Shown: positions 1 through 44,467 of the stretch, in pieces
How the letters are laid out: each line of letters starts with the position of its first letter
How positions within the stretch are numbered: position 1 is the first letter of the stretch
NCBI GenBank assembly: GCA_002778575.1
Contig: PFBJ01000004.1
Location: forward strand, 2,084-46,550
DNA: 44,467 nt
Reading direction: 5' to 3'
Source: Candidatus Kaiserbacteria bacterium CG10_big_fil_rev_8_21_14_0_10_49_17
GTDB lineage: Bacteria; Patescibacteriota; Minisyncoccia; Phycocordibacterales; JABMNX01
Translations under genes and position numbers: made by a program
The notes under the pieces: model-generated
What the model was told of the DNA's origin: nothing
Database searches by the model: none
The model's input: the letters and a program-made list of their open reading frames with translations, nothing else

Positions 1-233
1 CGCCCGAGAATGGTTGGCGCAAAATCTTCGGATTCTATTTGTCGCCACGGAGCACCACTACCAATGAGCAAATCACCGAGCACAGTAATCCGTACAGGCG
101 CTTCCCCATTTGGGCACAGAAGAGAGGTAGTTTCAGTTTCAGCTGCCTTTATAAATGCAAATATACAAAGAACAAAAATGCCCACAGTAATATACGGCAC
201 AATTGAAGCGCGCGTGCTCGATGTCGTTTGCAT
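1..233 (-). CDS. Partial gene (3' end outside window): membrane-anchored protein, possibly CapA/PGA_cap-family metallophosphoesterase
   Basis: Not in the ORF track. Manual translation from ATG 233 gives MQTTSSTRASIVPYITVGIFVLCIFAFIKAA...VRITVLGDLLIGSG: an N-terminal TM segment plus a GD-hydrophobic motif like CapA motif I. A TGgTATCCT box lies 7 nt upstream. Confidence 0.5.
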   Translation of the reverse strand, partial: MQTTSSTRASIVPYITVGIFVLCIFAFIKAAETETTSLLCPNGEAPVRITVLGDLLIGSGAPWRQIESEDFAPTILG

Positions 234-269
234 ATTGCAAAGGATACCAGAGGTATGCGCTCTCAGCCT

Positions 270-2582
270 CTATTGGTGTGGGCTCGCCGGTTCACTACTC
301 TCCCGACGGCGCATCCAATGGTGGGCGCCGATGGCACCGAGCGCGACCAGTACGAGAATGCCGAGAAAGAGATTCCACGCAAGGAAGCGATTTGCACCGG
401 CCTCCTCCCGACTCGCGTCGGTATACGCAACCTCCCCAGACGCATCAACAGTTGCAATAATTTCTCCCTCTAGAATGCCATTTTCACCGTGCCCGATTGT
501 AATAACTTCAACAGTATCGTTGCGCGTCGTGAGGTACCCATAGAGCGTCTTGGGATCATACGCAATCATATTGTACGGTCGTCGATCTGTTTCCCCCCAA
601 AATGGCAGTACCCCAGACCACGCGAGCGTGAATTCCCCCGAACTCTCATCTTGAATGAACACATCGACAACCTCTTCGCCGCGGTGATTTATGTATACAA
701 ACTCCGTACTCGGATCAAAAAAGATACGGTACGGCTTTCCGTCTATTGGAATTTCCTGCGCGATTTTTCGCGTGTCTGGATTGATAACAATTACTTTTTC
801 ACCTCGCTCAACGGTCACAAGAATGCGATCGAGTTCAGATATGTAACGCACCCAGATAGGGTTTTCTCCAACCGGAATTGTACTAACAAGTTTTTGTGTC
901 GCCGTATCAATAACTGCTACCACACCGCCCGCGTAAAGAGCTGTATAGAGCATACCCCGACGCTCATCAATAGTGTTCACTAGCGGATAGCTTCCATCAG
1001 GTACATCAACTGTCCCAACCACCGTATCTGTCGCCCCGTCTATGACTGTAATTTTCCCTGCCGCCGCGTTCGAGTAATACAGAATGTTTTGTTCCTCAAA
1101 GATGACACCGCCGCGTGGTTGCTGTGCAAGCTGGAGTGTTTTTTGCGGGTATGTGTCATTTGTAATATCAATGACTGCAAGAGTACTGTCGGCAGGGCTC
1201 ACTGCGTAAAGCTTTTGCGTTTTCTTATTTAAGAAAAGATTCTGAATAGCCCGCCCGCTTGGAATTTTCTCAATCGGTTTAAATGTTGTTGCGTCTAGTA
1301 CAGTAATGAAATTGGCTCCAATGTTCGACACAAAGACGCGATTGCCAGGACTATCAATAACAATACTCTGTGGGCTGGAGAAAAATACCTCAGACGTATT
1401 TTGCGCAATCCTAATTGAACGAGCCTCAAGGGAGGTTACATCAACAACAATAATCTCCTCTCCTTGCCACGTTAAAATGTATGCCTCACTAGTCGTATCT
1501 GAGAATACAAGAGATTTCGCGGACATAACCACATCACGTCTGTCAATGATTTTATTTGCAGTCGTGTCGTAGACAATGTATTTCCCCTCTGTTCGATTCA
1601 GTATAAAAAGTCGCTTTAGGTTAGTCGCATACGCGATCTGTATGGGTGCTGTTTCAAAATACGCTGGCGAATTAATATCAATGGTCGTAGTAGTAAAATT
1701 CGGAGCGATAACGGTAATTGTTCCTGAAGCATTATTTGCGACGAAGACATCGCCGGTTTGCTCATCATACGCAAGGTCGGTTGGGTCTGCACCGACCGAA
1801 ACAATTGATACAACAGAGCCCGTATTTGGATCAATAACATACACATCATCTGAACCGGTATGAGAGATATACGCGTAGCCGGTCACATTATTAAGAAGGA
1901 TATCCGTCGGGCTCAAACCAACTGCCACCTCCTTGATTCCTGCAGATGTATCATCAGGGACAATACTCACCGTACCAGCCCCTTCATTGACGCTTACGAC
2001 AGTGTGATCAGCTGTAACGGCAAGGGCGGTCGGCAGTGCGCCAATACGCAGTTGCGCTTGCTGCTGTTCTGTAAGTGAAAGTCGGAAAAGGCTGTCAGCC
2101 CCATATCCCATGTATAACGTGGTCCCGTCTGGTGAAAATGCAAACGACAGTCGCCCGCTTTCGAGACGGCCATTGAATGTGTAGGCCGGGCCACCCTCAA
2201 GAGATTTCGTACCAGCATTGTATACCGCAACACTGAGGCGAAACATCCGATTGTCTGGATCATATTCAAGTACGACAATTCGGTCACCTGTTGACGATAG
2301 GAGTATCTGATACGGGACACCCCTCAATTCCGGAATTTTCTCGCCTTTAAACACAAAAGAATCCTCCCGAATATTGTACCCAGATACTGTGCCGTCCTTA
2401 TTAAGTATGTACAGGAGTGTACCATCTGTACTTACTGCTATATCTTGCGCTCCAGGAATTGAAAGCGCATCCTGCGCATGACTTACCATCGGAGCCATGC
2501 TTAAGAATGCGCCACAGCAAACAGTAATCGCTACGAGAACTGATACGAATCGACTATTGCACATTGGTGCGGAAAATAGCAT
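270..2582 (-). CDS. Large YVTN/YncE-type beta-propeller repeat surface protein with C-terminal TM anchor
   Basis: Many repeats of the type VGxxPxxlA...vyVxNxxSGTvsVID. N-terminal signal ending VSHA-Q; C-terminal hydrophobic helix followed by RRR. Start uncertain (2582 or 2564 preferred over 2642). Confidence 0.8.
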   Translation of the reverse strand: MLFSAPMCNSRFVSVLVAITVCCGAFLSMAPMVSHAQDALSIPGAQDIAVSTDGTLLYILNKDGTVSGYNIREDSFVFKGEKIPELRGVPYQILLSSTGDRIVVLEYDPDNRMFRLSVAVYNAGTKSLEGGPAYTFNGRLESGRLSFAFSPDGTTLYMGYGADSLFRLSLTEQQQAQLRIGALPTALAVTADHTVVSVNEGAGTVSIVPDDTSAGIKEVAVGLSPTDILLNNVTGYAYISHTGSDDVYVIDPNTGSVVSIVSVGADPTDLAYDEQTGDVFVANNASGTITVIAPNFTTTTIDINSPAYFETAPIQIAYATNLKRLFILNRTEGKYIVYDTTANKIIDRRDVVMSAKSLVFSDTTSEAYILTWQGEEIIVVDVTSLEARSIRIAQNTSEVFFSSPQSIVIDSPGNRVFVSNIGANFITVLDATTFKPIEKIPSGRAIQNLFLNKKTQKLYAVSPADSTLAVIDITNDTYPQKTLQLAQQPRGGVIFEEQNILYYSNAAAGKITVIDGATDTVVGTVDVPDGSYPLVNTIDERRGMLYTALYAGGVVAVIDTATQKLVSTIPVGENPIWVRYISELDRILVTVERGEKVIVINPDTRKIAQEIPIDGKPYRIFFDPSTEFVYINHRGEEVVDVFIQDESSGEFTLAWSGVLPFWGETDRRPYNMIAYDPKTLYGYLTTRNDTVEVITIGHGENGILEGEIIATVDASGEVAYTDASREEAGANRFLAWNLFLGILVLVALGAIGAHHWMRRRESSEPASPHQ

Positions 2583-2643
2583 AGATGTATTCCTTTTAGT
2601 GTACCGAAGCTTCAAAAAGGTTGCTACAACAGTTACCACCACC

Positions 2644-3594
2644 CTATTCTAAAGACAGCGAAACTATTGGGAACAGTCGTGCGTGCGGATAATCATCAGC
2701 AGTTTGTTTGTCAGAGATGTGAAAATATTTTCCAATGAGCGCCGTGAGAGTCTCTTCATCCGACGGCGACCAGTTTCGATATGAATGTGCATCTGCGGCA
2801 AGTGACGCGCGAACATCCTCAAGAATCGGGTCACGCAGGTTCTCATCACGAATAAATGCATCAAACGCTGCAAGAGACTGAGGGCGATCATAGTGTCGCT
2901 TTGTCGTGTCAGCAAAATACCAAACACTCTGAAGACGCAACAGTGCACTCTTTTCAACCTCTGTTACGGGAGAGGACAGTATTGAGATAGTCATATCCCT
3001 AAAGTTTTGCTCTTGAAAATAATCATCAATAAAAAAGAGTCGTGTAATTAATCGACCGTCGGGAGCTAAAAGTGATTGCATACGCTGTAGCAACGCTTCT
3101 TCACGAGCCGGTGAGACTTGGTGAAGTGCAACATCGCCAAGAATCACATCAAAAAAGTGATCTGGAAATGGAAGCCGTGTCCAATCATCTTTTATCCATC
3201 GCTCTTTTTCAGGATCAACTAATTCAGTAAATCGGAGCATTGCCGCAGGCATACTCGGAGCAAAATCAGCAACAAAGACATCCGCACCAGTTCGTGCCGC
3301 GCAATCTCGAAGCTCTGGTGTTGAACCGAGTATTAAAATACGTTGCGCAGAGCAGGCTGCGAGCATATCGCGGTAGATACGCAGTTCAGTTACGCTTGGC
3401 CGAATTGGAGGTGGGTACCGCCCCCAGAGGCGTGCCATGCGTTCCCAGTATGCAAGGTGTGCAGTGCCGCGCATGTCTCGCCCGTTCCGCTTCATTAGTG
3501 CAGAGTGTACCGCTGTGTCAAGTTCATATAATCCAGCATCATCGAGGAGTCCGGGAATGCGGCGTATCCAGTATCGTAAAATGGAGTATTTCAT
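2644..3594 (-). CDS. Class I SAM-dependent methyltransferase
   Basis: ILILGSTPELRD (motif I variant), VADFA, DWTRLPFPDHFFDVILGD, LLAPDGRLI. Confidence 0.8.
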   Translation of the reverse strand: MKYSILRYWIRRIPGLLDDAGLYELDTAVHSALMKRNGRDMRGTAHLAYWERMARLWGRYPPPIRPSVTELRIYRDMLAACSAQRILILGSTPELRDCAARTGADVFVADFAPSMPAAMLRFTELVDPEKERWIKDDWTRLPFPDHFFDVILGDVALHQVSPAREEALLQRMQSLLAPDGRLITRLFFIDDYFQEQNFRDMTISILSSPVTEVEKSALLRLQSVWYFADTTKRHYDRPQSLAAFDAFIRDENLRDPILEDVRASLAADAHSYRNWSPSDEETLTALIGKYFHISDKQTADDYPHARLFPIVSLSLE

Positions 3595-3638
3595 ATCTCT
3601 GGGTAGTACACATCGCTATGGTATCATACTGATTACCA

Positions 3639-4907
3639 ATGACGCCGATGAGCCTTGCGGAGATAATTCGCTACACATGGGAACATTCTTCATTTTATCG
3701 AGCATTTTGGGGTGAACATGGATTTTCCCCGGAGCAATTCGGTACTGTAGATGATCTCCACGCTATACCTATCCTAACCAAGGAAAGGCTTGCACAGGTA
3801 CCGCTTTCTGAGCGGACAATTAAAACTCCTGGGACTGCACACTATTTGGCCGATATTTCAAGCGGGACAACTCAAACCCCGCTTGTTGTCCTAAAATCTA
3901 ACCACATTCCGTCTGCACACTTTGCGTATGCACAAGCGAGAGCTGGTGCCTGTCAGTCAGCTATGGTGCTTCGCCCGGGTGTATTTGGAACTGCATTCCT
4001 CCACGGTGGTATGAATGCCGGCTACTTCCCACGCGGATCAACAGTGAGTATGGGAGACCCGCGCGATATCCCCTTCTCTGCTTACCTCGCAAAAGAGATT
4101 GCCATGGACTTCCTCGTTGCGCGCCCATCTGATGCAATTCGTCTCGCCCACGCCCTTACAGTTGTTGGCTATTCACCTGAGCGAGTCACAACAATCTGCT
4201 GTTCAGGAGAGCCTCTAACCACGGCGAGCGCGTCGCTCTTATCAGACTTATACCCAACCGCAACAATTCTCTTTGCCTACGGAATGACTGAGTGTCCAGC
4301 ATTCCTTGGTCTGCGTACTTCAAACTGCACGACACTCAGCACGATTGGTCCTGGTACATATCACCTTGATACTGATGCGTTTTACTTTGAGGAGTATGAC
4401 GGTCGAGCACTTATAACGACACTGGTACCGCTACCGACACCACTTATCCGATATGACACCGGCGATCAAATACAAATGAGTAAAACTGTTTCGTGCGCGT
4501 GCGGGTATACATCGGGGCTCATCGGAAGTGTTGGGCCTCGCACGACGCATGCGTATAAAATAGGCGGATGTTCCTTTTCACTTACCGCAGTACGTCAAGC
4601 TTTAGCGACTTTAGAGGGTCTCGTTACAGACGATTTTCGATTAGAGATAGAGCAGGTGCGCACACCGGCAGACACTCTTGCGCTTGATATACGCCTTGCC
4701 ATTCGGCCAGCAGGAGTAGCAACTCCGCTTCTCATTGAATCAGTACTGCAGGCGCTCAAACAGATGCCGGTACAGAAAACGCGCTCTCTCGGTGATGCTC
4801 TTGAAAGCACGCTCATCCGAAACCTTGAAATTATTCCTGAAAGTACAGTATCGGGCGCCGCATTAGTACCACCTCAGGAAATTACCAACGCATTTAAGCA
4901 AACCTAG
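3639..4907 (+). CDS. PaaK/phenylacetate-CoA-ligase-like adenylate-forming enzyme
   Basis: SFYR...DLHAIPILTK, SSGTTQTP P-loop, SGEPL, YGMTE, PLIRYDTGD, CACG. Confidence 0.8.
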   Translation: MTPMSLAEIIRYTWEHSSFYRAFWGEHGFSPEQFGTVDDLHAIPILTKERLAQVPLSERTIKTPGTAHYLADISSGTTQTPLVVLKSNHIPSAHFAYAQARAGACQSAMVLRPGVFGTAFLHGGMNAGYFPRGSTVSMGDPRDIPFSAYLAKEIAMDFLVARPSDAIRLAHALTVVGYSPERVTTICCSGEPLTTASASLLSDLYPTATILFAYGMTECPAFLGLRTSNCTTLSTIGPGTYHLDTDAFYFEEYDGRALITTLVPLPTPLIRYDTGDQIQMSKTVSCACGYTSGLIGSVGPRTTHAYKIGGCSFSLTAVRQALATLEGLVTDDFRLEIEQVRTPADTLALDIRLAIRPAGVATPLLIESVLQALKQMPVQKTRSLGDALESTLIRNLEIIPESTVSGAALVPPQEITNAFKQT

Positions 4908-5101
4908 TTTCGGTGTGCGCGCCACGCACGTGCCAGATGCACGATGAGTGTCAGCACGACCAAAACAAGGACGCCCCACCATACTGCCGTTGCAACATCA
5001 ATATGCGCAATAATACATTTCTGCGCAGGCGTAAGCGTGGTCGGCGATGCGCCTTCAAGACCGCGCAACACGATGAGTTGACTGCTTGTTGTGTTAGTCA
5101 T
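4904..5101 (-). CDS. Small single-TM membrane protein (65 aa)
   Basis: ATG overlaps the stop of the upstream HTTM gene (coupling); C-terminal hydrophobic helix followed by a basic tail. Confidence 0.5.
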   Translation of the reverse strand: MTNTTSSQLIVLRGLEGASPTTLTPAQKCIIAHIDVATAVWWGVLVLVVLTLIVHLARAWRAHRN

Positions 5102-6392
5102 AGATATTTTCTACTGGATAGCCGACGACTTCCGGTTCATCTGAGTGAGTTTTAATCCAATCATTGTGTGTCAATGGACGGTATTGAAGAGCGCAAAGCT
5201 CGTCGGTGTCTACGATTCGCAAAAACGGCCCCCCGTTTATTGAGTGGTCGAATGTCCACGCGGCACTCTGAATATGTGCAGCGTTGCGTTTGCAAAATGC
5301 ATTAAGACGGAACCAATAGCGGTATGGCTCACACCGCGCTCGAGCATTCGCACTTTCATTGTATATAACCTGTTCACTACCGTCCGTAAATGTAATGCGT
5401 GCTGTCGAGATGCATTGATGGTTCGATTCAAACATATACAAGCCGTATTTATTTCCCTCGAGGGTTAACTTTTCATCACCAGGAATAAAAAGTGGCAAAG
5501 ACTGCATGCATACGAGAAGCCCTACAAGCACCCAACCAGCAATAGAACGACGATCAAATGGGATTGGTGTCTTTCGATAAAAAAGCCCGAATAGAATGAT
5601 GAGCGTCGGAAGAACAACTGACGGATAGTGATACTTCACCAAGATTCCGGAGTAGAGGTGGAATGCTATAAAAAATACGAGGACGAGGCGTTGCACTAGG
5701 CCCGGCCGAGAGAGGAGGAACCACGCGCCCACCATTTCCATAAAAATGACAAGATTTGTCCAGAATGGAATCGACCAATCAGGGAAAAGTGGCAATCCGG
5801 TTTGAAGCGCTGAGAAGTATGTCCCTGCCACCCAGGCTGGGTGAATTTTTGCCACCGTAGAGAGCGCATAAAATAAAACGAAACAGAGCTTCAAGAAAAA
5901 CTCTTTATGGGGCAAGAACAATAGAATGGTAGTTAATACAAAAAGGTAATAATCGTAATTGCCACCAAGCTGACCTGAGAGAATAAATGTCGCTAACGCA
6001 TGCCAAAGGTACATAAGGACAATAGACATGTGCGCAAGGACCCACTCTTTGCGATACATAAGATAAACCGCAATAAGCATGAGGCCGAAAAGCCCCATAT
6101 AGAGAACCGTCTGAGAGTATCCATTTGGTAGACCGTGCAAGAAGAGCCAGTCCGTACACCCCTGAAAGTACGGTCGGCATACAGCGTATCCTTTCTCAAC
6201 AGCATCCGCAGTGAGAACAGTGCTTGAAACCCAAAAGCTGAATGTCGTGAAGTATGAAAAAAGTGAAGCGCCGAAGACCCACTTCAATACGAGCTCTTTT
6301 TCAAGTTCTTGGATTGAAAAAAAGCGTTGGTATGCATGAATAATGCGTTGATCGAACGTCGTTGGGAACAGTTTCTTAAGGAGTTGCGTCAT
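5094..6392 (-). CDS. HTTM-domain, vitamin-K-dependent gamma-carboxylase (VKGC)-like membrane protein
   Basis: Multi-TM. Motifs STVAKIHPAWVAG (cf. VKGC/HTTM AKL..DW..G), E...LL...R...FH, EGNKYGLYMF, and soluble C-terminal SINGGPFLRIVD...YRPLTHNDWI (cf. VKGC S.N.R.Q.lvDP...w.Pf....W). Confidence 0.75.
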   Translation of the reverse strand: MTQLLKKLFPTTFDQRIIHAYQRFFSIQELEKELVLKWVFGASLFSYFTTFSFWVSSTVLTADAVEKGYAVCRPYFQGCTDWLFLHGLPNGYSQTVLYMGLFGLMLIAVYLMYRKEWVLAHMSIVLMYLWHALATFILSGQLGGNYDYYLFVLTTILLFLPHKEFFLKLCFVLFYALSTVAKIHPAWVAGTYFSALQTGLPLFPDWSIPFWTNLVIFMEMVGAWFLLSRPGLVQRLVLVFFIAFHLYSGILVKYHYPSVVLPTLIILFGLFYRKTPIPFDRRSIAGWVLVGLLVCMQSLPLFIPGDEKLTLEGNKYGLYMFESNHQCISTARITFTDGSEQVIYNESANARARCEPYRYWFRLNAFCKRNAAHIQSAAWTFDHSINGGPFLRIVDTDELCALQYRPLTHNDWIKTHSDEPEVVGYPVENIYD

Positions 6393-6442
6393 ACGATTTC
6401 TTGCATTATGTCAGAAAATGACACGAAGAGGGAGCGTGAAAT

Positions 6443-6470
6443 AAAGCCGGTCGCATTCGCGACCGGCTTT
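6443..6470. terminator. Intrinsic terminator hairpin after the AstA-like gene
   Basis: AAAGCCGGTCGC-attc-GCGACCGGCTTT. Confidence 0.75.
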
Positions 6471-6473
6471 TCT

Positions 6474-7223
6474 CTATACCGCCTGCTCAAGCGCATCCGC
6501 CATAAACCGCTTGAGATTCGGAAGATGCTCGGAAATGGTCACATGGAATGCGTTAAGCGATGTTGGGACATACCGATGTGTTTCTTCAATTATTCCCCAC
6601 TGGAGGAAAAGCTCGAATGGTTTACGCAGAGGCGGAAACGCGCGCCCGCGCGTTTCTGTTATGACAGCCTGAGGCAATCTAGAAAGTGGGATTGGTTCAC
6701 GTGGCCATTTCTTCCAGATTGTACGCTCCATTGTTCCGAACGGGTTCTCTAAAAGTGCTGCGTACGGAACTCCAGTTACTTCAGCACCAACGCGATTCCA
6801 AAAAAGTGGGTTACCATCGGCGTCTTTGATTCCTGCCATACGCGCCCAGAGGCCACGGAGTGTTGCAGATGATTCGAATGTGTCCCACTCACGGAGAATA
6901 AGTCCAGCCAACTGCTTCAGTACACCAGAGCCGCGATACTTGGAATGGATGCACCACCCGCCAGTTCCGGTATACGGTCCATCATTATGAATCTGGAGGT
7001 GCTCGTCTTCAATCGTCAGGTACACGAAATCTGAAAAATGGGAAATCCATCCGAGCGCGACGAGACCGTCCGTATCACGAATGCTGGAAAGCACCATTTT
7101 CTTTTCAAGATGGTCGCACAACTCTACAACAGTACGCGGGTACAGCAATAGACCGCCAGCGTTCTGAGCGTAGAAAGCTAAGGCCTCTTCTGCCTGATTC
7201 GCAGAGATACGACCCAAGAGCAT
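6474..7223 (-). CDS. GNAT-fold acyltransferase related to arginine N-succinyltransferase (AstA-like)
   Basis: CIHSKYRGSGV acyl-CoA-binding motif A. ARMAGIKDADGNPLFWNRVG and WPREPIPLSRLP resemble AstA AEMRG..D..G.SPFW..LG and MPkyPIY..LL. SD AAGGAG upstream. Confidence 0.65.
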   Translation of the reverse strand: MLLGRISANQAEEALAFYAQNAGGLLLYPRTVVELCDHLEKKMVLSSIRDTDGLVALGWISHFSDFVYLTIEDEHLQIHNDGPYTGTGGWCIHSKYRGSGVLKQLAGLILREWDTFESSATLRGLWARMAGIKDADGNPLFWNRVGAEVTGVPYAALLENPFGTMERTIWKKWPREPIPLSRLPQAVITETRGRAFPPLRKPFELFLQWGIIEETHRYVPTSLNAFHVTISEHLPNLKRFMADALEQAV

Positions 7224-7257
7224 CGAACTGTCTCCTTTTAATCACTTCTCTGGGCGA

Positions 7258-7286
7258 ATACTAGTACCGCAACGCGACTGCGTCAA
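7258..7286 (-). promoter_or_regulatory. sigma70-type promoter for the AstA-like gene
   Basis: TTGACG-17 nt-TAGTAT on the minus strand. Confidence 0.6.
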
Positions 7287-8425
7287 TCACGCCTGCCGTA
7301 AAATGACCGAATAGCACCCGCCACCCTACTGACATCCCGCAATGACATCGAGTCAAAAAGTGGGAGCGAGAGAATACTTTCTGTGGCATTCTCTGCAACT
7401 GGAAAACTTCCCGCGTCCCAATGACCACCAAAAGCCTCGAAATATGGCAATGGAATTGGATAGTGCACAACTGGCTGTAGTCTCGGTATATGAGTAAACT
7501 CCCTCTTAAGATGGGTTAGCAGTGCGTCACGCTCCGCCGCCTGCACAGTATATCGGTACCAGCTCCGCACAGTTCCTTCAGCTTCAGTCGGTAGAGTAAT
7601 TTCTTTGATGTCTCGGAGTCTGTCAGTGTAGCAACTGGCAAGAGTGCGGCGATACGACAACCAGAAGGGTAAGAATGGGAGTTTGGCGTGAAGAATCGCA
7701 GCGTGCAACTCATCGAGCTTCCCATTTGTCCCGACATGTGGATACTCGTAAAACAGACGTGACGAACCATACTTCCGCAAGCGAGCCGCCAAATCCCGCT
7801 GTGAAGGATCGCGCACAAAAAGAGCGCCGGCTGCTCCTGGGCTTGAGAGGAGTTTCGTTCCTGAAAAACTAAAGCACCCAAAATCGCCAATAGTACCAAC
7901 CGGGCGTTGACTGCCAGAACTGTCAATCGAAGCACCGAGTGCTTGGGCAGCATCTTCGATTACCGGCACCTTATGCGCTCGGGCAATATGTACTACGCGT
8001 TCTATTTCACGCGAGGGTTGGCCAAAGAGGTGCGCGATAAGTATGGCACGTGTGTGTTTTGTAATTGCTCTCTGAAGCTGATGAGGGTCAAGTGACAGAT
8101 CATCTGATTGCACATCAATAAAAATGGGAGTTGCACCGAGCCATACAATTGGAGCAACGAGTGCCATGCATCCAAATGCCGGCACGATAACCTCATCACC
8201 ACGCCCTACACCGAGTACTTTAAGTGATAGTTCTATTGCATCACTACCACCACCAACACCAAGTACAGGGGCGCGCAAAAATGCAGAGAAATCCTGCTCG
8301 AAGCGACGAGTTTCAGTTACTTCATACCCATATTCAGCGCCACGAGAGAGCACGGCGCATGCTGCGTAAAACGTTAAGATGTGTTGCCGAACAGCAGTAC
8401 CTCGGCGACCAAAGACATACACCAT
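7283..8425 (-). CDS. DegT/DnrJ/EryC1/StrS PLP-dependent aminotransferase
   Basis: GSDAIELSL..LGVGRGDEVIVP, HLFG, VIEDAAQALG, FSFSGTKLL (PLP lysine), LSLPLF. Confidence 0.9.
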   Translation of the reverse strand: MVYVFGRRGTAVRQHILTFYAACAVLSRGAEYGYEVTETRRFEQDFSAFLRAPVLGVGGGSDAIELSLKVLGVGRGDEVIVPAFGCMALVAPIVWLGATPIFIDVQSDDLSLDPHQLQRAITKHTRAILIAHLFGQPSREIERVVHIARAHKVPVIEDAAQALGASIDSSGSQRPVGTIGDFGCFSFSGTKLLSSPGAAGALFVRDPSQRDLAARLRKYGSSRLFYEYPHVGTNGKLDELHAAILHAKLPFLPFWLSYRRTLASCYTDRLRDIKEITLPTEAEGTVRSWYRYTVQAAERDALLTHLKREFTHIPRLQPVVHYPIPLPYFEAFGGHWDAGSFPVAENATESILSLPLFDSMSLRDVSRVAGAIRSFYGRRD

Positions 8426-8479
8426 TACCGGTATGATAGTCTACCGCTTAAAAAAGAACCAGAGGATCAGGAGAGTGAG

Positions 8480-8779
8480 CTAACTGTCGCCGTCGCCGCT
8501 ACCGTCGCCACCACCACCGTCGCCGTCGCCACCCCACCCGTACCATCCGTACCATCCTTGAGAATAGTAATTATTTTGAGAGTAGTAGTTGCCTTGTGAG
8601 TAGTAGTTGCCTTGTGAGTAATAGGAACTTTGATTGTATGGAACATCGGCATGCGCTTCCTCAATGAATCGCGGATGTTCACCATCCTTAAAAAGTTTCT
8701 GCCCCAGGGCAATAACTGAAACAACAATAAGCGCACCGCCGAGTAAAAGAAATCGAGGTGTGTCTCTTAGGAGTTTCAT
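8480..8779 (-). CDS. Small exported/anchored repeat peptide (99 aa): hydrophobic leader, AHA-D site, YYSQGN-type hexads, GWYGWYGW, Gly/Asp tail; candidate precursor peptide
   Basis: ORF translation; the repeats are in-frame 18-nt units with synonymous variation between copies. Confidence 0.75.
   Translation of the reverse strand: MKLLRDTPRFLLLGGALIVVSVIALGQKLFKDGEHPRFIEEAHADVPYNQSSYYSQGNYYSQGNYYSQNNYYSQGWYGWYGWGGDGDGGGGDGSGDGDS
8538..8620. repeat. Coding tandem repeats in the peptide gene
   Basis: GAGTAGTAGTTGCCTTGT x2 exact (8580-8615) plus diverged flanking copies; CCGTACCAT x2 (8538-8555). Confidence 0.9.
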
Positions 8780-8814
8780 TACCTATATTGAAGCACAGAA
8801 ATGGCTTTGGTAAA

Positions 8815-9630
8815 ATGACAGATGTGAGTAATCAAATTTCGCTCCTCTTACCGCGATACGCAGGAATCGCATTCGCGCTCTTTATTGCTGTATGTGTTTT
8901 TCTGTACACAGCTCCCGGGCACGCTGCGACAATTGCCCTTCATTACCTCCACACACCTCGCCTCGCTTTCATGATTGATACGAATGCTGCGCGAGCTTTT
9001 GAAATTGGCGACTATTACTTTGAGAACCCGGCCGGCCCATATAGGCCAGATGCGGCAGCTAAGTATTTTGCCCGTACGCTATCTCTCGATCCAACACATC
9101 CACATGCCCACCACCAACTCGCGCGCATCTTTTTCTTGCGTGGCAATTTTGACAAGGCACTTGCAGAGATAAACGTACAGATTGAATTACATGGCGAATC
9201 GAGCATATCCTCTTATTACGTTCGAGGCCTTATTCTTGGCTATATGGGCCAGCCTGAGCAAGCCGAACAAGACTTCCGCCACTACCTCTCTAAACGAGAG
9301 CGAAACTGGGGTGCGTACAATGATATAGCATGGATTTACTTTCAGCTGGGAAACTTTGAGCAAATGCGGGAAGAAGCAGTGTACGGACTTCGTATTGCAC
9401 CAAATAATCCCTGGCTCTTAACAACGTATGGAGTTGCTGAAATGAATTTAGGCAATAAAGCGGCAGCAAGAGATAGTTTTGAAGCCGCACTTTCTGCTAT
9501 TGTTACTACTACGCCAGAGGAATGGTCCCGGGTAAATCCAGGTAACGACCCAGCAATTGCCGAGCGCGGGTTGGAAGAAATGCGTCGAACTATTGAGAAA
9601 AATATCGATTTACTTATCACCACCTCCTAA
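8815..9630 (+). CDS. Membrane-anchored tetratricopeptide-repeat protein
   Basis: N-terminal TM; TPR-like helices (AHHQLARIFFLRGNFDKALAE, SYYVRGLILGYMGQPEQAEQDF, AYNDIAWIYFQLGNFEQ). Start 8815 ATG or 8824 GTG. Confidence 0.8.
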   Translation: MTDVSNQISLLLPRYAGIAFALFIAVCVFLYTAPGHAATIALHYLHTPRLAFMIDTNAARAFEIGDYYFENPAGPYRPDAAAKYFARTLSLDPTHPHAHHQLARIFFLRGNFDKALAEINVQIELHGESSISSYYVRGLILGYMGQPEQAEQDFRHYLSKRERNWGAYNDIAWIYFQLGNFEQMREEAVYGLRIAPNNPWLLTTYGVAEMNLGNKAAARDSFEAALSAIVTTTPEEWSRVNPGNDPAIAERGLEEMRRTIEKNIDLLITTS

Positions 9631-9667
9631 CTGTCAGGCAACCTTAATCCGTTATACTAACATTGTC

Positions 9668-10342
9668 ATGGCATTACGACCATTAATGACTCTATTCGCA
9701 CTTGGTGCGCTTGTCATAGCTCTATCAGTTGCAATTGACACGGGCACTACAGGTAGCATGCGTGAAGCGGGACAAACGTCTGTTGAAGTTGGTGTCGCGG
9801 CCACGTCTCCACACGGAGATGGATATGTTATTCCTGCTTCGTGCGGCTCTCCACATACTGGTGATTTGTGTACACCTCCAACATTTAACTGCTCCCCTGA
9901 CGCTATAAACGAAGGCGCGGCCATCACGTGCTCGTGGCAGTGTGATAGCTCCACATCAAGCGCCGGGGTAAACTTTTCAACCGGTGGCGCCACCTCTGGC
10001 TCAGTAAATCTCACACCAAACACTAGCACCACATACACTGTTCAGTGCTCAAATGGCGGACAAGCGTCAGAGAGTGTCACAGTTCTTAATCCCGACCTCT
10101 CAATTACTGCAACTCCAGTACAAGTACGCTTCGGTGACACATCGACTATTGTCTGGGAAGCGACTGAAGTAAACAGTTGTTCGGTAACTGGTCCGAATTT
10201 CAGTGCATCTGGAACCTCTGGCAGTCAAGGTACTGGCTCAGTGACTCAAGAGAGCACGTATACGCTTTCCTGCTCAACCGACGGTGGTACGGTTTCAGAA
10301 TCAGTAACCATACGACTTATTCCGGCATTTGAAGAATTTTAG
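9668..10342 (+). CDS. Secreted Ser/Thr/Cys-rich protein with two Ig-like beta-sandwich repeats
   Basis: N-terminal TM; two repeats of T(i/c)xW...C...NFS.SG...SG...TYT(v/l)xC; C-terminal IPAFEEF. TATACT 9 nt upstream of ATG 9668. Confidence 0.7.
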   Translation: MALRPLMTLFALGALVIALSVAIDTGTTGSMREAGQTSVEVGVAATSPHGDGYVIPASCGSPHTGDLCTPPTFNCSPDAINEGAAITCSWQCDSSTSSAGVNFSTGGATSGSVNLTPNTSTTYTVQCSNGGQASESVTVLNPDLSITATPVQVRFGDTSTIVWEATEVNSCSVTGPNFSASGTSGSQGTGSVTQESTYTLSCSTDGGTVSESVTIRLIPAFEEF

Positions 10343-10391
10343 AAATCTCCTAAAGGAGCGCGGGTAAAAATTTCCGCGGCAAGAATGCATG

Positions 10392-10423
10392 GAGGCGCCT
10401 TCTGAAAAGGCGCCTCTTTTTTT
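10392..10423. terminator. Terminator hairpin between convergent genes
   Basis: GAGGCGCCTT-ctgaa-AAGGCGCCTC followed by T7. Confidence 0.75.
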
Positions 10424-10733
10424 ATCGGTGCCGGCGGTGATGCCGACCACGCCTGTGATGATGTCGCCAATAGTGACGGCGGCGATTCTGCCATTGGTAT
10501 TGCTGAATGATACCTGGCACGACACGCAGGAACATGTCGAGTGCTGGGTTGTACTCGTCGTTGCGGTAGCGATACCCGTGCCAGCGCCGGTAACACCGGC
10601 GTACCCACCCGTAGTAGCTGTGGTAGGTGTTGTAGCACCGCATGTAGTAGCCGGCATTAGCCGGAGTGGCTGTCACTGGAGCAAAAACAAGCAAGCCAGC
10701 AACAATAGCGCACGCACTGAGAATCCGCTTCAT
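10422..10733 (-). CDS. Small secreted Tyr/Arg/His-rich cationic protein
   Basis: Signal peptide ending TPANA; strong SD AAGGAGG; one Cys pair; RRRHYWRHHHRRGRHHRRHR tail. Confidence 0.7.
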   Translation of the reverse strand: MKRILSACAIVAGLLVFAPVTATPANAGYYMRCYNTYHSYYGWVRRCYRRWHGYRYRNDEYNPALDMFLRVVPGIIQQYQWQNRRRHYWRHHHRRGRHHRRHR

Positions 10734-10807
10734 CTCATTCCTCCTTCAATCTCAGCTCTTTGTTAATCGTACCTTTTTAGGAAACTTGTGGTAGTTATTT
10801 ATAAACA

Positions 10808-10836
10808 TTGACCTCGATACATTTCTCAACTACAGT
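10808..10836 (+). promoter_or_regulatory. sigma70-type promoter
   Basis: TTGACC-17 nt-TACAGT. Confidence 0.55.
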
Positions 10837-10863
10837 TGCCCGAGGTTAATTAGGGAGTGAAAA

Positions 10864-11118
10864 ATGAGCGTTTCCCCTTGCGCGGGGCACCCGTGCGATT
10901 GCAATTCCTGCGTCTTTTCAAGTACTGGCATCACGAAACCGGCGCACAGCACAGTGGTAGTTGCGCGCGAAGTGTACGGTTGTGTTAAGGGTTTCGGTGA
11001 TGTACTCCACAATGGCAGTACCCTCGGGCAGATGCGAGGCAAGGCATTTCACCCCATCTCGCCTGAAGGTGCAGCATTTCTGCGAGAGAGTAAGAATCCG
11101 CTTGCCAGACACGCATAA
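10864..11118 (+). CDS. Hypothetical 84-aa protein with N-terminal Cys cluster
   Basis: Framed by a promoter (10808), SD-like GGGAG and a terminator (11124); CAGHPCDCNSC. Confidence 0.55.
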   Translation: MSVSPCAGHPCDCNSCVFSSTGITKPAHSTVVVAREVYGCVKGFGDVLHNGSTLGQMRGKAFHPISPEGAAFLRESKNPLARHA

Positions 11119-11123
11119 GTAAT

Positions 11124-11152
11124 ACGGCGACCCCTTAGGGTCGCCGTTTTTT
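11124..11152. terminator. Terminator hairpin between convergent genes
   Basis: ACGGCGACCC-ctta-GGGTCGCCGT followed by a T-run. Confidence 0.75.
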
Positions 11153-11690
11153 ATGAATTATTCGCCACAGTATCACTTCGGGGGAACTTCCCGAGAATCA
11201 CACGAATTCGTGATCCGCGAATTCGTGCCTCCAGTTTTTTCCAGTCCGCATTGTGCATGCGAATACACCCAGAGGAGACACGTTTGCCAATCTTGCTTGG
11301 CTGATTGGTGCCATGGATGCCAACCATATTATCCCCACGTCCCGAGAACCGGAGAACGAAGAAACCGACTCCGAGCGGATTTGCCGGCCCAGGCGGCACT
11401 GCTCTGCAGTGGCCGGTGCGCCGGCAGATATTGGCAGTTGGCACCCACGTCGGCCGGTACAGTGTGCGCACAACGCGCCCCACGGCCGGTAAGTAGCTTG
11501 GCATATAGTACGGAAGCGCCACCGGATAGCGGGCAACTTGCTGCCCATCGCTGTCATGAAGTGTGAGGAAACCCTCCGGCCCCTCATAGTGCACGCGAAT
11601 CGTATAATCCCAAGAATCGGCAATCACAATCTGTGGGAAGAGCACAAAAAGGAAAATTGCTGCAACAAAAAGTACGATTCGACGCATCAT
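11151..11690 (-). CDS. L,D-transpeptidase (YkuD/ErfK family)
   Basis: Signal peptide; PTWVPT, VPPGPANPLG, GIHGTN...SSGCIRM catalytic His/Cys motif; SD GAGGAGG. Confidence 0.9.
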   Translation of the reverse strand: MMRRIVLFVAAIFLFVLFPQIVIADSWDYTIRVHYEGPEGFLTLHDSDGQQVARYPVALPYYMPSYLPAVGRVVRTLYRPTWVPTANICRRTGHCRAVPPGPANPLGVGFFVLRFSGRGDNMVGIHGTNQPSKIGKRVSSGCIRMHNADWKKLEARIRGSRIRVILGKFPRSDTVANNS

Positions 11691-11795
11691 CTCCTCCTCT
11701 ATTGATGGTCTGTATCGACCCTACCAATAGAGAGGCCTCGTGTCGAGTGATATACTCTCACTATTGTAAGTAAAACCTATAGCGTAGGACTATTT

Positions 11796-12245
11796 ATGTA
11801 CACAAAGCAAGGCATCGCATTGTTTCTTTTCTCTCTTGCCGGAACCCTTTTTGCAGGCTACCTCTCTATTGGCAAGTTAATCTCTTCCCGGTGTGTCATT
11901 GACTCGGGGTGCTCATATTTCCTTGGCTATCCTACGTGCTACTACGGCTTTGCACTGTTTTTTACGCTTTTTATCCTCTCTTTCATTACCCTTATGAACG
12001 GTGCGCGCGCCTCACAAAACCTTCTAAAGTGTATCGTTATTATCGCGGGTATTGGTATTCTCTTCTCTGGGTACTTTAGCGCGATCGAAGTCACTCCAAT
12101 GATTACTGAGGGTATTCGCTACAGCCTCTTCTTCCCAACGTGTGTGTACGGATTAGTCTTCTACATACTCATTGCTTGCACAGCGTGGCAAAGAAAGAGC
12201 ACGAAGAAAGCAGAGAATCCTCAGCCTGTTCAGGACGAGGTTTAA
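11796..12245 (+). CDS. 4-TM membrane protein, VKOR/disulfide-formation-like
   Basis: G.LFAGYLS, loop C-x5-C (CVIDSGC), FLGYPTCYYG, GILFSGYFSAIE. The canonical CxxC is replaced by PTCVYG. Confidence 0.55.
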   Translation: MYTKQGIALFLFSLAGTLFAGYLSIGKLISSRCVIDSGCSYFLGYPTCYYGFALFFTLFILSFITLMNGARASQNLLKCIVIIAGIGILFSGYFSAIEVTPMITEGIRYSLFFPTCVYGLVFYILIACTAWQRKSTKKAENPQPVQDEV

Positions 12246-12362
12246 GCACACCACCTTGACACAATAGGGGCGATTGTGTTAGGGTACACGAGTATCAAAG
12301 ACGCGTGGATGAGGTCGTATCCTTCCTGACGCTTTGATTTTATTGAAAAGCAATTCGACACA

Positions 12363-12569
12363 ATGACTCAAGGAAAGATTGCACGACTCACTGACCGTGG
12401 GTACGGCTTCATCACTCCAGAAGGAGGAGACAAGGATCTCTTCTTTCACGCAAATGAGCTTCAGAATGTACGATTTGACGAACTGCACGAAGGTGACGCT
12501 GTTACTTTCGAGATTGCTGAGAGCGACAAAGGCCCTCAAGCACAGAACGTCTCTCGTGCTGAAGCGTAA
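12363..12569 (+). CDS. csp: Cold-shock protein
   Basis: RGYGFI (RNP1), DLFFHANEL (RNP2), KGPQAQNV. Confidence 0.95.
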   Translation: MTQGKIARLTDRGYGFITPEGGDKDLFFHANELQNVRFDELHEGDAVTFEIAESDKGPQAQNVSRAEA

Positions 12570-12584
12570 GGCATAGCGAGAATG

Positions 12585-12623
12585 AAAAGAAACACCCGGC
12601 CTAAAAGGCCGGGTGTTTCTTTT
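12585..12623. terminator. Intrinsic terminator after csp
   Basis: 18-bp perfect arms AAAAGAAACACCCGGCCT-aaa-AGGCCGGGTGTTTCTTTT. Confidence 0.85.
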
Positions 12624-12686
12624 TGGTCTTGACATAAAACTGGGGATTGTTTTAATTGCTGTGGTCTCACGAAAGAGGAGGAAATC

Positions 12687-13082
12687 GTGACCATTCGGAA
12701 GCTATTCTTTGGAGCGATTGGCGCCATGGCAATCGTTCTCTCCACCCTGACAGCAACCGCAACACCGGCGCGTGCCGACTGCTACCGTCCCAACTGCTGG
12801 GGCGCAATCGCGTTTAACCGCTACACGCATTCGTGGGGACGGGCGCTCAACTACCCCAACATGTGGAGTGCCCGCAATGCGGCCAACTACCGCTGTTCTG
12901 GGAGCTGCATCGTCATTCACTTCCGCAATGCGTGCGGGGCGGTGTACGTCTCCGGAAATGGTTACGGATGGGCTACCCGCGCTTACCACAACTCGGCCAA
13001 AAGCGCCGCGTACTGGTCCTGCCGGCAGCGCAACGGCTACTGCAGTTTCCTGCTTTCCGGATGCACCGCACGGCAATTCTGA
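12687..13082 (+). CDS. Secreted Cys-rich DUF4189-like protein
   Basis: Signal ending TPARA; WGAIA...WG.A.NY..A..AA..C...C...FRNACGA...A..AA..C....C; SD GAGGAGG before GTG; TTGACA at 12629. Confidence 0.8.
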   Translation: MTIRKLFFGAIGAMAIVLSTLTATATPARADCYRPNCWGAIAFNRYTHSWGRALNYPNMWSARNAANYRCSGSCIVIHFRNACGAVYVSGNGYGWATRAYHNSAKSAAYWSCRQRNGYCSFLLSGCTARQF

Positions 13083-13098
13083 CCCCGTGTGGCATTGG

Positions 13099-13126
13099 CG
13101 GCCGTCTCGCATGAGACGGCCGTTTT
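13099..13126 (+). terminator. Intrinsic terminator
   Basis: CGGCCGTCTC-gcat-GAGACGGCCG-TTTT. Confidence 0.75.
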
Positions 13127-13168
13127 CTTTAACCACCCGAGTCACCGTAGAATCAGCTCAATTCATTT

Positions 13169-13627
13169 TTACTTTTGTTTTTTGGTTTTTGTTTTTGTCT
13201 TCTGTTTTCGTTTTTTAAGCTTTCCCTTCCCGTCACAGTGCCCGCAACTGCAGTGCGGAAAGACGTACTCCTTACAGTATTCCTTCCCGTAATCATACGA
13301 GAGCTCCTCCCCCGCTTCAATCGTTCGTTTCGCGTAGATAAAGACCCGCCTGCCGTCTATCTCTGCCTCGCAATTGGGTTTGCAGGAATGGTTAATGTAG
13401 CGCGCCTTGTTGTAGCGCGGTGCACCGTCTATCGTCCACTTTTTATCTATATCGAAAAGGTACTTTGTGCCTCGTTCATCTGCTTCTTCTGTCGTAATAC
13501 GCTCGCCGCCGTACTCAATAACGAATGCGTCTTTTTTGATTGGTACACTCGTAAAAAGCCCGAGACCAGCGGGTGGTTGTGAGCGCTTTGTGTGCAATCC
13601 TTTATGCTCCTTCCGGAATTTTTTCAT
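13169..13627 (-). CDS. SET-domain protein-lysine methyltransferase
   Basis: GLGLF, FVIEYGGE, ARYINHSCKPNC, GEELSYDYG, post-SET CSCGHC; Lys-rich tail. Confidence 0.9.
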   Translation of the reverse strand: MKKFRKEHKGLHTKRSQPPAGLGLFTSVPIKKDAFVIEYGGERITTEEADERGTKYLFDIDKKWTIDGAPRYNKARYINHSCKPNCEAEIDGRRVFIYAKRTIEAGEELSYDYGKEYCKEYVFPHCSCGHCDGKGKLKKRKQKTKTKTKKQK

Positions 13628-14285
13628 TATTCTGAAATCGCTTTATGTGCACGATAAGCATAATAGCAGTAAATGCTGAGGCTCCAAGAGTAATGTGCCA
13701 CAGAAGATGCGTACCAAATGGCACATACTGGCACACCAGAAAATCAATCGTACGCATCGCCGCTGCGAAAAGTGCAAGCGTGACGGCGCAAAGACCAATT
13801 ACAGCGGCGCGCTTCCCGTACTTCCGCAACGTACCCCACAAGAGAAGAATGCTAAAGAAAAGAATAGAGCCGTAGAGGACGACGAATGGAGAGACTGTGC
13901 CAGTAAATGAGAGGGATGAAAATGCAAAAGCCTGAATGCCGAGAAGAATGAGTGGCGCCAAGAAGCCGATGAGCCGCCCCGAAACGAGCGCACCCCAACA
14001 GAACACGAGAAAGAGCAGGAAAAGCACCCCAGGAAATACATCAAAAGACAGCGCCCAGCCGCTACGAAGCCCGTGCCAGAGCGTACTGCCAATGCCGGTA
14101 GCTAAGAGAAGGAAAGAGAGGATCCAAAGCTCCCACGCGCGTGGGGACGTGCGCCAAACAATGTAAAGCGCCAAGAGGCCGAGGAACATTGTCGGAAAAT
14201 TTGAAATAGTATTTATGAATTCCACAGGAAATGAATACACTCCCGTAAGCGGCGTCTCGCAATACTGCGGTCCAGTATGTGGCAT
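13602..14285 (-). CDS. CREST-superfamily 7-TM hydrolase (alkaline-ceramidase-like)
   Basis: YCE...EFINTISN, GIGSTLWHG (SxxxH), D, HLLWH (HxxxH) zinc-binding motifs. Confidence 0.75.
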   Translation of the reverse strand: MPHTGPQYCETPLTGVYSFPVEFINTISNFPTMFLGLLALYIVWRTSPRAWELWILSFLLLATGIGSTLWHGLRSGWALSFDVFPGVLFLLFLVFCWGALVSGRLIGFLAPLILLGIQAFAFSSLSFTGTVSPFVVLYGSILFFSILLLWGTLRKYGKRAAVIGLCAVTLALFAAAMRTIDFLVCQYVPFGTHLLWHITLGASAFTAIMLIVHIKRFQNNEKIPEGA

Positions 14286-14364
14286 ACGGTGCAGTATAGC
14301 AGGAAGTTGACCAGTACTTCTTCCGTGCTACTATCGTCAAAGGTAGTAATCGAGGGAGGTACCT

Positions 14365-14673
14365 GTGTCCAAACCGTTTCCACACTCCGTGCTCGATATC
14401 ATCGAGTCACTCTGTTCCGGCAGTGAAATCGAATTTGCCGCTTACGGCGAATTACTCTCGAGAACCGAGCTTACCGACGAAGAGCTGCTCGAGGCCCGAG
14501 AAGTTGTTGTCAAAAAGGCCGAGGAGAACAACTGGTCGCTTGATCCGTACGCCGGCTTTCTCGCCCACTGCGAACGGGCAGACGGTGAGAAGGTCACATA
14601 CCGTGGCTCGCGTGGAGGCTGGGCCGATGCTCCGCTTTTGGAGAGCCTTTCTCCACCGCGCGTGACGGAATAA
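14365..14673 (+). CDS. Hypothetical acidic protein
   Basis: TTGACC-16-TACTAT (14307-14334), SD GGGAGG before GTG, GC hairpin at 14684-14702 after the stop. Confidence 0.6.
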   Translation: MSKPFPHSVLDIIESLCSGSEIEFAAYGELLSRTELTDEELLEAREVVVKKAEENNWSLDPYAGFLAHCERADGEKVTYRGSRGGWADAPLLESLSPPRVTE

Positions 14674-14753
14674 TTTTTTTGAGGGGCGAGCACGGCTCGC
14701 CCTTTCGTTTTGCCCTTTCACTCCTTCTCACAAGTAGAAAAGTGTGTGAAAAT

Positions 14754-14987
14754 ATGCGTATGGAAGCATTTCTCGCGGCATTTTCTCTGAGTATAGAAGC
14801 ACTCTGGTACGTCTTTTTTGCAGTGATCCTTTTTTATGCCATTTACTCCGCCATACTGCTCTACCACTGGGTACGCTATAGCATGAGCGCGTCCGGCTCG
14901 CTTATCGCCACTTTTGTGTACTTCGGGGTAAGTCTGCCACTCATATTCACTCTCTTGATTGCGACAGTAAATCTCACCGCCGTATGA
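14754..14987 (+). CDS. Small 2-TM membrane protein
   Basis: Hydrophobic, with YSAILLYHW.RY; ATGA overlap with the next gene. Confidence 0.65.
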   Translation: MRMEAFLAAFSLSIEALWYVFFAVILFYAIYSAILLYHWVRYSMSASGSLIATFVYFGVSLPLIFTLLIATVNLTAV

Positions 14988-15535
14988 TACACCTGCAAGA
15001 AAATGAGGAGGTGCTCCTGCGGTGCCGCAAGCACTGGTTTATACTCCTGCGCGACTCTCTTTTGCCGTGTATTGTATACATTCTCCCTTTTATTTTTATT
15101 GAAGTATTCCCGACAATATATACGAACGGTTTCCGCACCTCTCTCCCTGAAATTCCGGCAACGACCGCTGCATTTCTCGTCTCGCTCTGGTCGCTCCTCC
15201 TGTTTATGAAGCTCGCAGGTATTTGGACAAATTACTATCTTGATATTTGGATAATTACCGACAGACGCATCATAGACATTGACCAACGAACGTTCTTTAG
15301 CCGGGAAGTTGCGACGCTGCGAATGGAGCGAGTCCAGGATGTGACGTATGAGATCCACGGCTTTATCGCCACCATGCTAAACTTCGGGAACATTCATGTC
15401 CAAACAGCCGGCGAAGAATCCGAATTTATCGCGCGCAATATCCCGAATCCTGAGAAGGTAAAACAGAAAATTCTCGAGAAAGTAGACGCAATTACTGAAG
15501 ATTCGATTACCCGTGCCAGACAGACGCGCGCCTGA
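14984..15535 (+). CDS. Membrane protein with bacterial PH domain (bPH_2-like)
   Basis: L...E.V....RKHW, 2 TM, WIITDRRIIDIDQ..FF.R, VQDV, FGNIHVQTAG, IPNPEKV. Confidence 0.8.
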   Translation: MIHLQENEEVLLRCRKHWFILLRDSLLPCIVYILPFIFIEVFPTIYTNGFRTSLPEIPATTAAFLVSLWSLLLFMKLAGIWTNYYLDIWIITDRRIIDIDQRTFFSREVATLRMERVQDVTYEIHGFIATMLNFGNIHVQTAGEESEFIARNIPNPEKVKQKILEKVDAITEDSITRARQTRA

Positions 15536-15557
15536 TTTTTCTGGTATAGTACTGCCA

Positions 15558-16805
15558 ATGAGCGAAAAGCTTTCCACAGAACCATACAAAGGGGTGCGCG
15601 ACTTTTACCCAGAGGAGCAGTTTGTGCACAACTACATACGTGAGACGATGGCCGCGGTTGCGGAGAGTTTCGGCTACAGTGAATACTCGGCGTCCATCCT
15701 CGAACCCTCTGAACTGTACAGCTCAAAAGGTGCGGCGAATGAGGAAATCGTCAATGAGCAGACATACACATTTACTGACCGAGGCAAGCGGCAAGTGACT
15801 CTGCGCCCCGAGATGACACCAACTGTTGCTCGCATGCTTGCCGCGAAACGCCGGGAACTTGCTTTCCCGCTTCGGTGGTACTCAGTGCCGAATGTATTTC
15901 GCTACGAGCGCCCGCAACGCGGACGGTTGCGAGAGCACTGGCAGTTAAATTGCGATATATTTGGCGTCACTGAAGTTACTGCAGAAGCTGAAATTATTTC
16001 ACTCGCCTCAGCGCTCATGCATGCATTCGGCGCAACAAGTGAAGATTTCGAAATACGAATAAGCGACCGAGCGCTCCTTGAATCTATTTTTACGGAGCTT
16101 TCAGTTACGGGTGACGAGAAGGCCACTGTGATGCGCCTCCTTGATAAGCGGGCAAAAACCGAAAACTTTATGAATGCCCTCACTGAAGTGCTCGGCGAGA
16201 GGGCACGCGAGCTTGATGACCGCCTCTCTCGCGCAAGCTCAAGCACGGCACTCGAGTCCCTCCTCTCTACCCTCAATGAGCGCGGCATCCACAATGTGTC
16301 TATAGACACCTCTATTGTGCGGGGCTTTGACTACTACACCGGTATTGTTTTTGAAGTTTTTGACACTGCCAGCGAGAATAACCGCTCTCTGTTCGGCGGG
16401 GGGAGGTACGACAACCTCACTTCACTTTTTGATACTGAACCCTTGCCGGCGGTCGGTTTCGGTATGGGTGACGTGACCGTGCGCGACTTTCTTGAAACGC
16501 ACAACCTCCTGCCTGAGTACTCCTCGTCAACTGATCTCTACCTTTGCTCCGCAAGCGACGACGTTGCGGAGTACATCGAGGAAGTCGCGAGAGAGCTTCG
16601 CAGCGAAGGTCTTAATGTCGAGGTAAATCTGTTGGATAAAAAAGTCGGCGAGCAGATAAAGTTAGCCGACAAAAAGAAAATTCCATTCGTTATGTGTATT
16701 GGAAAAGATGAGGCAGAAAGCGGTACCTTTTCTTTAAAACACCTTGCAAGCGGAGAGGAAAAAGAAGTGGGACTCAAAGAAATCGCCACCGCCATTTTCT
16801 CTTAA
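15558..16805 (+). CDS. hisS: Histidine--tRNA ligase
   Basis: YKGVRDFYP, LRPEMTPTVAR, FRYERPQRGRLREHWQ, VRGFDYYTG, GGGRYDNL, PAVGFGMG. Confidence 0.97.
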   Translation: MSEKLSTEPYKGVRDFYPEEQFVHNYIRETMAAVAESFGYSEYSASILEPSELYSSKGAANEEIVNEQTYTFTDRGKRQVTLRPEMTPTVARMLAAKRRELAFPLRWYSVPNVFRYERPQRGRLREHWQLNCDIFGVTEVTAEAEIISLASALMHAFGATSEDFEIRISDRALLESIFTELSVTGDEKATVMRLLDKRAKTENFMNALTEVLGERARELDDRLSRASSSTALESLLSTLNERGIHNVSIDTSIVRGFDYYTGIVFEVFDTASENNRSLFGGGRYDNLTSLFDTEPLPAVGFGMGDVTVRDFLETHNLLPEYSSSTDLYLCSASDDVAEYIEEVARELRSEGLNVEVNLLDKKVGEQIKLADKKKIPFVMCIGKDEAESGTFSLKHLASGEEKEVGLKEIATAIFS

Positions 16806-16820
16806 CAAAGCCACGTTTTT

Positions 16821-17396
16821 ATGCGCACTATTGTTTTTGATATTGAGACCTCAAATGAGTTTAGCGATGTCGGGTCATTCGACCCCTCGGCGCTTGATAT
16901 CTCTGTCGTGGGGGTCTATGACTCGAAAACCGACTCGTACCGAGCGTACCTTCTTGATGAACTCCCAGATCTGTGGCCGGTGCTTGAGAGTGCAGACGTG
17001 CTTGTCGGCTACAATTCTGACCACTTCGACGTGCCGCTTCTCAACAAGTACTACACCGGTGATTTAACACGTATTAAGAGCGTCGATTTGCTTCGCGAAA
17101 TCAAGAATTCACTCGGACGACGATTGAAGCTCGACTCGGTAGCTGAAGCGACACTTGGTGTGAATAAGAGCGGCCACGGCCTTGAAGCATTGAAGTGGTG
17201 GCGAAATGGCGAAGTAGAGAAAGTAAAGCAGTACTGTCTTGATGATGTGCGAATTACGAAAGACCTGTACGAGTATGCGCTAAAGCACGGTCACTTAAAG
17301 TTTAAAGACTGGGATAAAGTCCAAGAGATACCGCTTGATACCTCACACTGGGAGACAGGAGGTGACAGCAAAATGACGCACACACTGCCCTTTTAA
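16821..17396 (+). CDS. DEDD 3'-5' exonuclease, RNase_H_2/YprB-like
   Basis: VFDIET, VGYNSDHFDVP, YCLDDV. Confidence 0.85.
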   Translation: MRTIVFDIETSNEFSDVGSFDPSALDISVVGVYDSKTDSYRAYLLDELPDLWPVLESADVLVGYNSDHFDVPLLNKYYTGDLTRIKSVDLLREIKNSLGRRLKLDSVAEATLGVNKSGHGLEALKWWRNGEVEKVKQYCLDDVRITKDLYEYALKHGHLKFKDWDKVQEIPLDTSHWETGGDSKMTHTLPF

Positions 17397-18184
17397 AGAA
17401 TAAGAAGGACGACTGCCGCAAGGGCGAGCCGATAGAGAATAAAAATACCGAGAGTGTTGGTGCGCAAAAAGCGCAGGAGGAAGTGGATAGCAAAAAGACC
17501 GGTGATAAACGCGGCACTCATGCCAAGTGCAATCGGCAGAAACTCCGCAAAAAGTGCTCCGCCCCAAAACAAATCAAGTGCTTTTTTGGCTCCTGCGCCG
17601 ATAAGGAGTGGTGCTCCGAGCATAAAGGCAAAACGTGCCGCTTCTTCCCGCGAGAGCCCGAAAAATAAACCGCCTGAGATTGCCATACCTGAGCGACTCA
17701 TTCCCGGAATGAGTGCAAGCGACTGGAAAAGCCCAATACGAAAACCACTTTTTGCAGAAAGCTCCTGCTCCTTTCTGGCAAACCGCTCTGCACTGTACAT
17801 AACCGCCGACCCGGCAATAAGCGTCCCCGCGACGAGCGCAGGGTTTCGGAAAATCGTTTCCATTTCCCTTTCAAGCAAAAGACCGAGCAGTACCGCTGGA
17901 ATGGTTCCAAGGATGAGCGCGTAGATGTACGCTCTCTGGAGGCGCGCAACCTCTCGTCTCTGCAGAAGATTCCACGATGACTGCAGTAGTCGCCAGAAAT
18001 CAGTTCTGAAATAGATAATAATTGCCGCCGCAGTTGCAAAATGAAGGAGCGCATCGAATGCAAGGTCATACGGGGTCGCGGGAAGCCAGAGCCGAGCCAA
18101 AACGAGGTGTCCTGATGAAGAAATGGGGAGGAATTCGGTCAAACCCTGGACTGTCCCAAGAATGATTGCAGATAGAAAATCCAT
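17393..18184 (-). CDS. uppP: Undecaprenyl-diphosphate phosphatase (BacA)
   Basis: LGTVQGLTEFLPISSSGHL, QSLALIPGMSRSG. Confidence 0.97.
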   Translation of the reverse strand: MDFLSAIILGTVQGLTEFLPISSSGHLVLARLWLPATPYDLAFDALLHFATAAAIIIYFRTDFWRLLQSSWNLLQRREVARLQRAYIYALILGTIPAVLLGLLLEREMETIFRNPALVAGTLIAGSAVMYSAERFARKEQELSAKSGFRIGLFQSLALIPGMSRSGMAISGGLFFGLSREEAARFAFMLGAPLLIGAGAKKALDLFWGGALFAEFLPIALGMSAAFITGLFAIHFLLRFLRTNTLGIFILYRLALAAVVLLIL

Positions 18185-18221
18185 GGTAGAATGTGCACAC
18201 ATTAGCACCTAACAGAGGAGC

Positions 18222-18938
18222 ATGCCACAAAAAAGCAAGTACACACTACCCATTGCCATCGTTGTCGCAGGAGTGCTTATCGCAACTGCGCTTTACTTTA
18301 CCAGCAACCGTACCGACACACCGACAACCACTACGGACGGTCAAACCGCACTGGTGCGGAGCGTGCAACCAGACGACCACATTCTTGGTAATCCGAATGC
18401 GCGCATTGTGATTGTTGAGTACTCAGATTTTGAATGCCCATTCTGTAAATCATTCCACGAAACCATGCATCAGGTTATTGACGTGTATGGACCGACAGGA
18501 GACGTCGCGTGGGTATTTCGCCAATTCCCTCTTGCGCAGCTTCACTCAAAAGCGCCTCGCGAGGCACAGGCTTCAGAGTGCGCGGCACAGCTTGGCGGGA
18601 ATGAGGCGTTCTGGAAATATGCAGATCGCATCTATGAAATAACGCCATCGAATAACGGACTCGACCTCTCAAAACTTCCGGAGATCGCTGCCCAAATCGG
18701 ACTCTCGGTGGACGCATTTAATGCCTGTATGGAAGGTAGTGACGCAAAAAATGCGGTTGATGAGGACGTGGCTGAGGCATTCTCTGCCGGTGGCCGCGGC
18801 ACGCCGCATAATGTAATTATTGTCGGTGACCAGCAAGTGGTGCTTGAAGGAGCCCAGCCATTTGCCGCAATGAAGAATGTTATCGACTCAATCCTTGCTC
18901 CAGACTCGGAAGTAGGAATCCCAGCAGTGACGCAATAA
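18222..18938 (+). CDS. Membrane-anchored DsbA/thioredoxin-fold disulfide oxidoreductase
   Basis: N-terminal TM, EYSDFECPFC, FPL..LH, GTP, GAQP. Confidence 0.92.
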   Translation: MPQKSKYTLPIAIVVAGVLIATALYFTSNRTDTPTTTTDGQTALVRSVQPDDHILGNPNARIVIVEYSDFECPFCKSFHETMHQVIDVYGPTGDVAWVFRQFPLAQLHSKAPREAQASECAAQLGGNEAFWKYADRIYEITPSNNGLDLSKLPEIAAQIGLSVDAFNACMEGSDAKNAVDEDVAEAFSAGGRGTPHNVIIVGDQQVVLEGAQPFAAMKNVIDSILAPDSEVGIPAVTQ

Positions 18939-18970
18939 ATCCTCGGTTGAGCCATTTTTGGCTGTGACAT

Positions 18971-18998
18971 ATCGACCCAATCATATGATTGGGTCGAT
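18971..18998. repeat. 28-bp perfect palindrome, REP-like family copy 1
   Basis: ATCGACCCAATCAT|ATGATTGGGTCGAT between convergent genes. Confidence 0.85.
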
Positions 18999-19003
18999 TG
19001 CAT

Positions 19004-19813
19004 TTACAGGAGCTCAAGACGATAAATATCGACAGAGTTCTCCCCGTCAAACATATCTGACGGATTGGGCAGATACCGCCGTGGGCGGCTAATCTCCTCG
19101 GTGGCGTCGCGTATGAGCCGATGGAAAAGTGCAAATTCTTCTTCACACTCTTTAAAATCAATAGCATATCGGCGCAACTGCGACTTTCCGTCAGCATTCT
19201 TTCTTTTTTTGCACTCTTGCACAATAAAACGCCGGATTGGCTGTTTGTAAAGGTCGCGGACAGTGTAGTAATTGAATATCGCTTGAATAGTAAAGAGCGT
19301 CTTTTGCCCCTTAAGCGAGCTAAATGAATCGACAAATTTATGGTCAACAATATCAAGCGCTCCCTTCTCAACTCGCGACTTCACAACAAGGTCAGAAATT
19401 GCCTTTACTGGTAGCGGAAGTCCTTCAACAGTGGCAGTGTGTGCCACCTCAACTCCCACAACAAAGTGGCGCGGCGGACGAGCAAAATAAAAGTCCATTG
19501 CCTGCGTATACTCACGCTCCATGCGCTCCCGTTTCTTTTTTCGTGCCAGAGTACTTGTTGCTTTGCCGAAATTAATTTCAAAATCAGCAACATTTTTAAT
19601 ATACAAAAGCCCCAATGCTCGCGCCTCGTCTCTCTCAACACCATTGTAGAAATGCTCAAGTGCCAGATGTCCGGCACGTCCTACAATAGCAGACGGGCTC
19701 GACGGCGTATCACGGACCTGCTCAACATAGTGCTTGTACCAAATAATCGGATTGCGCAAGAAAGCCATTAGTGATGAGTAACTCCAGTACGAAATGAGAG
19801 AGGCGTTTTTCAT
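19004..19813 (-). CDS. PD-(D/E)XK nuclease superfamily protein (RecB/AddB-nuclease-like)
   Basis: WSYSSL..F..NP..W, G.AGH.ALE, E...KAISDLV...IVDHKF, Q...Y. Confidence 0.8.
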   Translation of the reverse strand: MKNASLISYWSYSSLMAFLRNPIIWYKHYVEQVRDTPSSPSAIVGRAGHLALEHFYNGVERDEARALGLLYIKNVADFEINFGKATSTLARKKKRERMEREYTQAMDFYFARPPRHFVVGVEVAHTATVEGLPLPVKAISDLVVKSRVEKGALDIVDHKFVDSFSSLKGQKTLFTIQAIFNYYTVRDLYKQPIRRFIVQECKKRKNADGKSQLRRYAIDFKECEEEFALFHRLIRDATEEISRPRRYLPNPSDMFDGENSVDIYRLELL

Positions 19814-19856
19814 ACCACCACTATACCATCTCCCCTTTCACGACATATGGTTACTA

Positions 19857-19885
19857 TTGACATACACAGATATTTATGCTAGCAT
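19857..19885 (+). promoter_or_regulatory. sigma70-type promoter
   Basis: TTGACA-17 nt-TAGCAT with extended TG. Confidence 0.65.
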
Positions 19886-19955
19886 TAGAGCAGTTTTCCG
19901 TAGGTTATTCCTATGGTTTTTACGTACCGTACAACTTTTCTAGAGTGAGGGAAAA

Positions 19956-20708
19956 ATGACGACTGAGACGCATCACAAACCTGCTACCGTGAACCTCCTG
20001 GACGCCGCTGGCGTCAGCCCCAATGCCCTTCTTTCGCCCTGTACGAAGAAGGCAAGCGGCGCCAAGGTGCCGAAATCGACCAAGGCCGGAAAAACGACCG
20101 CGAAGGCGGCCGAGAAGCCGGAACGGAAGGTGCGCCGCAAGACGCCGATGAAGGCGGCCAAAAAACCTGTGGACCTCGACGATGCCGGCCGCGAAGGCGA
20201 ACTGAGAGGCACGGCCGCTGAGGAGTTCAGCGAGCTCGTGCAGGCCATCCAGCCCGCCAATCTCGCGCCAACCGCGGTTAAGGAGGCGTCGGAGCGCCCG
20301 AGTATCGAGCTCGTCGACGGGCTCGTGTGGATCACGATCCCGCGGGAGGCGGAAGTGAGCAATCACTTCCACCGCTTCGAGTGGCAGGTGCCGGTCGACG
20401 GCAAGAGAAGCATCAAGGTGCTCCTCAATGCCGAGCGACAGCTCCCGCTCGGAGGTGCCGTGGGAGCCCAAGTTCGGGTCGTCACGGAAAAGCACAAGGG
20501 CAAGCCGCGAATGCGGCTTGCCGTGGGGTGGGACTTCACTCCCACCCCCATCATACGGCGTGACTGCCGGATGATGCGTCCCTTCTCGCCGTCCGAGCGG
20601 ACGGCGAGCCTCGAGAACGCTATCGAGGAGGGACTCGCCTCCGAGTTCCCCATCCCGGGGACCGAGGGCTACTCCCTCATCGTCGGGCCGGTCGGCTGCG
20701 GCATCTAG
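19956..20708 (+). CDS. GC-rich hypothetical protein with Lys/Ala-rich N-terminal region
   Basis: 250-aa ORF with strong G/C third positions, its own promoter, SD-like GAGGG and a terminator. Confidence 0.7.
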   Translation: MTTETHHKPATVNLLDAAGVSPNALLSPCTKKASGAKVPKSTKAGKTTAKAAEKPERKVRRKTPMKAAKKPVDLDDAGREGELRGTAAEEFSELVQAIQPANLAPTAVKEASERPSIELVDGLVWITIPREAEVSNHFHRFEWQVPVDGKRSIKVLLNAERQLPLGGAVGAQVRVVTEKHKGKPRMRLAVGWDFTPTPIIRRDCRMMRPFSPSERTASLENAIEEGLASEFPIPGTEGYSLIVGPVGCGI

Positions 20709-20726
20709 ACGATCAAGACCACGTAC

Positions 20727-20758
20727 AAAAGGCCGGTGCGCACGCGCACCGGCCTTTT
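20727..20758. terminator. Bidirectional terminator
   Basis: AAAAGGCCGGTGCG-cacg-CGCACCGGCCTTTT. Confidence 0.85.
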
Positions 20759-20768
20759 TCTTTTACTT

Positions 20769-22061
20769 TTAATAATTCTTCAATTGTTGGGAGCGTTCGT
20801 GCGTTCGGATTTTCTCAAGTGCTTTTGCTTCGATTTGCCGGATTCGTTCACGCGTAACGCCAAATTCCTTCCCCACTTCTTCAAGGGTATGGTAAATACC
20901 ATCCTCAAGACCGTGGCGCATTTCAAGAATTTTTCGCTCCTTTGGCGAGAGTTCGTGAAGAATCTCTCCTATTTGATCTGCCAGAATACGCTGTGCTGAC
21001 TCTTGGTCGGGAGAGAGTATGCGGTCATCAGCAATAAAGTCGCCGAGTGTTGATTGTCCGTCGTCACTGTCGCTTCCAACCGGACTTTCAAGCGAAACAG
21101 TATCCTGATTAATTTTTTTAATATTGTGGATCTTCTCGACATCAACTCCCATTTCCGTTGCAATTTCCTCCGGTAGTGGATCCCGTCCAAGGTCTTGGCT
21201 GAGGCGTCGTACTACCTGCTTGTACTTGGCAATCGTTTCAACCATGTGGACCGGAATACGAATGGTGCGACTCTGGTCGGCAAGCGCGCGGGTTATCGCC
21301 TGGCGAATCCACCACGTCGCATAAGTCGAGAATTTATACCCTTTTGTATAATCGAATTTATCAACCGCTTTAAAGAGTCCGAGGTTCCCTTCTTGGATAA
21401 GGTCAAGGAGAGTAAGGTCCGGAGAGCGCCCAACGTACTTCTTTGCAATTGAAACCACGAGACGCAGGTTTGCGCGCGCAAGGAGATTTCGCGCCTCGTC
21501 ATCTCCTTCCGTAATCCGCTTTGCCAACTCACGCTCTTCAAGCGCGGTTAAGAGCGGGTACTGTCCAATTTCCCGCAAGTACATTTGAATCGAGTCGTAG
21601 GTTGAATCGCTTCCGCGCTTATAGAGATTGCGTTTATCGAGAAGCTCCTCAGAGGCCGCCTCCTCAAGAATACCGCCGCCTTCAAGCACATCGATATTTG
21701 CAGTGCTCATCTTGTCGTACATTTCCTCGAGAAACAGCACATCCTCTTCAATGGTTGGAAATTCGCGGAGAATTTCATCATACGTTACGTACCCCCTCTC
21801 ACGTCCGCGCGCCAAGAGACGGCTCGCTTTTTCATTGCGCTCCTTTTCTTTTTTTGTTGCGGCTTTCTTCGGCGCTTTCTTTTTTAAGGCCTTCTTTGGC
21901 GTGCTCTTGCGGGTGCTCTTTTGTGGAGTCTTCTTTTTTGTAGATTTTTTTGCGCCTTTCCTCTTTGTGACATTCTTTCTTGCTGTTTTTTTTGGCGTCT
22001 TCTTCTTAATTGCGCGTTTTGTAACCTTTCTCTTTGTAGTGGTTTTTTTCTTTGGTGCCAT
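20769..22061 (-). CDS. rpoD: Primary sigma factor with Lys-rich N-terminal extension
   Basis: [61 protein letters not shown]. Confidence 0.97.
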
Positions 22062-22065
22062 ACTT

Positions 22066-23781
22066 TTATTTTACTTCACTTTCTTCTAATTGTTGAATTC
22101 GTTTAGACAATTCACTGCTTTCCTTTTGAAGCGCCTGCGCTCGCTTACTATCTCCGCTGCTCTCTGCTTTCCGATGCTCCTCATTTACCCACTGCCGGCG
22201 GGCTTTCATATATTCCTTTGCAAGCCCTCGCAGGAGCTCATCTACCTCACGCTCTATCTTCCCCTCGTCCTGAATATAGAGTTCCGCTCGAAATGACAGT
22301 TCTTGTGATTCCTCATTCGGTATATCTTTAAGCTTATTAAATCGCTCTTCCCCGGTAATACCCACGATTGATTTTGTGAGCTCTGCAATATTTATATGCG
22401 GGTCTTTGAGCGATTCCTGCCAAAACAGTATGCCCATTAACGCTTCCTCGAGACGTTTTCTGCGACTGACCGGCCTTGCATTTCTGTACTGGTCGTCTCT
22501 TGGCACTACGCCCCGCTCACCAAGAGCGGCAATGCGTGATACTTCAGTGCGCACCGACTCCTCTGGAACACCTATTCGCTTTGCCACCACGGTAATAAAG
22601 TGTTCCCGATCTATCATACTCGTGATGCGCGCAAGGAATGGCAGCACATACTCTTCGACTCGCCGCTTGTATGTCCGGTCATCAAGGTTAAGTTCCGCAA
22701 GGTATGCAAGATAAAAGTCGACAATGTGCACACTTTCGCGGAGTGCCGCCCGCCACGCTTCTTTATCCGTAAGAATGAGGTCGGCCGGATCAACCCCAAG
22801 AGGCAGCCGTGCTACTTTTACATCCATGCCAAGTGAGAGCGCAAGTGCGGCACTTTTGCCAGCCGAGGCAACCCCAGCCCGATCAGCATCAAGCGCAAGG
22901 ACAACATTGTTTGAGAGGCGCTTGAGCAGTGTCAGCTGTTCCTCTGTAAGGGCCGTCCCAGATATGGCAACAGTGTTAAGAAATCCCGCCTGCTGGCTAA
23001 GCAGTACATCCATTTGCCCTTCAACGACAATCGAAAAATCGTATTTCCCAATAGCTGATTTTGCGCTGTCATACCCGAAAAGTATGCGGGATTTGTGGTA
23101 GAGCGGTGTTTCTGGTGAATTAATGTACTTGGCTGAATCCTCGGACCCTTCGAAATGCCGTGCTGAAAATGCGACAGTACGTCCCGCTGAATCACGGATC
23201 GGGAAGATTATACGCCCTCGGAAACGGTCATAGTAGCCCTTCTCAGTTTTCTTTATGAGTCCTGCTTTCTCAATCAACGCATCACTGTGCCCCGTAATTT
23301 TAAGGGCGTCATAGAGGTCGCGCCACTCATTTCTTGCGTATCCAATGCGAAAGAGTGTAATGCTCTTCTCTGTTAATCCTCTTTTTTTGAGGTATGCAAG
23401 CGCTTCTGCGTTCCCTTTCAGGTTACTCTCAAAGTGCTTTGTCGCGTCAGCAACAATCTGGTAGAGCTTTTCGTTTTCGTTCTTATTTCTCCCTGGTTCA
23501 TGCGCAAGTACTACGCCTGCCCGGTCAGCGAGAATGCGCAGTGCCCCCTGAAAATCCACCCCCTCAAGTTTTTCAACAAAGGTGAACATGTCACCCCCTT
23601 GATTAGTGGAAAAACAGTAAAAGAGCCCCCTGTCCGGCGAGACATAAAATGAGGCAGTTTTCTCATTTGAAAAAGGTGATTTTGCCTTATGGTACTTGCC
23701 TGCCTTCTCAAGCTTTATGTACGAAGAAACCACATCAATTATTGAGAGTTTCTCTTTAATTTGCTCGACGGCGCTGCGCAT
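22066..23781 (-). CDS. dnaG: DNA primase
   Basis: [44 protein letters not shown] motifs. Confidence 0.97.
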
Positions 23782-23816
23782 GTGTGTATTGTAAGTGCGT
23801 ACGCCTTCCTCGCAAG

Positions 23817-26800
23817 CTACTCGCTTGCACGCTCGTCCTCCTCCTCGTGCGAGTTAAAGCTCTCCTGAAGTTCAGCAATACGAGTATACTTTGGACTATT
23901 TTCAAAGCCCGTTCCTGCAGGAATGAGTCGCCCGATAATAACATTCTCCTTAAGTCCTCGAAGGTTGTCTGCTCCGCCGCGTACAGCTGCATTAATGAGT
24001 ACTCTGGTGGTGTTCTGGAATGACGCAGCAGAGAGGAAGCTCTTACGCGAAAGCGAGACTTCCATAATGCCGAGAATGAGCGGTTCGACAACTGCTGGAG
24101 TCCCGCCACTTTCTTTTACGCGCGCATTTTCATCTGCAACATCTGCTTCACTCGCTGTCTCGCCGACGGTAAATTCAGTGTCGCCCGCCTGCTTAATGCG
24201 TCGACGTGAGAACATTTGCCGAATGATGACTTCGATGTGTTTCCGCGCGATGGTGACACCTTGCAACTCGTAGATGCGATTCACTTCATTGACGATGTAC
24301 TCTTGTGTTGCTTCACGTCCTGCGTACTTAAAGAGCTCCTCTAGATTTGCCGATCCGTCAGTTAGGAACTGCCCCTTTACTACTTTCTCGCCCACCTTTA
24401 CCAGCGGCATGCGTAGGAAGTGAACTGAATACTCGGTATCTTTTTTCTTTACCGTCTTACTTGCTTCATCTGGAGTAAGAATAATGATTTTCTCCTTCCC
24501 TTCATCGCGGATCTCCGACACTTCACCGTCAACACGAGCAACGACAGCGGCATTTTTTGGAATTCGTCGCTCAAAGATTTCCTCAACGCGAGGAAGTCCT
24601 TGTGTAATATCACCGCCAACAGATGCGGTACCGCCGGTATGGAATGTACGCATTGTAAGCTGTGTTCCCGGCTCACCAATTGCCTGCGCCGCAACTGTGC
24701 CGATTGCCTCACCGAGGTCAATGAGTTCATTTGTCGCAATGTCAGCGCCATAGCACTGCTGGCAGATGCCGTAGTGCGTTTTGCAGGTAACTGGTGAGCG
24801 GACTATTACCTTCTCTACGTCAGACTCTTCAACGACGCTCGCGTCTGCGCCTGAAAGCAAATGCCCCTTCTTAAAGAGTGTGTTGCCGTTACTGTCGACT
24901 ATATCCTCTGCGACCACGCGACCTTTAATGCTTCGGGCAAATGAGACCTCGATACCGGATGCGCTAAACCGAGTAATTTCAACACCCTCTTTTGTGCCGC
25001 AATTTGCCTCAGTAATAATGACATCCTGCGCAACGTCAAAGAGCCGCCGGGTAAGGTACCCTGCTTTTGCGGTTTGAAGCGCAGTGTCAGTGAGACCTTT
25101 TCGAGCGCCGTGAGTCGACGCAAAGTATTCAATGGGGGTTAGACCCTCCTTCATTGAAGCAATAATTGGGAATTCGATAGCCTCTCCCTTCGTATTCTGG
25201 ACAAGTCCTTTCATGCCGGCCATTTGGTTGAGCTGCCGCACCGAGCCGCGCGCGCCGGAGAGAAGCATATCTGCAACCGGACCATTCGGGTCAAGCGCGC
25301 CCTTAAGGTACTTTTCAATCTCGCCACTTGTCCCCTGCCACAACTCAATCAAAAGTCGTCGCTTTTCAGTCCGTGAAAGGAGCCCGTCGTTGAACTGCTT
25401 GTGAATTTCCTGTGCGCGCTTTTGTGCTTCCTCGATAATCTGTGCTTTTTCCTCAGGAATGCGGACATCTGAGAGACTCCAGGTAATACCTGCTCGCGTC
25501 GCGTACGTAAATCCAAATTCTTTTATTCGATTGAGAATTCCGGGGAGTTCATCAAGGCCGTACGCAATAATGAGGTCATCGACGAGAGCGCTCATCTTCT
25601 TATTCGTCATTTCGTCGTTGATGTACGCGAAGTCACGCGGGAGTACCGAGTTAAAAAGGAGACGCCCAATCGAAGTCTCGAATGCTTCACCGTTAAATCC
25701 AGCGTATTTCGGAGAATCTGTCGGAAGCACTTTGATTTTTGCTCGGAATCCGACCGCATCGAAGTCATACGCGGTGATCGCGTCATTCGGTGATGCGTAA
25801 AAATTCCCCTCTCCCTTTTCCCCTTCAACAATCTTTGTCATCCAGTAACAGCCGAGAATAATGTCTTGTCGCGCGCTCGTGACCACCTCGCCGCTTCCCG
25901 GCTTCAGCACATTCTTATTTGCAGACATAATCGTGCGTGCCTCGTGCTGCGCTTCATCTGAAAGCGGTACGTGGACTGCCATTTGGTCACCATCGAAGTC
26001 AGCATTGAATGCCTGACAGACAAGCGGGTGCAACTGGATAGCGTTTCCTTCAATGAGAATCGGTCGGAACGCTTGGATACCCTGACGGTGAAGCGTTGGA
26101 GCACGGTTTAGAAGCACGTGCTTGTCCTTAATGACATCTTCAAGGATTGCCCACACTTCCGGAATTCCCTCTTCGATGAGGCGGCCGGCGCCGCGGATGT
26201 TATACGCGAGCTCTTTTTCAAGAAGTTGCGCGATCACAAACGGACGGAAAAGTTCGAGTGCCATGTGTTTTGGCAGACCGCACTGATCAAGCACAAGGTC
26301 CGGACCAACCACAATAACTGATCGGCCGGAGTAATCGACTCGTTTACCGAGAAGATTTCCTCGGAAGTATCCCTGTTTTCCTTTGAGGTAGTCAGAGAGC
26401 GATTTAAGTGGTCGACGCTGGCTCTGGCTCATAGCCGAGAACATCGTATTGCCGTGGCGGATTGAATTGTCAAGGAGCGCGTCAACTGCTTCCTGGAGAA
26501 TTCGTTTTTCGTTGCGCTGAATCACTTCAGGCGCGTTAATGTCTTTCAGTTTCTTCAGTCGGTTATTTCGGTTGATGACGCGGCGGTACAGGTCGTTTAC
26601 ATCAGATGATGCGTGACGGCCTCCTTCAAGGGCAACCATAGGACGCAGCGCCGGCGGAATAACCGGAATGCGAACCATAAACATCCACTCGGGGCGAACC
26701 CCCGCCTTGCGCATTCCTTTTAAGAGCGAGAGACGTTTATTGAGCTTTGCCCGCTCAACAGCACCGGCGCTCTCGCGTGCCTCCTCGAGTTTTGAAATGA

Positions 26801-27497
26801 GCGTATCGAGGTTAATGTTTTTGAAAATATTGTATACAGCCTCAGCGCCAATTTCAGCTTCAAAGAGCCCTCCGTATTTGATTGAAAACTTGTGATAGGA
26901 AACCTCGTCAACAACGGCCATTTCCTGAATGCTCTGGATTTCCTGTTTCGTTGCCGTGAGCAGCTCTTTGAGTTTCGTTTTTGTCTTGGAGTCCTGCGCT
27001 GACGCAACCTTACTCTTGTATTCTTGGTCGAGCTCCTTAAGGAGCCGTGCGCGCTCATCCTCGTGCACTTTCGTAATAATGTAGCCCGCAAAGTAAATAA
27101 CCTTCTCAACCTCACTTGCAGAAAGACCGAGAATAAGTGCGATACGAGACGGAATGCCGCGCAAGAACCAGATGTGCGAGACTGGCGTTGCAAGCTCAAT
27201 GTGTCCCATCCGCTCGCGGCGTACAATTGAGCGCGTTACCTCGACACCGCACTTGTCGCACACTATCCCCTTAAAGCGGATACCGCGGTACTTACCGCAG
27301 TAGCACTCGTAGTCCTTCTCCGGACCGAAGATTTTTTCATCAAAGAGGCCGTTTTTCTCTGCACGTTGTGTTCGATAGTTGATGGTCTCAGGTTTTGTAA
27401 CCTCTCCGTGTGACCAATCAATAATACGCTCGGGAGAAGCGAGCTTTAGTGTTATCGCATCAAAGTCTTGGATAGTGTGATCGTCGTGTTTTTGCAT
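23817..27497 (-). CDS. rpoC: RNA polymerase beta' subunit
   Basis: KPETINYRT, zinc-ribbon CYCGK..CDKC, NADFDGDQM, GEPGTQLTMRTFH; start set at MQKHDD. Confidence 0.99.
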   Translation of the reverse strand: MQKHDDHTIQDFDAITLKLASPERIIDWSHGEVTKPETINYRTQRAEKNGLFDEKIFGPEKDYECYCGKYRGIRFKGIVCDKCGVEVTRSIVRRERMGHIELATPVSHIWFLRGIPSRIALILGLSASEVEKVIYFAGYIITKVHEDERARLLKELDQEYKSKVASAQDSKTKTKLKELLTATKQEIQSIQEMAVVDEVSYHKFSIKYGGLFEAEIGAEAVYNIFKNINLDTLISKLEEARESAGAVERAKLNKRLSLLKGMRKAGVRPEWMFMVRIPVIPPALRPMVALEGGRHASSDVNDLYRRVINRNNRLKKLKDINAPEVIQRNEKRILQEAVDALLDNSIRHGNTMFSAMSQSQRRPLKSLSDYLKGKQGYFRGNLLGKRVDYSGRSVIVVGPDLVLDQCGLPKHMALELFRPFVIAQLLEKELAYNIRGAGRLIEEGIPEVWAILEDVIKDKHVLLNRAPTLHRQGIQAFRPILIEGNAIQLHPLVCQAFNADFDGDQMAVHVPLSDEAQHEARTIMSANKNVLKPGSGEVVTSARQDIILGCYWMTKIVEGEKGEGNFYASPNDAITAYDFDAVGFRAKIKVLPTDSPKYAGFNGEAFETSIGRLLFNSVLPRDFAYINDEMTNKKMSALVDDLIIAYGLDELPGILNRIKEFGFTYATRAGITWSLSDVRIPEEKAQIIEEAQKRAQEIHKQFNDGLLSRTEKRRLLIELWQGTSGEIEKYLKGALDPNGPVADMLLSGARGSVRQLNQMAGMKGLVQNTKGEAIEFPIIASMKEGLTPIEYFASTHGARKGLTDTALQTAKAGYLTRRLFDVAQDVIITEANCGTKEGVEITRFSASGIEVSFARSIKGRVVAEDIVDSNGNTLFKKGHLLSGADASVVEESDVEKVIVRSPVTCKTHYGICQQCYGADIATNELIDLGEAIGTVAAQAIGEPGTQLTMRTFHTGGTASVGGDITQGLPRVEEIFERRIPKNAAVVARVDGEVSEIRDEGKEKIIILTPDEASKTVKKKDTEYSVHFLRMPLVKVGEKVVKGQFLTDGSANLEELFKYAGREATQEYIVNEVNRIYELQGVTIARKHIEVIIRQMFSRRRIKQAGDTEFTVGETASEADVADENARVKESGGTPAVVEPLILGIMEVSLSRKSFLSAASFQNTTRVLINAAVRGGADNLRGLKENVIIGRLIPAGTGFENSPKYTRIAELQESFNSHEEEDERASE

Positions 27498-27501
27498 ACT
27501 A

Positions 27502-30500
27502 CTAGTGTTCAAGTTCGTCCTCAGCACGCTCCAGCCGCACATCAAGTGCGAGACCTCGGAGGTGTTTTAGAAGAACATTAAATGATGCCGGGGTGTGCGG
27601 GTGGCTTATGCGCTCGCCGCGAACAATTGAATCAAAGGCTGCGGAACGGCCGACGATATCATCTGATTTGATTGTGAGTACCTCTCGGAGGGTATACGCC
27701 ACGCCATAGCCAAGGAGTCCCCAGACTTCCATTTCCCCGAATCGCTGGCCGCCATTTTGCGCCTTACCACCGAGCGGCTGTTGAGTAATAAGCGAGTACG
27801 GACCGATTGAGCGCATGTGGATCTTATCTTCAACCATGTGGTGAAGTTTAAGGATATACATATACCCGACAGCGACATCCTGATCGAACTTCTCGCCAGT
27901 TCGCCCGTCGTAGAGTTTAACTTTTCCGTTTCGTGGGAATCCTGCTTTCTCTAGCTCGTCCTCGATCTCTTTCTCTGACGCACCGGCAAATGGAGGAACA
28001 ATAGCTTGGTAGCCAAGCGAATTAGCCGCAAGACCGAGGTGAAATTCAAGAATCTGTCCGAGGTTCATACGGCTCGGTACGCCAAGCGGAGTAAGGATAA
28101 GGTCGATTGGCTGTCCGTCTTCCGTATACGGCATGTCTTCCTCTGGGAGCACCTTTGAAATAACTCCTTTGTTTCCGTGGCGTCCCGCAAGCTTGTCCCC
28201 AACTGAGACATTTCGAAGCTGCGCAACTTCAATATGGATACGCTTAATAATGCCTGAGTCGAGCTGGTCGCCACTCTCACGAGAAAAGACCTTCACGCCA
28301 ACGACGCGTCCGCGCTTTCCGCCTTCCATACGCAGGCTGGTATCTTTTACATCTTTTGCTTTCTCGCCAAAAATAGAACGGAGGAGTCGCTCTTCAGGAG
28401 TCAGTTGCGTCTCGCCTTTCGGCGTTACCTTTCCGACGAGAATGTCGCCGGAGCGCACTTCAGCACCAATGCGGACAATACCGTCTTCATCAAGATTGCG
28501 GAGCTTCATTTCTCCGACATTTGGAATATCGTGCGTGGTTACCTCAGGGCCAAGTTTTGTGTCGCGAACAACGCACTCAAATTCTTCAATATGAATAGAA
28601 GTGAATTTACTGTCTTTCACAAGACGCTCAGATATAATGATGGCGTCTTCATAGTTTGCTCCTGACCACGACATAAATGCGACACGGACATTCTGCCCGA
28701 GCGCAACCTGACCGCGGTCACTTGATGAATTGTCAGCAAGGAGCTCCCCTCTCTTCACCTTTTGCCCCAGTGAGACGACTGGCCGGTGGTGAAATGCTGA
28801 CATGTCATTCGTTCGCGAAAATGAGTGGAGTGTGTACGTCTGCTCGCCGGATGCGCCGGCTACTACCACTTTACGGGCATCAACATACGTAACCTCTCCC
28901 GCTTCTTTTGCGTACACCAACCGCCCGGAGTCGCGCGCAACTGTCTCTTCAATGCCTGTTGCCACAAGCGGTGCTTCTGGCACGATACACGGCGTCGCTT
29001 GTTTCTGCATATTTGATCCCATCAATGCGCGGCTGGCGTCATCGTGATCAAGGAACGGAATCATTGAGGTTGCAATAGAAAATGCCTGATTACTAGCAAC
29101 ATCGATATAGTTAATATCGTTTTTATGCACCAGTCCTGGCTCTCCCTTTACGCGCGCTTCAACATACTCGTGTTCAATCACGCCACTCTCATCGCGCTTC
29201 ACCAGTGCGTGCGCTATTTTTACTCGCTCTTCTTCAAGTGCATTGAGATACTCAATCTCTCCTGTCATTTTTCCATCAACCACTTTTGCGTACGGCGTTT
29301 CTATGATGCCAAATTCATTAATGCGCGCGTGGACTGCGAGGTTAAGGATAAGACCGATGTTCGGGCCTTCCGGCGTATGAATCGGACAGAGACGTCCGTA
29401 GTGGCTCGGGTGCACATCGCGCACTTCAAACCCTGCACGTTCTCGCGTCAGTCCTCCCGGCCCGAGTGCCGAGAGTCGGCGGAGGTGCTCCACCTCAGCG
29501 AGAATATTCTGCTGGCTCATAAACTGCGAGAGCTGGTTGGTCGTGAAGAATTCTTTGATGGCGGCCTGGAACGGACGTGGATTAATAAATGAGATTGGCA
29601 GTGTCGTTTCGGCTTCAACAGTCGACATTCGGTCTTGGATGTTTCGCTTCATACGGCTCATGCCGACACGAATCTTCTGCTGAAGCATCTCGCCGACGTA
29701 GCGAACGCGGCGAAAGCCGAGATGATCGATATCATCCGGCTGTGCATTCGGCGTCGCGTTAAGCGTCATAATATTTCCGACTATCTTCACGAGGTCATCG
29801 AGGGAAATCGTGCGTCGCTCCAACTCCTTCTCATCAGTCGACATATCGAAGCGCATATTGAAGTGGCGGCGACCAACTCGAGAGAGATCATAGCGCTCTG
29901 TTGAGAAAATAGAATCAATGTACTCGCGCGCATTCTCAGCAGTCGCCAAGTCACCGTCGCGAAGTTTCTTGTGAATTTCTATATACGCTTCCTCGACGCT
30001 GGTTGCGGTATCCTTTTCAAGACACGTTTCAATTATTTCTTTCCCATTTGGAAAGCTCTTGAAAAGGTCAAACATGTCCTTATCAAACCGAGCTCCCAAA
30101 ATGCGGAGCAGTGACGTGACAGGGAACTTCCGCTTGCGGTCAATTCGTACATAGATACACCCGTCTGCCTCAGACTCAAGCTCAACCCACGCTCCGCGCA
30201 TCGGGATAATTTTGGCGCCAAAGTATGTCTTTCCTTTTTGCTCGTGTGTCGTAAAGAAAACGCCGAAAGAACGCGCGAGCTGCGGCACAATAACGCGCTC
30301 GACACCGTTAATGATGAACGTGCCGTGCTCGGTCATTTGCGGAAAATCGGCAAGGAAAATCTCCTGCTCTTTTACATCACCTGTCGTTTTATTTTTAAGA
30401 CGCGCCACAGTACGAAGCGGCGCTTCGTACGTAAGCATCATCTTCTTTGCGTAGTACTCGTCGTACTTTGGCGCCCCGAATTCAAAATTCGTAAATTCGA

Positions 30501-30678
30501 GATCAAATTTCTTTTCTGAATAGTCGCGAATAGGAGAAAATTCCTTGAAAATCTCCTTAATGCCGTCTTTCATCGCCCACGCGAAAGAATCCGTCTGCGC
30601 TTCAATAAAATTGGGCAGTGGCGTGAGGGCCTCTTGGTATCGGCCGAAATGTTTTTGTTCGAATTGTTTACTTGCCAT
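27502..30678 (-). CDS. rpoB: RNA polymerase beta subunit
   Basis: RRLSALGPGG, GDKLAGRHGNKG, KLHHMVEDK, GGQRFGEME; start set at MASKQF. Confidence 0.99.
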   Translation of the reverse strand: MASKQFEQKHFGRYQEALTPLPNFIEAQTDSFAWAMKDGIKEIFKEFSPIRDYSEKKFDLEFTNFEFGAPKYDEYYAKKMMLTYEAPLRTVARLKNKTTGDVKEQEIFLADFPQMTEHGTFIINGVERVIVPQLARSFGVFFTTHEQKGKTYFGAKIIPMRGAWVELESEADGCIYVRIDRKRKFPVTSLLRILGARFDKDMFDLFKSFPNGKEIIETCLEKDTATSVEEAYIEIHKKLRDGDLATAENAREYIDSIFSTERYDLSRVGRRHFNMRFDMSTDEKELERRTISLDDLVKIVGNIMTLNATPNAQPDDIDHLGFRRVRYVGEMLQQKIRVGMSRMKRNIQDRMSTVEAETTLPISFINPRPFQAAIKEFFTTNQLSQFMSQQNILAEVEHLRRLSALGPGGLTRERAGFEVRDVHPSHYGRLCPIHTPEGPNIGLILNLAVHARINEFGIIETPYAKVVDGKMTGEIEYLNALEEERVKIAHALVKRDESGVIEHEYVEARVKGEPGLVHKNDINYIDVASNQAFSIATSMIPFLDHDDASRALMGSNMQKQATPCIVPEAPLVATGIEETVARDSGRLVYAKEAGEVTYVDARKVVVAGASGEQTYTLHSFSRTNDMSAFHHRPVVSLGQKVKRGELLADNSSSDRGQVALGQNVRVAFMSWSGANYEDAIIISERLVKDSKFTSIHIEEFECVVRDTKLGPEVTTHDIPNVGEMKLRNLDEDGIVRIGAEVRSGDILVGKVTPKGETQLTPEERLLRSIFGEKAKDVKDTSLRMEGGKRGRVVGVKVFSRESGDQLDSGIIKRIHIEVAQLRNVSVGDKLAGRHGNKGVISKVLPEEDMPYTEDGQPIDLILTPLGVPSRMNLGQILEFHLGLAANSLGYQAIVPPFAGASEKEIEDELEKAGFPRNGKVKLYDGRTGEKFDQDVAVGYMYILKLHHMVEDKIHMRSIGPYSLITQQPLGGKAQNGGQRFGEMEVWGLLGYGVAYTLREVLTIKSDDIVGRSAAFDSIVRGERISHPHTPASFNVLLKHLRGLALDVRLERAEDELEH

Positions 30679-30698
30679 GTGGCGGGCAAAACACAGTG

Positions 30699-30726
30699 AC
30701 ACAACGAGAAAGCTTTCTCGTTGTGT
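30699..30726. repeat. 28-bp perfect palindrome in the rpoB leader
   Basis: ACACAACGAGAAAG|CTTTCTCGTTGTGT, 20 nt from the rpoB ATG. Confidence 0.85.
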
Positions 30727-30835
30727 GCAGGAGTAGCATTATTTTTATTAAAACAATCTGCTACTTCCCCCTAATAAGCTGTACGCAATAAAAAATTCAG
30801 AAGCCCCCAGTACTCATTCATTCAGATGTACGGAG

Positions 30836-30864
30836 AGTGTATATAATTGCTGTTTCCTTGTCAA
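30836..30864 (-). promoter_or_regulatory. rpoB promoter
   Basis: TTGACA-17 nt-TACACT on the minus strand. Confidence 0.75.
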
Positions 30865-30901
30865 GCCGACCCGTTGTGGACATATTACACCATACACAGT
30901 A

Positions 30902-30925
30902 GGGCCGCCGATTCCTCGGCGGCCC
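30902..30925. terminator. GC hairpin, probable terminator of the 60-aa ORF
   Basis: GGGCCGCCGA-ttcc-TCGGCGGCCC; weak U-tract. Confidence 0.45.
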
Positions 30926-30946
30926 CTTCCCTCGCATGATATGGCC

Positions 30947-31129
30947 TCAGTGGCCTTTGCCGGGGAAATCCATCACGTCGGTTTTCCCTTCGGCCGGTTT
31001 TTCGAGCCCTTGCGCCGCACTGTCGCGGTCGCTACGATCCTCCGAGTTCTGGTTCTGGCAGGATTCCGCCTTTTGGCGCTCCCGGTGCCGGAAATTCGTG
31101 AGAACCGAATTGTAGTTCGAGAGGCTCAT
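30947..31129 (-). CDS. Hypothetical hydrophilic 60-aa protein
   Basis: TTGACG-17-TATGGT promoter overlapping the trmD stop, G-rich SD, downstream hairpin. Confidence 0.5.
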   Translation of the reverse strand: MSLSNYNSVLTNFRHRERQKAESCQNQNSEDRSDRDSAAQGLEKPAEGKTDVMDFPGKGH

Positions 31130-31233
31130 ACTGCACCCCCTAGTGCATGTGGTCCGTACGTCCCTCGGACCTGTTAACAGAAATGCAGGGTTGTTACCCT
31201 ACAAAAATACCATACTCCTTGGCCGCGCACTCG

Positions 31234-31872
31234 TCAACGATTTTTTTTCCACTCCTCTATTTTTTTGTGGTCGCCGGAGAGAAGCACCTTCGGCACGCGG
31301 TACTTTTTCCCTTTCCACACAAACACTTCCGGACGAGTGTACACATCAGAGCTCGCCGTACGTTCGCCCTCAAGAGAATCATATGTACCAAGCACGCCCG
31401 GGATAAAGCGCGAAACAGCATCAATTAAAACTGCTGCCGGCAATTCGCCGCCGGTCAATACAAATGGGCCGATTGAAATCTCTGTTGCCTTTAAAATGCC
31501 ACGTACCCGTTCATCGACGCCCTCATAGTGCCCGCAAATACACACAATGTGCGTGTATTTTTGTGCGTACCTTTTTGCCATGTCAGTATCAAACTGCTTT
31601 CCGGCAGGGGTAAAGAACACGACGCATACGTCTTTCTTCCGTCCAATTGCCGCCTGTGCCGCCCTGAGCACCGCCTCAGCTTCAAGCACCATGCCGGGAC
31701 CTCCTCCGTATGGCTTTTGATCAACCCGCCTGTGAGCGTTTTTGGTGTAATCACGCGGATTATAAAAACTAATTTTAATTTTTTTATCCTTTTGCGCACG
31801 TCCAAGAATCGACGAATTGAGATACCCGTCAATGCTCTCTGGGAACAGTGTCACTATGTGAAAGTGAATCAT
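31234..31872 (-). CDS. trmD: tRNA (guanine37-N1)-methyltransferase
   Basis: VTLFPE, VDQKPYGGGPGMV, CGHYEGVDER, SIGPFVLTGGE, VPKVLLSGDH. Confidence 0.97.
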   Translation of the reverse strand: MIHFHIVTLFPESIDGYLNSSILGRAQKDKKIKISFYNPRDYTKNAHRRVDQKPYGGGPGMVLEAEAVLRAAQAAIGRKKDVCVVFFTPAGKQFDTDMAKRYAQKYTHIVCICGHYEGVDERVRGILKATEISIGPFVLTGGELPAAVLIDAVSRFIPGVLGTYDSLEGERTASSDVYTRPEVFVWKGKKYRVPKVLLSGDHKKIEEWKKNR

Positions 31873-31921
31873 ACTACTCAGGTTATTAGCTTTTCAGCTT
31901 TTAAGCCCAAAGGCAAGTCCG

Positions 31922-31954
31922 CAAAATGCCCGACCTATGAGGCCGGGCATTTTG
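31922..31954 (-). terminator. Terminator after khpA
   Basis: Minus strand CAAAATGCCCGGCCT-cat-AGGTCGGGCATTTTG. Confidence 0.7.
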
Positions 31955-31977
31955 TTGCTTAAAAGCTTGGAAGTTAA

Positions 31978-32298
31978 CTAGAGGTCGAGACCCTCCATGG
32001 CCTCATCAACGCTGCGCGTTACCTCGCTTGGCCGTTCTGCGGCTCCAGAGCCGCCGTCTGGCTCATTGATCTTGAGGTTCACTCGTGCGTCATTCTTCAT
32101 GCCAACGACGCGAAGAAGGGTTCGAATAGCCTTTGCGGTATTACCCGATCGGCCAATAATCTTGCCCATATCTTGCTGGTCGACTGTGAGTGTCAGGAGG
32201 ACTCCCATTTCATCCACAGTACGGTCAATGCTGACTTTCTCTGGATTATCTACGAGGCCCTTCACGACATACTCAAGAAATGCCTGATCCTGCTCCAT
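31978..32298 (-). CDS. khpA: KH-domain RNA-binding protein (KhpA/YlqC)
   Basis: LVDNPEKV, DMGKIIGRSGNTAKAIRTLL; downstream of rpsP. Confidence 0.92.
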   Translation of the reverse strand: MEQDQAFLEYVVKGLVDNPEKVSIDRTVDEMGVLLTLTVDQQDMGKIIGRSGNTAKAIRTLLRVVGMKNDARVNLKINEPDGGSGAAERPSEVTRSVDEAMEGLDL

Positions 32299-32409
32299 AA
32301 TAGTCGTACTGAATTTCTAATCGTCAAACTACAATCGGCGCCTGCCCTTGGCAGGTTCGACCCTATGGCCGTATGAAAACTTTCGCACAACTTAAACCGC
32401 AGGTCAATA

Positions 32410-32895
32410 TTATGCCTCTTTACTCTCTTCCTCTACCGGCGCGTCCTCTGCCTGTACCGAGGGATCAGCAGGCGCCTCTGGTGCGGTGTCTTCTGAAGCT
32501 GGGGCATCTTCAGAAGCTGTCTCCGGTGTTTCTGACACTGTTGCCTCACCCGATGCCGGAGCAGCTTCTGCTGTTTCGGTTTCTGCTCCCTGCGCCTGCC
32601 CTTCCTCTTTTTCTTGTACTATAGGGGATTTTTTTGGGAGCGGGTTTCGCTTAGCACCATCAACAACCTTTTCATTGACTAGAATATTGTGCACAGTATC
32701 CGATGTCTGCGCTCCCTGCCCGATCCAATATTTTGCGCGCTCGCCGTCAACGACTACTCTGTCCTCCTTTGGTGAGTATGAACCGAGGAGCTCAACGAAC
32801 TTGCCGCTCTTTGGCCCTTGCTTGGAATCAACAACGACGACCCGGTAGGAAGGGTCGTTTTTTCGTCCGACGCGCTGTAGGCGAATCTTCAACAT
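32410..32895 (-). CDS. rpsP: 30S ribosomal protein S16 with acidic C-terminal extension
   Basis: MLKIRLQRVGRKNDPSYRVVV, GKFVELLGSY, GAQTSDTV. Confidence 0.97.
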   Translation of the reverse strand: MLKIRLQRVGRKNDPSYRVVVVDSKQGPKSGKFVELLGSYSPKEDRVVVDGERAKYWIGQGAQTSDTVHNILVNEKVVDGAKRNPLPKKSPIVQEKEEGQAQGAETETAEAAPASGEATVSETPETASEDAPASEDTAPEAPADPSVQAEDAPVEEESKEA

Positions 32896-33005
32896 CCCAG
32901 TAGTAAATTCTTTACATTAGTTACGTTAATTCTTTTTCTTTGCGTGCCACACTGCCCGTTATACCTTCTTCTATATATGTAATCAAAAAATTACTACGGG
33001 ACAGG
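32896..33005. mobile_element. Putative 110-bp MITE/REPIN-like insertion (CCCAGTA...CTACGGGACAGG)
   Basis: Imperfect terminal inverted repeat CCCAGTAGTAA / TTACTACGGG; AT-rich core; abuts the rpsP ATG; shares termini with 40537-40580. Confidence 0.55.
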
Positions 33006-33015
33006 TGTGGTGGCA

Positions 33016-33044
33016 AATCTACCAGAACTCTGGCAAAAGGTCAA
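33016..33044 (-). promoter_or_regulatory. rpsP promoter
   Basis: TTGACC-17 nt-TAGATT with extended TG. Confidence 0.65.
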
Positions 33045-33230
33045 CAAATGGGGAGGCCGCGTCCAGTGGGCGCGGCCTATGAGGCATAAGAGACCACAGT
33101 CTCCGTAAAATATCCCTCCGCAAACACCATCCAATTAAAGAGCGCGATGCTCTGGGCATCTCACCATGAGAGTACCCGCCTAAAAAAATAACACAGTAAA
33201 ATCCTACCGTAAATGCTATACTGTGCCGCA

Positions 33231-35138
33231 ATGACCAATGAGTTTGAAGGAATAATAAGCGTCACCGCGCGTGGCACCGGCTATGTGCCCTTTGAGGGGC
33301 ACGAACAAGATATAGAGATTGCGACAGAGAACCTTAATACAGCACTCAATAAAGATTTGGTGTCGGTCCGTCTCTTGCCGCAAAAAAAGAACGGGAGGGT
33401 GCAGGGCGAGGTAACTGCCATCCTCTCTCGCTCAAAAGACGCATTTGTGGGAGTCCTCGAAAAGCGTAAAGAGGGCTACTTCCTTTCCGCGGATGACAAC
33501 CGTATGTATGCGGATATTCATATCGCCGACATCGACGGCGCGAAAGAAGGCGACAAACTCTATGTCCGCATTACTTCATGGGAGACACAAGACGCATACC
33601 CTGAAGGTGAAATTCTCCGAGTCATTGGACGGCATGGCGAACACAATGTCGAAATGGAGGCTATCGTTCTCGAGCACAACTTTGACACTCGCTTTCCAGA
33701 ATCCGTGACACAAGAAGCAGAGGCGCTTGCAAAAAAGCGCGCCATTACTAAAGACGATATAGAAAGCCGAAGGGATTTTCGAGACACACTGACCCTAACC
33801 ATTGATCCGGTAGATGCGAAAGATTTTGACGACGCGCTCTCTTTCAAACAATTAGATAACGGAAACATCGAGGTCGGCATCCATATCGCTGACGTTACCC
33901 ACTACGTAGAGCCGGGTAGTGCTATCGACGAAGAGGCACAGCGTCGTGGCACTTCAATTTACCTTGTTGACCGCACCATTCCCATGCTGCCTGAAATTCT
34001 TAGTAACGATATATGCTCCCTCCGTGAGGGCGAAGACCGTCTCGCATTTGCGGCAGTCTTCACCTTCAACGAAAAGCATGAAGTGGTAACCCGGTGGTTT
34101 GGGCGCACGGTGATTCACTCGAATAAGCGCTTCTCATACGAAGAGGCACAGAGCGTGCTTAACACGAACGAAGGGCCGTACGCACACGAACTCAAGACAC
34201 TAAACACAATTGCCTATGCGCTTCGTGAAAAACGGCGGCGGGAAGGCTCAATTGGATTTGAGCAGGACGAGGTGAAATTTACCCTCGATGAGAAAGGAAA
34301 TCCGACCGGCGTCTACGTAAAAGAACGCACCAATACAAACCTTCTTATTGAGGATTTTATGCTCCTTGCAAATAAAGCAGTGGCCGAGTACATACACGAA
34401 CTCGGGAAGGGTAAAAAAGAACTTCTCTTTATCTACCGAATCCATGATGTTCCGAAGGAGGAGAAAATCGACGAACTCGGCGTTTTTGTACGCGCTATGG
34501 GCTATGACTTCGAAACAAAGAAAGGCAGCGTCACGCCTGAAGCAATTAACAGTCTTTTAAAACAGATTGAAGGCGCTCCCGAGGAGAAACTTATTCAGCT
34601 TGCTACCATTCGCTCTATGGCAAAGGCGGTGTACTCAACGAAGAACATCGGACACTTTTCCCTCTCCTTCAAGCACTACACGCACTTCACCTCGCCTATT
34701 CGCCGGTACCCAGATATTATGGTACATCGCATTCTCTGGAGTCACCTCGACGGCTCGCCAATACCGCAGGACGAGTTGCGCCGCTACCAGCGCCTTGCTA
34801 TTGAAAGCTCACAACGCGAGATAGAGGCTGTTGAAGCAGAACGCGACAGCACGAAGTACATGCAGGTAAAGTTCATGCTTGGAAAAATTGGGCAGGAATT
34901 TGACGCGACAATTTCAGGGCTAACCGACTTTGGTATGTTTGTTGAGGAAAATGAAAGCAAAGCAGAAGGGCTCATCCGCTTTGCCGATATGGATGACTAC
35001 TACACGCTGAAAGACGGCGGCTATGTCATCTCGGGCGAAAAGAAAGGGAAAGAGTTCACCCTCGGGGATAGCGTGCGAGTAAAACTCATCGCCGCAGATC
35101 TCGAAAGCAAGCGCCTCTCATTTGCACTTCTGAAATAA
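33231..35138 (+). CDS. rnr: Ribonuclease R
   Basis: TIDPVDAKDFDDALS, HIADV, YTHFTSPIRRYPD, C-terminal S1 domain. Confidence 0.95.
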   Translation: MTNEFEGIISVTARGTGYVPFEGHEQDIEIATENLNTALNKDLVSVRLLPQKKNGRVQGEVTAILSRSKDAFVGVLEKRKEGYFLSADDNRMYADIHIADIDGAKEGDKLYVRITSWETQDAYPEGEILRVIGRHGEHNVEMEAIVLEHNFDTRFPESVTQEAEALAKKRAITKDDIESRRDFRDTLTLTIDPVDAKDFDDALSFKQLDNGNIEVGIHIADVTHYVEPGSAIDEEAQRRGTSIYLVDRTIPMLPEILSNDICSLREGEDRLAFAAVFTFNEKHEVVTRWFGRTVIHSNKRFSYEEAQSVLNTNEGPYAHELKTLNTIAYALREKRRREGSIGFEQDEVKFTLDEKGNPTGVYVKERTNTNLLIEDFMLLANKAVAEYIHELGKGKKELLFIYRIHDVPKEEKIDELGVFVRAMGYDFETKKGSVTPEAINSLLKQIEGAPEEKLIQLATIRSMAKAVYSTKNIGHFSLSFKHYTHFTSPIRRYPDIMVHRILWSHLDGSPIPQDELRRYQRLAIESSQREIEAVEAERDSTKYMQVKFMLGKIGQEFDATISGLTDFGMFVEENESKAEGLIRFADMDDYYTLKDGGYVISGEKKGKEFTLGDSVRVKLIAADLESKRLSFALLK

Positions 35139-35169
35139 TCAACTCACACGGGGTGTGAGTTGATTATTT
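35133..35169. repeat. 17-bp perfect inverted repeat spanning the rnr and smc stop codons (REP-like copy 2 / bidirectional terminator)
   Basis: AAATAATCAACTCACAC-ggg-GTGTGAGTTGATTATTT. Confidence 0.85.
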
Positions 35170-37377
35170 GGCTACTTTCACGGCTTCCTCAAACTTAACT
35201 GACAGCAACTTGCTGACCCCGTCAGCCCCCATCGTGACACCGTAGAGTACGCCTGCGGTGCTCATTGTTTCGCGGTTATGCGTAATGAGGATGAGCTGGG
35301 TTTTCTTTGCAAGTTCGCGAATCATCTGCCCGTATTTGCGGGAGTTCGCCTCATCGAGCGCCGCGTCAGTCTCATCGAGAATAAGAAACGGTGGCGGATT
35401 CACCTGACTCATTGCAAAGAGAAGCGCAATTGAAGTAAGTGCTCGCTCGCCTCCGGAGAGCATTTCAAGACCTTTCACTTTTTTTCGAGGAAGGGAAATA
35501 GAGATATCAATACCCGTCTCGCTTTCTTCTTCTGGCACTTCTTCTAAAATAGCTGCATCACTGCGTCGGCGCTTTGGGGTGGCGCGTACGACCGAAAGCG
35601 ACGCCGTACCCCCGCCAAAGAGGATTTCAAAAAAATGCTGGAACTCTGAATTTATTTTTGCGATGCCGTCTTTAAACTGCGTCTCGAGTTCATCGGTGAG
35701 CGTCGTGATAAGTTCTTGCAGCGACTCAGCCGATTTCTCTAAATCTTCAATTTCCCGTACTAAAAACGCGTCGCGCTCTGTCGCCTCTTCATACTCCTTC
35801 ATTACATCCTCCCCAGAACCAGAGCAGTACTCCTCGAGGCGAATCTTTAGCCGCTCAATATCGCGCCGCCGCTCTTCCTGAATGTGCCGATCCTCTGCCT
35901 CGACGCTTTCATTTGAAATATGTTCATCAGTATACGAGAGGATATCTCTGCCGACAAGCACGACTCCCTCTTCCCTGTCGCGCTTAAACTCATCTACGAG
36001 ACGCGTAAGCTCTGATTCTTGCCGCTCGAGGTCACGCAGTACACTCTCTACCTCCTGTTTGCGGGTTGTGATACGAAACACTTCCCGCTCCGCCACTCGC
36101 TCTTCGTCTTTCCCTGCCTCAATTTCCTCTTTCAGTTCTGAATACGTCTTTGAAAGCTCGCCTTCTTTTTTTGAAAGACTCTCCAGTTTTTCTTCAATCG
36201 CGCTCTTTTCCTCTTGTAGCGCGGCGACTTCTGTGTCACCTTCAACACCTGCACCTCCACTTCGTCTCTCAGAGAGGAATGCCGCGACGCGCTCCTTAAT
36301 ACGGACAAGAAGCGAGCGGACAGTTGTAATCTCTGTCGCTGATTGCGCTTCAGAGAGTTCCGCTGAGACGCTTTCCATAAATGATTCGAGTTCTGAAAAC
36401 GGAACAGCGGAGATTGCAACTTTCTCCGCATGCCGTTTCGCAAAAGAGAGCTGCCCTTCGATGCGTCCAAGCTCTCGCGATAACGCATCACGCGAATTGC
36501 GTACCTCGGAGAGGGCGCGCTCAATCGAAAGCACTTCTTTGCTCTTTTCGTCTTCACCGCTACTGCTCTCAAGCACACGTCGAGCAGTGCTAAGTTCCCG
36601 CGTGAGCGATGCCAATTCATTTACTGGCTCGTTCTTTTCGGTTTTAATACGCTTTTCAAAAAGTGTGAGAAATATTTCTTCTCGCTTTAAATATTCACGG
36701 AGTTTACCCTTTAGCTCTTCGCGCATTTCGCGAGCTTTCTCGAGCTTCTTTACCTGATTGCTTAAAAATTTAATATGCGGCGCTATCTCTCGACGCAGTG
36801 ATTGCACCTGGGATATGTTTTCATTGGTCCGCTCGAGTTTCCGCTCGCTCTGTGCCAATTTGTAGTGGTACACCGTAAGTCCAAGAGCATCTTCAACGGC
36901 TTCACGCCGCTCTCGGAGGTTTGCGTTGAGAATCTTATCCGCCTCTCCTTGAGAGATGATGTGATGCCCTGAAGCGCCTATGTGTGCGCCGGCGAGGAGC
37001 TCGACCACATCCTTGAGGCGCACCGGCGAGCCATTGATGCGATACTCATTGCCGCCGTCACGGTGCACAATGCGCTCAATAGACACTTCGTCAAAATCGA
37101 CATCAAGGAGTCGTTTAGTATTATCAAACACTACTTTCACCGAACCGCGATTCATTCGTGCGATTGAGTGCGACCCTCCCCATATCAAATCCTCGCCTCT
37201 TTTGCTTCGCATGCTCTTCATGCTCTGCTCGCCGAGCACAAAGCGAAACCCTTCCGCCACATTACTTTTGCCTGACCCGTTTGGTCCCACAACAGCTGTA
37301 ATGGGCGCACTGAATTCCAATTCGCCTTTTTTTGCGAATGATTTAAAACCTGAAAGCTCGATACTCTTTAAATACAT
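35164..37377 (-). CDS. smc: Short SMC-family ATPase (737 aa)
   Basis: GFKSF, VGPNGSGKSN, ISQG Q-loop, LSGGE signature, ILDETDAALD, ITH; lies after rnc. Confidence 0.9.
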   Translation of the reverse strand: MYLKSIELSGFKSFAKKGELEFSAPITAVVGPNGSGKSNVAEGFRFVLGEQSMKSMRSKRGEDLIWGGSHSIARMNRGSVKVVFDNTKRLLDVDFDEVSIERIVHRDGGNEYRINGSPVRLKDVVELLAGAHIGASGHHIISQGEADKILNANLRERREAVEDALGLTVYHYKLAQSERKLERTNENISQVQSLRREIAPHIKFLSNQVKKLEKAREMREELKGKLREYLKREEIFLTLFEKRIKTEKNEPVNELASLTRELSTARRVLESSSGEDEKSKEVLSIERALSEVRNSRDALSRELGRIEGQLSFAKRHAEKVAISAVPFSELESFMESVSAELSEAQSATEITTVRSLLVRIKERVAAFLSERRSGGAGVEGDTEVAALQEEKSAIEEKLESLSKKEGELSKTYSELKEEIEAGKDEERVAEREVFRITTRKQEVESVLRDLERQESELTRLVDEFKRDREEGVVLVGRDILSYTDEHISNESVEAEDRHIQEERRRDIERLKIRLEEYCSGSGEDVMKEYEEATERDAFLVREIEDLEKSAESLQELITTLTDELETQFKDGIAKINSEFQHFFEILFGGGTASLSVVRATPKRRRSDAAILEEVPEEESETGIDISISLPRKKVKGLEMLSGGERALTSIALLFAMSQVNPPPFLILDETDAALDEANSRKYGQMIRELAKKTQLILITHNRETMSTAGVLYGVTMGADGVSKLLSVKFEEAVKVAK

Positions 37378-37395
37378 TGTCCGTATTGTACCAAA

Positions 37396-37483
37396 GAAAA
37401 AGACCCGCGCCGGAAGGCGCGGGCAAGGAGCAGGGAGAGTCACTTACGGGAGGTTGCGGGCAATCGTCTGGGAAATCGCCTGC
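37396..37483 (-). ncRNA. Candidate ~90-nt small RNA (or micro-ORF transcript) between rnc and smc
   Basis: TGgTATGCT -10 at 37490-37495; 5' GCAGG can pair with CCTGC; ends in CCCGCGCC-ttcc-GGCGCGGG-TCTTTTT terminator. Confidence 0.4.
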
Positions 37484-37504
37484 ACATACAGCATACCACA
37501 CACA

Positions 37505-38197
37505 CTACTGCCAGCCCTTCTTTTCTATCCCCGCCTCAGCGGCGGCCTGCTCGGCTTCTTGTTTGCTCTTCCCGCCACCGCGAGCAACTTCCTCACGACC
37601 GAGAAATACGCCGATAACAAATTCCTTATCGTGATCCGGCCCACTTTCTCGGATAACACGATACTCTGGTGTTGTATTCTCTTGTTCTTGTGCTTTTTCT
37701 TGGAACCTGCTCTTCGCGTCCTGCCAGAGCCGCCCCTCCACAATTTCTTCCGTGCGACCAACGAGGGTCCGTGTTATGAATCCTGCGGCAGCATCGTAGC
37801 CTTGATCTATGTAAATTGCACCGATAACCGCCTCAAATGCATTTGCTAAAATATACTGCCGTGCGCGTCCAGTGTCGCGCGCCTCGCCTTTTGAGAGTAA
37901 GAGATGTTCATTGATGTTTATCTCCTGAGCCGCTGTAGCAAGGGAAATAGTATTGACCAACGCGGCGCGTACCGCTGTAAGTTCCCCCTCGGTCTTCTCG
38001 GGATATTTTCTAAACAGATAGTCCGTTACCGCCAATTCAAGTACCGCGTCTCCGAGAAATTCGAGGCGCTCGTTATGCTCGAGGTTCGCGTCACGGTGCT
38101 CATTGATGTACGAGCGGTGTGTGAGCGCGGTGCGCAAAAGTGAGGCGTCATCAAACGTGACACCTATGGAAGATTCGAAGTCATTTTTCTCGTTCAT
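37505..38197 (-). CDS. rnc: Ribonuclease III
   Basis: ALTHRSY, NERLEFLGDAVL, dsRBD with GPDH. Confidence 0.98.
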   Translation of the reverse strand: MNEKNDFESSIGVTFDDASLLRTALTHRSYINEHRDANLEHNERLEFLGDAVLELAVTDYLFRKYPEKTEGELTAVRAALVNTISLATAAQEININEHLLLSKGEARDTGRARQYILANAFEAVIGAIYIDQGYDAAAGFITRTLVGRTEEIVEGRLWQDAKSRFQEKAQEQENTTPEYRVIRESGPDHDKEFVIGVFLGREEVARGGGKSKQEAEQAAAEAGIEKKGWQ

Positions 38198-39114
38198 TTC
38201 TCCGGTTTAGAATTCGTTACCAGTATATTAATTGCTTTTGTGATGATGGGGAGAATATCATCATAGAAATTAAGTTCAAGAATATCAGAAAGCTTGAACC
38301 ATTTTGCGTCATCGAGGCCGCCTTTATCTTCCGCAAGGTGAAGCTCAACAAACGGCGCCTCTGCGAGGTGGTAAATGACTTGCTTGCGCACCTTGCCTTC
38401 CTCAGGCTTTGTCGCAATGTACTCATTCTTACCGAGTCGTTCACCGACAGTAGCCTCAACCCCTATTTCATCCTTAAGCGAACGGGCAATACCTTCCTTG
38501 ATATCCTCCTTTTCATCAATATGTCCTTTCGAGAGTGTCCAGTGTCCGAAAACGTCGTGGACAAGCGCAAGAAAAACATCCTCGCCGTCTCGGGCAAAAA
38601 CGACAGCGCCGCCGAGCCGCTCAATTGGCATTTTCTCGTACGACACTTCTTCTTTTTTTCGTTTCGAGATTTCGTTTTTCCCCGGCTCGCCTATTTCTTT
38701 GTACACTGCCCCCAAGACGCCATTAACGAACCGACCGCTGTTCTCCCCTCCGAATGTCTTCGCAAGTTCGATCGCCTCATTAATAGCTACTTTTGCTGGT
38801 ACCTCTTTCCTGTCCGCAAATAACAACTCCGAGAGTCCGAGCCGAAGGATATTCCTGTCGACGACAGATATTTTATCTACCGGCCACTCGGGAGCGGCCT
38901 TTTCTATGATTGCATCAAGCTCTGCGCGCTTGCTGAGCACCGTCTCAAGAAGCTGCTTCATAAATGAAATATCACTCATACCAGGAGCAAACTCCTGGAC
39001 ATTCCGGATGAGAGTCTCATCTAGCTCCGTACCTTTTGCGTCAAATTTCTCGTCAAAGTCCAACTCGAAAAGGGTCTGGAGCACAATTGATCGTGAAAGG
39101 TGCCTATTGGCCAT
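38194..39114 (-). CDS. nusB: Transcription antitermination factor NusB fused to a C-terminal Nudix-like domain
   Basis: MANRHLSR, VDRNILRLG, VAINEAIELAKTFG, FVNGVLG; then GGAVVF...WTLSKGH...EIG...KWF. Confidence 0.93.
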   Translation of the reverse strand: MANRHLSRSIVLQTLFELDFDEKFDAKGTELDETLIRNVQEFAPGMSDISFMKQLLETVLSKRAELDAIIEKAAPEWPVDKISVVDRNILRLGLSELLFADRKEVPAKVAINEAIELAKTFGGENSGRFVNGVLGAVYKEIGEPGKNEISKRKKEEVSYEKMPIERLGGAVVFARDGEDVFLALVHDVFGHWTLSKGHIDEKEDIKEGIARSLKDEIGVEATVGERLGKNEYIATKPEEGKVRKQVIYHLAEAPFVELHLAEDKGGLDDAKWFKLSDILELNFYDDILPIITKAINILVTNSKPEK

Positions 39115-39139
39115 GTGTAATGTGCTTTTTTTTTACGCG

Positions 39140-39433
39140 CTACTTTTCCTGCGAAGCTTTTACCTCCTCTTCTGGTGCCGGGGTTTTGCTGTCCTCTATC
39201 CCCGCTTCACGGAGAGCTTCTTTGCGCGCCTCTGCCTTCGCAGCTTTTTTCTCTGCGGCAGCGGCTACATCGACAACAATGCGTCCACGGTACTGCCCAC
39301 AATTGCCGCACACACGGTGCCGCAGGTGCGTAGCGTTACAATTGCCGCACACCGAGAGCCGCGCATCAACGAGCGCGTGGTGTGAACGGCGATTATTGCG
39401 ATGTGAGCGCGTTACGCGCATTCGACTCGACAT
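39140..39433 (-). CDS. rpmF: 50S ribosomal protein L32 with charged C-terminal extension
   Basis: RSHRNNRRSH, CGNC...HRVCGNCGQYRGR; TATACT 6 nt upstream of ATG 39433. Confidence 0.93.
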   Translation of the reverse strand: MSSRMRVTRSHRNNRRSHHALVDARLSVCGNCNATHLRHRVCGNCGQYRGRIVVDVAAAAEKKAAKAEARKEALREAGIEDSKTPAPEEEVKASQEK

Positions 39434-39585
39434 GGCCCAAGTATACAAATAATTCCAAAATTGGCAACAAATAAAGGTTCCTCGGGGCGAGCCTCGAGAT
39501 AGTGAACCTGTATTAGCTCCTCGGCTCGGAAATATAAAACTTCGCTTTTGTATTTCACTCGCACTACGTCGCAAATAAGCGCCGG

Positions 39586-39819
39586 CTATAGCCGGCGCCT
39601 TCGAATTTGAGGTTTCTTCTTCTTTCGCTCCCAGTGTTCGCATGCGCTCGTATCGTTTGAGTATGGGCGCCCCTTCGGACATCCGGGAAATATACACTCC
39701 ACTCGTGCAGTTGATTCGGTGCCGATTCCATTGAAACGACAGTTCTCGCACGATGGGTTTGAGTCTAGCGCTGGCTTCAGTTTCGCCTCACGCCGATGGT
39801 AGAGTCCTGCTAAGGACAT
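39586..39819 (-). CDS. Small Cys-rich putative metal-binding protein (77 aa)
   Basis: CENC...CIFPGC...CEHW; G-rich SD; stop lies within a 20-bp palindrome (39579-39598) followed by T-rich sequence. Confidence 0.55.
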   Translation of the reverse strand: MSLAGLYHRREAKLKPALDSNPSCENCRFNGIGTESTARVECIFPGCPKGRPYSNDTSACEHWERKKKKPQIRRRRL

Positions 39820-39872
39820 GCGTTTCCCCCAATTCTTTCTTTTTGAACAACTAGTGACAAAATGTACTGTAT

Positions 39873-40460
39873 TTATTTGTTCATGTCAAAATGACAAAAG
39901 CTCTTTCGGTGGATAGCACAGAGTCCATACCGCTCAATTGCTTTTCGATGTGCCGCTGTCCCGTACCCTTTATGCCTTTCAAATCCATACTCAGGGTACT
40001 GCACAGCAACGCGAGTCATTTTTCTGTCGCGCATAACTTTCGCCACAACACTTGCAGCCGCAATGACCGCTTCCCTGTCTTCCCCCCGCACAATTGTCTC
40101 CTGTTTTTTATACTGTTCGGGTGCATAGAGGCCCCCATCAAGATACACATTGCATTCCTCTTTACTGTGCGCAACTTTTTTCAGCGCCCGCATGAGTGCG
40201 GTTTGAATAGACGGCACAATGCCGTTTGTATCAATCTGCTTTGAACCCACAAATGCGACGTGCCACTCTACCTCTCCCTGATTGCGCAAGAGAGTGAGTG
40301 CTTCTAGCCACTCTTCTCGCTTCTTAGCTGTCAGTTTTTTCGAGTCTTTAATTCCAGCCAAAAGCGGCTCATTTTTCTCTGGTATGGCAAATACGCACAC
40401 TGCGACAGGTCCTGCCAAAGGGCCACGTCCCACTTCATCTATGCCGATTCGATACTGCAT
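39873..40460 (-). CDS. rnhB: Ribonuclease HII
   Basis: GIDEVGRGPLAGPV, DSKKL, IAAASVVAKV.RD, HKGYGT, HRKSF. Confidence 0.97.
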   Translation of the reverse strand: MQYRIGIDEVGRGPLAGPVAVCVFAIPEKNEPLLAGIKDSKKLTAKKREEWLEALTLLRNQGEVEWHVAFVGSKQIDTNGIVPSIQTALMRALKKVAHSKEECNVYLDGGLYAPEQYKKQETIVRGEDREAVIAAASVVAKVMRDRKMTRVAVQYPEYGFERHKGYGTAAHRKAIERYGLCAIHRKSFCHFDMNK

Positions 40461-40515
40461 CATCCCTATTATACGCATCAAGGCGCATTCTCGATTCTGC
40501 TATACTAGAGGGGCC

Positions 40516-43500
40516 ATGGCTGCGAAATTCGTACACCCCAGTACCATTCCCTCACTGTACTCGGGAAGCTACGGGGCAGGCCTCACACCCCACACTATGA
40601 CTAAGTTTATACACCTACACACACATAGTCATTATTCTCTCCTTAATGCACTTCCGAAAATTCCGGAGCTTATTGAAGCGGCTGTAAAAGACGAGATGCC
40701 GGCGCTTGCGCTTACTGACAACGGCAATCTCTACGGCGCAATCGAGTTTTACCAGAAATGCCAGAAGGCGGGTATCAAACCAATTATTGGAATTGATGCG
40801 TATGTGGCGCCGCGCACCCGCTTTGATAAAGAAAATAGAATAGATAATCGCTGGAGCAGGCTCGTACTCCTCGCTGAAAATGGGGCAGGGTACAAGAACC
40901 TCATTAAACTCGTAACCGATAGCCACCTTGAAGGCTTTTACTACAAACCGAGAGTGGACCGGGAACTGCTTGAGAAATACAAAGACGGACTCATCGCCAT
41001 ACTCCCTTCCTTTGCAAGTGAAATCTCCCGCGCTCTTAAAGATAGTGAGCAGGAACGAGCGCAAGAAGCGCTTGCGTGGTATCAAAAAAATTACGGAAAG
41101 GAAAATCTCTTTGCAGAAATTACCCACCACCCGGAAGTCGACGGACATGAAGAGCTCATGCAGAAAATACGTGCTCTCTACGAAGAAAACGGCATTCCTC
41201 TTGTTGCCGCACACGACACGTACTATCTCAAACCGGAAGACAGGCTTGCGAGAGAGACCATGGTCCGCATTCAAAGCAATGCCGGCACTCCGACAGACCG
41301 AAACGAAGACTTCTCATTTATTACGCAGAAGGAAGCGTGCAAACGATTTAAAGGAGATGAAAAACTGCTTGCACGGACACTCGAAATTGCAGAGCGCTGC
41401 AATGTGGAAATTGAAATGAAGTGGCAATTTCCAAACTACATTATTGAAAGCCGCAGAACTCCCGATGAAGAATTGCGCCACCATGCATGTGAAGGAGTAA
41501 CGCGCCGTTCTCTCTCGCTCGCTGACCCGGTTATTAAGGAGCGCCTTGAGTACGAACTAGAAGTGATTAAGCAGAAAGGCTACGCCACCTATTTTTTGGT
41601 TGTTGGCGATCTCCTGCGCGAAGCGCACGAACGGGGCATACTCACCACTATTCGCGGATCGGTCGCGGGCTCCTTAACGACATACGTGCTTGGTATCACA
41701 AATGTAAACCCGATTGAATACAAATTACCGTTTGAGCGGTTCCTCAACCCGGAACGCCCATCGGCACCGGATATCGATATGGACTTTGCCGATAATCGTC
41801 GCGATGAGATTATCCAGTACGCGCGGGAGAAGTATGGCGAAGACAAGGTGGCGCAGATTGGAACATTCGGAACAATGATGGCACGCGGCTCGGTGCGCGA
41901 TGTCGCCCGCGCTCTCGGGCACGCGTACGGCCTTGGGGATAGGATTGCAAAAATGATTCCATTCGGCTCACAAGGGTTTCCGATGACTATTAGCAAGGCG
42001 CTTGAAATGGTGCCGGAGTTGAAACAGGCATACCGCGCCGACGATGAAGTGAAGGAGGTGCTTGATCTGGCGATGAAGATTGAAGGGTGTGCGCGCCACA
42101 TCGGGGTGCACGCCGCAGGCGTCGTCATTTCCCCCACACCACTTACTGATTACGTGCCGCTGCAGTACGACCCGAAGGGCGGAAAGCTTGTCACGCAGTA
42201 CAACATGCACTCCGTGGGCGAGGACGGAGTTGGCCTTTTGAAATTCGACTTTCTCGGCATCACAAATCTCGCTATCCTCGCTGATGCAGTTGAGCGCGTC
42301 GAGGCTATTCAGGGAATAGCAGTTGATATTGAAAACATTCCGCTTGATGACACCAAGACATTTGAAATGCTCGCGCGGGGGGAGACAATGGGTCTCTTCC
42401 AACTAAACGGCTCGGGTATGACACACTTCCTTAAGGAGCTTAAACCCTCAAGCATCCACGACATTAATGCCATGGTTGCCCTCTACCGTCCGGGACCGAT
42501 GGACGTGATACCCGAGTACATTGCACGTAAAAATAATCCCGCGCTCGTTAATTACCCAGACCCTCGCATGGAGCCGTACTTGCAGGAATCCTACGGCCTC
42601 ATTGTCTACCAGGATGACCTCCTCTTCTCTGCTATTGAACTTGCGGGCTACACGTGGCTTGAAGCAGATAAGTTCAGAAAGGCAGTGGGGAAGAAAATTC
42701 CTGAAGAGATGGCGGCTCAGAAGGAAAAATTTATAGAAGGAGTTATTGAGCACGGGCGCGATAAAACGTTCGCTGAGAAAATGTGGAAACTTTTCGAACC
42801 GTTCCAGGCGTACGGATTCAATAAGGCGCACGCGGCAAGTTATGGGAAGGTGGCGTACCAGACAGCGTATATGAAAGCGAATTTTCCGCTTGAGTACATG
42901 TCTGCGGTCTTGACCGCCGACGGGGGCGACGTTGATAAAATTGCAGAGGGGATTTCCGAATGTACACGGATGGGCATTGAGGTACTGCCGCCGGATGTCA
43001 ATGAAAGCTTCGGAGACTTCTCCGTGGTTCCCAATGCCAAGAGCCCGACAATTCGATTTGGTCTCTACTCAATAAAAAACTTCGGTACCGGTATTGCTGA
43101 TAGCATCATTGCTGAGAGGAAGAAAAACGGCAAGTTCACGTCTTTGGCAAACTTTCTGGAGCGCGTACATGACAAGAACATTAATCGTAAGTCGCTTGAA
43201 TCCCTGATTAAGAGCGGCGCACTTGATCACTTTGGCGAGCGCGGAGTCATGCTTGCCGGCATTGAACGTGCCCTCTCTTATGCACGCGAGTTTGCGCAAC
43301 AGCCTGATAATCAGGATTCGCTCTTTGGCTCCCTTCCTGAAACAGGCGTGGAATCAAATCTCGAACTTCCCAAGGTAGAGCCAATATCCATGCGCGAACA
43401 GCTTGCATGGGAGAGAGAGCTCCTCGGCCTCTATGTCTCAGGACATCCGCTTGATGAGCATAAAGAGAAACTAAATCGCTTAAAGGCAGACATAAAAAAG

Positions 43501-43767
43501 ACGAAAGAAAGTGTTCGCGAAGGGGTTGAAACTGTGATTGGTGGTATTGTCGAAGACTCAAAAGTTATCCTCACAAAAAGCGGCGAGCAAATGGCATTCC
43601 TGCGCATTGCTGACTTTTCCGACACATTGGAAGTCGTTATCTTTCCGAGACTCTTTACTGCGCATAAAGACCTCTTTGCGCTGGAGAAATGTATTGCTAT
43701 CAAAGGGCGCCTCAGTAATAGGAATGGCGAGCAGAGCATGGTCGCCGAGGCAGTGAAGGCGCTCTAA
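40516..43767 (+). CDS. dnaE: DNA polymerase III alpha subunit (start 40516 or 40597)
   Basis: PHP HLHTHSHYSLL, RGSVAGS, FERFLNPERPSAPDIDMD, HAAG, KFDFLG, YGFNKAHAASY, OB-fold C-terminus. Confidence 0.98.
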   Translation: MAAKFVHPSTIPSLYSGSYGAGLTPHTMTKFIHLHTHSHYSLLNALPKIPELIEAAVKDEMPALALTDNGNLYGAIEFYQKCQKAGIKPIIGIDAYVAPRTRFDKENRIDNRWSRLVLLAENGAGYKNLIKLVTDSHLEGFYYKPRVDRELLEKYKDGLIAILPSFASEISRALKDSEQERAQEALAWYQKNYGKENLFAEITHHPEVDGHEELMQKIRALYEENGIPLVAAHDTYYLKPEDRLARETMVRIQSNAGTPTDRNEDFSFITQKEACKRFKGDEKLLARTLEIAERCNVEIEMKWQFPNYIIESRRTPDEELRHHACEGVTRRSLSLADPVIKERLEYELEVIKQKGYATYFLVVGDLLREAHERGILTTIRGSVAGSLTTYVLGITNVNPIEYKLPFERFLNPERPSAPDIDMDFADNRRDEIIQYAREKYGEDKVAQIGTFGTMMARGSVRDVARALGHAYGLGDRIAKMIPFGSQGFPMTISKALEMVPELKQAYRADDEVKEVLDLAMKIEGCARHIGVHAAGVVISPTPLTDYVPLQYDPKGGKLVTQYNMHSVGEDGVGLLKFDFLGITNLAILADAVERVEAIQGIAVDIENIPLDDTKTFEMLARGETMGLFQLNGSGMTHFLKELKPSSIHDINAMVALYRPGPMDVIPEYIARKNNPALVNYPDPRMEPYLQESYGLIVYQDDLLFSAIELAGYTWLEADKFRKAVGKKIPEEMAAQKEKFIEGVIEHGRDKTFAEKMWKLFEPFQAYGFNKAHAASYGKVAYQTAYMKANFPLEYMSAVLTADGGDVDKIAEGISECTRMGIEVLPPDVNESFGDFSVVPNAKSPTIRFGLYSIKNFGTGIADSIIAERKKNGKFTSLANFLERVHDKNINRKSLESLIKSGALDHFGERGVMLAGIERALSYAREFAQQPDNQDSLFGSLPETGVESNLELPKVEPISMREQLAWERELLGLYVSGHPLDEHKEKLNRLKADIKKTKESVREGVETVIGGIVEDSKVILTKSGEQMAFLRIADFSDTLEVVIFPRLFTAHKDLFALEKCIAIKGRLSNRNGEQSMVAEAVKAL
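40537..40580. mobile_element. Putative 44-45-bp hairpin insertion (CCCAGTA...CTACGGGGCAGG) in the dnaE 5' end
   Basis: Same termini as 32896-33005; internal TTCCC/GGGAA pairing; reading frame stays open. Confidence 0.55.
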
Positions 43768-43778
43768 CTTAAATAGTA

Positions 43779-43806
43779 ATCAACTCAATCACATGACCGA
43801 GTCGAT
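43779..43806. repeat. REP-like palindrome copy 3 (degenerate)
   Basis: ATCAACTCAATCACATGACCGAGTCGAT; 22/28 identical to 18971-18998 by manual alignment. Confidence 0.7.
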
Positions 43807-43822
43807 CTTTAACTACAAATAC

Positions 43823-43863
43823 TCCAATATATTGGATAGTTTGTTCAATATATTGAACAAACT
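43823..43863. promoter_or_regulatory. Tandem palindromes sharing a CAATATATTG core (operator-like)
   Basis: TCCAATATATTGGA (43823-43836) and AGTTTGTTCAATATATTGAACAAACT (43838-43863). Confidence 0.5.
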
Positions 43864-43895
43864 GGTTTTACCCCCGCTAAGCCACTACTAATGAC

Positions 43896-43923
43896 TTGAC
43901 ATTTTTGAATATTTTACTATACT
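43896..43923 (+). promoter_or_regulatory. sigma70-type promoter
   Basis: TTGACA-16 nt-TATACT. Confidence 0.65.
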
Positions 43924-43955
43924 TCGTGTAGTCAATTTAACCATGGAGGGCAGAG

Positions 43956-44156
43956 ATGCTCGACCCCTCAGCTATTCTCCCGACCGAGGAGCGTTGCGAG
44001 GAGTTGCTCGCAATCTACGAGGAGCACTTCCTCAACGCTCCGATCCCGTCCGGTCCGCCGAAACCGCCGCCTCCCCCGCCAAAGACCCGCGCACCACGCG
44101 GGTCTTCTCTTTTATATTTTTTGTATTTTTGCCGAATTCCCCGTATTATTCCTTTC
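43956..44156 (+). other. SD-led Pro-rich short ORF with no stop before the terminator, in frame with thrS
   Basis: GGAGG then ATG 43956: [45 protein letters not shown]...; 201 nt to the thrS ATG with no in-frame stop. Confidence 0.45.
44082..44122 (+). terminator. Intrinsic terminator upstream of thrS
   Basis: AAGACCCGCG-cacca-CGCGGGTCTT followed by a T-rich tract. Confidence 0.7.
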
Positions 44157-44467
44157 ATGGAGAATGAACACGAACACAATGAAATGAAAGAGCAAGACCA
44201 CAAAAAGCTTGGTCCGCAGCTTGACCTTTTTTATATTGATCCAGTCGTCGGCAAAGGGCTCCCAATGTTCTTGCCAAAAGGCGCAACAATACGCCGCGAA
44301 CTTGAGCGCTTCATAGTAGACGAAGAAATTCGACGTGGGTACCAACACGTCTATACGCCAGATATTGCAAAACTCGACCTCTATCGAAAATCTGGTCACT
44401 ACCCGCACTACAAAGACTCAATGTACGCACCGATTGTAATCGACGACGAGGAGTTTATGCTCCGCCG
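44157..44467 (+). CDS. thrS: Threonine--tRNA ligase, partial (runs off the window)
   Basis: Manual translation [25 protein letters not shown]...[17 protein letters not shown]...GYQHVYTP...[12 protein letters not shown]...EEFMLRP; TATTAT 7 nt upstream. Confidence 0.9.

What the first reader, a model, noticed from the sequence alone, without database searches (positions are those of the whole stretch)
1..10342. Candidate peptide-tailoring / surface-display cluster in a CPR-like genome
Seen: a 99-aa repeat peptide gene sits among five different tailoring-type enzymes (DegT aminotransferase, AstA-like GNAT, VKGC/HTTM-like enzyme, PaaK-like adenylating ligase, SAM methyltransferase). Also present are anchored extracellular proteins (YVTN propeller, TPR, Ig-like, CapA-like). 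Known: CPR genomes are biosynthetically minimal, and a small leader+repeat peptide beside modifying enzymes is the typical layout of RiPP loci. Inference: a system that makes a post-translationally modified exported peptide or surface polymer. I do not recognise this enzyme combination from any described RiPP class. Caveats: the genes are on both strands, no protease or transporter is visible, and the AstA-like gene looks like an independent cassette.
Basis: partly seen in the sequence, partly recalled or inferred. Interest (0 to 1): 0.8.

Follow-up and report, generated by a model that had tools for sequence, protein, structure and literature searches.

The report
Leader-peptide locus with two enzyme modules
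A tiny groundwater bacterium encodes a small membrane-targeted acidic peptide next to two separately conserved gene sets (sugar/acyl-type enzymes, and a vitamin-K-carboxylase-shaped membrane protein with a mini-partner), a layout that recurs in related genomes and looks like an undescribed peptide-maturation system.

Summary
The genes exist largely as described. The "HTTM" protein has no Pfam or NCBIfam hit but its model matches only human vitamin K carboxylase (Z 19.4).

The region is two interleaved conserved modules around one peptide.
- **The peptide:** the 99-aa peptide belongs to a Patescibacteria family with a charged N-terminus, one TM helix, a linker, an AHAD(V/A)P junction and a variable Gly/Asp/Ser/Cys core. 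I found 39 in 34 of 79 related loci, and pep99 alone in this genome. In relatives they sit beside SagD-type YcaO and SagB-type dehydrogenase genes, which this genome lacks.
- **Module 1:** PaaK2-CapA-YVTN-methyltransferase-PaaK1-GNAT-DegT keeps its order in diverged contigs. It carries such a peptide in 4 of 4 informative loci.
- **Module 2:** the carboxylase-fold protein plus its mini-partner (72 of 79 loci, sometimes in one frame) is inserted here between PaaK1 and GNAT.

I read this as a peptide-maturation and surface locus of a new composition (confidence about 0.5). All chemistry is inferred. The main rival is amino-sugar or envelope chemistry unrelated to the peptide.

The parts
3..233 (-). 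N-terminal 77 codons of a CapA/PGA_cap-like protein with an N-terminal membrane segment. The whole gene is contig C17:1231..2316, upstream of the window. Part of module 1.
   Evidence: PF09587, 170.3 bits; weak hit to MslH lasso-peptide epimerase, 2.4e-14; hydrophobic segment 10-28. Same position in L099, L100/L101 and the window; present elsewhere in the locus in L109.
270..2642 (-). 790-aa YVTN-type beta-propeller protein with an N-terminal signal or anchor and a C-terminal membrane helix. Part of module 1.
   Evidence: beta_rpt_yvtn, 91 bits; segments 32-50 and 753-771. Orthologues at 35-43% identity sit beside the methyltransferase in L093, L099, L100, L102, L109 and L112.
2644..3594 (-). 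316-aa SAM-dependent methyltransferase, cytoplasmic. Part of module 1.
   Evidence: Methyltransf_25, 34.1 bits. Orthologues at 43-49% identity sit next to PaaK1 in 10 loci. Not found in 5 same-family genomes.
3639..4907 (+). 422-aa PaaK/F390-synthetase-like adenylate-forming enzyme (PaaK1). Part of module 1.
   Evidence: sub-threshold ANL-family hits; rare family, with 17 orthologous metagenome loci at 36-47% identity.
4904..5101 (-). 65-aa single-pass membrane protein ('A'), predicted subunit of the carboxylase-fold protein. Its ATG overlaps that gene's stop by 8 nt.
   Evidence: Profile hits in 72 of 79 loci, 12 of them in a stop-to-stop frame over 900 nt. Complex prediction: score 0.84 against a best control of 0.00.
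5094..6392 (-). 432-aa multi-pass membrane protein with the vitamin K gamma-carboxylase (HTTM plus lumenal domain) fold. Module 2, inserted between PaaK1 and GNAT.
   Evidence: No Pfam or NCBIfam hit. Absent from all 18 module-1 loci elsewhere.
6474..7223 (-). 249-aa AstA-like GNAT acyltransferase, cytoplasmic. Part of module 1.
   Evidence: 19.8 bits, below cut-off. (AstA clusters, 0.91). Between PaaK1 and DegT in L093, L100, L102, L104, L109 and L111. Found in 1 of 300 other class genomes.
7283..8425 (-). 380-aa DegT/DnrJ/EryC1 PLP aminotransferase. Part of module 1. The only DegT in the genome.
8480..8779 (-). 99-aa precursor-like peptide. Layout: basic N-terminus, TM helix (about residues 8-26), linker, AHA|DVP junction (residues 42-47), then a Tyr/Ser/Gln/Gly repeat core and a Gly/Asp tail. 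No Cys.
8758..9630 (+). Membrane-anchored TPR protein (probable start ATG 8815), divergent from the peptide gene.
   Evidence: tblastn: a homologue within 10 kb of the carboxylase-fold gene in 33 of 79 loci. Also in module-1 loci L100/L101 and L109.
9557..10342 (+). Membrane-anchored protein with two Ig-like domains and 10 Cys (probable start ATG 9668).
   Evidence: Homologue in 20 of 79 loci..

Best explanation
The segment is a composite accessory locus built around pep99. pep99 is a real member of a Patescibacteria family of leader-bearing, membrane-targeted precursor-like peptides.

Two independently conserved partner modules flank it:
- **Module 1:** PaaK2, CapA-like, YVTN propeller, methyltransferase, PaaK1, AstA-like GNAT and DegT.
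- **Module 2:** a vitamin-K-carboxylase-fold membrane protein plus a 65-aa subunit.

Anchored TPR and Ig-like proteins lie next to the peptide gene.

Likely working (inferred):
1. The peptide is made with an N-terminal membrane helix and linker that act as a leader.
2. The cytoplasmic enzymes (DegT, GNAT, two adenylating ligases, methyltransferase) either modify its Gly/Asp/Tyr core directly or build an amino-sugar or acyl donor for it.
3. The peptide is inserted with its core outside and cut at the conserved AHA|D junction.
4. Outer-face proteins (carboxylase-fold enzyme plus subunit, CapA-like, YVTN, TPR, Ig-like) process, hold or display the acidic product.

Shown: gene presence, family membership, co-occurrence and the predicted enzyme-subunit contact. 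Inferred: every chemical step, the cleavage, and which enzyme touches the peptide.
For: 1. **Peptide family.**
- A strict filter (hydrophobic N-terminus plus D/G tail) finds 23 peptides in 21 of 79 loci (1.26 Mb). In the whole 643-kb genome it finds only pep99.
- A leader profile finds 39 in 34 of 79 loci at E<0.03 (32 in 30 loci at E<1e-3). It finds 0 in 464 kb of unrelated contigs, and pep99 at 8e-12. About two thirds of those hits were used to build the profile.
- The leader profile finds 83 representatives at E<=0.001 among 1.84 billion proteins. Nearly all are 49-133 aa with the match at the N-terminus.
- The leader is conserved (A44 and P47 invariant, D45 in at least 90%). Cores vary from 21 to 58 residues, averaging G 31%, D 19%, S 14% and C 6%.
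- Several loci hold two copies.

2. **True RiPP enzymes beside the family in relatives.**
- YcaO occurs in 26, and a nitroreductase-fold gene in 20, of the 80 sources clustered.
- They score as TOMM SagD-type (up to 219.3 bits against a cut-off of 219.25) and SagB-type (129-130 bits against 78.4).
- Cores have at least 2 Cys in 16 of 22 peptides where YcaO is in the locus, against 4 of 15 where it is not.

3. **Module 1.**
- The same gene order holds in L093, L099, L100/L101, L102, L104 and L109 at 35-49% identity.
- A family peptide lies directly upstream of DegT in the window, L100 and L111, and upstream of YVTN in L109. That is 4 of 4 canonical loci with that flank present.
- GNAT identity among those four is 36-51%.

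4. **Module 2.**
- The two closest genomes that hold it have carboxylase-fold gene, then A, then a pep99 homologue in a row.
- A lies next to the carboxylase-fold gene in 72 of 79 loci. Twelve hits lie in a stop-to-stop frame over 900 nt; about ten of these read, from the printed tails, as the enzyme's own frame.
- Complex model: score 0.84, best of 3 controls 0.00. The mark was reached by 58 of 80 solved complexes and 2 of 110 mismatched pairs; these counts hold only roughly because my own alignments were used. The runs agree in at least 95% of contacts and the partner's pLDDT is at least 83.

5. **Layout in the window.** pep99, DegT, GNAT, carboxylase-fold gene and A are co-directional with gaps of 54, 59, 81 and -8 nt.

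6. **Precedent.** The CapA-like protein's only NCBIfam hit is a lasso-peptide epimerase, MslH (2.4e-14, far below its cut-off).
Against: - No modification, cleavage or expression has been observed.
- No protease or transporter recurs among the neighbours.
- The leader contains a membrane helix 15-30 residues before the junction. That is atypical for RiPP leaders and too far from the helix for an ordinary signal-peptidase site.
- If the core is exported, cytoplasmic enzymes can act only before export.
- The genome lacks the YcaO, SagB-type, PRT-propeller and c4 partners by tblastn, and pep99 has no Cys. The RiPP argument is therefore borrowed from relatives.
- DegT with a GNAT is a classic amino-sugar pairing (recalled).
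- Two module-1 variants (L103/L106/L108 and L098/L107) carry PIG-L, GFO/IDH/MocA, FabH-like, nucleotidyltransferase, glycerophosphotransferase and DUF4015 genes and no family peptide.
- The carboxylase-fold gene plus A occurs without any family peptide in all 15 loci labelled Proteobacteria, Bdellovibrionota or Caenarcanales. Its function therefore does not depend on the peptide.
- The 79 loci were fetched through the carboxylase-fold gene and many are kin. Ribosomal-protein genes also recur, in 14 loci, so part of the co-occurrence is inherited synteny.
Confidence: 0.5

Rival explanations
1. Module 1 is envelope sugar or small-molecule chemistry. DegT and the GNAT make an N-acylated amino sugar, the PaaK-like ligases and the methyltransferase decorate it, and CapA-like and YVTN act outside. 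The product goes onto a glycan, lipid or wall polymer. The peptide, TPR and Ig-like genes are simply other cell-surface genes of the same accessory island, and pep99 is an unmodified acidic, possibly Ca-binding, anchored peptide.
For: - DegT's best NCBIfam hits are sugar aminotransferases: LegC 4.5e-47, dTDP-4-amino-4,6-dideoxygalactose transaminase 2.4e-46, PseC 6e-37.
- The genome has three SDR epimerase/dehydratase genes and one GT2.
- Variant loci hold PIG-L, GFO/IDH/MocA, nucleotidyltransferase, glycerophosphotransferase and DUF4015 genes and no peptide.
Against: - No glycosyltransferase, flippase or polymerase lies within the window's first 20 kb or in canonical module-1 loci as far as I scanned them. 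Only 10 neighbour proteins were scanned by Pfam.
- The only GT2 of the genome is about 49 kb away on the contig.
- No PF00483 nucleotidyltransferase is found in the genome.
- The family peptide is adjacent in 4 of 4 diverged canonical loci.
Confidence: 0.27
2. The carboxylase-fold protein plus A is a general outer-face redox or maturation factor, in the manner of MauE, DoxX, LMF1 or SdpB-type proteins. It would serve exported Cys-rich proteins and have no specific link to pep99 or to module 1. Its place here is an insertion accident.
For: - ESM Atlas feature neighbours are MauE/DoxX clusters, scores 0.92-0.96.
- Neighbours include DsbA-like (12 sources), rhodanese (9) and DCC1-like oxidoreductase (7) genes.
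- A Pfam-positive Patescibacteria HTTM is fused to a DCC1-like domain.
- Invariant Cys pairs occur in loop 1 and in the C-terminal domain.
- It occurs without family peptides in 15 non-CPR loci, beside ribosomal-protein, EF-G and large (1149-1424-aa) frames that I did not scan.
- It is absent from the other 18 module-1 loci.
Against: - In Patescibacteria, 30 of 39 family peptides lie within 5 kb of it.
- The two nearest genomes keep enzyme, A and pep99 homologue in a row.
- pep99 has no Cys, yet the pairing persists.
- The VKOR of the window is not a conserved neighbour: 0 of 79 loci.
Confidence: 0.2
3. pep99 is a chance open frame in repetitive DNA, not a gene.
For: Low-complexity repeats. 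No Pfam or NCBIfam hit.
Against: - Leader profile E 8e-12, unique in the genome.
- Homologues with the same leader and junction in relatives and in 83 database representatives.
- The same position upstream of DegT in L100 and L111.
Confidence: 0.02

Closest known systems
TOMM-type RiPP loci (SagB/SagD, microcin B17-like thiazole/oxazole peptides)
   Same: - A small precursor with a conserved leader and a hypervariable Gly/Ser/Cys-rich core.
- In relatives the peptide gene sits beside SagD-type YcaO and SagB-type dehydrogenase genes.
- Cys-rich cores go with YcaO.
- Several precursor copies occur per locus.
   Different: - This genome has neither YcaO nor the SagB-type gene, and pep99 has no Cys.
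- The leader contains a membrane helix and an AHAD(V/A)P junction.
- No ABC exporter or leader protease recurs.
- The enzyme set here (DegT, AstA-like GNAT, two PaaK-like ligases, a methyltransferase, a carboxylase-fold protein) is not that of any RiPP class I know of (recalled) or found in my searches.
Vitamin K-dependent gamma-glutamyl carboxylase (GGCX) with propeptide-bearing substrates
   Same: - Same fold over the membrane domain and part of the lumenal domain (Z 19.4, model 28-425 against chain 58-509).
- The active side is topologically outside, where an anchored exported peptide would sit.
- An invariant Lys (K182) ends predicted helix 163-182. In GGCX the catalytic K218 lies in TM5 just before the TM5-TM6 cap loop (passages of PMC12589487; PMC13486548).
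   Different: - 13-14% identity.
- No PF05090 match and no profile match to a Pfam-positive HTTM.
- 432 aa against a GGCX chain of 650-700 residues.
- It needs a separate 65-aa partner.
- The candidate substrate is Asp/Gly-rich rather than Glu-rich.
- Use of quinol, O2 or CO2 is untested.
Bacillus subtilis SdpABC / YitPOM toxin maturation
   Same: - An exported protein with an N-terminal secretion signal is processed to a short peptide, and this needs a membrane protein, SdpB (passages of PMC6818787).
- That SdpB belongs to the HTTM family is recalled. PF05090 does ring in B. subtilis in the control genomes.
   Different: - No NCBIfam hit to any SdpB model.
- I did not search for an SdpA-like gene.
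- The substrate here is acidic and low-complexity, not a hydrophobic toxin.
MslH, the CapA/PGA_cap-like epimerase of lasso peptide MS-271
   Same: The CapA-like protein's only NCBIfam hit is this peptide epimerase (2.4e-14). It shows that this fold can tailor ribosomal peptides.
   Different: - The hit covers about 80 residues and scores 52.6 bits against a cut-off of 700.
- The protein here has an N-terminal membrane segment, so it would act outside the cell.
Amino-sugar tailoring pairs (DegT-family aminotransferase plus N-acyltransferase, such as WecE/WecD or PseC/PseH; recalled)
   Same: DegT directly followed by a GNAT. DegT's best NCBIfam hits are sugar aminotransferases.
   Different: - All DegT hits are below the equivalog cut-offs.
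- The GNAT is AstA-like.
- No dehydratase, glycosyltransferase or flippase is in the module.
- A leader peptide gene is adjacent in 4 of 4 canonical loci.

Membership tests
TOMM / YcaO-dependent RiPP locus | YcaO (SagD-type) cyclodehydratase in the locus or genome | tested here: not met
   tblastn with up to 7 YcaO proteins from related loci found nothing in the 643-kb genome at E<=1e-4. The genome is 100% complete by markers but in 20 contigs. The feature is met in 26 of the 80 sources clustered.
TOMM / YcaO-dependent RiPP locus | SagB-type FMN dehydrogenase | tested here: not met
   Not found in the genome. Present in 20 of the 80 sources clustered, scoring 129-130 bits against the TIGR03605 cut-off of 78.4.
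RiPP precursor in general | Small gene with a conserved leader and a variable core, next to modifying enzymes, recurring across genomes | tested here: met
   for the family. for module 1. for module 2.
RiPP precursor in general | Post-translational modification and leader removal | not testable with these tools
   No RNA or protein data are available; no RNA holder was listed.
HTTM / vitamin K gamma-carboxylase (PF05090, PF22777) | Sequence match to the family model | tested here: not met
   No hit at E<=10 for the window protein or three relatives. PF05090 was not found in the genome in six frames. hhalign against a Pfam-positive HTTM gave probability 0.1. A profile search against PDB sequences gave 0 hits.
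HTTM / vitamin K gamma-carboxylase (PF05090, PF22777) | Fold of the membrane domain plus lumenal domain | tested here: met
   - Foldseek: the top 16 hits are all GGCX, E 2e-7 to 4e-3.
- VIA: Z 19.4, rmsd 3.5 A, 354 residues.
- ESM Atlas structure: TM 0.75/0.71 to a PF05090+PF22777 cluster.
HTTM / vitamin K gamma-carboxylase (PF05090, PF22777) | Catalytic Lys (K218) with its acidic partner (D263) | tested here: inconclusive
   - K182 is invariant and ends predicted helix 163-182, before a 22-residue loop.
- E219 is the consensus residue in the next helix.
- This places them by helix order and spacing only. I could not obtain a residue-level structural alignment.
- GGCX residues come from passages of PMC13486548 and PMC12589487.
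DegT/DnrJ/EryC1 aminotransferase | Family model above cut-off | tested here: met
   276.5 bits against 19.8. No NCBIfam equivalog cut-off is reached, so the substrate is unassigned.
PaaK / F390-synthetase-like adenylate-forming enzymes | Family model above cut-off | tested here: inconclusive
   - PaaK1: AMP-binding 17.2 bits against 29.9; FlxY 59, DVU_1553 51.7 and PaaK 48.6 bits, all far below their cut-offs.
- PaaK2: AMP-binding 25.4 against 29.9; DVU_1553 85 against 300.
AstA (arginine N-succinyltransferase) GNAT | Family model above cut-off | tested here: inconclusive
   19.8 bits against 29.4. ESM Atlas feature neighbours are AstA clusters, 0.91 with 184 shared features; this is a lead only.
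Polysaccharide / glycan biosynthesis locus | Glycosyltransferase, flippase or polymerase with the module | tested here: not met
   - None occurs among the window's genes at 1..20 kb.
- The only GT2 of the genome is at C17:59733.
- Variant locus L107 has a glycerophosphotransferase and a nucleotidyltransferase.
- The canonical loci were only partly scanned.

The most novel reading that the evidence does not exclude
Patescibacteria carry a modular, undescribed class of ribosomal peptides. The leader is a membrane helix plus linker ending in AHAD(V/A)P. The acidic Gly/Asp cores are matured by interchangeable enzyme cassettes: SagB/SagD in most genomes, and here a sugar/acyl cassette (DegT, GNAT, two adenylating ligases, methyltransferase). 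In addition, on the outer face, a bacterial vitamin-K-carboxylase-fold enzyme with an obligate 65-aa subunit performs a quinol-driven modification of the exported peptide, for example carboxylation of acidic residues. The product would be a metal-binding surface peptide used in attachment to the host cell.
Probability: 0.12. Interest if true: 0.9.

Novelty: new variant of a known kind. Interest (0 to 1): 0.68.

Why it matters
CPR bacteria are thought to have almost no specialised biosynthesis and to live attached to host cells. A recurring peptide family with its own leader architecture would give them a diversifiable surface or secreted peptide system. It is tied to true RiPP enzymes in many genomes and to two other conserved modules here.

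The locus also offers a compact bacterial model for carboxylase-fold (HTTM) proteins:
- a defined mini-subunit;
- a candidate substrate encoded next door.

No bacterial substrate for this protein fold came up in my searches. The seven-gene module 1 is rare. Only 4 other proteins matched PaaK1 at E<=1e-10 among the 8000 candidates scored from a 5.8-billion-protein collection. Yet its gene order is conserved at 35-49% identity, which marks it as one functional unit worth testing.

Tried and rejected
- **RNA genes:** no tRNA genes and no Rfam families in the window.
- **Promoter and terminator scans:** not above shuffles (12 against 13.5; 14 against 11.2). Only the hairpin at 10391-10417 stands out.
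- **Sequence-level link of the 432-aa protein to HTTM:** Pfam at E 10, NCBIfam, a PDB sequence profile and hhalign against a Pfam-positive HTTM were all negative. The link rests on fold alone.
- **A vitamin K cycle (VKOR with the carboxylase-fold gene):** the window's VKOR (11796..12245) has no counterpart within 10 kb in any of the 79 loci. Rejected as a conserved pairing.
- **TOMM membership of this locus:** rejected.
- **Retropepsin-like proteins in L109 and L107 as a leader protease:** absent from the genome and from the 79 loci. They are probably a mobile two-gene element.
- **Recurrent protease or transporter among neighbours:** none in the cluster lists.
- **Expression:** no RNA holder was listed. 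The five holders are groundwater DNA runs, one of which is the possible source.
- **Unknown partner families c4, c5 and c14:** no Pfam or NCBIfam hit. Not followed up, because they are absent from this genome or (c5) lie on another contig.
- **Literature:** YcaO+Patescibacteria (4 papers, passing antiSMASH mentions only), HTTM+YcaO (0), candidate phyla radiation+RiPP+precursor peptide (3) and Parcubacteria+cyclodehydratase (2). None describes this peptide family or these modules.

Full report
**Setting**

The window is G000:C17:2084-46550 of a 643-kb, 20-contig genome. Homologue names point to Paceibacteria or Kaiserbacteria-type Patescibacteria. The region from 13 kb onward is housekeeping: HisRS, UppP, sigma-70, primase, rpoB/rpoC, TrmD, S16, RNase R, SMC, RNase III, NusB, L32, RNase HII and DnaE. 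No tRNA or Rfam hit was found.

**The observation**

The frames exist as described.

- DegT is strong, at 276.5 bits.
- The methyltransferase passes its cut-off.
- The PaaK-like and AstA-like calls rest on sub-threshold hits. The AstA call also has an ESM Atlas lead.
- The 'HTTM' protein has no Pfam or NCBIfam hit even at E 10.

For the 'HTTM' protein I found 529 homologues, all unnamed and without Pfam domains. I aligned 32 of them and modelled the protein (pLDDT 86, pTM 0.86). The 16 best PDB matches are all human GGCX. VIA gives Z 19.4, rmsd 3.5 A over 354 residues, model 28-425 on chain 58-509; the next unrelated chain scores Z 6.9. The ESM Atlas structure search agrees with bacterial PF05090+PF22777 clusters.

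The Ig-like protein models as two Ig domains.

The CapA-like gene lies mostly upstream of the window. Beyond it is a second PaaK-like gene, cut by the contig end.

Its ATG overlaps the stop of the carboxylase-fold gene by 8 nt.

**Module 2: the carboxylase-fold protein and its small partner**

The carboxylase-fold protein is sporadic among relatives, present in 3 of 60. In the two same-family genomes that hold it, it is followed directly by the small frame and then by a pep99 homologue.

I fetched 79 loci from species-representative genomes. A profile of the small frame ('A') gives 73 hits in 72 of 79 loci.

- Twelve of those hits lie in a stop-to-stop frame longer than 900 nt.
- From the printed tails, about five are N-terminal extensions of the enzyme's frame in alphaproteobacterial loci. 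About five are C-terminal extensions in Patescibacteria.

A complex prediction with both alignments passes:

- Score 0.84; best of 3 controls 0.00.
- The mark was reached by 58 of 80 solved complexes and 2 of 110 mismatched pairs. These counts hold only roughly, because my own alignments were used.
- The runs agree in at least 95% of contacts, and the partner's pLDDT is at least 83.

The model supports binding; it does not show it. A's membrane helix packs on residues 176-224 of the enzyme. Its N-terminal segment lies on the C-terminal outer domain.

K182 is invariant in the family. It ends predicted helix 163-182, before a short loop. This is the topological place of the catalytic K218 of GGCX, which lies in TM5 just before the cap loop (passages of PMC12589487; PMC13486548). 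The equivalence is inferred from helix order, not from a residue alignment.

**The peptide family**

pep99 has a basic N-terminus, one hydrophobic helix, a polar linker, AHA|DVP, then YYSQ(G/N)N and GWY repeats and a Gly/Asp tail.

Three searches define the family:

- A strict compositional filter finds 23 such peptides in 21 of 79 loci. In the whole genome it finds only pep99.
- A leader profile finds 39 in 34 loci at E<0.03 and none in 464 kb of unrelated contigs. Most hits were in the training set. The extra ones are L018, L022, L024, L038, L043, L046, L050, L051, L054, L066, L074, L076 and L088.
- A leader alignment searched against 1.84 billion representatives gives 83 hits at E<=0.001. 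Nearly all are small proteins matched at the N-terminus, and the 24 I read show the same architecture.

Cores are hypervariable.

**What surrounds the peptide family**

I clustered 1479 frames from the 79 loci plus this contig. The commonest neighbours are listed below, as counts of sources holding each family.

| Neighbour | Sources |
|---|---|
| Phosphoribosyltransferase + beta-propeller fusion | 50 |
| TPR/Ig-like cluster | 35 |
| YcaO | 26 |
| Anchored helical protein 'c4' | 25 |
| Cys-rich anchored protein 'c5' | 22 |
| Nitroreductase-fold protein | 20 |
| DsbA-like | 12 |
| Rhodanese | 9 |
| PaaK-like | 8 |
| DCC1-like | 7 |

- The YcaO and nitroreductase-fold proteins score as SagD-type and SagB-type peptide maturases.
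- The peptide gene is followed by c4 in 17 of 39 cases and is divergent from YcaO in 8.
- Cores carry at least 2 Cys in 16 of 22 peptides with YcaO in the locus, against 4 of 15 without. L038 and L076 overlap on one contig, and kin are not independent.
- This genome lacks YcaO, the SagB-type gene, the propeller fusion, c4, DCC1 and rhodanese by tblastn.

**Module 1: the sugar/acyl-type enzymes with CapA and YVTN**

None of DegT, GNAT, methyltransferase or YVTN is near the carboxylase-fold gene in the 79 loci. CapA is near it in 1 of 79 and PaaK-like genes in 7.

The GNAT is rare, found in 1 of 300 other class genomes. In that genome YVTN, PaaK2, methyltransferase, PaaK1, GNAT and DegT are clustered without the carboxylase-fold gene.

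PaaK1 is also rare:

- 1 weak hit in 400 phylum genomes;
- 4 other proteins at E<=1e-10 among the 8000 candidates scored.

A metagenome scan gave 17 orthologous loci. The order PaaK2, CapA, YVTN, methyltransferase (all minus strand), PaaK1 (plus), GNAT, DegT (minus) recurs in L099, L100/L101, L102, L104 and L109. The carboxylase-fold gene and A are in 0 of 18 of these loci. In the window that pair is therefore an insertion into the convergent PaaK1/GNAT gap.

A family peptide lies directly upstream of DegT in three loci:

- L100: 62 aa...VTADSP...GDGDS;
- L111: 68 aa...VSADVPGGGG...GDT;
- the window.

In L109 it lies upstream of YVTN, and that locus also holds YcaO, a SagB-type gene and a TPR protein. 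That makes 4 of 4 canonical loci in which the flank is present. The others are cut by contig ends. GNAT identity among the four is 36-51%.

Two variants (L103/L106/L108 and L098/L107) have several PaaK-like genes, the GNAT and a FabH-like gene. The first also keeps DegT beside the FabH-like gene; L107 has only a more distant DegT (33% identity) about 9 kb away. They carry sugar-type genes and no family peptide.

The module-1 methyltransferase is not found in 5 same-family genomes. That fits an accessory, acquired module.

**Reading**

The locus is best read as a peptide-centred accessory island. One member of a leader-bearing peptide family is flanked by two modules, each of which recurs with that family elsewhere.

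- Cytoplasmic, without a hydrophobic N-terminus: DegT, GNAT, PaaK1/2 and the methyltransferase.
- Outer face: CapA-like, YVTN, TPR, Ig-like, and the C-terminal domain of the carboxylase-fold protein.

Which enzyme acts on the peptide is unknown. So are the chemistry, and whether the AHA|D junction is cut.

The strongest counter-reading is that module 1 makes an amino-sugar-type envelope product. In that case the peptide is a neighbour, not a substrate.

The carboxylase-fold pair also stands alone in 15 loci labelled Proteobacteria, Bdellovibrionota or Caenarcanales. Its basic role therefore cannot depend on the peptide.

**Novelty**

My literature searches found no description of this peptide family, of the carboxylase-fold protein with its small partner, or of module 1. 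I did not open supplementary tables of genome-mining papers, which were stated to be closed.

Noticed in passing
window 10422..10733 (-): A 103-aa frame with a signal peptide (..PANA|G) and an extremely basic Tyr/Arg/His-rich body ending RRHYWRHHHRRGRHHRRHR. Its charge is opposite to the acidic Tyr-rich pep99, 1.6 kb away. No Pfam hit. No homologue in the related loci.
   Followed up: partly
window 10391..10417: The strongest hairpin of the region (11-bp stem, 7 GC pairs, T-run) lies between the convergent ends of the Ig-like gene and the 103-aa frame. It is a candidate two-way terminator.
   Followed up: no
window 11151..12245 and 18222..18938: YkuD L,D-transpeptidase, a VKOR-family protein and a DsbA-like thioredoxin all lie within 20 kb of the carboxylase-fold gene. 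VKOR is not a conserved neighbour elsewhere: 0 of 79 loci.
   Followed up: yes
window 13169..14285 (-): A SET-domain protein (91 bits) is directly followed by a ceramidase-family membrane protein (49 bits) in a CPR genome. A SET homologue is also near the carboxylase-fold gene in L058.
   Followed up: no
L176 1093..2400 (-): A Patescibacteria protein that does match Pfam HTTM is fused to a C-terminal DCC1-like thiol-disulfide oxidoreductase domain. This links the HTTM fold to thiol redox chemistry.
   Followed up: partly
L060, L061, L064, L069 (around position 10000): In alphaproteobacterial loci (Micavibrio-like and others) the carboxylase-fold gene with its A segment sits between a run of ribosomal-protein/EF-G-like genes and one or two very large (1149-1424-aa) frames that I did not scan. 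No peptide family member is nearby.
   Followed up: partly
L031 11500..13167 and 49 other sources among the 79 loci plus this contig; L100 11559..13352: The commonest neighbour of all is a cytoplasmic fusion of an orotate-phosphoribosyltransferase-like domain with a PQQ/BamB-type beta-propeller. It is absent from this genome. Its function is unknown.
   Followed up: partly
L109 1183..1898 and L107 5067..5776: A retropepsin-like 160-167-aa protein with a DSGA motif is paired with a 77-91-aa protein in two module-1 loci only. It is probably a mobile two-gene element.
   Followed up: partly
L011 (G009:C30) 1..9575: A paralogue of the carboxylase-fold gene (38% identity) is flanked by three PaaK-like genes. 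PaaK-like genes lie near it in 7 of 79 loci. This hints at a recurrent link between PaaK-like ligases and this fold, independent of module 1.
   Followed up: partly
window 1..543 (+): This 180-aa open frame is antisense to the CapA and YVTN genes. It is Arg/Ser/Pro-rich. I took it as non-coding.
   Followed up: no

Follow-up and report, generated by a model that had tools for sequence, protein, structure and literature searches.

Does a bacterium of the candidate phyla radiation (CPR) carry a carboxylase of the vitamin K type, and on what would such an enzyme act? The question is raised by a 44,467-nucleotide stretch from a Candidatus Kaiserbacteria genome (the whole of it being the window here), in which the first-pass annotation had joined a VKGC-like enzyme and a VKOR-like gene 5.4 kb away into a possible vitamin-K-cycle module.

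5094..6392, minus strand: HTTM/VKGC-fold membrane enzyme, 432 aa, core of the module; predicted to hold the transmembrane (TM) domain and first luminal-type domain of human gamma-glutamyl carboxylase (GGCX) without its propeptide-binding domains
11796..12245, plus strand: atypical VKOR-family protein, 149 aa (PF07884, 32.1 bits against a cut-off of 27.5), judged to lie outside the module

Both genes were described correctly at the level of sequence. The enzyme's reading frame and every motif named for it were located (residues 181-190, including Lys182, Trp187 and Gly190; 312-321; 384-395; 406-412), and the second protein has four TM helices, a loop cysteine pair (C33/C39) and no CxxC. Profile searches recovered the VKOR half of the proposal, through PF07884, and not the other: Pfam gave no HTTM or VKGC match to the enzyme, PF05090 and PF22777 both missing it, NCBIfam gave no match, and sequence searches of the PDB gave no GGCX match.

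Structure is more informative. The AF2 model of the enzyme (pLDDT 94.1) retrieved human GGCX at all of Foldseek ranks 1-15, with a best E of 7.8e-8 and TMq of 0.52-0.56 over ranks 1-14. In the VIA superposition, model residues 32-425 fell on GGCX 60-533 with Z 18.7 and an rmsd of 3.4 A over 360 aligned residues, and the best unrelated chain reached Z 6.5; in the ESM Atlas, the enzyme matched an HTTM plus VKGC-lumenal cluster at TM 0.75. The modelled structure thus confirms a GGCX fold over both domains, as had been proposed, and resembles GGCX structures (PDB 9WFC, 9BVK and others) at the Lys-x4-Trp base site and at His and Met positions, despite an identity of 12-14% in the structural alignment. 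Nothing aligned past GGCX residue 535, so the domains of the propeptide site appear to be absent.

The enzyme has 529 homologues, the named ones nearly all from CPR bacteria. K182, W187, H245 and N145 are invariant across 120 close homologues, and two alignments, A1 and A2, retain K182 at 100 and 95%, W187 at 100 and 94% and H245 at 100 and 95%. Mapped by spacing onto the human sequence, N145 presumably occupies the N159 position (100% in A1) and Y256 the F299 position (99% in A1). The best-conserved residues would therefore be those of the quinol side, and the acid-binding residues of GGCX seem only partly kept. By the same mapping, the acid-binding triad appears altered, with Tyr or Phe at the H160 position, Asn at Y395 and Ser at N290, and Gln stands at D263 in 29% of the close homologues. 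Losses have been reported for GGCX H160A, Y395A and N290A and for most D263 changes (PMC13187478, PMC13486548, PMC12647623). The Lys-x4-Trp spacing corresponds to GGCX K218/W223, and the H287-N290 spacing is matched too (PMC12647623, PMC13187478); conservation of this Lys and Trp is common to other HTTM proteins, and is consequently not diagnostic. The enzyme also keeps the equivalent of GGCX 374-418, a region missing from viral homologues that act only as epoxidases (PMC13486548). Six cysteines are conserved.

Four further genes recur, more or less firmly, with the enzyme.

4904..5101, minus strand: 65-aa single-TM candidate partner, overlapping the enzyme stop by 8 nt
8480..8779, minus strand: 99-aa precursor-like peptide, candidate substrate; its family has 44 members, spread over 38 of 94 loci with the window counted
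8758..9630, plus strand: membrane-anchored TPR protein (Pfam TPR), divergent from the peptide gene, conserved module member
9557..10342, plus strand: secreted Cys-containing protein, loosely module-associated; no Pfam match, tblastn matches in 9 of 93 loci

BLAST clustering placed the 65-aa family in 44 of 93 loci, and an HMM built from these 44 detected it in 77 of 87. Elsewhere it is fused to the enzyme C-terminus (loci L133 and L057), to a TPR protein (L137) or to a Cys-rich anchored protein (L056), and it behaves, judging from these sequences, as a split-off C-terminal piece of the enzyme. Searched by tblastn, the TPR protein matched at 32 of 93 loci, the best match reaching 52% across 221 aa, and its cluster spans 27 loci, window included. 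These two proteins and the signal-anchored A-x-A-D peptide are, on their recurrence, the probable true partners of the enzyme. Five other genes appear specific to this locus, with no counterpart in the 93 related loci.

270..2642, minus strand: secreted YVTN/YncE beta-propeller, 790 aa, membership uncertain
2644..3594, minus strand: class I SAM methyltransferase (PF13649, E 4.5e-8), membership uncertain
3639..4907, plus strand: adenylating enzyme resembling phenylacetate-CoA ligase, its gene converging with that of the 65-aa protein (NCBIfam FlxY/PaaK-type, E 3e-16 to 4e-13, below cut-offs)
6474..7223, minus strand: AstA-like acyltransferase (arginine N-succinyltransferase fold), immediate upstream neighbour of the enzyme (PF04958, below cut-off at E 3.3e-4; AstA clusters matched at 0.91 in the Atlas)
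7283..8425, minus strand: DegT/DnrJ PLP aminotransferase (PF01041, E 4.9e-82), between peptide and enzyme on the same strand

This layout is not an assembly join, because a single contig from run X1, possibly the source sample, covers 200-12323.

The peptide, the sole copy in this genome, has a basic N-terminus, a TM helix, a linker, an A-x-A-D-x-P site (A42-D45), Tyr/Gln hexapeptide repeats and a Gly/Asp tail without Cys. Its family recurs in 37 of 93 related loci, this one not counted. A signal-anchored A-x-A-D peptide with such a tail occurs in 9 of 16 enzyme-positive genomes against 1 of 144 enzyme-negative ones, by a profile trained partly on sequences from eight of those nine; the same profile detected none in the other seven. 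This joint occurrence of family and enzyme across genomes makes the peptide next to the enzyme a plausible substrate, and we consider it a fairly probable one. The earlier suggestion of this peptide as target therefore stands for the tail, and is unlikely for the Glu pair, as E40/E41 lie within the leader and are not conserved. What is conserved appears to be acidity: 40 of 42 distinct cores have at least three Asp/Glu, and Gly-Glu replaces Gly-Asp in four loci. Gly precedes 49% of the acidic residues and Asp 27%, whereas the residue before Glu is preferably hydrophobic for GGCX (PMC12647623), which counts against carboxylation in this context. Similar small peptides, with YcaO (18 loci) or nitroreductase (14 loci), link relatives of the locus to the CPR LAP/TOMM clusters of Sharrar et al. 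2020 (PMC7298704), in the available part of which an HTTM enzyme is not mentioned; profiles for YcaO, nitroreductase and PRTase-PQQ had no match in this genome.

We tentatively propose, as the best explanation, that the enzyme matures a peptide outside the cytoplasm, forming a carbanion on Asp or Glu and carboxylating it; granted that the peptide is the substrate, carboxylation has slightly better than an even chance. The 432-aa protein and its 65-aa TM piece would together be a maturase that faces outwards, in a CPR peptide module of patchy distribution. The N-terminal anchor would fix the peptide in the membrane so that its Gly/Asp tail lies outside, perhaps with cleavage at A-x-A/D, and GGCX topology would place the luminal-type domain, with its paired cysteines, on the same side. 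Lys182, stacked on Trp187, would take the part of GGCX Lys218 and serve a bound quinol as base, generating in turn a base that may deprotonate an Asp of the tail (Glu in some relatives); the fold and the conservation are observed, the chemistry is by analogy. Uptake of CO2 by the carbanion would add 44 Da per site and yield a polyanionic, probably Ca-binding peptide. Unlike GGCX, the enzyme has a separate small TM candidate partner and a Gly/Asp-rich candidate substrate with no Gla domain; more speculatively, the anchor and the TPR protein may stand in for the propeptide-binding domains.

Two bacterial precedents bear on this proposal. MloH of Streptomyces paromomycinus (malonomycin) is, in the portions available of PMC12186529 and PMC12647623, a GGCX orthologue and bacterial VKGC homologue with conserved active-site residues. 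It reportedly carboxylates Asp, and does so at the alpha carbon; the position on the tail is accordingly not fixed. A homologue of our enzyme with 47% identity, keeping all 18 checked residues, lies in an NRPS cluster of a cultured Agrobacterium, a setting that parallels MloH and counts for carboxylation; by these descriptions, the window enzyme differs from MloH in belonging to a divergent subfamily, missed by both PF05090 and PF22777, and in being tied to ribosomal peptides. The HTTM-DCC1 plus DUF5819 split systems (bioRxiv 10.64898/2026.08.19.745780) likewise form a predicted GGCX-like bacterial assembly with conserved Lys/Trp and DCC1 association, although the split point differs and the part available describes no peptide family.

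The main rival keeps module and substrate: the Lys base would take an alpha proton and epimerise (L to D) or dehydrate residues of the exported peptide, needing neither CO2 nor, perhaps, quinol or O2. This is a possible, if unlikely, reading. SdpB is an HTTM protein. The Bacillus SdpAB/YitPO systems, in which SdpAB matures a secreted peptide (PMC6818787), and CrdG-type linaridin maturases with LinL resemble our locus in encoding an HTTM membrane protein with a ribosomal precursor; HTTM-domain genes are assumed to encode maturation enzymes in linaridin clusters, with products bearing dehydrated Thr/Ser (PMC9927463) or D-residues (PMC10373908, PMC10849128). Such chemistry requires no quinone, suiting a genome without UbiA, and is consistent with cores that are 14% Ser and with the altered acid clamp. 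Against it, the Atlas neighbours are HTTM plus VKGC-lumenal clusters, and the Pfam-HTTM protein of locus L013, which looks Sdp/linaridin-like, aligns weakly to the enzyme (hhalign probability 3%). The peptide is acidic and signal-anchored with 3% Thr, whereas linaridin-type precursors are Thr-rich and hydrophobic; no LinL or hydrolase gene was seen in the window, and the TM and luminal-type domains share a single chain.

It is rather improbable that GGCX-like quinol chemistry serves a small molecule, glycan or lipid, such as a product of the DegT, AstA-like, CoA-ligase-like and methyltransferase enzymes, with the peptide as carrier or co-inherited surface component. The Agrobacterium copy, with no peptide, 65-aa partner or TPR gene within 12 kb, the seven enzyme-positive genomes without a detected peptide and the lipid desaturation proposed for viral homologues (PMC13486548) all favour such a target, yet none of those four tailoring genes recurs in the related loci, and the peptide does.

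A quinone-linked membrane redox protein of MauE/DoxX type, which would oxidise or rearrange thiols of the Cys-rich proteins and peptides that the module exports, helped by DCC1-, DsbA- and rhodanese-like proteins, is improbable. In its favour, the Atlas feature hits have MauE/DoxX on 15-34% of their members, the six enzyme cysteines are conserved, DCC1-like genes occur in nine loci, rhodanese in seven and DsbA-like in four, DCC1 adjoins the Agrobacterium copy, and a Cys/His-rich anchored family occurs in 15 loci, with six copies on contig C6. However, the window peptide has no Cys, most loci lack the helpers (this genome having only DsbA-like genes and one weak DCC1 match), the enzyme has no CxxC and its cysteines look like structural extracytoplasmic pairs, and a canonical VKOR and two DsbA-like genes are already present.

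The VKOR-like gene, finally, is very probably a chance neighbour unlinked to the enzyme. The 5,404 bp that separate its start from that of the HTTM gene, on the opposite strand, contain seven ORFs and two terminator-like hairpins (pattern matches, of which the region has 13 against 9.6 +/- 3.4 in shuffles).

10391-10417, plus strand: second terminator-like hairpin
11124..11147, both strands: terminator-like hairpin, 10-bp stem, between the cluster and the VKOR-like gene

The protein resembles Synechococcus VKOR (PDB 3KP9/4NV2) in its four-helix bundle and loop pair, with VKORs as top Foldseek rows, but has no cap helix with a conserved Ser/Thr; any CxxC occurs in 1 of 97 family rows, and C48 and C116 are invariant instead. 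Phylogenetic profiling speaks against the proposed module. The gene is absent from the flanks of all 87 enzyme loci (881,779 bases) and, by tblastn, from all 93 related loci. Among 300 sampled genomes of the order, the enzyme occurs in six and this VKOR type in 14, none of them shared; among 400 of the class, 12 have the VKOR type and none the enzyme. In the family to which the window belongs, one genome (G657) carries the enzyme alone and another (G509) the VKOR alone, and neither VKOR type was detected in 11 of 16 enzyme-bearing genomes. That the enzyme epoxidises vitamin K during carboxylation and this protein reduces the epoxide is thus very improbable, despite the shared contig, the adjacency known in giant viruses (recurring in four of five, beside an enzyme without 374-418, and seen once here; PMC13486548), the occurrence of this VKOR type in 4 of 16 further genomes that have the enzyme, though at a distance from it, against a background of 14 in 300 (4.7%; naive binomial p 0.005, kinship uncorrected) and the chance that an unusual VKOR has an unusual substrate, since studied bacterial VKORs have no epoxide reductase activity (PMC4555120) and CxxC is missing from this one. 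Nor did the fallback, a partnership with the DsbA-like protein at 18222, fare better: no DsbA-like match lay beside this VKOR type at 19 loci, in flanks that reached about 1.5 kb to either side and in one case 20 kb, and the canonical VKOR on contig C16 would be the natural DsbA partner. By eye, a CxxC protein adjoins this VKOR type at locus L105.

Under the carboxylating maturase that we prefer, quinone would be scavenged rather than recycled through a dedicated reductase. Searches of this genome detected neither a UbiA-family gene nor COX1 nor NDH-2, which leaves the supply of quinol and O2 unaccounted for and counts against that reading. In this groundwater CPR bacterium, a GGCX-shaped membrane enzyme nevertheless travels with a small exported acidic peptide, which is probably its target.

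In its way of working, the 432-residue membrane protein of the window (the enzyme) may be likened to the vitamin-K-dependent carboxylases, of which it is a candidate member. The genes that concern us, with others observed alongside, are as follows:

4904-5101 (-): 65-aa partner of the enzyme with a single transmembrane (TM) helix
5094-6392 (-): the enzyme, of the HTTM/VKGC fold
8480-8779 (-): the peptide, a 99-aa precursor-like product
8758-9630 (+): TPR gene
10422-10733 (-): small secreted Arg/Tyr-rich ORF of no family
11151-11690 (-): YkuD transpeptidase
11796-12245 (+): VKOR-like protein, 149 aa
12687-13082 (+): DUF4189
13169-13627 (-): SET-domain protein (PF00856, E 8e-26), overlapping the next gene
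13602-14285 (-): ceramidase-family membrane protein (PF05875, E 7e-13)
38194-39114 (-): fusion of NusB and NUDIX domains

The sequence motifs that the first-pass annotation listed for the enzyme are all present in the ORF. Its homologues number 529 at E ≤ 0.001 (590 cluster representatives), and those with names are nearly all from Paceibacteria/Parcubacteria, so the host is presumably a CPR bacterium. Pfam, NCBIfam and PDB-sequence searches left the enzyme unmatched. The window protein had no match at the PF05090 and PF22777 cut-offs, 4 of 61 homologues matched PF22777 alone and below threshold, and no human gamma-glutamyl carboxylase (GGCX) was retrieved from PDB sequences by phmmer or hmmsearch with the window protein, the alignments of close (A1) and wider (A2) homologues, or related locus L013. 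The HMM searches proposed by the annotation were split in outcome: the VKOR-like ORF passed PF07884 (32.1 against a cut-off of 27.5 bits), whereas Pfam HTTM and VKGC profiles missed the enzyme. Its AF2 model (pLDDT 94.1) gave the structural match to human GGCX that had also been called for. GGCX occupied Foldseek ranks 1-15, and the structure comparison VIA placed model residues 32-425 on GGCX 60-533 with Z 18.7 (rmsd 3.4 Å, 360 residues), against Z 6.5 for the best unrelated chain; no other fold matches well. In the ESM Atlas, HTTM + VKGC-lumenal clusters lay nearest (TM 0.75), and feature matches fell in clusters labelled in part MauE/DoxX. As modelled, the enzyme has the HTTM and luminal-domain fold of carboxylases of the GGCX/MloH type (MloH being the Streptomyces orthologue), and the fold claim holds. 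The LD2 and LD3 domains appear to be missing from the model, because the 432-aa chain ends near the end of the alignment (GGCX 533-535); these domains form the propeptide site of GGCX (PMC13187478). In four loci (for example L002 6361-7944 and L013 4143-5645) the enzyme adjoins a further HTTM protein, which Pfam does recognise and which comes from a different subfamily; two or more enzyme paralogues occur in L009, L012-L014, L038, L059 and others.

Equivalences to GGCX follow from the distances between residues that the literature names, and in part from the human sequence, rather than from residue-level superposition, so we infer the residue mapping; conservation was scored in A1 (120 rows) and A2 (118 rows). 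By spacing, the catalytic Lys218 and Trp223 have apparent equivalents in K182 (100/95% in A1/A2) and W187 (100/94%), both invariant in the 120 close homologues, and their motif lines up, in a weak alignment, with the same motif of the Pfam-HTTM protein. Further mapped positions are, on the quinol side, H245 for H287 (100/95%), E219 for D263 (Glu 70%, Gln 29% in A1) and S248 in place of N290 (99%), and besides these M320 for M401 (100/88%) and Y256 for F299 (Tyr in 99/78%). In the Glu clamp Asn159/His160/Tyr395, as so mapped, N145 is kept at the first position (100/56%), and the other two are replaced by Tyr or Phe (Y146 in the window protein) and N314 (97/24%). The quinol and base half of the site would thus be conserved and the Glu-binding half rebuilt. 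Since the HTTM-DCC1 + DUF5819 system keeps both Lys and Trp too (bioRxiv 10.64898/2026.08.19.745780), the pair is a superfamily mark and no proof of carboxylation. A word search of the PMC12647623 supplement for a GGCX alignment gave 0 matches in 4 files.

A leader profile detected 44 peptides, spread over 38 of 94 loci and 27 of the 47 loci of at least 10 kb; L047, where the cut fell at the wrong site, was excluded from alignment A6. The peptides share a basic N-terminus, a TM helix, a linker and an A-x-A-D-x-P site. Their cores consist of 32% Gly, 18% Asp, 14% Ser, 5% Cys, 3% Glu and 3% Thr, with three or more acidic residues in 40 of 42 distinct cores and Gly-Glu replacing Gly-Asp in four loci. 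Core Cys ranges from 0 to 22 in YcaO loci (median 2.5, n = 16) and from 0 to 4 in others (median 1, n = 27), and is zero in the window peptide. The Glu pair once put forward as a possible target is an unlikely one: it sits in the leader and is not conserved. Peptides were found in 9 of the 16 genomes with the enzyme and in 1 of the 144 without it (Fisher p 7e-10, with no correction for kinship); eight of the nine were detected by the profile, all of them donors of its training rows, and one (G605) by rule. Four weak matches had come up among the enzyme-negative genomes. Three of them proved to be other proteins and were discarded; the fourth, in G467, lies on a short piece of sequence close to the end of a contig, and we kept it as a true peptide. 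Seven enzyme genomes had no detected peptide, two of them on contigs below 7 kb. Elsewhere, locus L141 encodes another secreted ORF (7620-7901 (-)) with the window peptide's Tyr-Tyr-x-Gln hexapeptide repeats, adjoining genes for a repeated unknown domain where the contig has N runs. In L025 (4097-4852 (+)), a module peptide runs straight into an autoprocessing domain, which we take from its motif to be Hint-like, suggesting C-terminal cleavage or attachment.

We surveyed the gene company of the enzyme in 93 loci together with the window, 86 groups in all at 90% identity. A single-TM protein of 60-70 aa occurs in 44 loci, and a profile built from those 44 finds it in 77 of 87. The window member, 4904-5101, overlaps the stop of the enzyme; other members are fused to the enzyme (L133, L057), TPR (L137) or a Cys-rich family (L056), and the profile matches 41 of 270 homologous proteins, mostly in C-terminal extensions and with some spurious TM matches. 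Also counted were a PRTase-PQQ propeller (38 loci), TPR (27), a 390-aa TPR-like protein (19), YcaO (18), a Cys/His-rich anchored family (15), nitroreductase (14), DCC1-like (9), rhodanese (7) and DsbA-like proteins (4). Of the large partners, the phosphoribosyltransferase (PRTase)-PQQ-propeller fusion occurs most often (L056 8230-9978 and 37 further loci), but G000, the genome of the window, lacks it. The Cys/His-rich family of those 15 loci also forms a tandem of six membrane-anchored proteins with a TPR gene on G000 contig C6 (1-7000, L141), with no Pfam match on the members scanned.

In the window, the enzyme is accompanied by the small partner, the peptide and the TPR gene. Profiles from related loci for PRTase-PQQ, YcaO, nitroreductase and rhodanese had no match in G000; instead, the window has DegT, AstA-like, CoA-ligase-like, methyltransferase and YVTN-propeller genes, which occur in 0 of 93 related loci. 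Peptide, DegT, AstA-like, enzyme and partner genes follow one another on one strand, 54-81 bp apart. An aminotransferase, an acyl-CoA ligase and an N-acyltransferase would together make a coherent putative N-acyl-amine pathway. The locus is a YcaO-free version of the module and isolates its enzyme-partner-peptide-TPR core. It differs from LAP/TOMM systems, CPR clusters of which are already published (PMC7298704), in that YcaO and dehydrogenase were not found in G000 by profiles from related loci and the window peptide is without Cys. G000 comprises 643,379 bases in 20 contigs and is rated 100% complete. The runs holding the window DNA best are groundwater metagenomes. A contig of metagenome run X1, which may be the source sample, covers window 200-12323 with a single differing letter, at 7088 inside the AstA-like gene (A in the window, C in X1). 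No RNA run was among the runs listed as holding window DNA, no island boundary was visible from GC content, and a promoter scan stayed at chance level.

We propose that the active site would face outward, that the tethered acidic peptide would be the substrate, and that Lys would initiate carbanion formation. Function would then hinge on the fate of the carbanion: CO2 capture, or reprotonation or elimination. Carboxylation through CO2 capture is a reading that we advance tentatively. Reprotonation or elimination, proposed for linaridin systems (PMC9927463, PMC10849128 and PMC10373908), seems to us rather unlikely. As in linaridin/SdpAB-type systems, the window has an HTTM protein beside a precursor peptide, but there was no LinL/SdpA Pfam or NCBIfam match among the window ORFs scanned, and the cores, with Thr at 3%, are not Thr-rich.

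A substrate other than the peptide is unlikely. One relative has a different setting. A plasmid of Agrobacterium tumefaciens G3/79 (NZ_CP115844.1) encodes a full-length homologue, WP_174004527.1, which is 47% identical and keeps 18 of 18 residues checked. Its neighbours are two NRPS genes, pabB, chorismate mutase, prephenate dehydrogenase and leuCD, together with TauD dioxygenases, cysDNQ, a desaturase and a DCC1-like gene. Within 12 kb of it, the peptide, the small partner and the TPR gene are all absent. The NRPS cluster occupies the plasmid stretch 77143-123030 (L139, L140). Its genes suggest p-aminophenylalanine synthesis and sulfate activation, and the TauD dioxygenases among them, which accompany the desaturase and the VKGC-fold homologue, number three. 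This recalls the setting of MloH, a natural-product carboxylase reported to carboxylate Asp at its alpha carbon in malonomycin biosynthesis (PMC12186529, PMC12647623). The Agrobacterium context argues for tailoring chemistry, with the peptide not the sole context. The quinone of Agrobacterium is ubiquinone, so vitamin K is not necessarily the cofactor.

A thiol-redox role of the enzyme is improbable. Its six conserved Cys (72, 79, 327, 354, 367 and 400) probably form extracytoplasmic disulfides. G000 has two DsbA-like genes, and no DsbB was found in it.

A full vitamin K cycle run by the enzyme and the VKOR-like protein of 11796, the claim that made the locus stand out, fell to profiling and is now very improbable. 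VKOR linkage to the enzyme is absent, and neither recurrent linkage nor co-occurrence was found in the loci or genomes profiled. Of 87 loci centred on the enzyme (881,779 bases; 42 reach 10 kb and many are short), none was matched by the atypical-VKOR profile, and tblastn found the gene at 0 of 93 loci. A sample of 300 order genomes had the enzyme in 6, atypical VKOR in 14 and both in none, a non-overlap that alone has little power because 0.28 genomes with both were expected by chance. Among 400 genomes of the class, the enzyme was in 0 and the atypical VKOR type in 12. PF07884 matched in 137 of the 300 order genomes but in 1 of 6 enzyme genomes, about 146 kb from the enzyme. Ten further enzyme genomes had canonical VKOR in 2 and the atypical type in 4, either on a different contig from the enzyme or some 86 kb away. 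Overall, any VKOR was present in 5 of 16 enzyme genomes and undetected in 11 of 16, which are metagenome-assembled and may be incomplete. A weak PF07884 match in G406 fell outside any VKOR-like ORF and was dropped. Running against the unlinked reading is a naive excess of atypical VKOR (4/16 enzyme genomes vs 14/300, p 0.005); the four cases all stem from the pattern-selected set and are not independent, because G407 and G408 share VKOR neighbours. Since the atypical profile is blind to canonical VKORs (it missed the one on G000 contig C16), these were checked in 77 metagenome loci via selected ORFs only. The bacterial VKORs studied are without epoxide-reductase activity (PMC4555120). The giant-virus pairs of VKOR and carboxylase-like genes illustrate a genuine module, in which adjacency is repeated (PMC13486548); no such recurrence was seen in the enzyme loci.

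The VKOR-like gene belongs to a separate, atypical family of 98 proteins, in which C33, C39, C48 and C116 are invariant (97 alignment rows). The annotation had rightly read a loop Cys pair without canonical CxxC: C33 and C39 form the pair, CxxC occurs in 1 of 97 rows, and the window protein has only C116 at that site. The canonical features, an active-site CxxC and a conserved Ser/Thr (PMC4555120), are absent; six residues separate C39 from the next motif, and there is no cap helix. As to the four-helix VKOR fold, VKORs top the Foldseek list weakly (E 0.012), and in VIA a VKOR (Z 12.2) ties with unrelated bundles. In the family alignment (A3), C48 and C116 stand in for CxxC. Helices 2 and 4 begin with comparable Pro-x-Cys-x-x-Gly motifs that contain one of these Cys each, and the two might form a redox disulfide across helices. 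This CPR subfamily is without consistent neighbours. Around the window gene, the Arg/Tyr-rich ORF (10422-10733 (-)) and YkuD gene (11151-11690 (-)) were both absent from all 93 enzyme loci.

Supply is where the carboxylase model is weakest. No UbiA-family gene and no COX1 were found in G000, and its only Pyr_redox_2 gene resembles thioredoxin reductase. Some quinone may reach the membrane, to judge from the canonical, CxxC-bearing VKOR encoded on contig C16 (86.7 bits). That reduced-genome CPR symbionts without quinone synthesis carboxylate Asp or Glu of an exported ribosomal peptide, using a divergent vitamin-K carboxylase and quinol from host or environment, is doubtful as a whole.

Among bacterial relatives of the vitamin-K carboxylase, the literature available assigns a reaction to MloH only. 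A literature search of titles and abstract starts, with subscription journals thinly covered, returned no description of the enzyme subfamily or peptide family. The subfamily escapes Pfam. It lends itself to direct testing, because an evident substrate candidate accompanies it and a cultured Agrobacterium strain encodes a close homologue. If the enzyme were an epimerase, GGCX and linaridin chemistry would be joined by one carbanion mechanism. If carboxylation were true, it would be a new peptide modification and would imply quinol use by organisms unable to make quinones. The carboxy-aspartate-rich peptides would then be a bacterial counterpart of Gla proteins, with membrane tethering replacing the propeptide site.

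Follow-up and report, generated by a model that had tools for sequence, protein, structure and literature searches.

The window analysed here, a stretch of 44,467 nucleotides from the genome of Candidatus Kaiserbacteria bacterium CG10_big_fil_rev_8_21_14_0_10_49_17, contained on its minus strand, at 8480..8779, a gene encoding a pre-peptide of 99 aa (stop codon at 8480-8482; ORF list and translation). The peptide began with the basic n-region MKLLRDTPR, which was followed by a hydrophobic signal-anchor (h-region) of 17 residues, FLLLGGALIVVSVIALG (residues 10-26; 8702..8752, minus strand), with Kyte-Doolittle values of 1.65-2.05 over residues 6-30 in 19-residue windows. Downstream of it lay the box conserved in the family described below, AHADVPYNQSSYYSQ (residues 42-56; 8612..8656, minus strand; alignment A2), which included the AxA peptidase-like site AHA/D. 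Four YYSQxx hexapeptide units (residues 53-76; 8552..8623, minus strand), placed by unit coordinates and by the Tandem Repeats Finder array 8576-8624, were followed by two YGW units (residues 77-82; 8534..8551, minus strand) and by a Cys-free Gly/Asp(/Ser) tail, GGDGDGGGGDGSGDGDS (residues 83-99; 8483..8533, minus strand; translation), which ended at the stop. The order of parts was, therefore, basic N-terminus, hydrophobic stretch, FIEEAHA-DVP, YNQSS, YYSQGN twice, YYSQNN, YYSQGW, YGW twice and the tail. The original prediction had described a leader, an AxA-like site, repeats and an acidic tail, and the 99-aa translation was identical to that layout.

Tandem Repeats Finder assigned a period of 18 to the array at 8576-8624 (2.7 copies, 93% matches, score 84), a period of 9 to the array at 8534-8557 corresponding to the YGW units (2.7 copies, 93% matches), and a period of 15 to the Gly/Asp tail at 8486-8533 (3.0 copies, 72% matches). 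Past residue 44, the peptide contained 11 Tyr, 5 Gln, 5 Asn, 8 Ser, 15 Gly and no Glu, with six Asp in the tail; past the box, there was no Cys, and only two of the eight Ser were in the tail. The repeat region rich in Tyr, Gln, Asn, Ser and Gly comprised approximately 38 residues, of which Gln and Asn together accounted for 10. Two 18-nt units had been reported to be identical, and this was reproduced for 8582-8599 and 8600-8617 when the array was read as YSQGNY; read as YYSQGN, the two units differed by one synonymous TAT/TAC change. The accompanying claim that the remaining differences between units were mostly synonymous held for the YYSQ codons, where all changes were synonymous (TAT/TAC, TCA/TCT), and also for GGC/GGA, but not for positions 5-6 of the unit, where replacements were found (GGC to AAT, AAC to TGG).

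The overlapping frame 8467-8736 (89 aa), which had been put forward as a rival for the frame under selection, was not conserved: the peptide frame was fully open in all 11 family genes compared, whereas the +1 frame was nearly fully open in just two of them, namely, the window gene and that of locus L047. On the sequence evidence, ORF 8480-8779 is a real gene. The window stretch was matched in four sequencing runs, all of DNA and all from groundwater, one of which is possibly its source. The contigs of these runs had no differences from the window; positions 8444-8651 had no independent cover in them, so the comparison is silent on the copy number of the repeats among strains.

A HMMER profile scan of 1.84 billion representatives recovered the homologous peptides that were to be expected if the peptide was genuine: 75 proteins, nearly all of them 70-135 aa in size, reached E<=1e-3, and 18 reached E<=1e-10. 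Among 5.8 billion proteins, a word-indexed search found 16 matches, the source names of which were only 'hypothetical protein', Candidatus Kaiserbacteria or Paceibacterota, and the comparison of the peptide with Pfam, NCBIfam and PHROG returned no family match. Two profile matches, P0036 and P0060, were removed as unrelated repeat proteins. Among the 78 proteins collected, 70 were no longer than 135 aa and had a common plan, and short orthologues with an identical plan were present in the taxonomic family of the window organism. The window peptide matched the HMM built from the 70 short members with an E-value of 9.1e-14 and was the single family member in its genome.

In the common plan, a basic N-terminus leads into a single segment that spans the membrane or serves as a signal; after a linker of variable size (approximately 10-26 residues) come the box A-x-A-[DE]-x-P-Y-x-Q-x-x-Y-Y-x-Q, 0-10 further YY(S/G/A)(Q/E)xx units and a Gly/Asp tail, in which most members also have Cys or Ser. 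In alignment A2, residues A44, Y48, Y53, Y54 and Y59 were invariant, and P47 and Q50 were near-invariant. The anatomy of the family was counted in 71 short sequences (the 70 above and the window peptide), and the box was present in 69 of them. The AxA site, whose presence had been claimed for the window peptide, proved to be the most conserved feature of the family, with Ala at position -1 in 69/69 boxes and A (52), V (10) or T (7) at position -3. A hydrophobic stretch ahead of the box was recorded in 54/71 sequences under a strict script rule, and its end was separated from the box by a median of 19 residues (range 10-26). In the window peptide, the AxA site lies 17 residues downstream of the hydrophobic stretch, so that the basic n-region, the 17-residue h-region and AHA/D are all present, though at a distance; in classical signal peptides, the cleavage site is nearer to the hydrophobic stretch than this, and, for this reason, cleavage by signal peptidase I at AHA/D is uncertain. 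A gene of an S26 signal peptidase was found in the window genome.

The number of YY units differed among homologues, as anticipated, and ranged from 0 to 8 across the 71 short members: none in 14 members, one in 33, two in 12, three in 7, four in 4 (the window peptide included) and eight in one. The 329-aa relative from genome G008 had 9 YY units by script and about 10 YYSQxS units by eye; its C-terminal domain, a putative Hint domain with a Gly/Cys junction such as P0017 also has, was without homologues at E<=1e-3 and gave no meaningful match in the PDB, and, when folded alone, gave a pLDDT of 33, which was too poor for a fold search. The post-box region had at least one Cys in 49/71 members and no Cys in the other 22. 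P0019 and P0027, both of genome G777, were the relatives nearest to the window peptide; they were Cys-free with a GWW junction (YGWWGG), which is similar to the YGW units of the window peptide, and the tail end ...SGDGDS was common to P0019 and the window peptide. The window copy is, therefore, of a Cys-free 'GW + poly(Gly-Asp)' subtype, which was kept in G777 at 41-46% identity.

In a sample of 401 genomes of the order, 10 had matches at E<=1e-3, of which 7 were true after inspection; the match of G299 was removed as a pilin, that of G398 as a frame with stops, and that of G066 because no member ORF was found. None of the 380 other genomes of a phylum-wide sample matched at E<=1e-4. As far as these matches indicate, the family appears to be confined, in the samples searched, to one order of Patescibacteria (CPR).

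The neighbourhoods of 24 family genes were tabulated in 22 fetched loci (L043, with an E-value of 0.0026 against the family HMM, was left out as below the cut-off). A YcaO gene was present in the fetched locus for 18 of the 24 genes and within 650 bases for 13. Six loci, namely, L024, L026, L027, L028, L031 and L034, contained YcaO proteins (PF02624) with E-values of 7.8e-23 to 7.9e-45, above the cut-off; the best NCBIfam match of the YcaO proteins of relatives was TOMM_cyclo_SagD (TIGR03604), below its cut-off, and SagB (TIGR03605) was found above the cut-off in L027, L028 and L034. One and the same HMM matched the window peptide and the YcaO-adjacent peptides of L025, L026, L028, L042, L047 and L049. 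The recurrent cluster also comprised a phosphoribosyltransferase/PQQ-propeller fusion of approximately 550 aa, a membrane-anchored rhodanese, thiol-disulfide oxidoreductases, a membrane-anchored helical TPR-like protein of approximately 400 aa, usually encoded 3' of the family peptide and located within 650 bases of it for 17/24 genes, and a membrane-anchored TPR protein of approximately 260 aa (TPR260), an HMM match of which shared the locus with the peptide for 14/24 genes. In some lineages, these genes were joined by that of a polytopic membrane protein of approximately 430-460 aa, followed by that of a 65-aa membrane protein. The loci of the relatives are the LAP/TOMM-type RiPP cluster previously reported in CPR bacteria. 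In the report by Sharrar et al. 2020 (PMC7298704), the CPR LAP cluster comprised YcaO, a nitroreductase, a peptidase and an 84-aa precursor, and a further 93 CPR genomes, of which 51 were Parcubacteria, contained 110 clusters with YcaO and nitroreductase; a later survey counted YcaO clusters across CPR genomes (PMC12153355). The clusters of the present family differ in that they add HTTM, PRTase-propeller, rhodanese and TPR proteins, which are absent from the available portion of the description in PMC7298704.

Part of the original prediction, namely, that the peptide could be a RiPP precursor, is upheld by these neighbourhoods, since relatives adjoin SagD-like YcaO and SagB was confirmed in three loci; the other part, namely, that each YYSQxx unit is a core that is excised and modified, is not. 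RiPP enzymes beside family genes in relatives and the variable number of units between homologues are consistent with multiple cores. Against them, YY was absent not only from the 14 short members counted above but also from 12 of the 18 YcaO-linked genes, no cleavage sites between units were recognisable, arrays of an identical type occur inside large unrelated proteins (see below), the window peptide is Cys-free, its genome has neither YcaO nor SagB, and the other Pfam-scanned ORFs of the window were housekeeping, envelope or sugar-modifying. A multi-core precursor is, in our opinion, highly improbable. Relatives without any YY and with Cys/Ser-rich tails exist beside YcaO (L028, L036, L042, L048 and L049), which suggests that the Tyr repeats are an optional insert in a family whose constant parts are anchor, AxA-D-x-P box and Gly-rich tail. 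The part of the family that looks like an azole core is the Gly/Cys/Ser tail and not the YYSQ units. The tails of relatives, Gly-rich with Cys and Ser, are similar to azole cores in this respect and resemble McbA of microcin B17.

Arrays of the YYSQ type were also found outside the family. Contig C6 of the window genome encodes a second protein with YYNQ[ST]A arrays after an apparent signal peptide, and the G007 orthologue (53% identity) of the neighbouring gene 9557-10342 contained an insertion, YGQGGYYGQSSYYSQGSY, with the same motif. A metagenome scan with box patterns returned 29 loci, of which only L056 was a true family member according to the family HMM and inspection; the HMM also matched three larger proteins, namely, L064, L071 and L073, and the remainder were other YY-array proteins. 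About 25 of these loci encoded different, mostly larger proteins, in which the YY(S/A/G/T)(Q/E)xx units numbered as many as approximately 16-20. In some of them, the array stood directly after a segment that, by eye, resembles a signal peptide ending in AHA (e.g., L081); other arrays preceded a shared '...GSGTFVIDHPLDP' domain, and still others were C-terminal. Many unrelated proteins that are apparently secreted thus contain such arrays. From these sequences, the YYSQ arrays look like a promiscuous, extracellular module of low complexity rather than RiPP cores. YY(S/A/G)(Q/E)xx arrays constitute an unannotated module common to many apparently secreted proteins of these communities.

The same observations bear on the hypothesis of a self-assembling, amyloid- or prion-like adhesive peptide, in which the repeats would stack into surface fibres or a gel and the acidic tail would bind cations. 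The composition past residue 44 given above is in agreement with it, as is the motif inserted in the orthologue of gene 9557-10342, and the recurrence of YY arrays in apparently secreted proteins agrees with a general-purpose sticky or spacer module outside the cell. The 'SYGQ' domains of FUS/EWS and curli are likewise built of short-period repeats with a high content of Tyr, Gln, Ser, Gly and Asn; the window region, however, is much shorter, is not homologous to them (no Pfam match) and stands in a predicted extracellular context. The small size and the Gln/Asn content (10/38) of the repeat region argue against assembly, as do the negative searches of Pfam, NCBIfam and PHROG, known functional-amyloid families included, and the 14/71 members without YY, which indicate that the repeats are not the essential part of the family. 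An amyloid-like adhesin is, consequently, considered quite unlikely. A likeness of another kind was found in fungal CBM1 (Cel7A, ...NPYYSQC), in which N29, Y31, Y32 and Q34 contact cellulose (PMC11389687). The Y-Y-S-Q motif is common to this cellulose-binding face and the window peptide, and Tyr-Tyr-x-Gln can, as CBM1 shows, form a flat sugar-binding surface; however, the analogy is limited to four residues, and CBM1 is disulfide-knotted, whereas the window array is tandem and Cys-free.

The window genome (643 kb, 20 contigs), that of an ultra-small bacterium of groundwater, was 100% complete by marker genes. YcaO (PF02624) had no match at E<=1 in the whole genome, with control genomes positive, and SagB (TIGR03605) likewise had no match at E<=1; the rhodanese, the PRTase-propeller protein and the ~400-aa partner were each searched for in this genome and not found. 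A YcaO gene on DNA outside the 20-contig assembly cannot be fully excluded. Because neither YcaO nor SagB was found, the window peptide was filed as a YcaO-independent variant and not as a LAP precursor. Among known systems, it is by descent most like a LAP/TOMM precursor, as judged by the homologues that adjoin YcaO and SagB. It differs from such precursors in the lack of both enzymes from its genome and of Cys from the peptide, in that the 'leader' of the family is a membrane-spanning segment, and in the Tyr-rich box and repeats placed between the AxA site and the tail.

Three partners of the cluster remained in the window. TPR260, a divergently transcribed membrane-anchored TPR protein and a conserved cluster partner (8758..9630, plus strand; Pfam TPR, E-value down to 1.5e-16), is adjacent to the peptide gene; its translation probably starts at the ATG at 8815 or further downstream, and it was 34-48% identical to the cluster genes of L023, L026 and L027. 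A polytopic membrane protein of 432 aa, HTTM/vitamin-K-dependent-carboxylase-like in its Atlas model, is encoded at 5094..6392 (minus strand), 2.1 kb from the peptide gene, and its 65-aa single-pass membrane partner at 4904..5101 (minus strand), assigned by homologues that lie directly 3' of the HTTM gene. A DegT aminotransferase and an acyltransferase-like gene lie between this pair and the peptide gene. Inspection of the translations by eye placed a hydrophobic segment at the N-terminus of TPR260, the ~400-aa partner and the rhodanese, and many hydrophobic stretches in the HTTM-like protein.

The ~400-aa protein is the most constant partner of the family, and its lack from the window genome means that the peptide gene could be a decaying remnant, unused after the loss of YcaO, SagB, the rhodanese and this partner. 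The window genome indeed has the most reduced version of the cluster, and tandem repeats may expand neutrally. The frame is, however, intact, all changes between units in the YYSQ codons are synonymous, and another genome has kept, at 41-46% identity, the Cys-free GW/poly(Gly-Asp) subtype, which likewise ends there in ...SGDGDS, so we consider decay very unlikely indeed.

The assignment of the product of 5094-6392 came from a single source, namely, Atlas. The Atlas's own model (pTM 0.82) had a TM-score of 0.75 to a cluster that was 100% PF05090 HTTM and PF22777 VKGC_lumenal, and by Atlas features the protein fell into MauE/DoxX clusters (0.93-0.96); on the features and this model, the protein is predicted to be HTTM/VKGC-like. 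Comparison with Pfam, NCBIfam and PDB sequences gave no match, and AF2 with a 4-row alignment gave a pLDDT of 46, which was too poor for a fold search. The C-terminal outer domain of the protein contains Cys. As far as we are aware, bacterial proteins of the HTTM/vitamin-K-carboxylase-like family have not been assigned an established function.

The window HTTM-like protein was 48-54% identical to the products of genes adjoining family peptides in G004 and G001, and in G167, a homologue of its gene lay about 4 kb from the peptide. YcaO was absent from G001, G004 and G777, all of which carry family peptides, as it was from the window genome; G777 was reached via L087, the record of which is a closed chromosome of 859 kb. 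The three YcaO-less genomes besides that of the window had the same peptide-HTTM linkage. The gene order HTTM, 65-aa, peptide, ~400-aa partner was found in L021, L023 and L087, the first three genes being consecutive and on the same strand, and in L021, the rhodanese gene precedes that of the ~400-aa partner. Homologues of the 65-aa protein were encoded directly after the HTTM gene in L021, L023, L034, L085 and L087. As judged by eye, the 65-aa protein was fused to the C-terminus of HTTM in L026 and L031 and, in L032, to the N-terminus of a 352-aa protein, the C-terminus of which resembles TPR260; these fusions argue that HTTM, the 65-aa protein and TPR260 work together. In the order sample, an HTTM-like gene was present in 4/7 member genomes versus 9/401 overall, YcaO in 5/7 versus 37/401, and every member genome (7/7) had one or the other. 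The peptide-HTTM link is a co-occurrence among partly related genomes, and the Fisher values for it overstate the link because of this relatedness.

Another hypothesis is that the exported peptide is a substrate of the HTTM module: on the outer side of the membrane, the vitamin-K-carboxylase-like protein, with its 65-aa partner and TPR260, would modify it chemically or process it in a YcaO-independent, RiPP-like manner, with the acidic tail or the Tyr box, for example, as the target. The consecutive genes of L021, L023 and L087, the HTTM-like gene near the peptide in all four YcaO-less peptide-carrying genomes, the fusions that tie the proteins into one unit and the enrichment in member genomes are all in favour of it. 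Two characterised proteins count on the same side: SdpB of B. subtilis, of the HTTM type, is required for the maturation of the exported toxin SdpC, and in animals, the propeptide-binding GGCX modifies the acidic domain next to the propeptide. On the opposite side, the chemistry of the module is not readable from sequence, the tail consists of Asp and Gly and not Glu, the HTTM gene was absent from the fetched locus for 14 of the 24 family genes, and the VKOR gene near the window peptide is missing from other loci. This hypothesis is possible but unlikely.

Both comparisons are partial. SdpC, with SdpA and SdpB, is, like the window peptide, a small exported protein with an N-terminal signal and an HTTM-type maturation protein; it is not of low complexity, however, and the likeness is one of description. 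With the GGCX/Gla system, the window locus has in common a membrane protein that is polytopic and has a 'lumenal' domain on the outside, encoded near the gene of an exported, very acidic peptide, and a recognition-like conserved box upstream of the acidic part. A GGCX-like neighbour of the HTTM/VKGC fold is present near the window peptide (on the single Atlas model at TM 0.75), whereas a Glu-rich target domain after a recognition propeptide is absent from the peptide (six Asp and no Glu past residue 44), the acidic residues being Asp. VKOR (11796-12245) was examined as a conserved 'vitamin K cycle' partner of HTTM and rejected, having no counterpart in the other fetched loci; it is not a conserved neighbour of the family.

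Taking the above into account, the reading that we prefer, with a probability of roughly 55%, is that the gene encodes an exported, YcaO-independent derivative of a RiPP-precursor family, that is, a small exported pre-peptide whose function is suggested by its composition and context. The peptide would insert N-in/C-out through Sec, with cleavage probably after AHA. From their composition, the Tyr/Gln/Ser repeats and the acidic tail may then act extracellularly as a sticky, cation-binding envelope or surface peptide, and the HTTM, 65-aa and TPR membrane proteins may handle the peptide first. Azole modification of the peptide would not be expected in the window organism. A more far-reaching and doubtful proposal, put forward tentatively, is that maturation of the exported peptide, with its Tyr repeats and poly(Gly-Asp) tail, is carried out by HTTM, the 65-aa protein and the TPR protein on the outer membrane surface of the cell and that the YYSQ arrays are a lineage-wide extracellular module binding glycans or surfaces.

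The peptide family is undescribed. No description of it or of its link to HTTM was found in the literature, where the supplements of PMC7298704 and PMC12153355 may list such precursors; no text was found that pairs 'HTTM' with 'YcaO' or 'tyrosine-rich' with 'candidate phyla radiation', and, among the matches listed for 'YYSQ', there was nothing on bacteria of this kind. If the more far-reaching proposal is true, the family would define a RiPP pathway branch of CPR bacteria that does not depend on YcaO, and bacterial HTTM proteins would have in it their first candidate substrate paired with them genetically. In CPR bacteria, which live attached to other cells, few factors of surface interaction or antagonism can be recognised, and the family provides a concrete, testable set of small exported peptides. 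For RiPP mining, it serves as a warning that precursor-like peptides can persist after their tailoring enzymes are lost. The family is found in two genetic contexts, one with azole-forming enzymes and the other without them, the latter being linked to a vitamin-K-carboxylase-like membrane protein.

Judging from the sequences, the 65-aa membrane protein, the HTTM-like protein and the TPR260-like protein, considered here as partners of the probably exported peptide, are tied together by gene fusions in loci L026, L031 and L032. By eye, the HTTM-like protein was found to carry the 65-aa membrane protein at its C-terminus in genomes G167 (L026:374-1915, minus strand) and G216 (L031:5887-7350, minus strand), and the TPR260-like protein to carry it at its N-terminus in genome G261 (L032:1203-2261, plus strand). 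In the window, the ATG of the peptide gene (8779, minus strand) is separated from the ATG of the TPR gene at 8815 by a gap of only 35 bases. Within the region 8780-8826, a sequence resembling a promoter with an extended -10 element (8788-8816, plus strand) covers the ATG at 8815; therefore, the start codon of the TPR gene may lie further downstream, and its transcript may lack a leader.

The gene block considered around the HTTM-like gene (window 2644-8425) comprises the interval between this gene and the peptide gene, as well as the genes just past the HTTM-like gene. It encodes a DegT aminotransferase (7283-8425), an AstA-like acyltransferase (6474-7223, a weak match), a PaaK/F390-synthetase-like ligase (3639-4907) and a methyltransferase (2644-3594), none of which had a counterpart in the loci of the nine relatives compared. 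A role of these four genes in sugar or acyl modification is possible.

Two family peptides, namely, the G008 protein (L024:5421-6407, minus strand) and protein P0017, are fused to a C-terminal domain at the end of the Gly/Asp tail, and in both of them the fusion point is a Gly|Cys junction. The P0017 domain matched Hint_2 (E-value = 4.3e-4), Hint (8.1e-4) and four more Hint-clan families, all below the cut-offs; these matches, although weak, were concordant and began at the junction Cys. For the G008 domain, only Pfam Hint (E-value = 0.12) and Atlas features (0.90-0.92) were obtained, and BLAST revealed no likeness between the two C-terminal domains. If self-cleaving, a domain in this position, immediately downstream of the tail, would set the peptide free or transfer it.

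Tyr repeats and the conserved box of the family were also found in other proteins. The second Tyr-repeat protein of the genome under study (contig C6 7623-7934, minus strand, corresponding to locus L002 1456-1737) consists of an apparent signal peptide and approximately seven YYNQ(S/T)A units, beyond which the sequence is masked (N bases). The ORF adjoining its gene carries the 'SPDVKNIYDG...' domain, which comes after YY arrays in loci L006, L067, L074 and L075. Among large proteins, P0013 (555 aa), P0015 (520 aa) and the protein of locus L073 (279-1937) contained an A-x-A-D-[VT]-P-Y-S-Q-S-S-Y-Y-S-Q box after an internal hydrophobic segment, as in the family, and had no Pfam family match; in P0013, a Gly/Cys/Asp/Ser-rich stretch was also present after the first hydrophobic segment.

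The YcaO clusters of relatives included 628-aa AMMECR1-domain proteins (L025:7928-9814, minus strand, and L027:1253-3136, plus strand), for which the NCBIfam match to AmmeMemoRadiSam protein A was below the cut-off (E-value = 4.6e-15). In locus L055 of genome G144, a 106-aa ORF (4429-4746, plus strand) adjoining a 779-aa YcaO resembles, by eye, precursors of the nitrile-hydratase-leader type (NHLP) and is Cys-rich at its end, which suggests that other YcaO loci of the order use other precursor types.

It should be noted that the window contains a putative 103-aa ORF (10422-10733, minus strand), overlapped by other ORFs, with a signal-peptide-like N-terminus, a Tyr/Arg/His-rich part and a C-terminal tail of HHHRRGRHHRRHR type; no family was found for it in Pfam, NCBIfam or PHROG. 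The product of 9557-10342 (plus strand), a 261-aa protein that looks secreted and has two repeated modules containing Cys, weakly matched a PHROG virion structural protein (E-value = 1.9e-10), and its orthologue in genome G007 carries a YY-repeat insertion.
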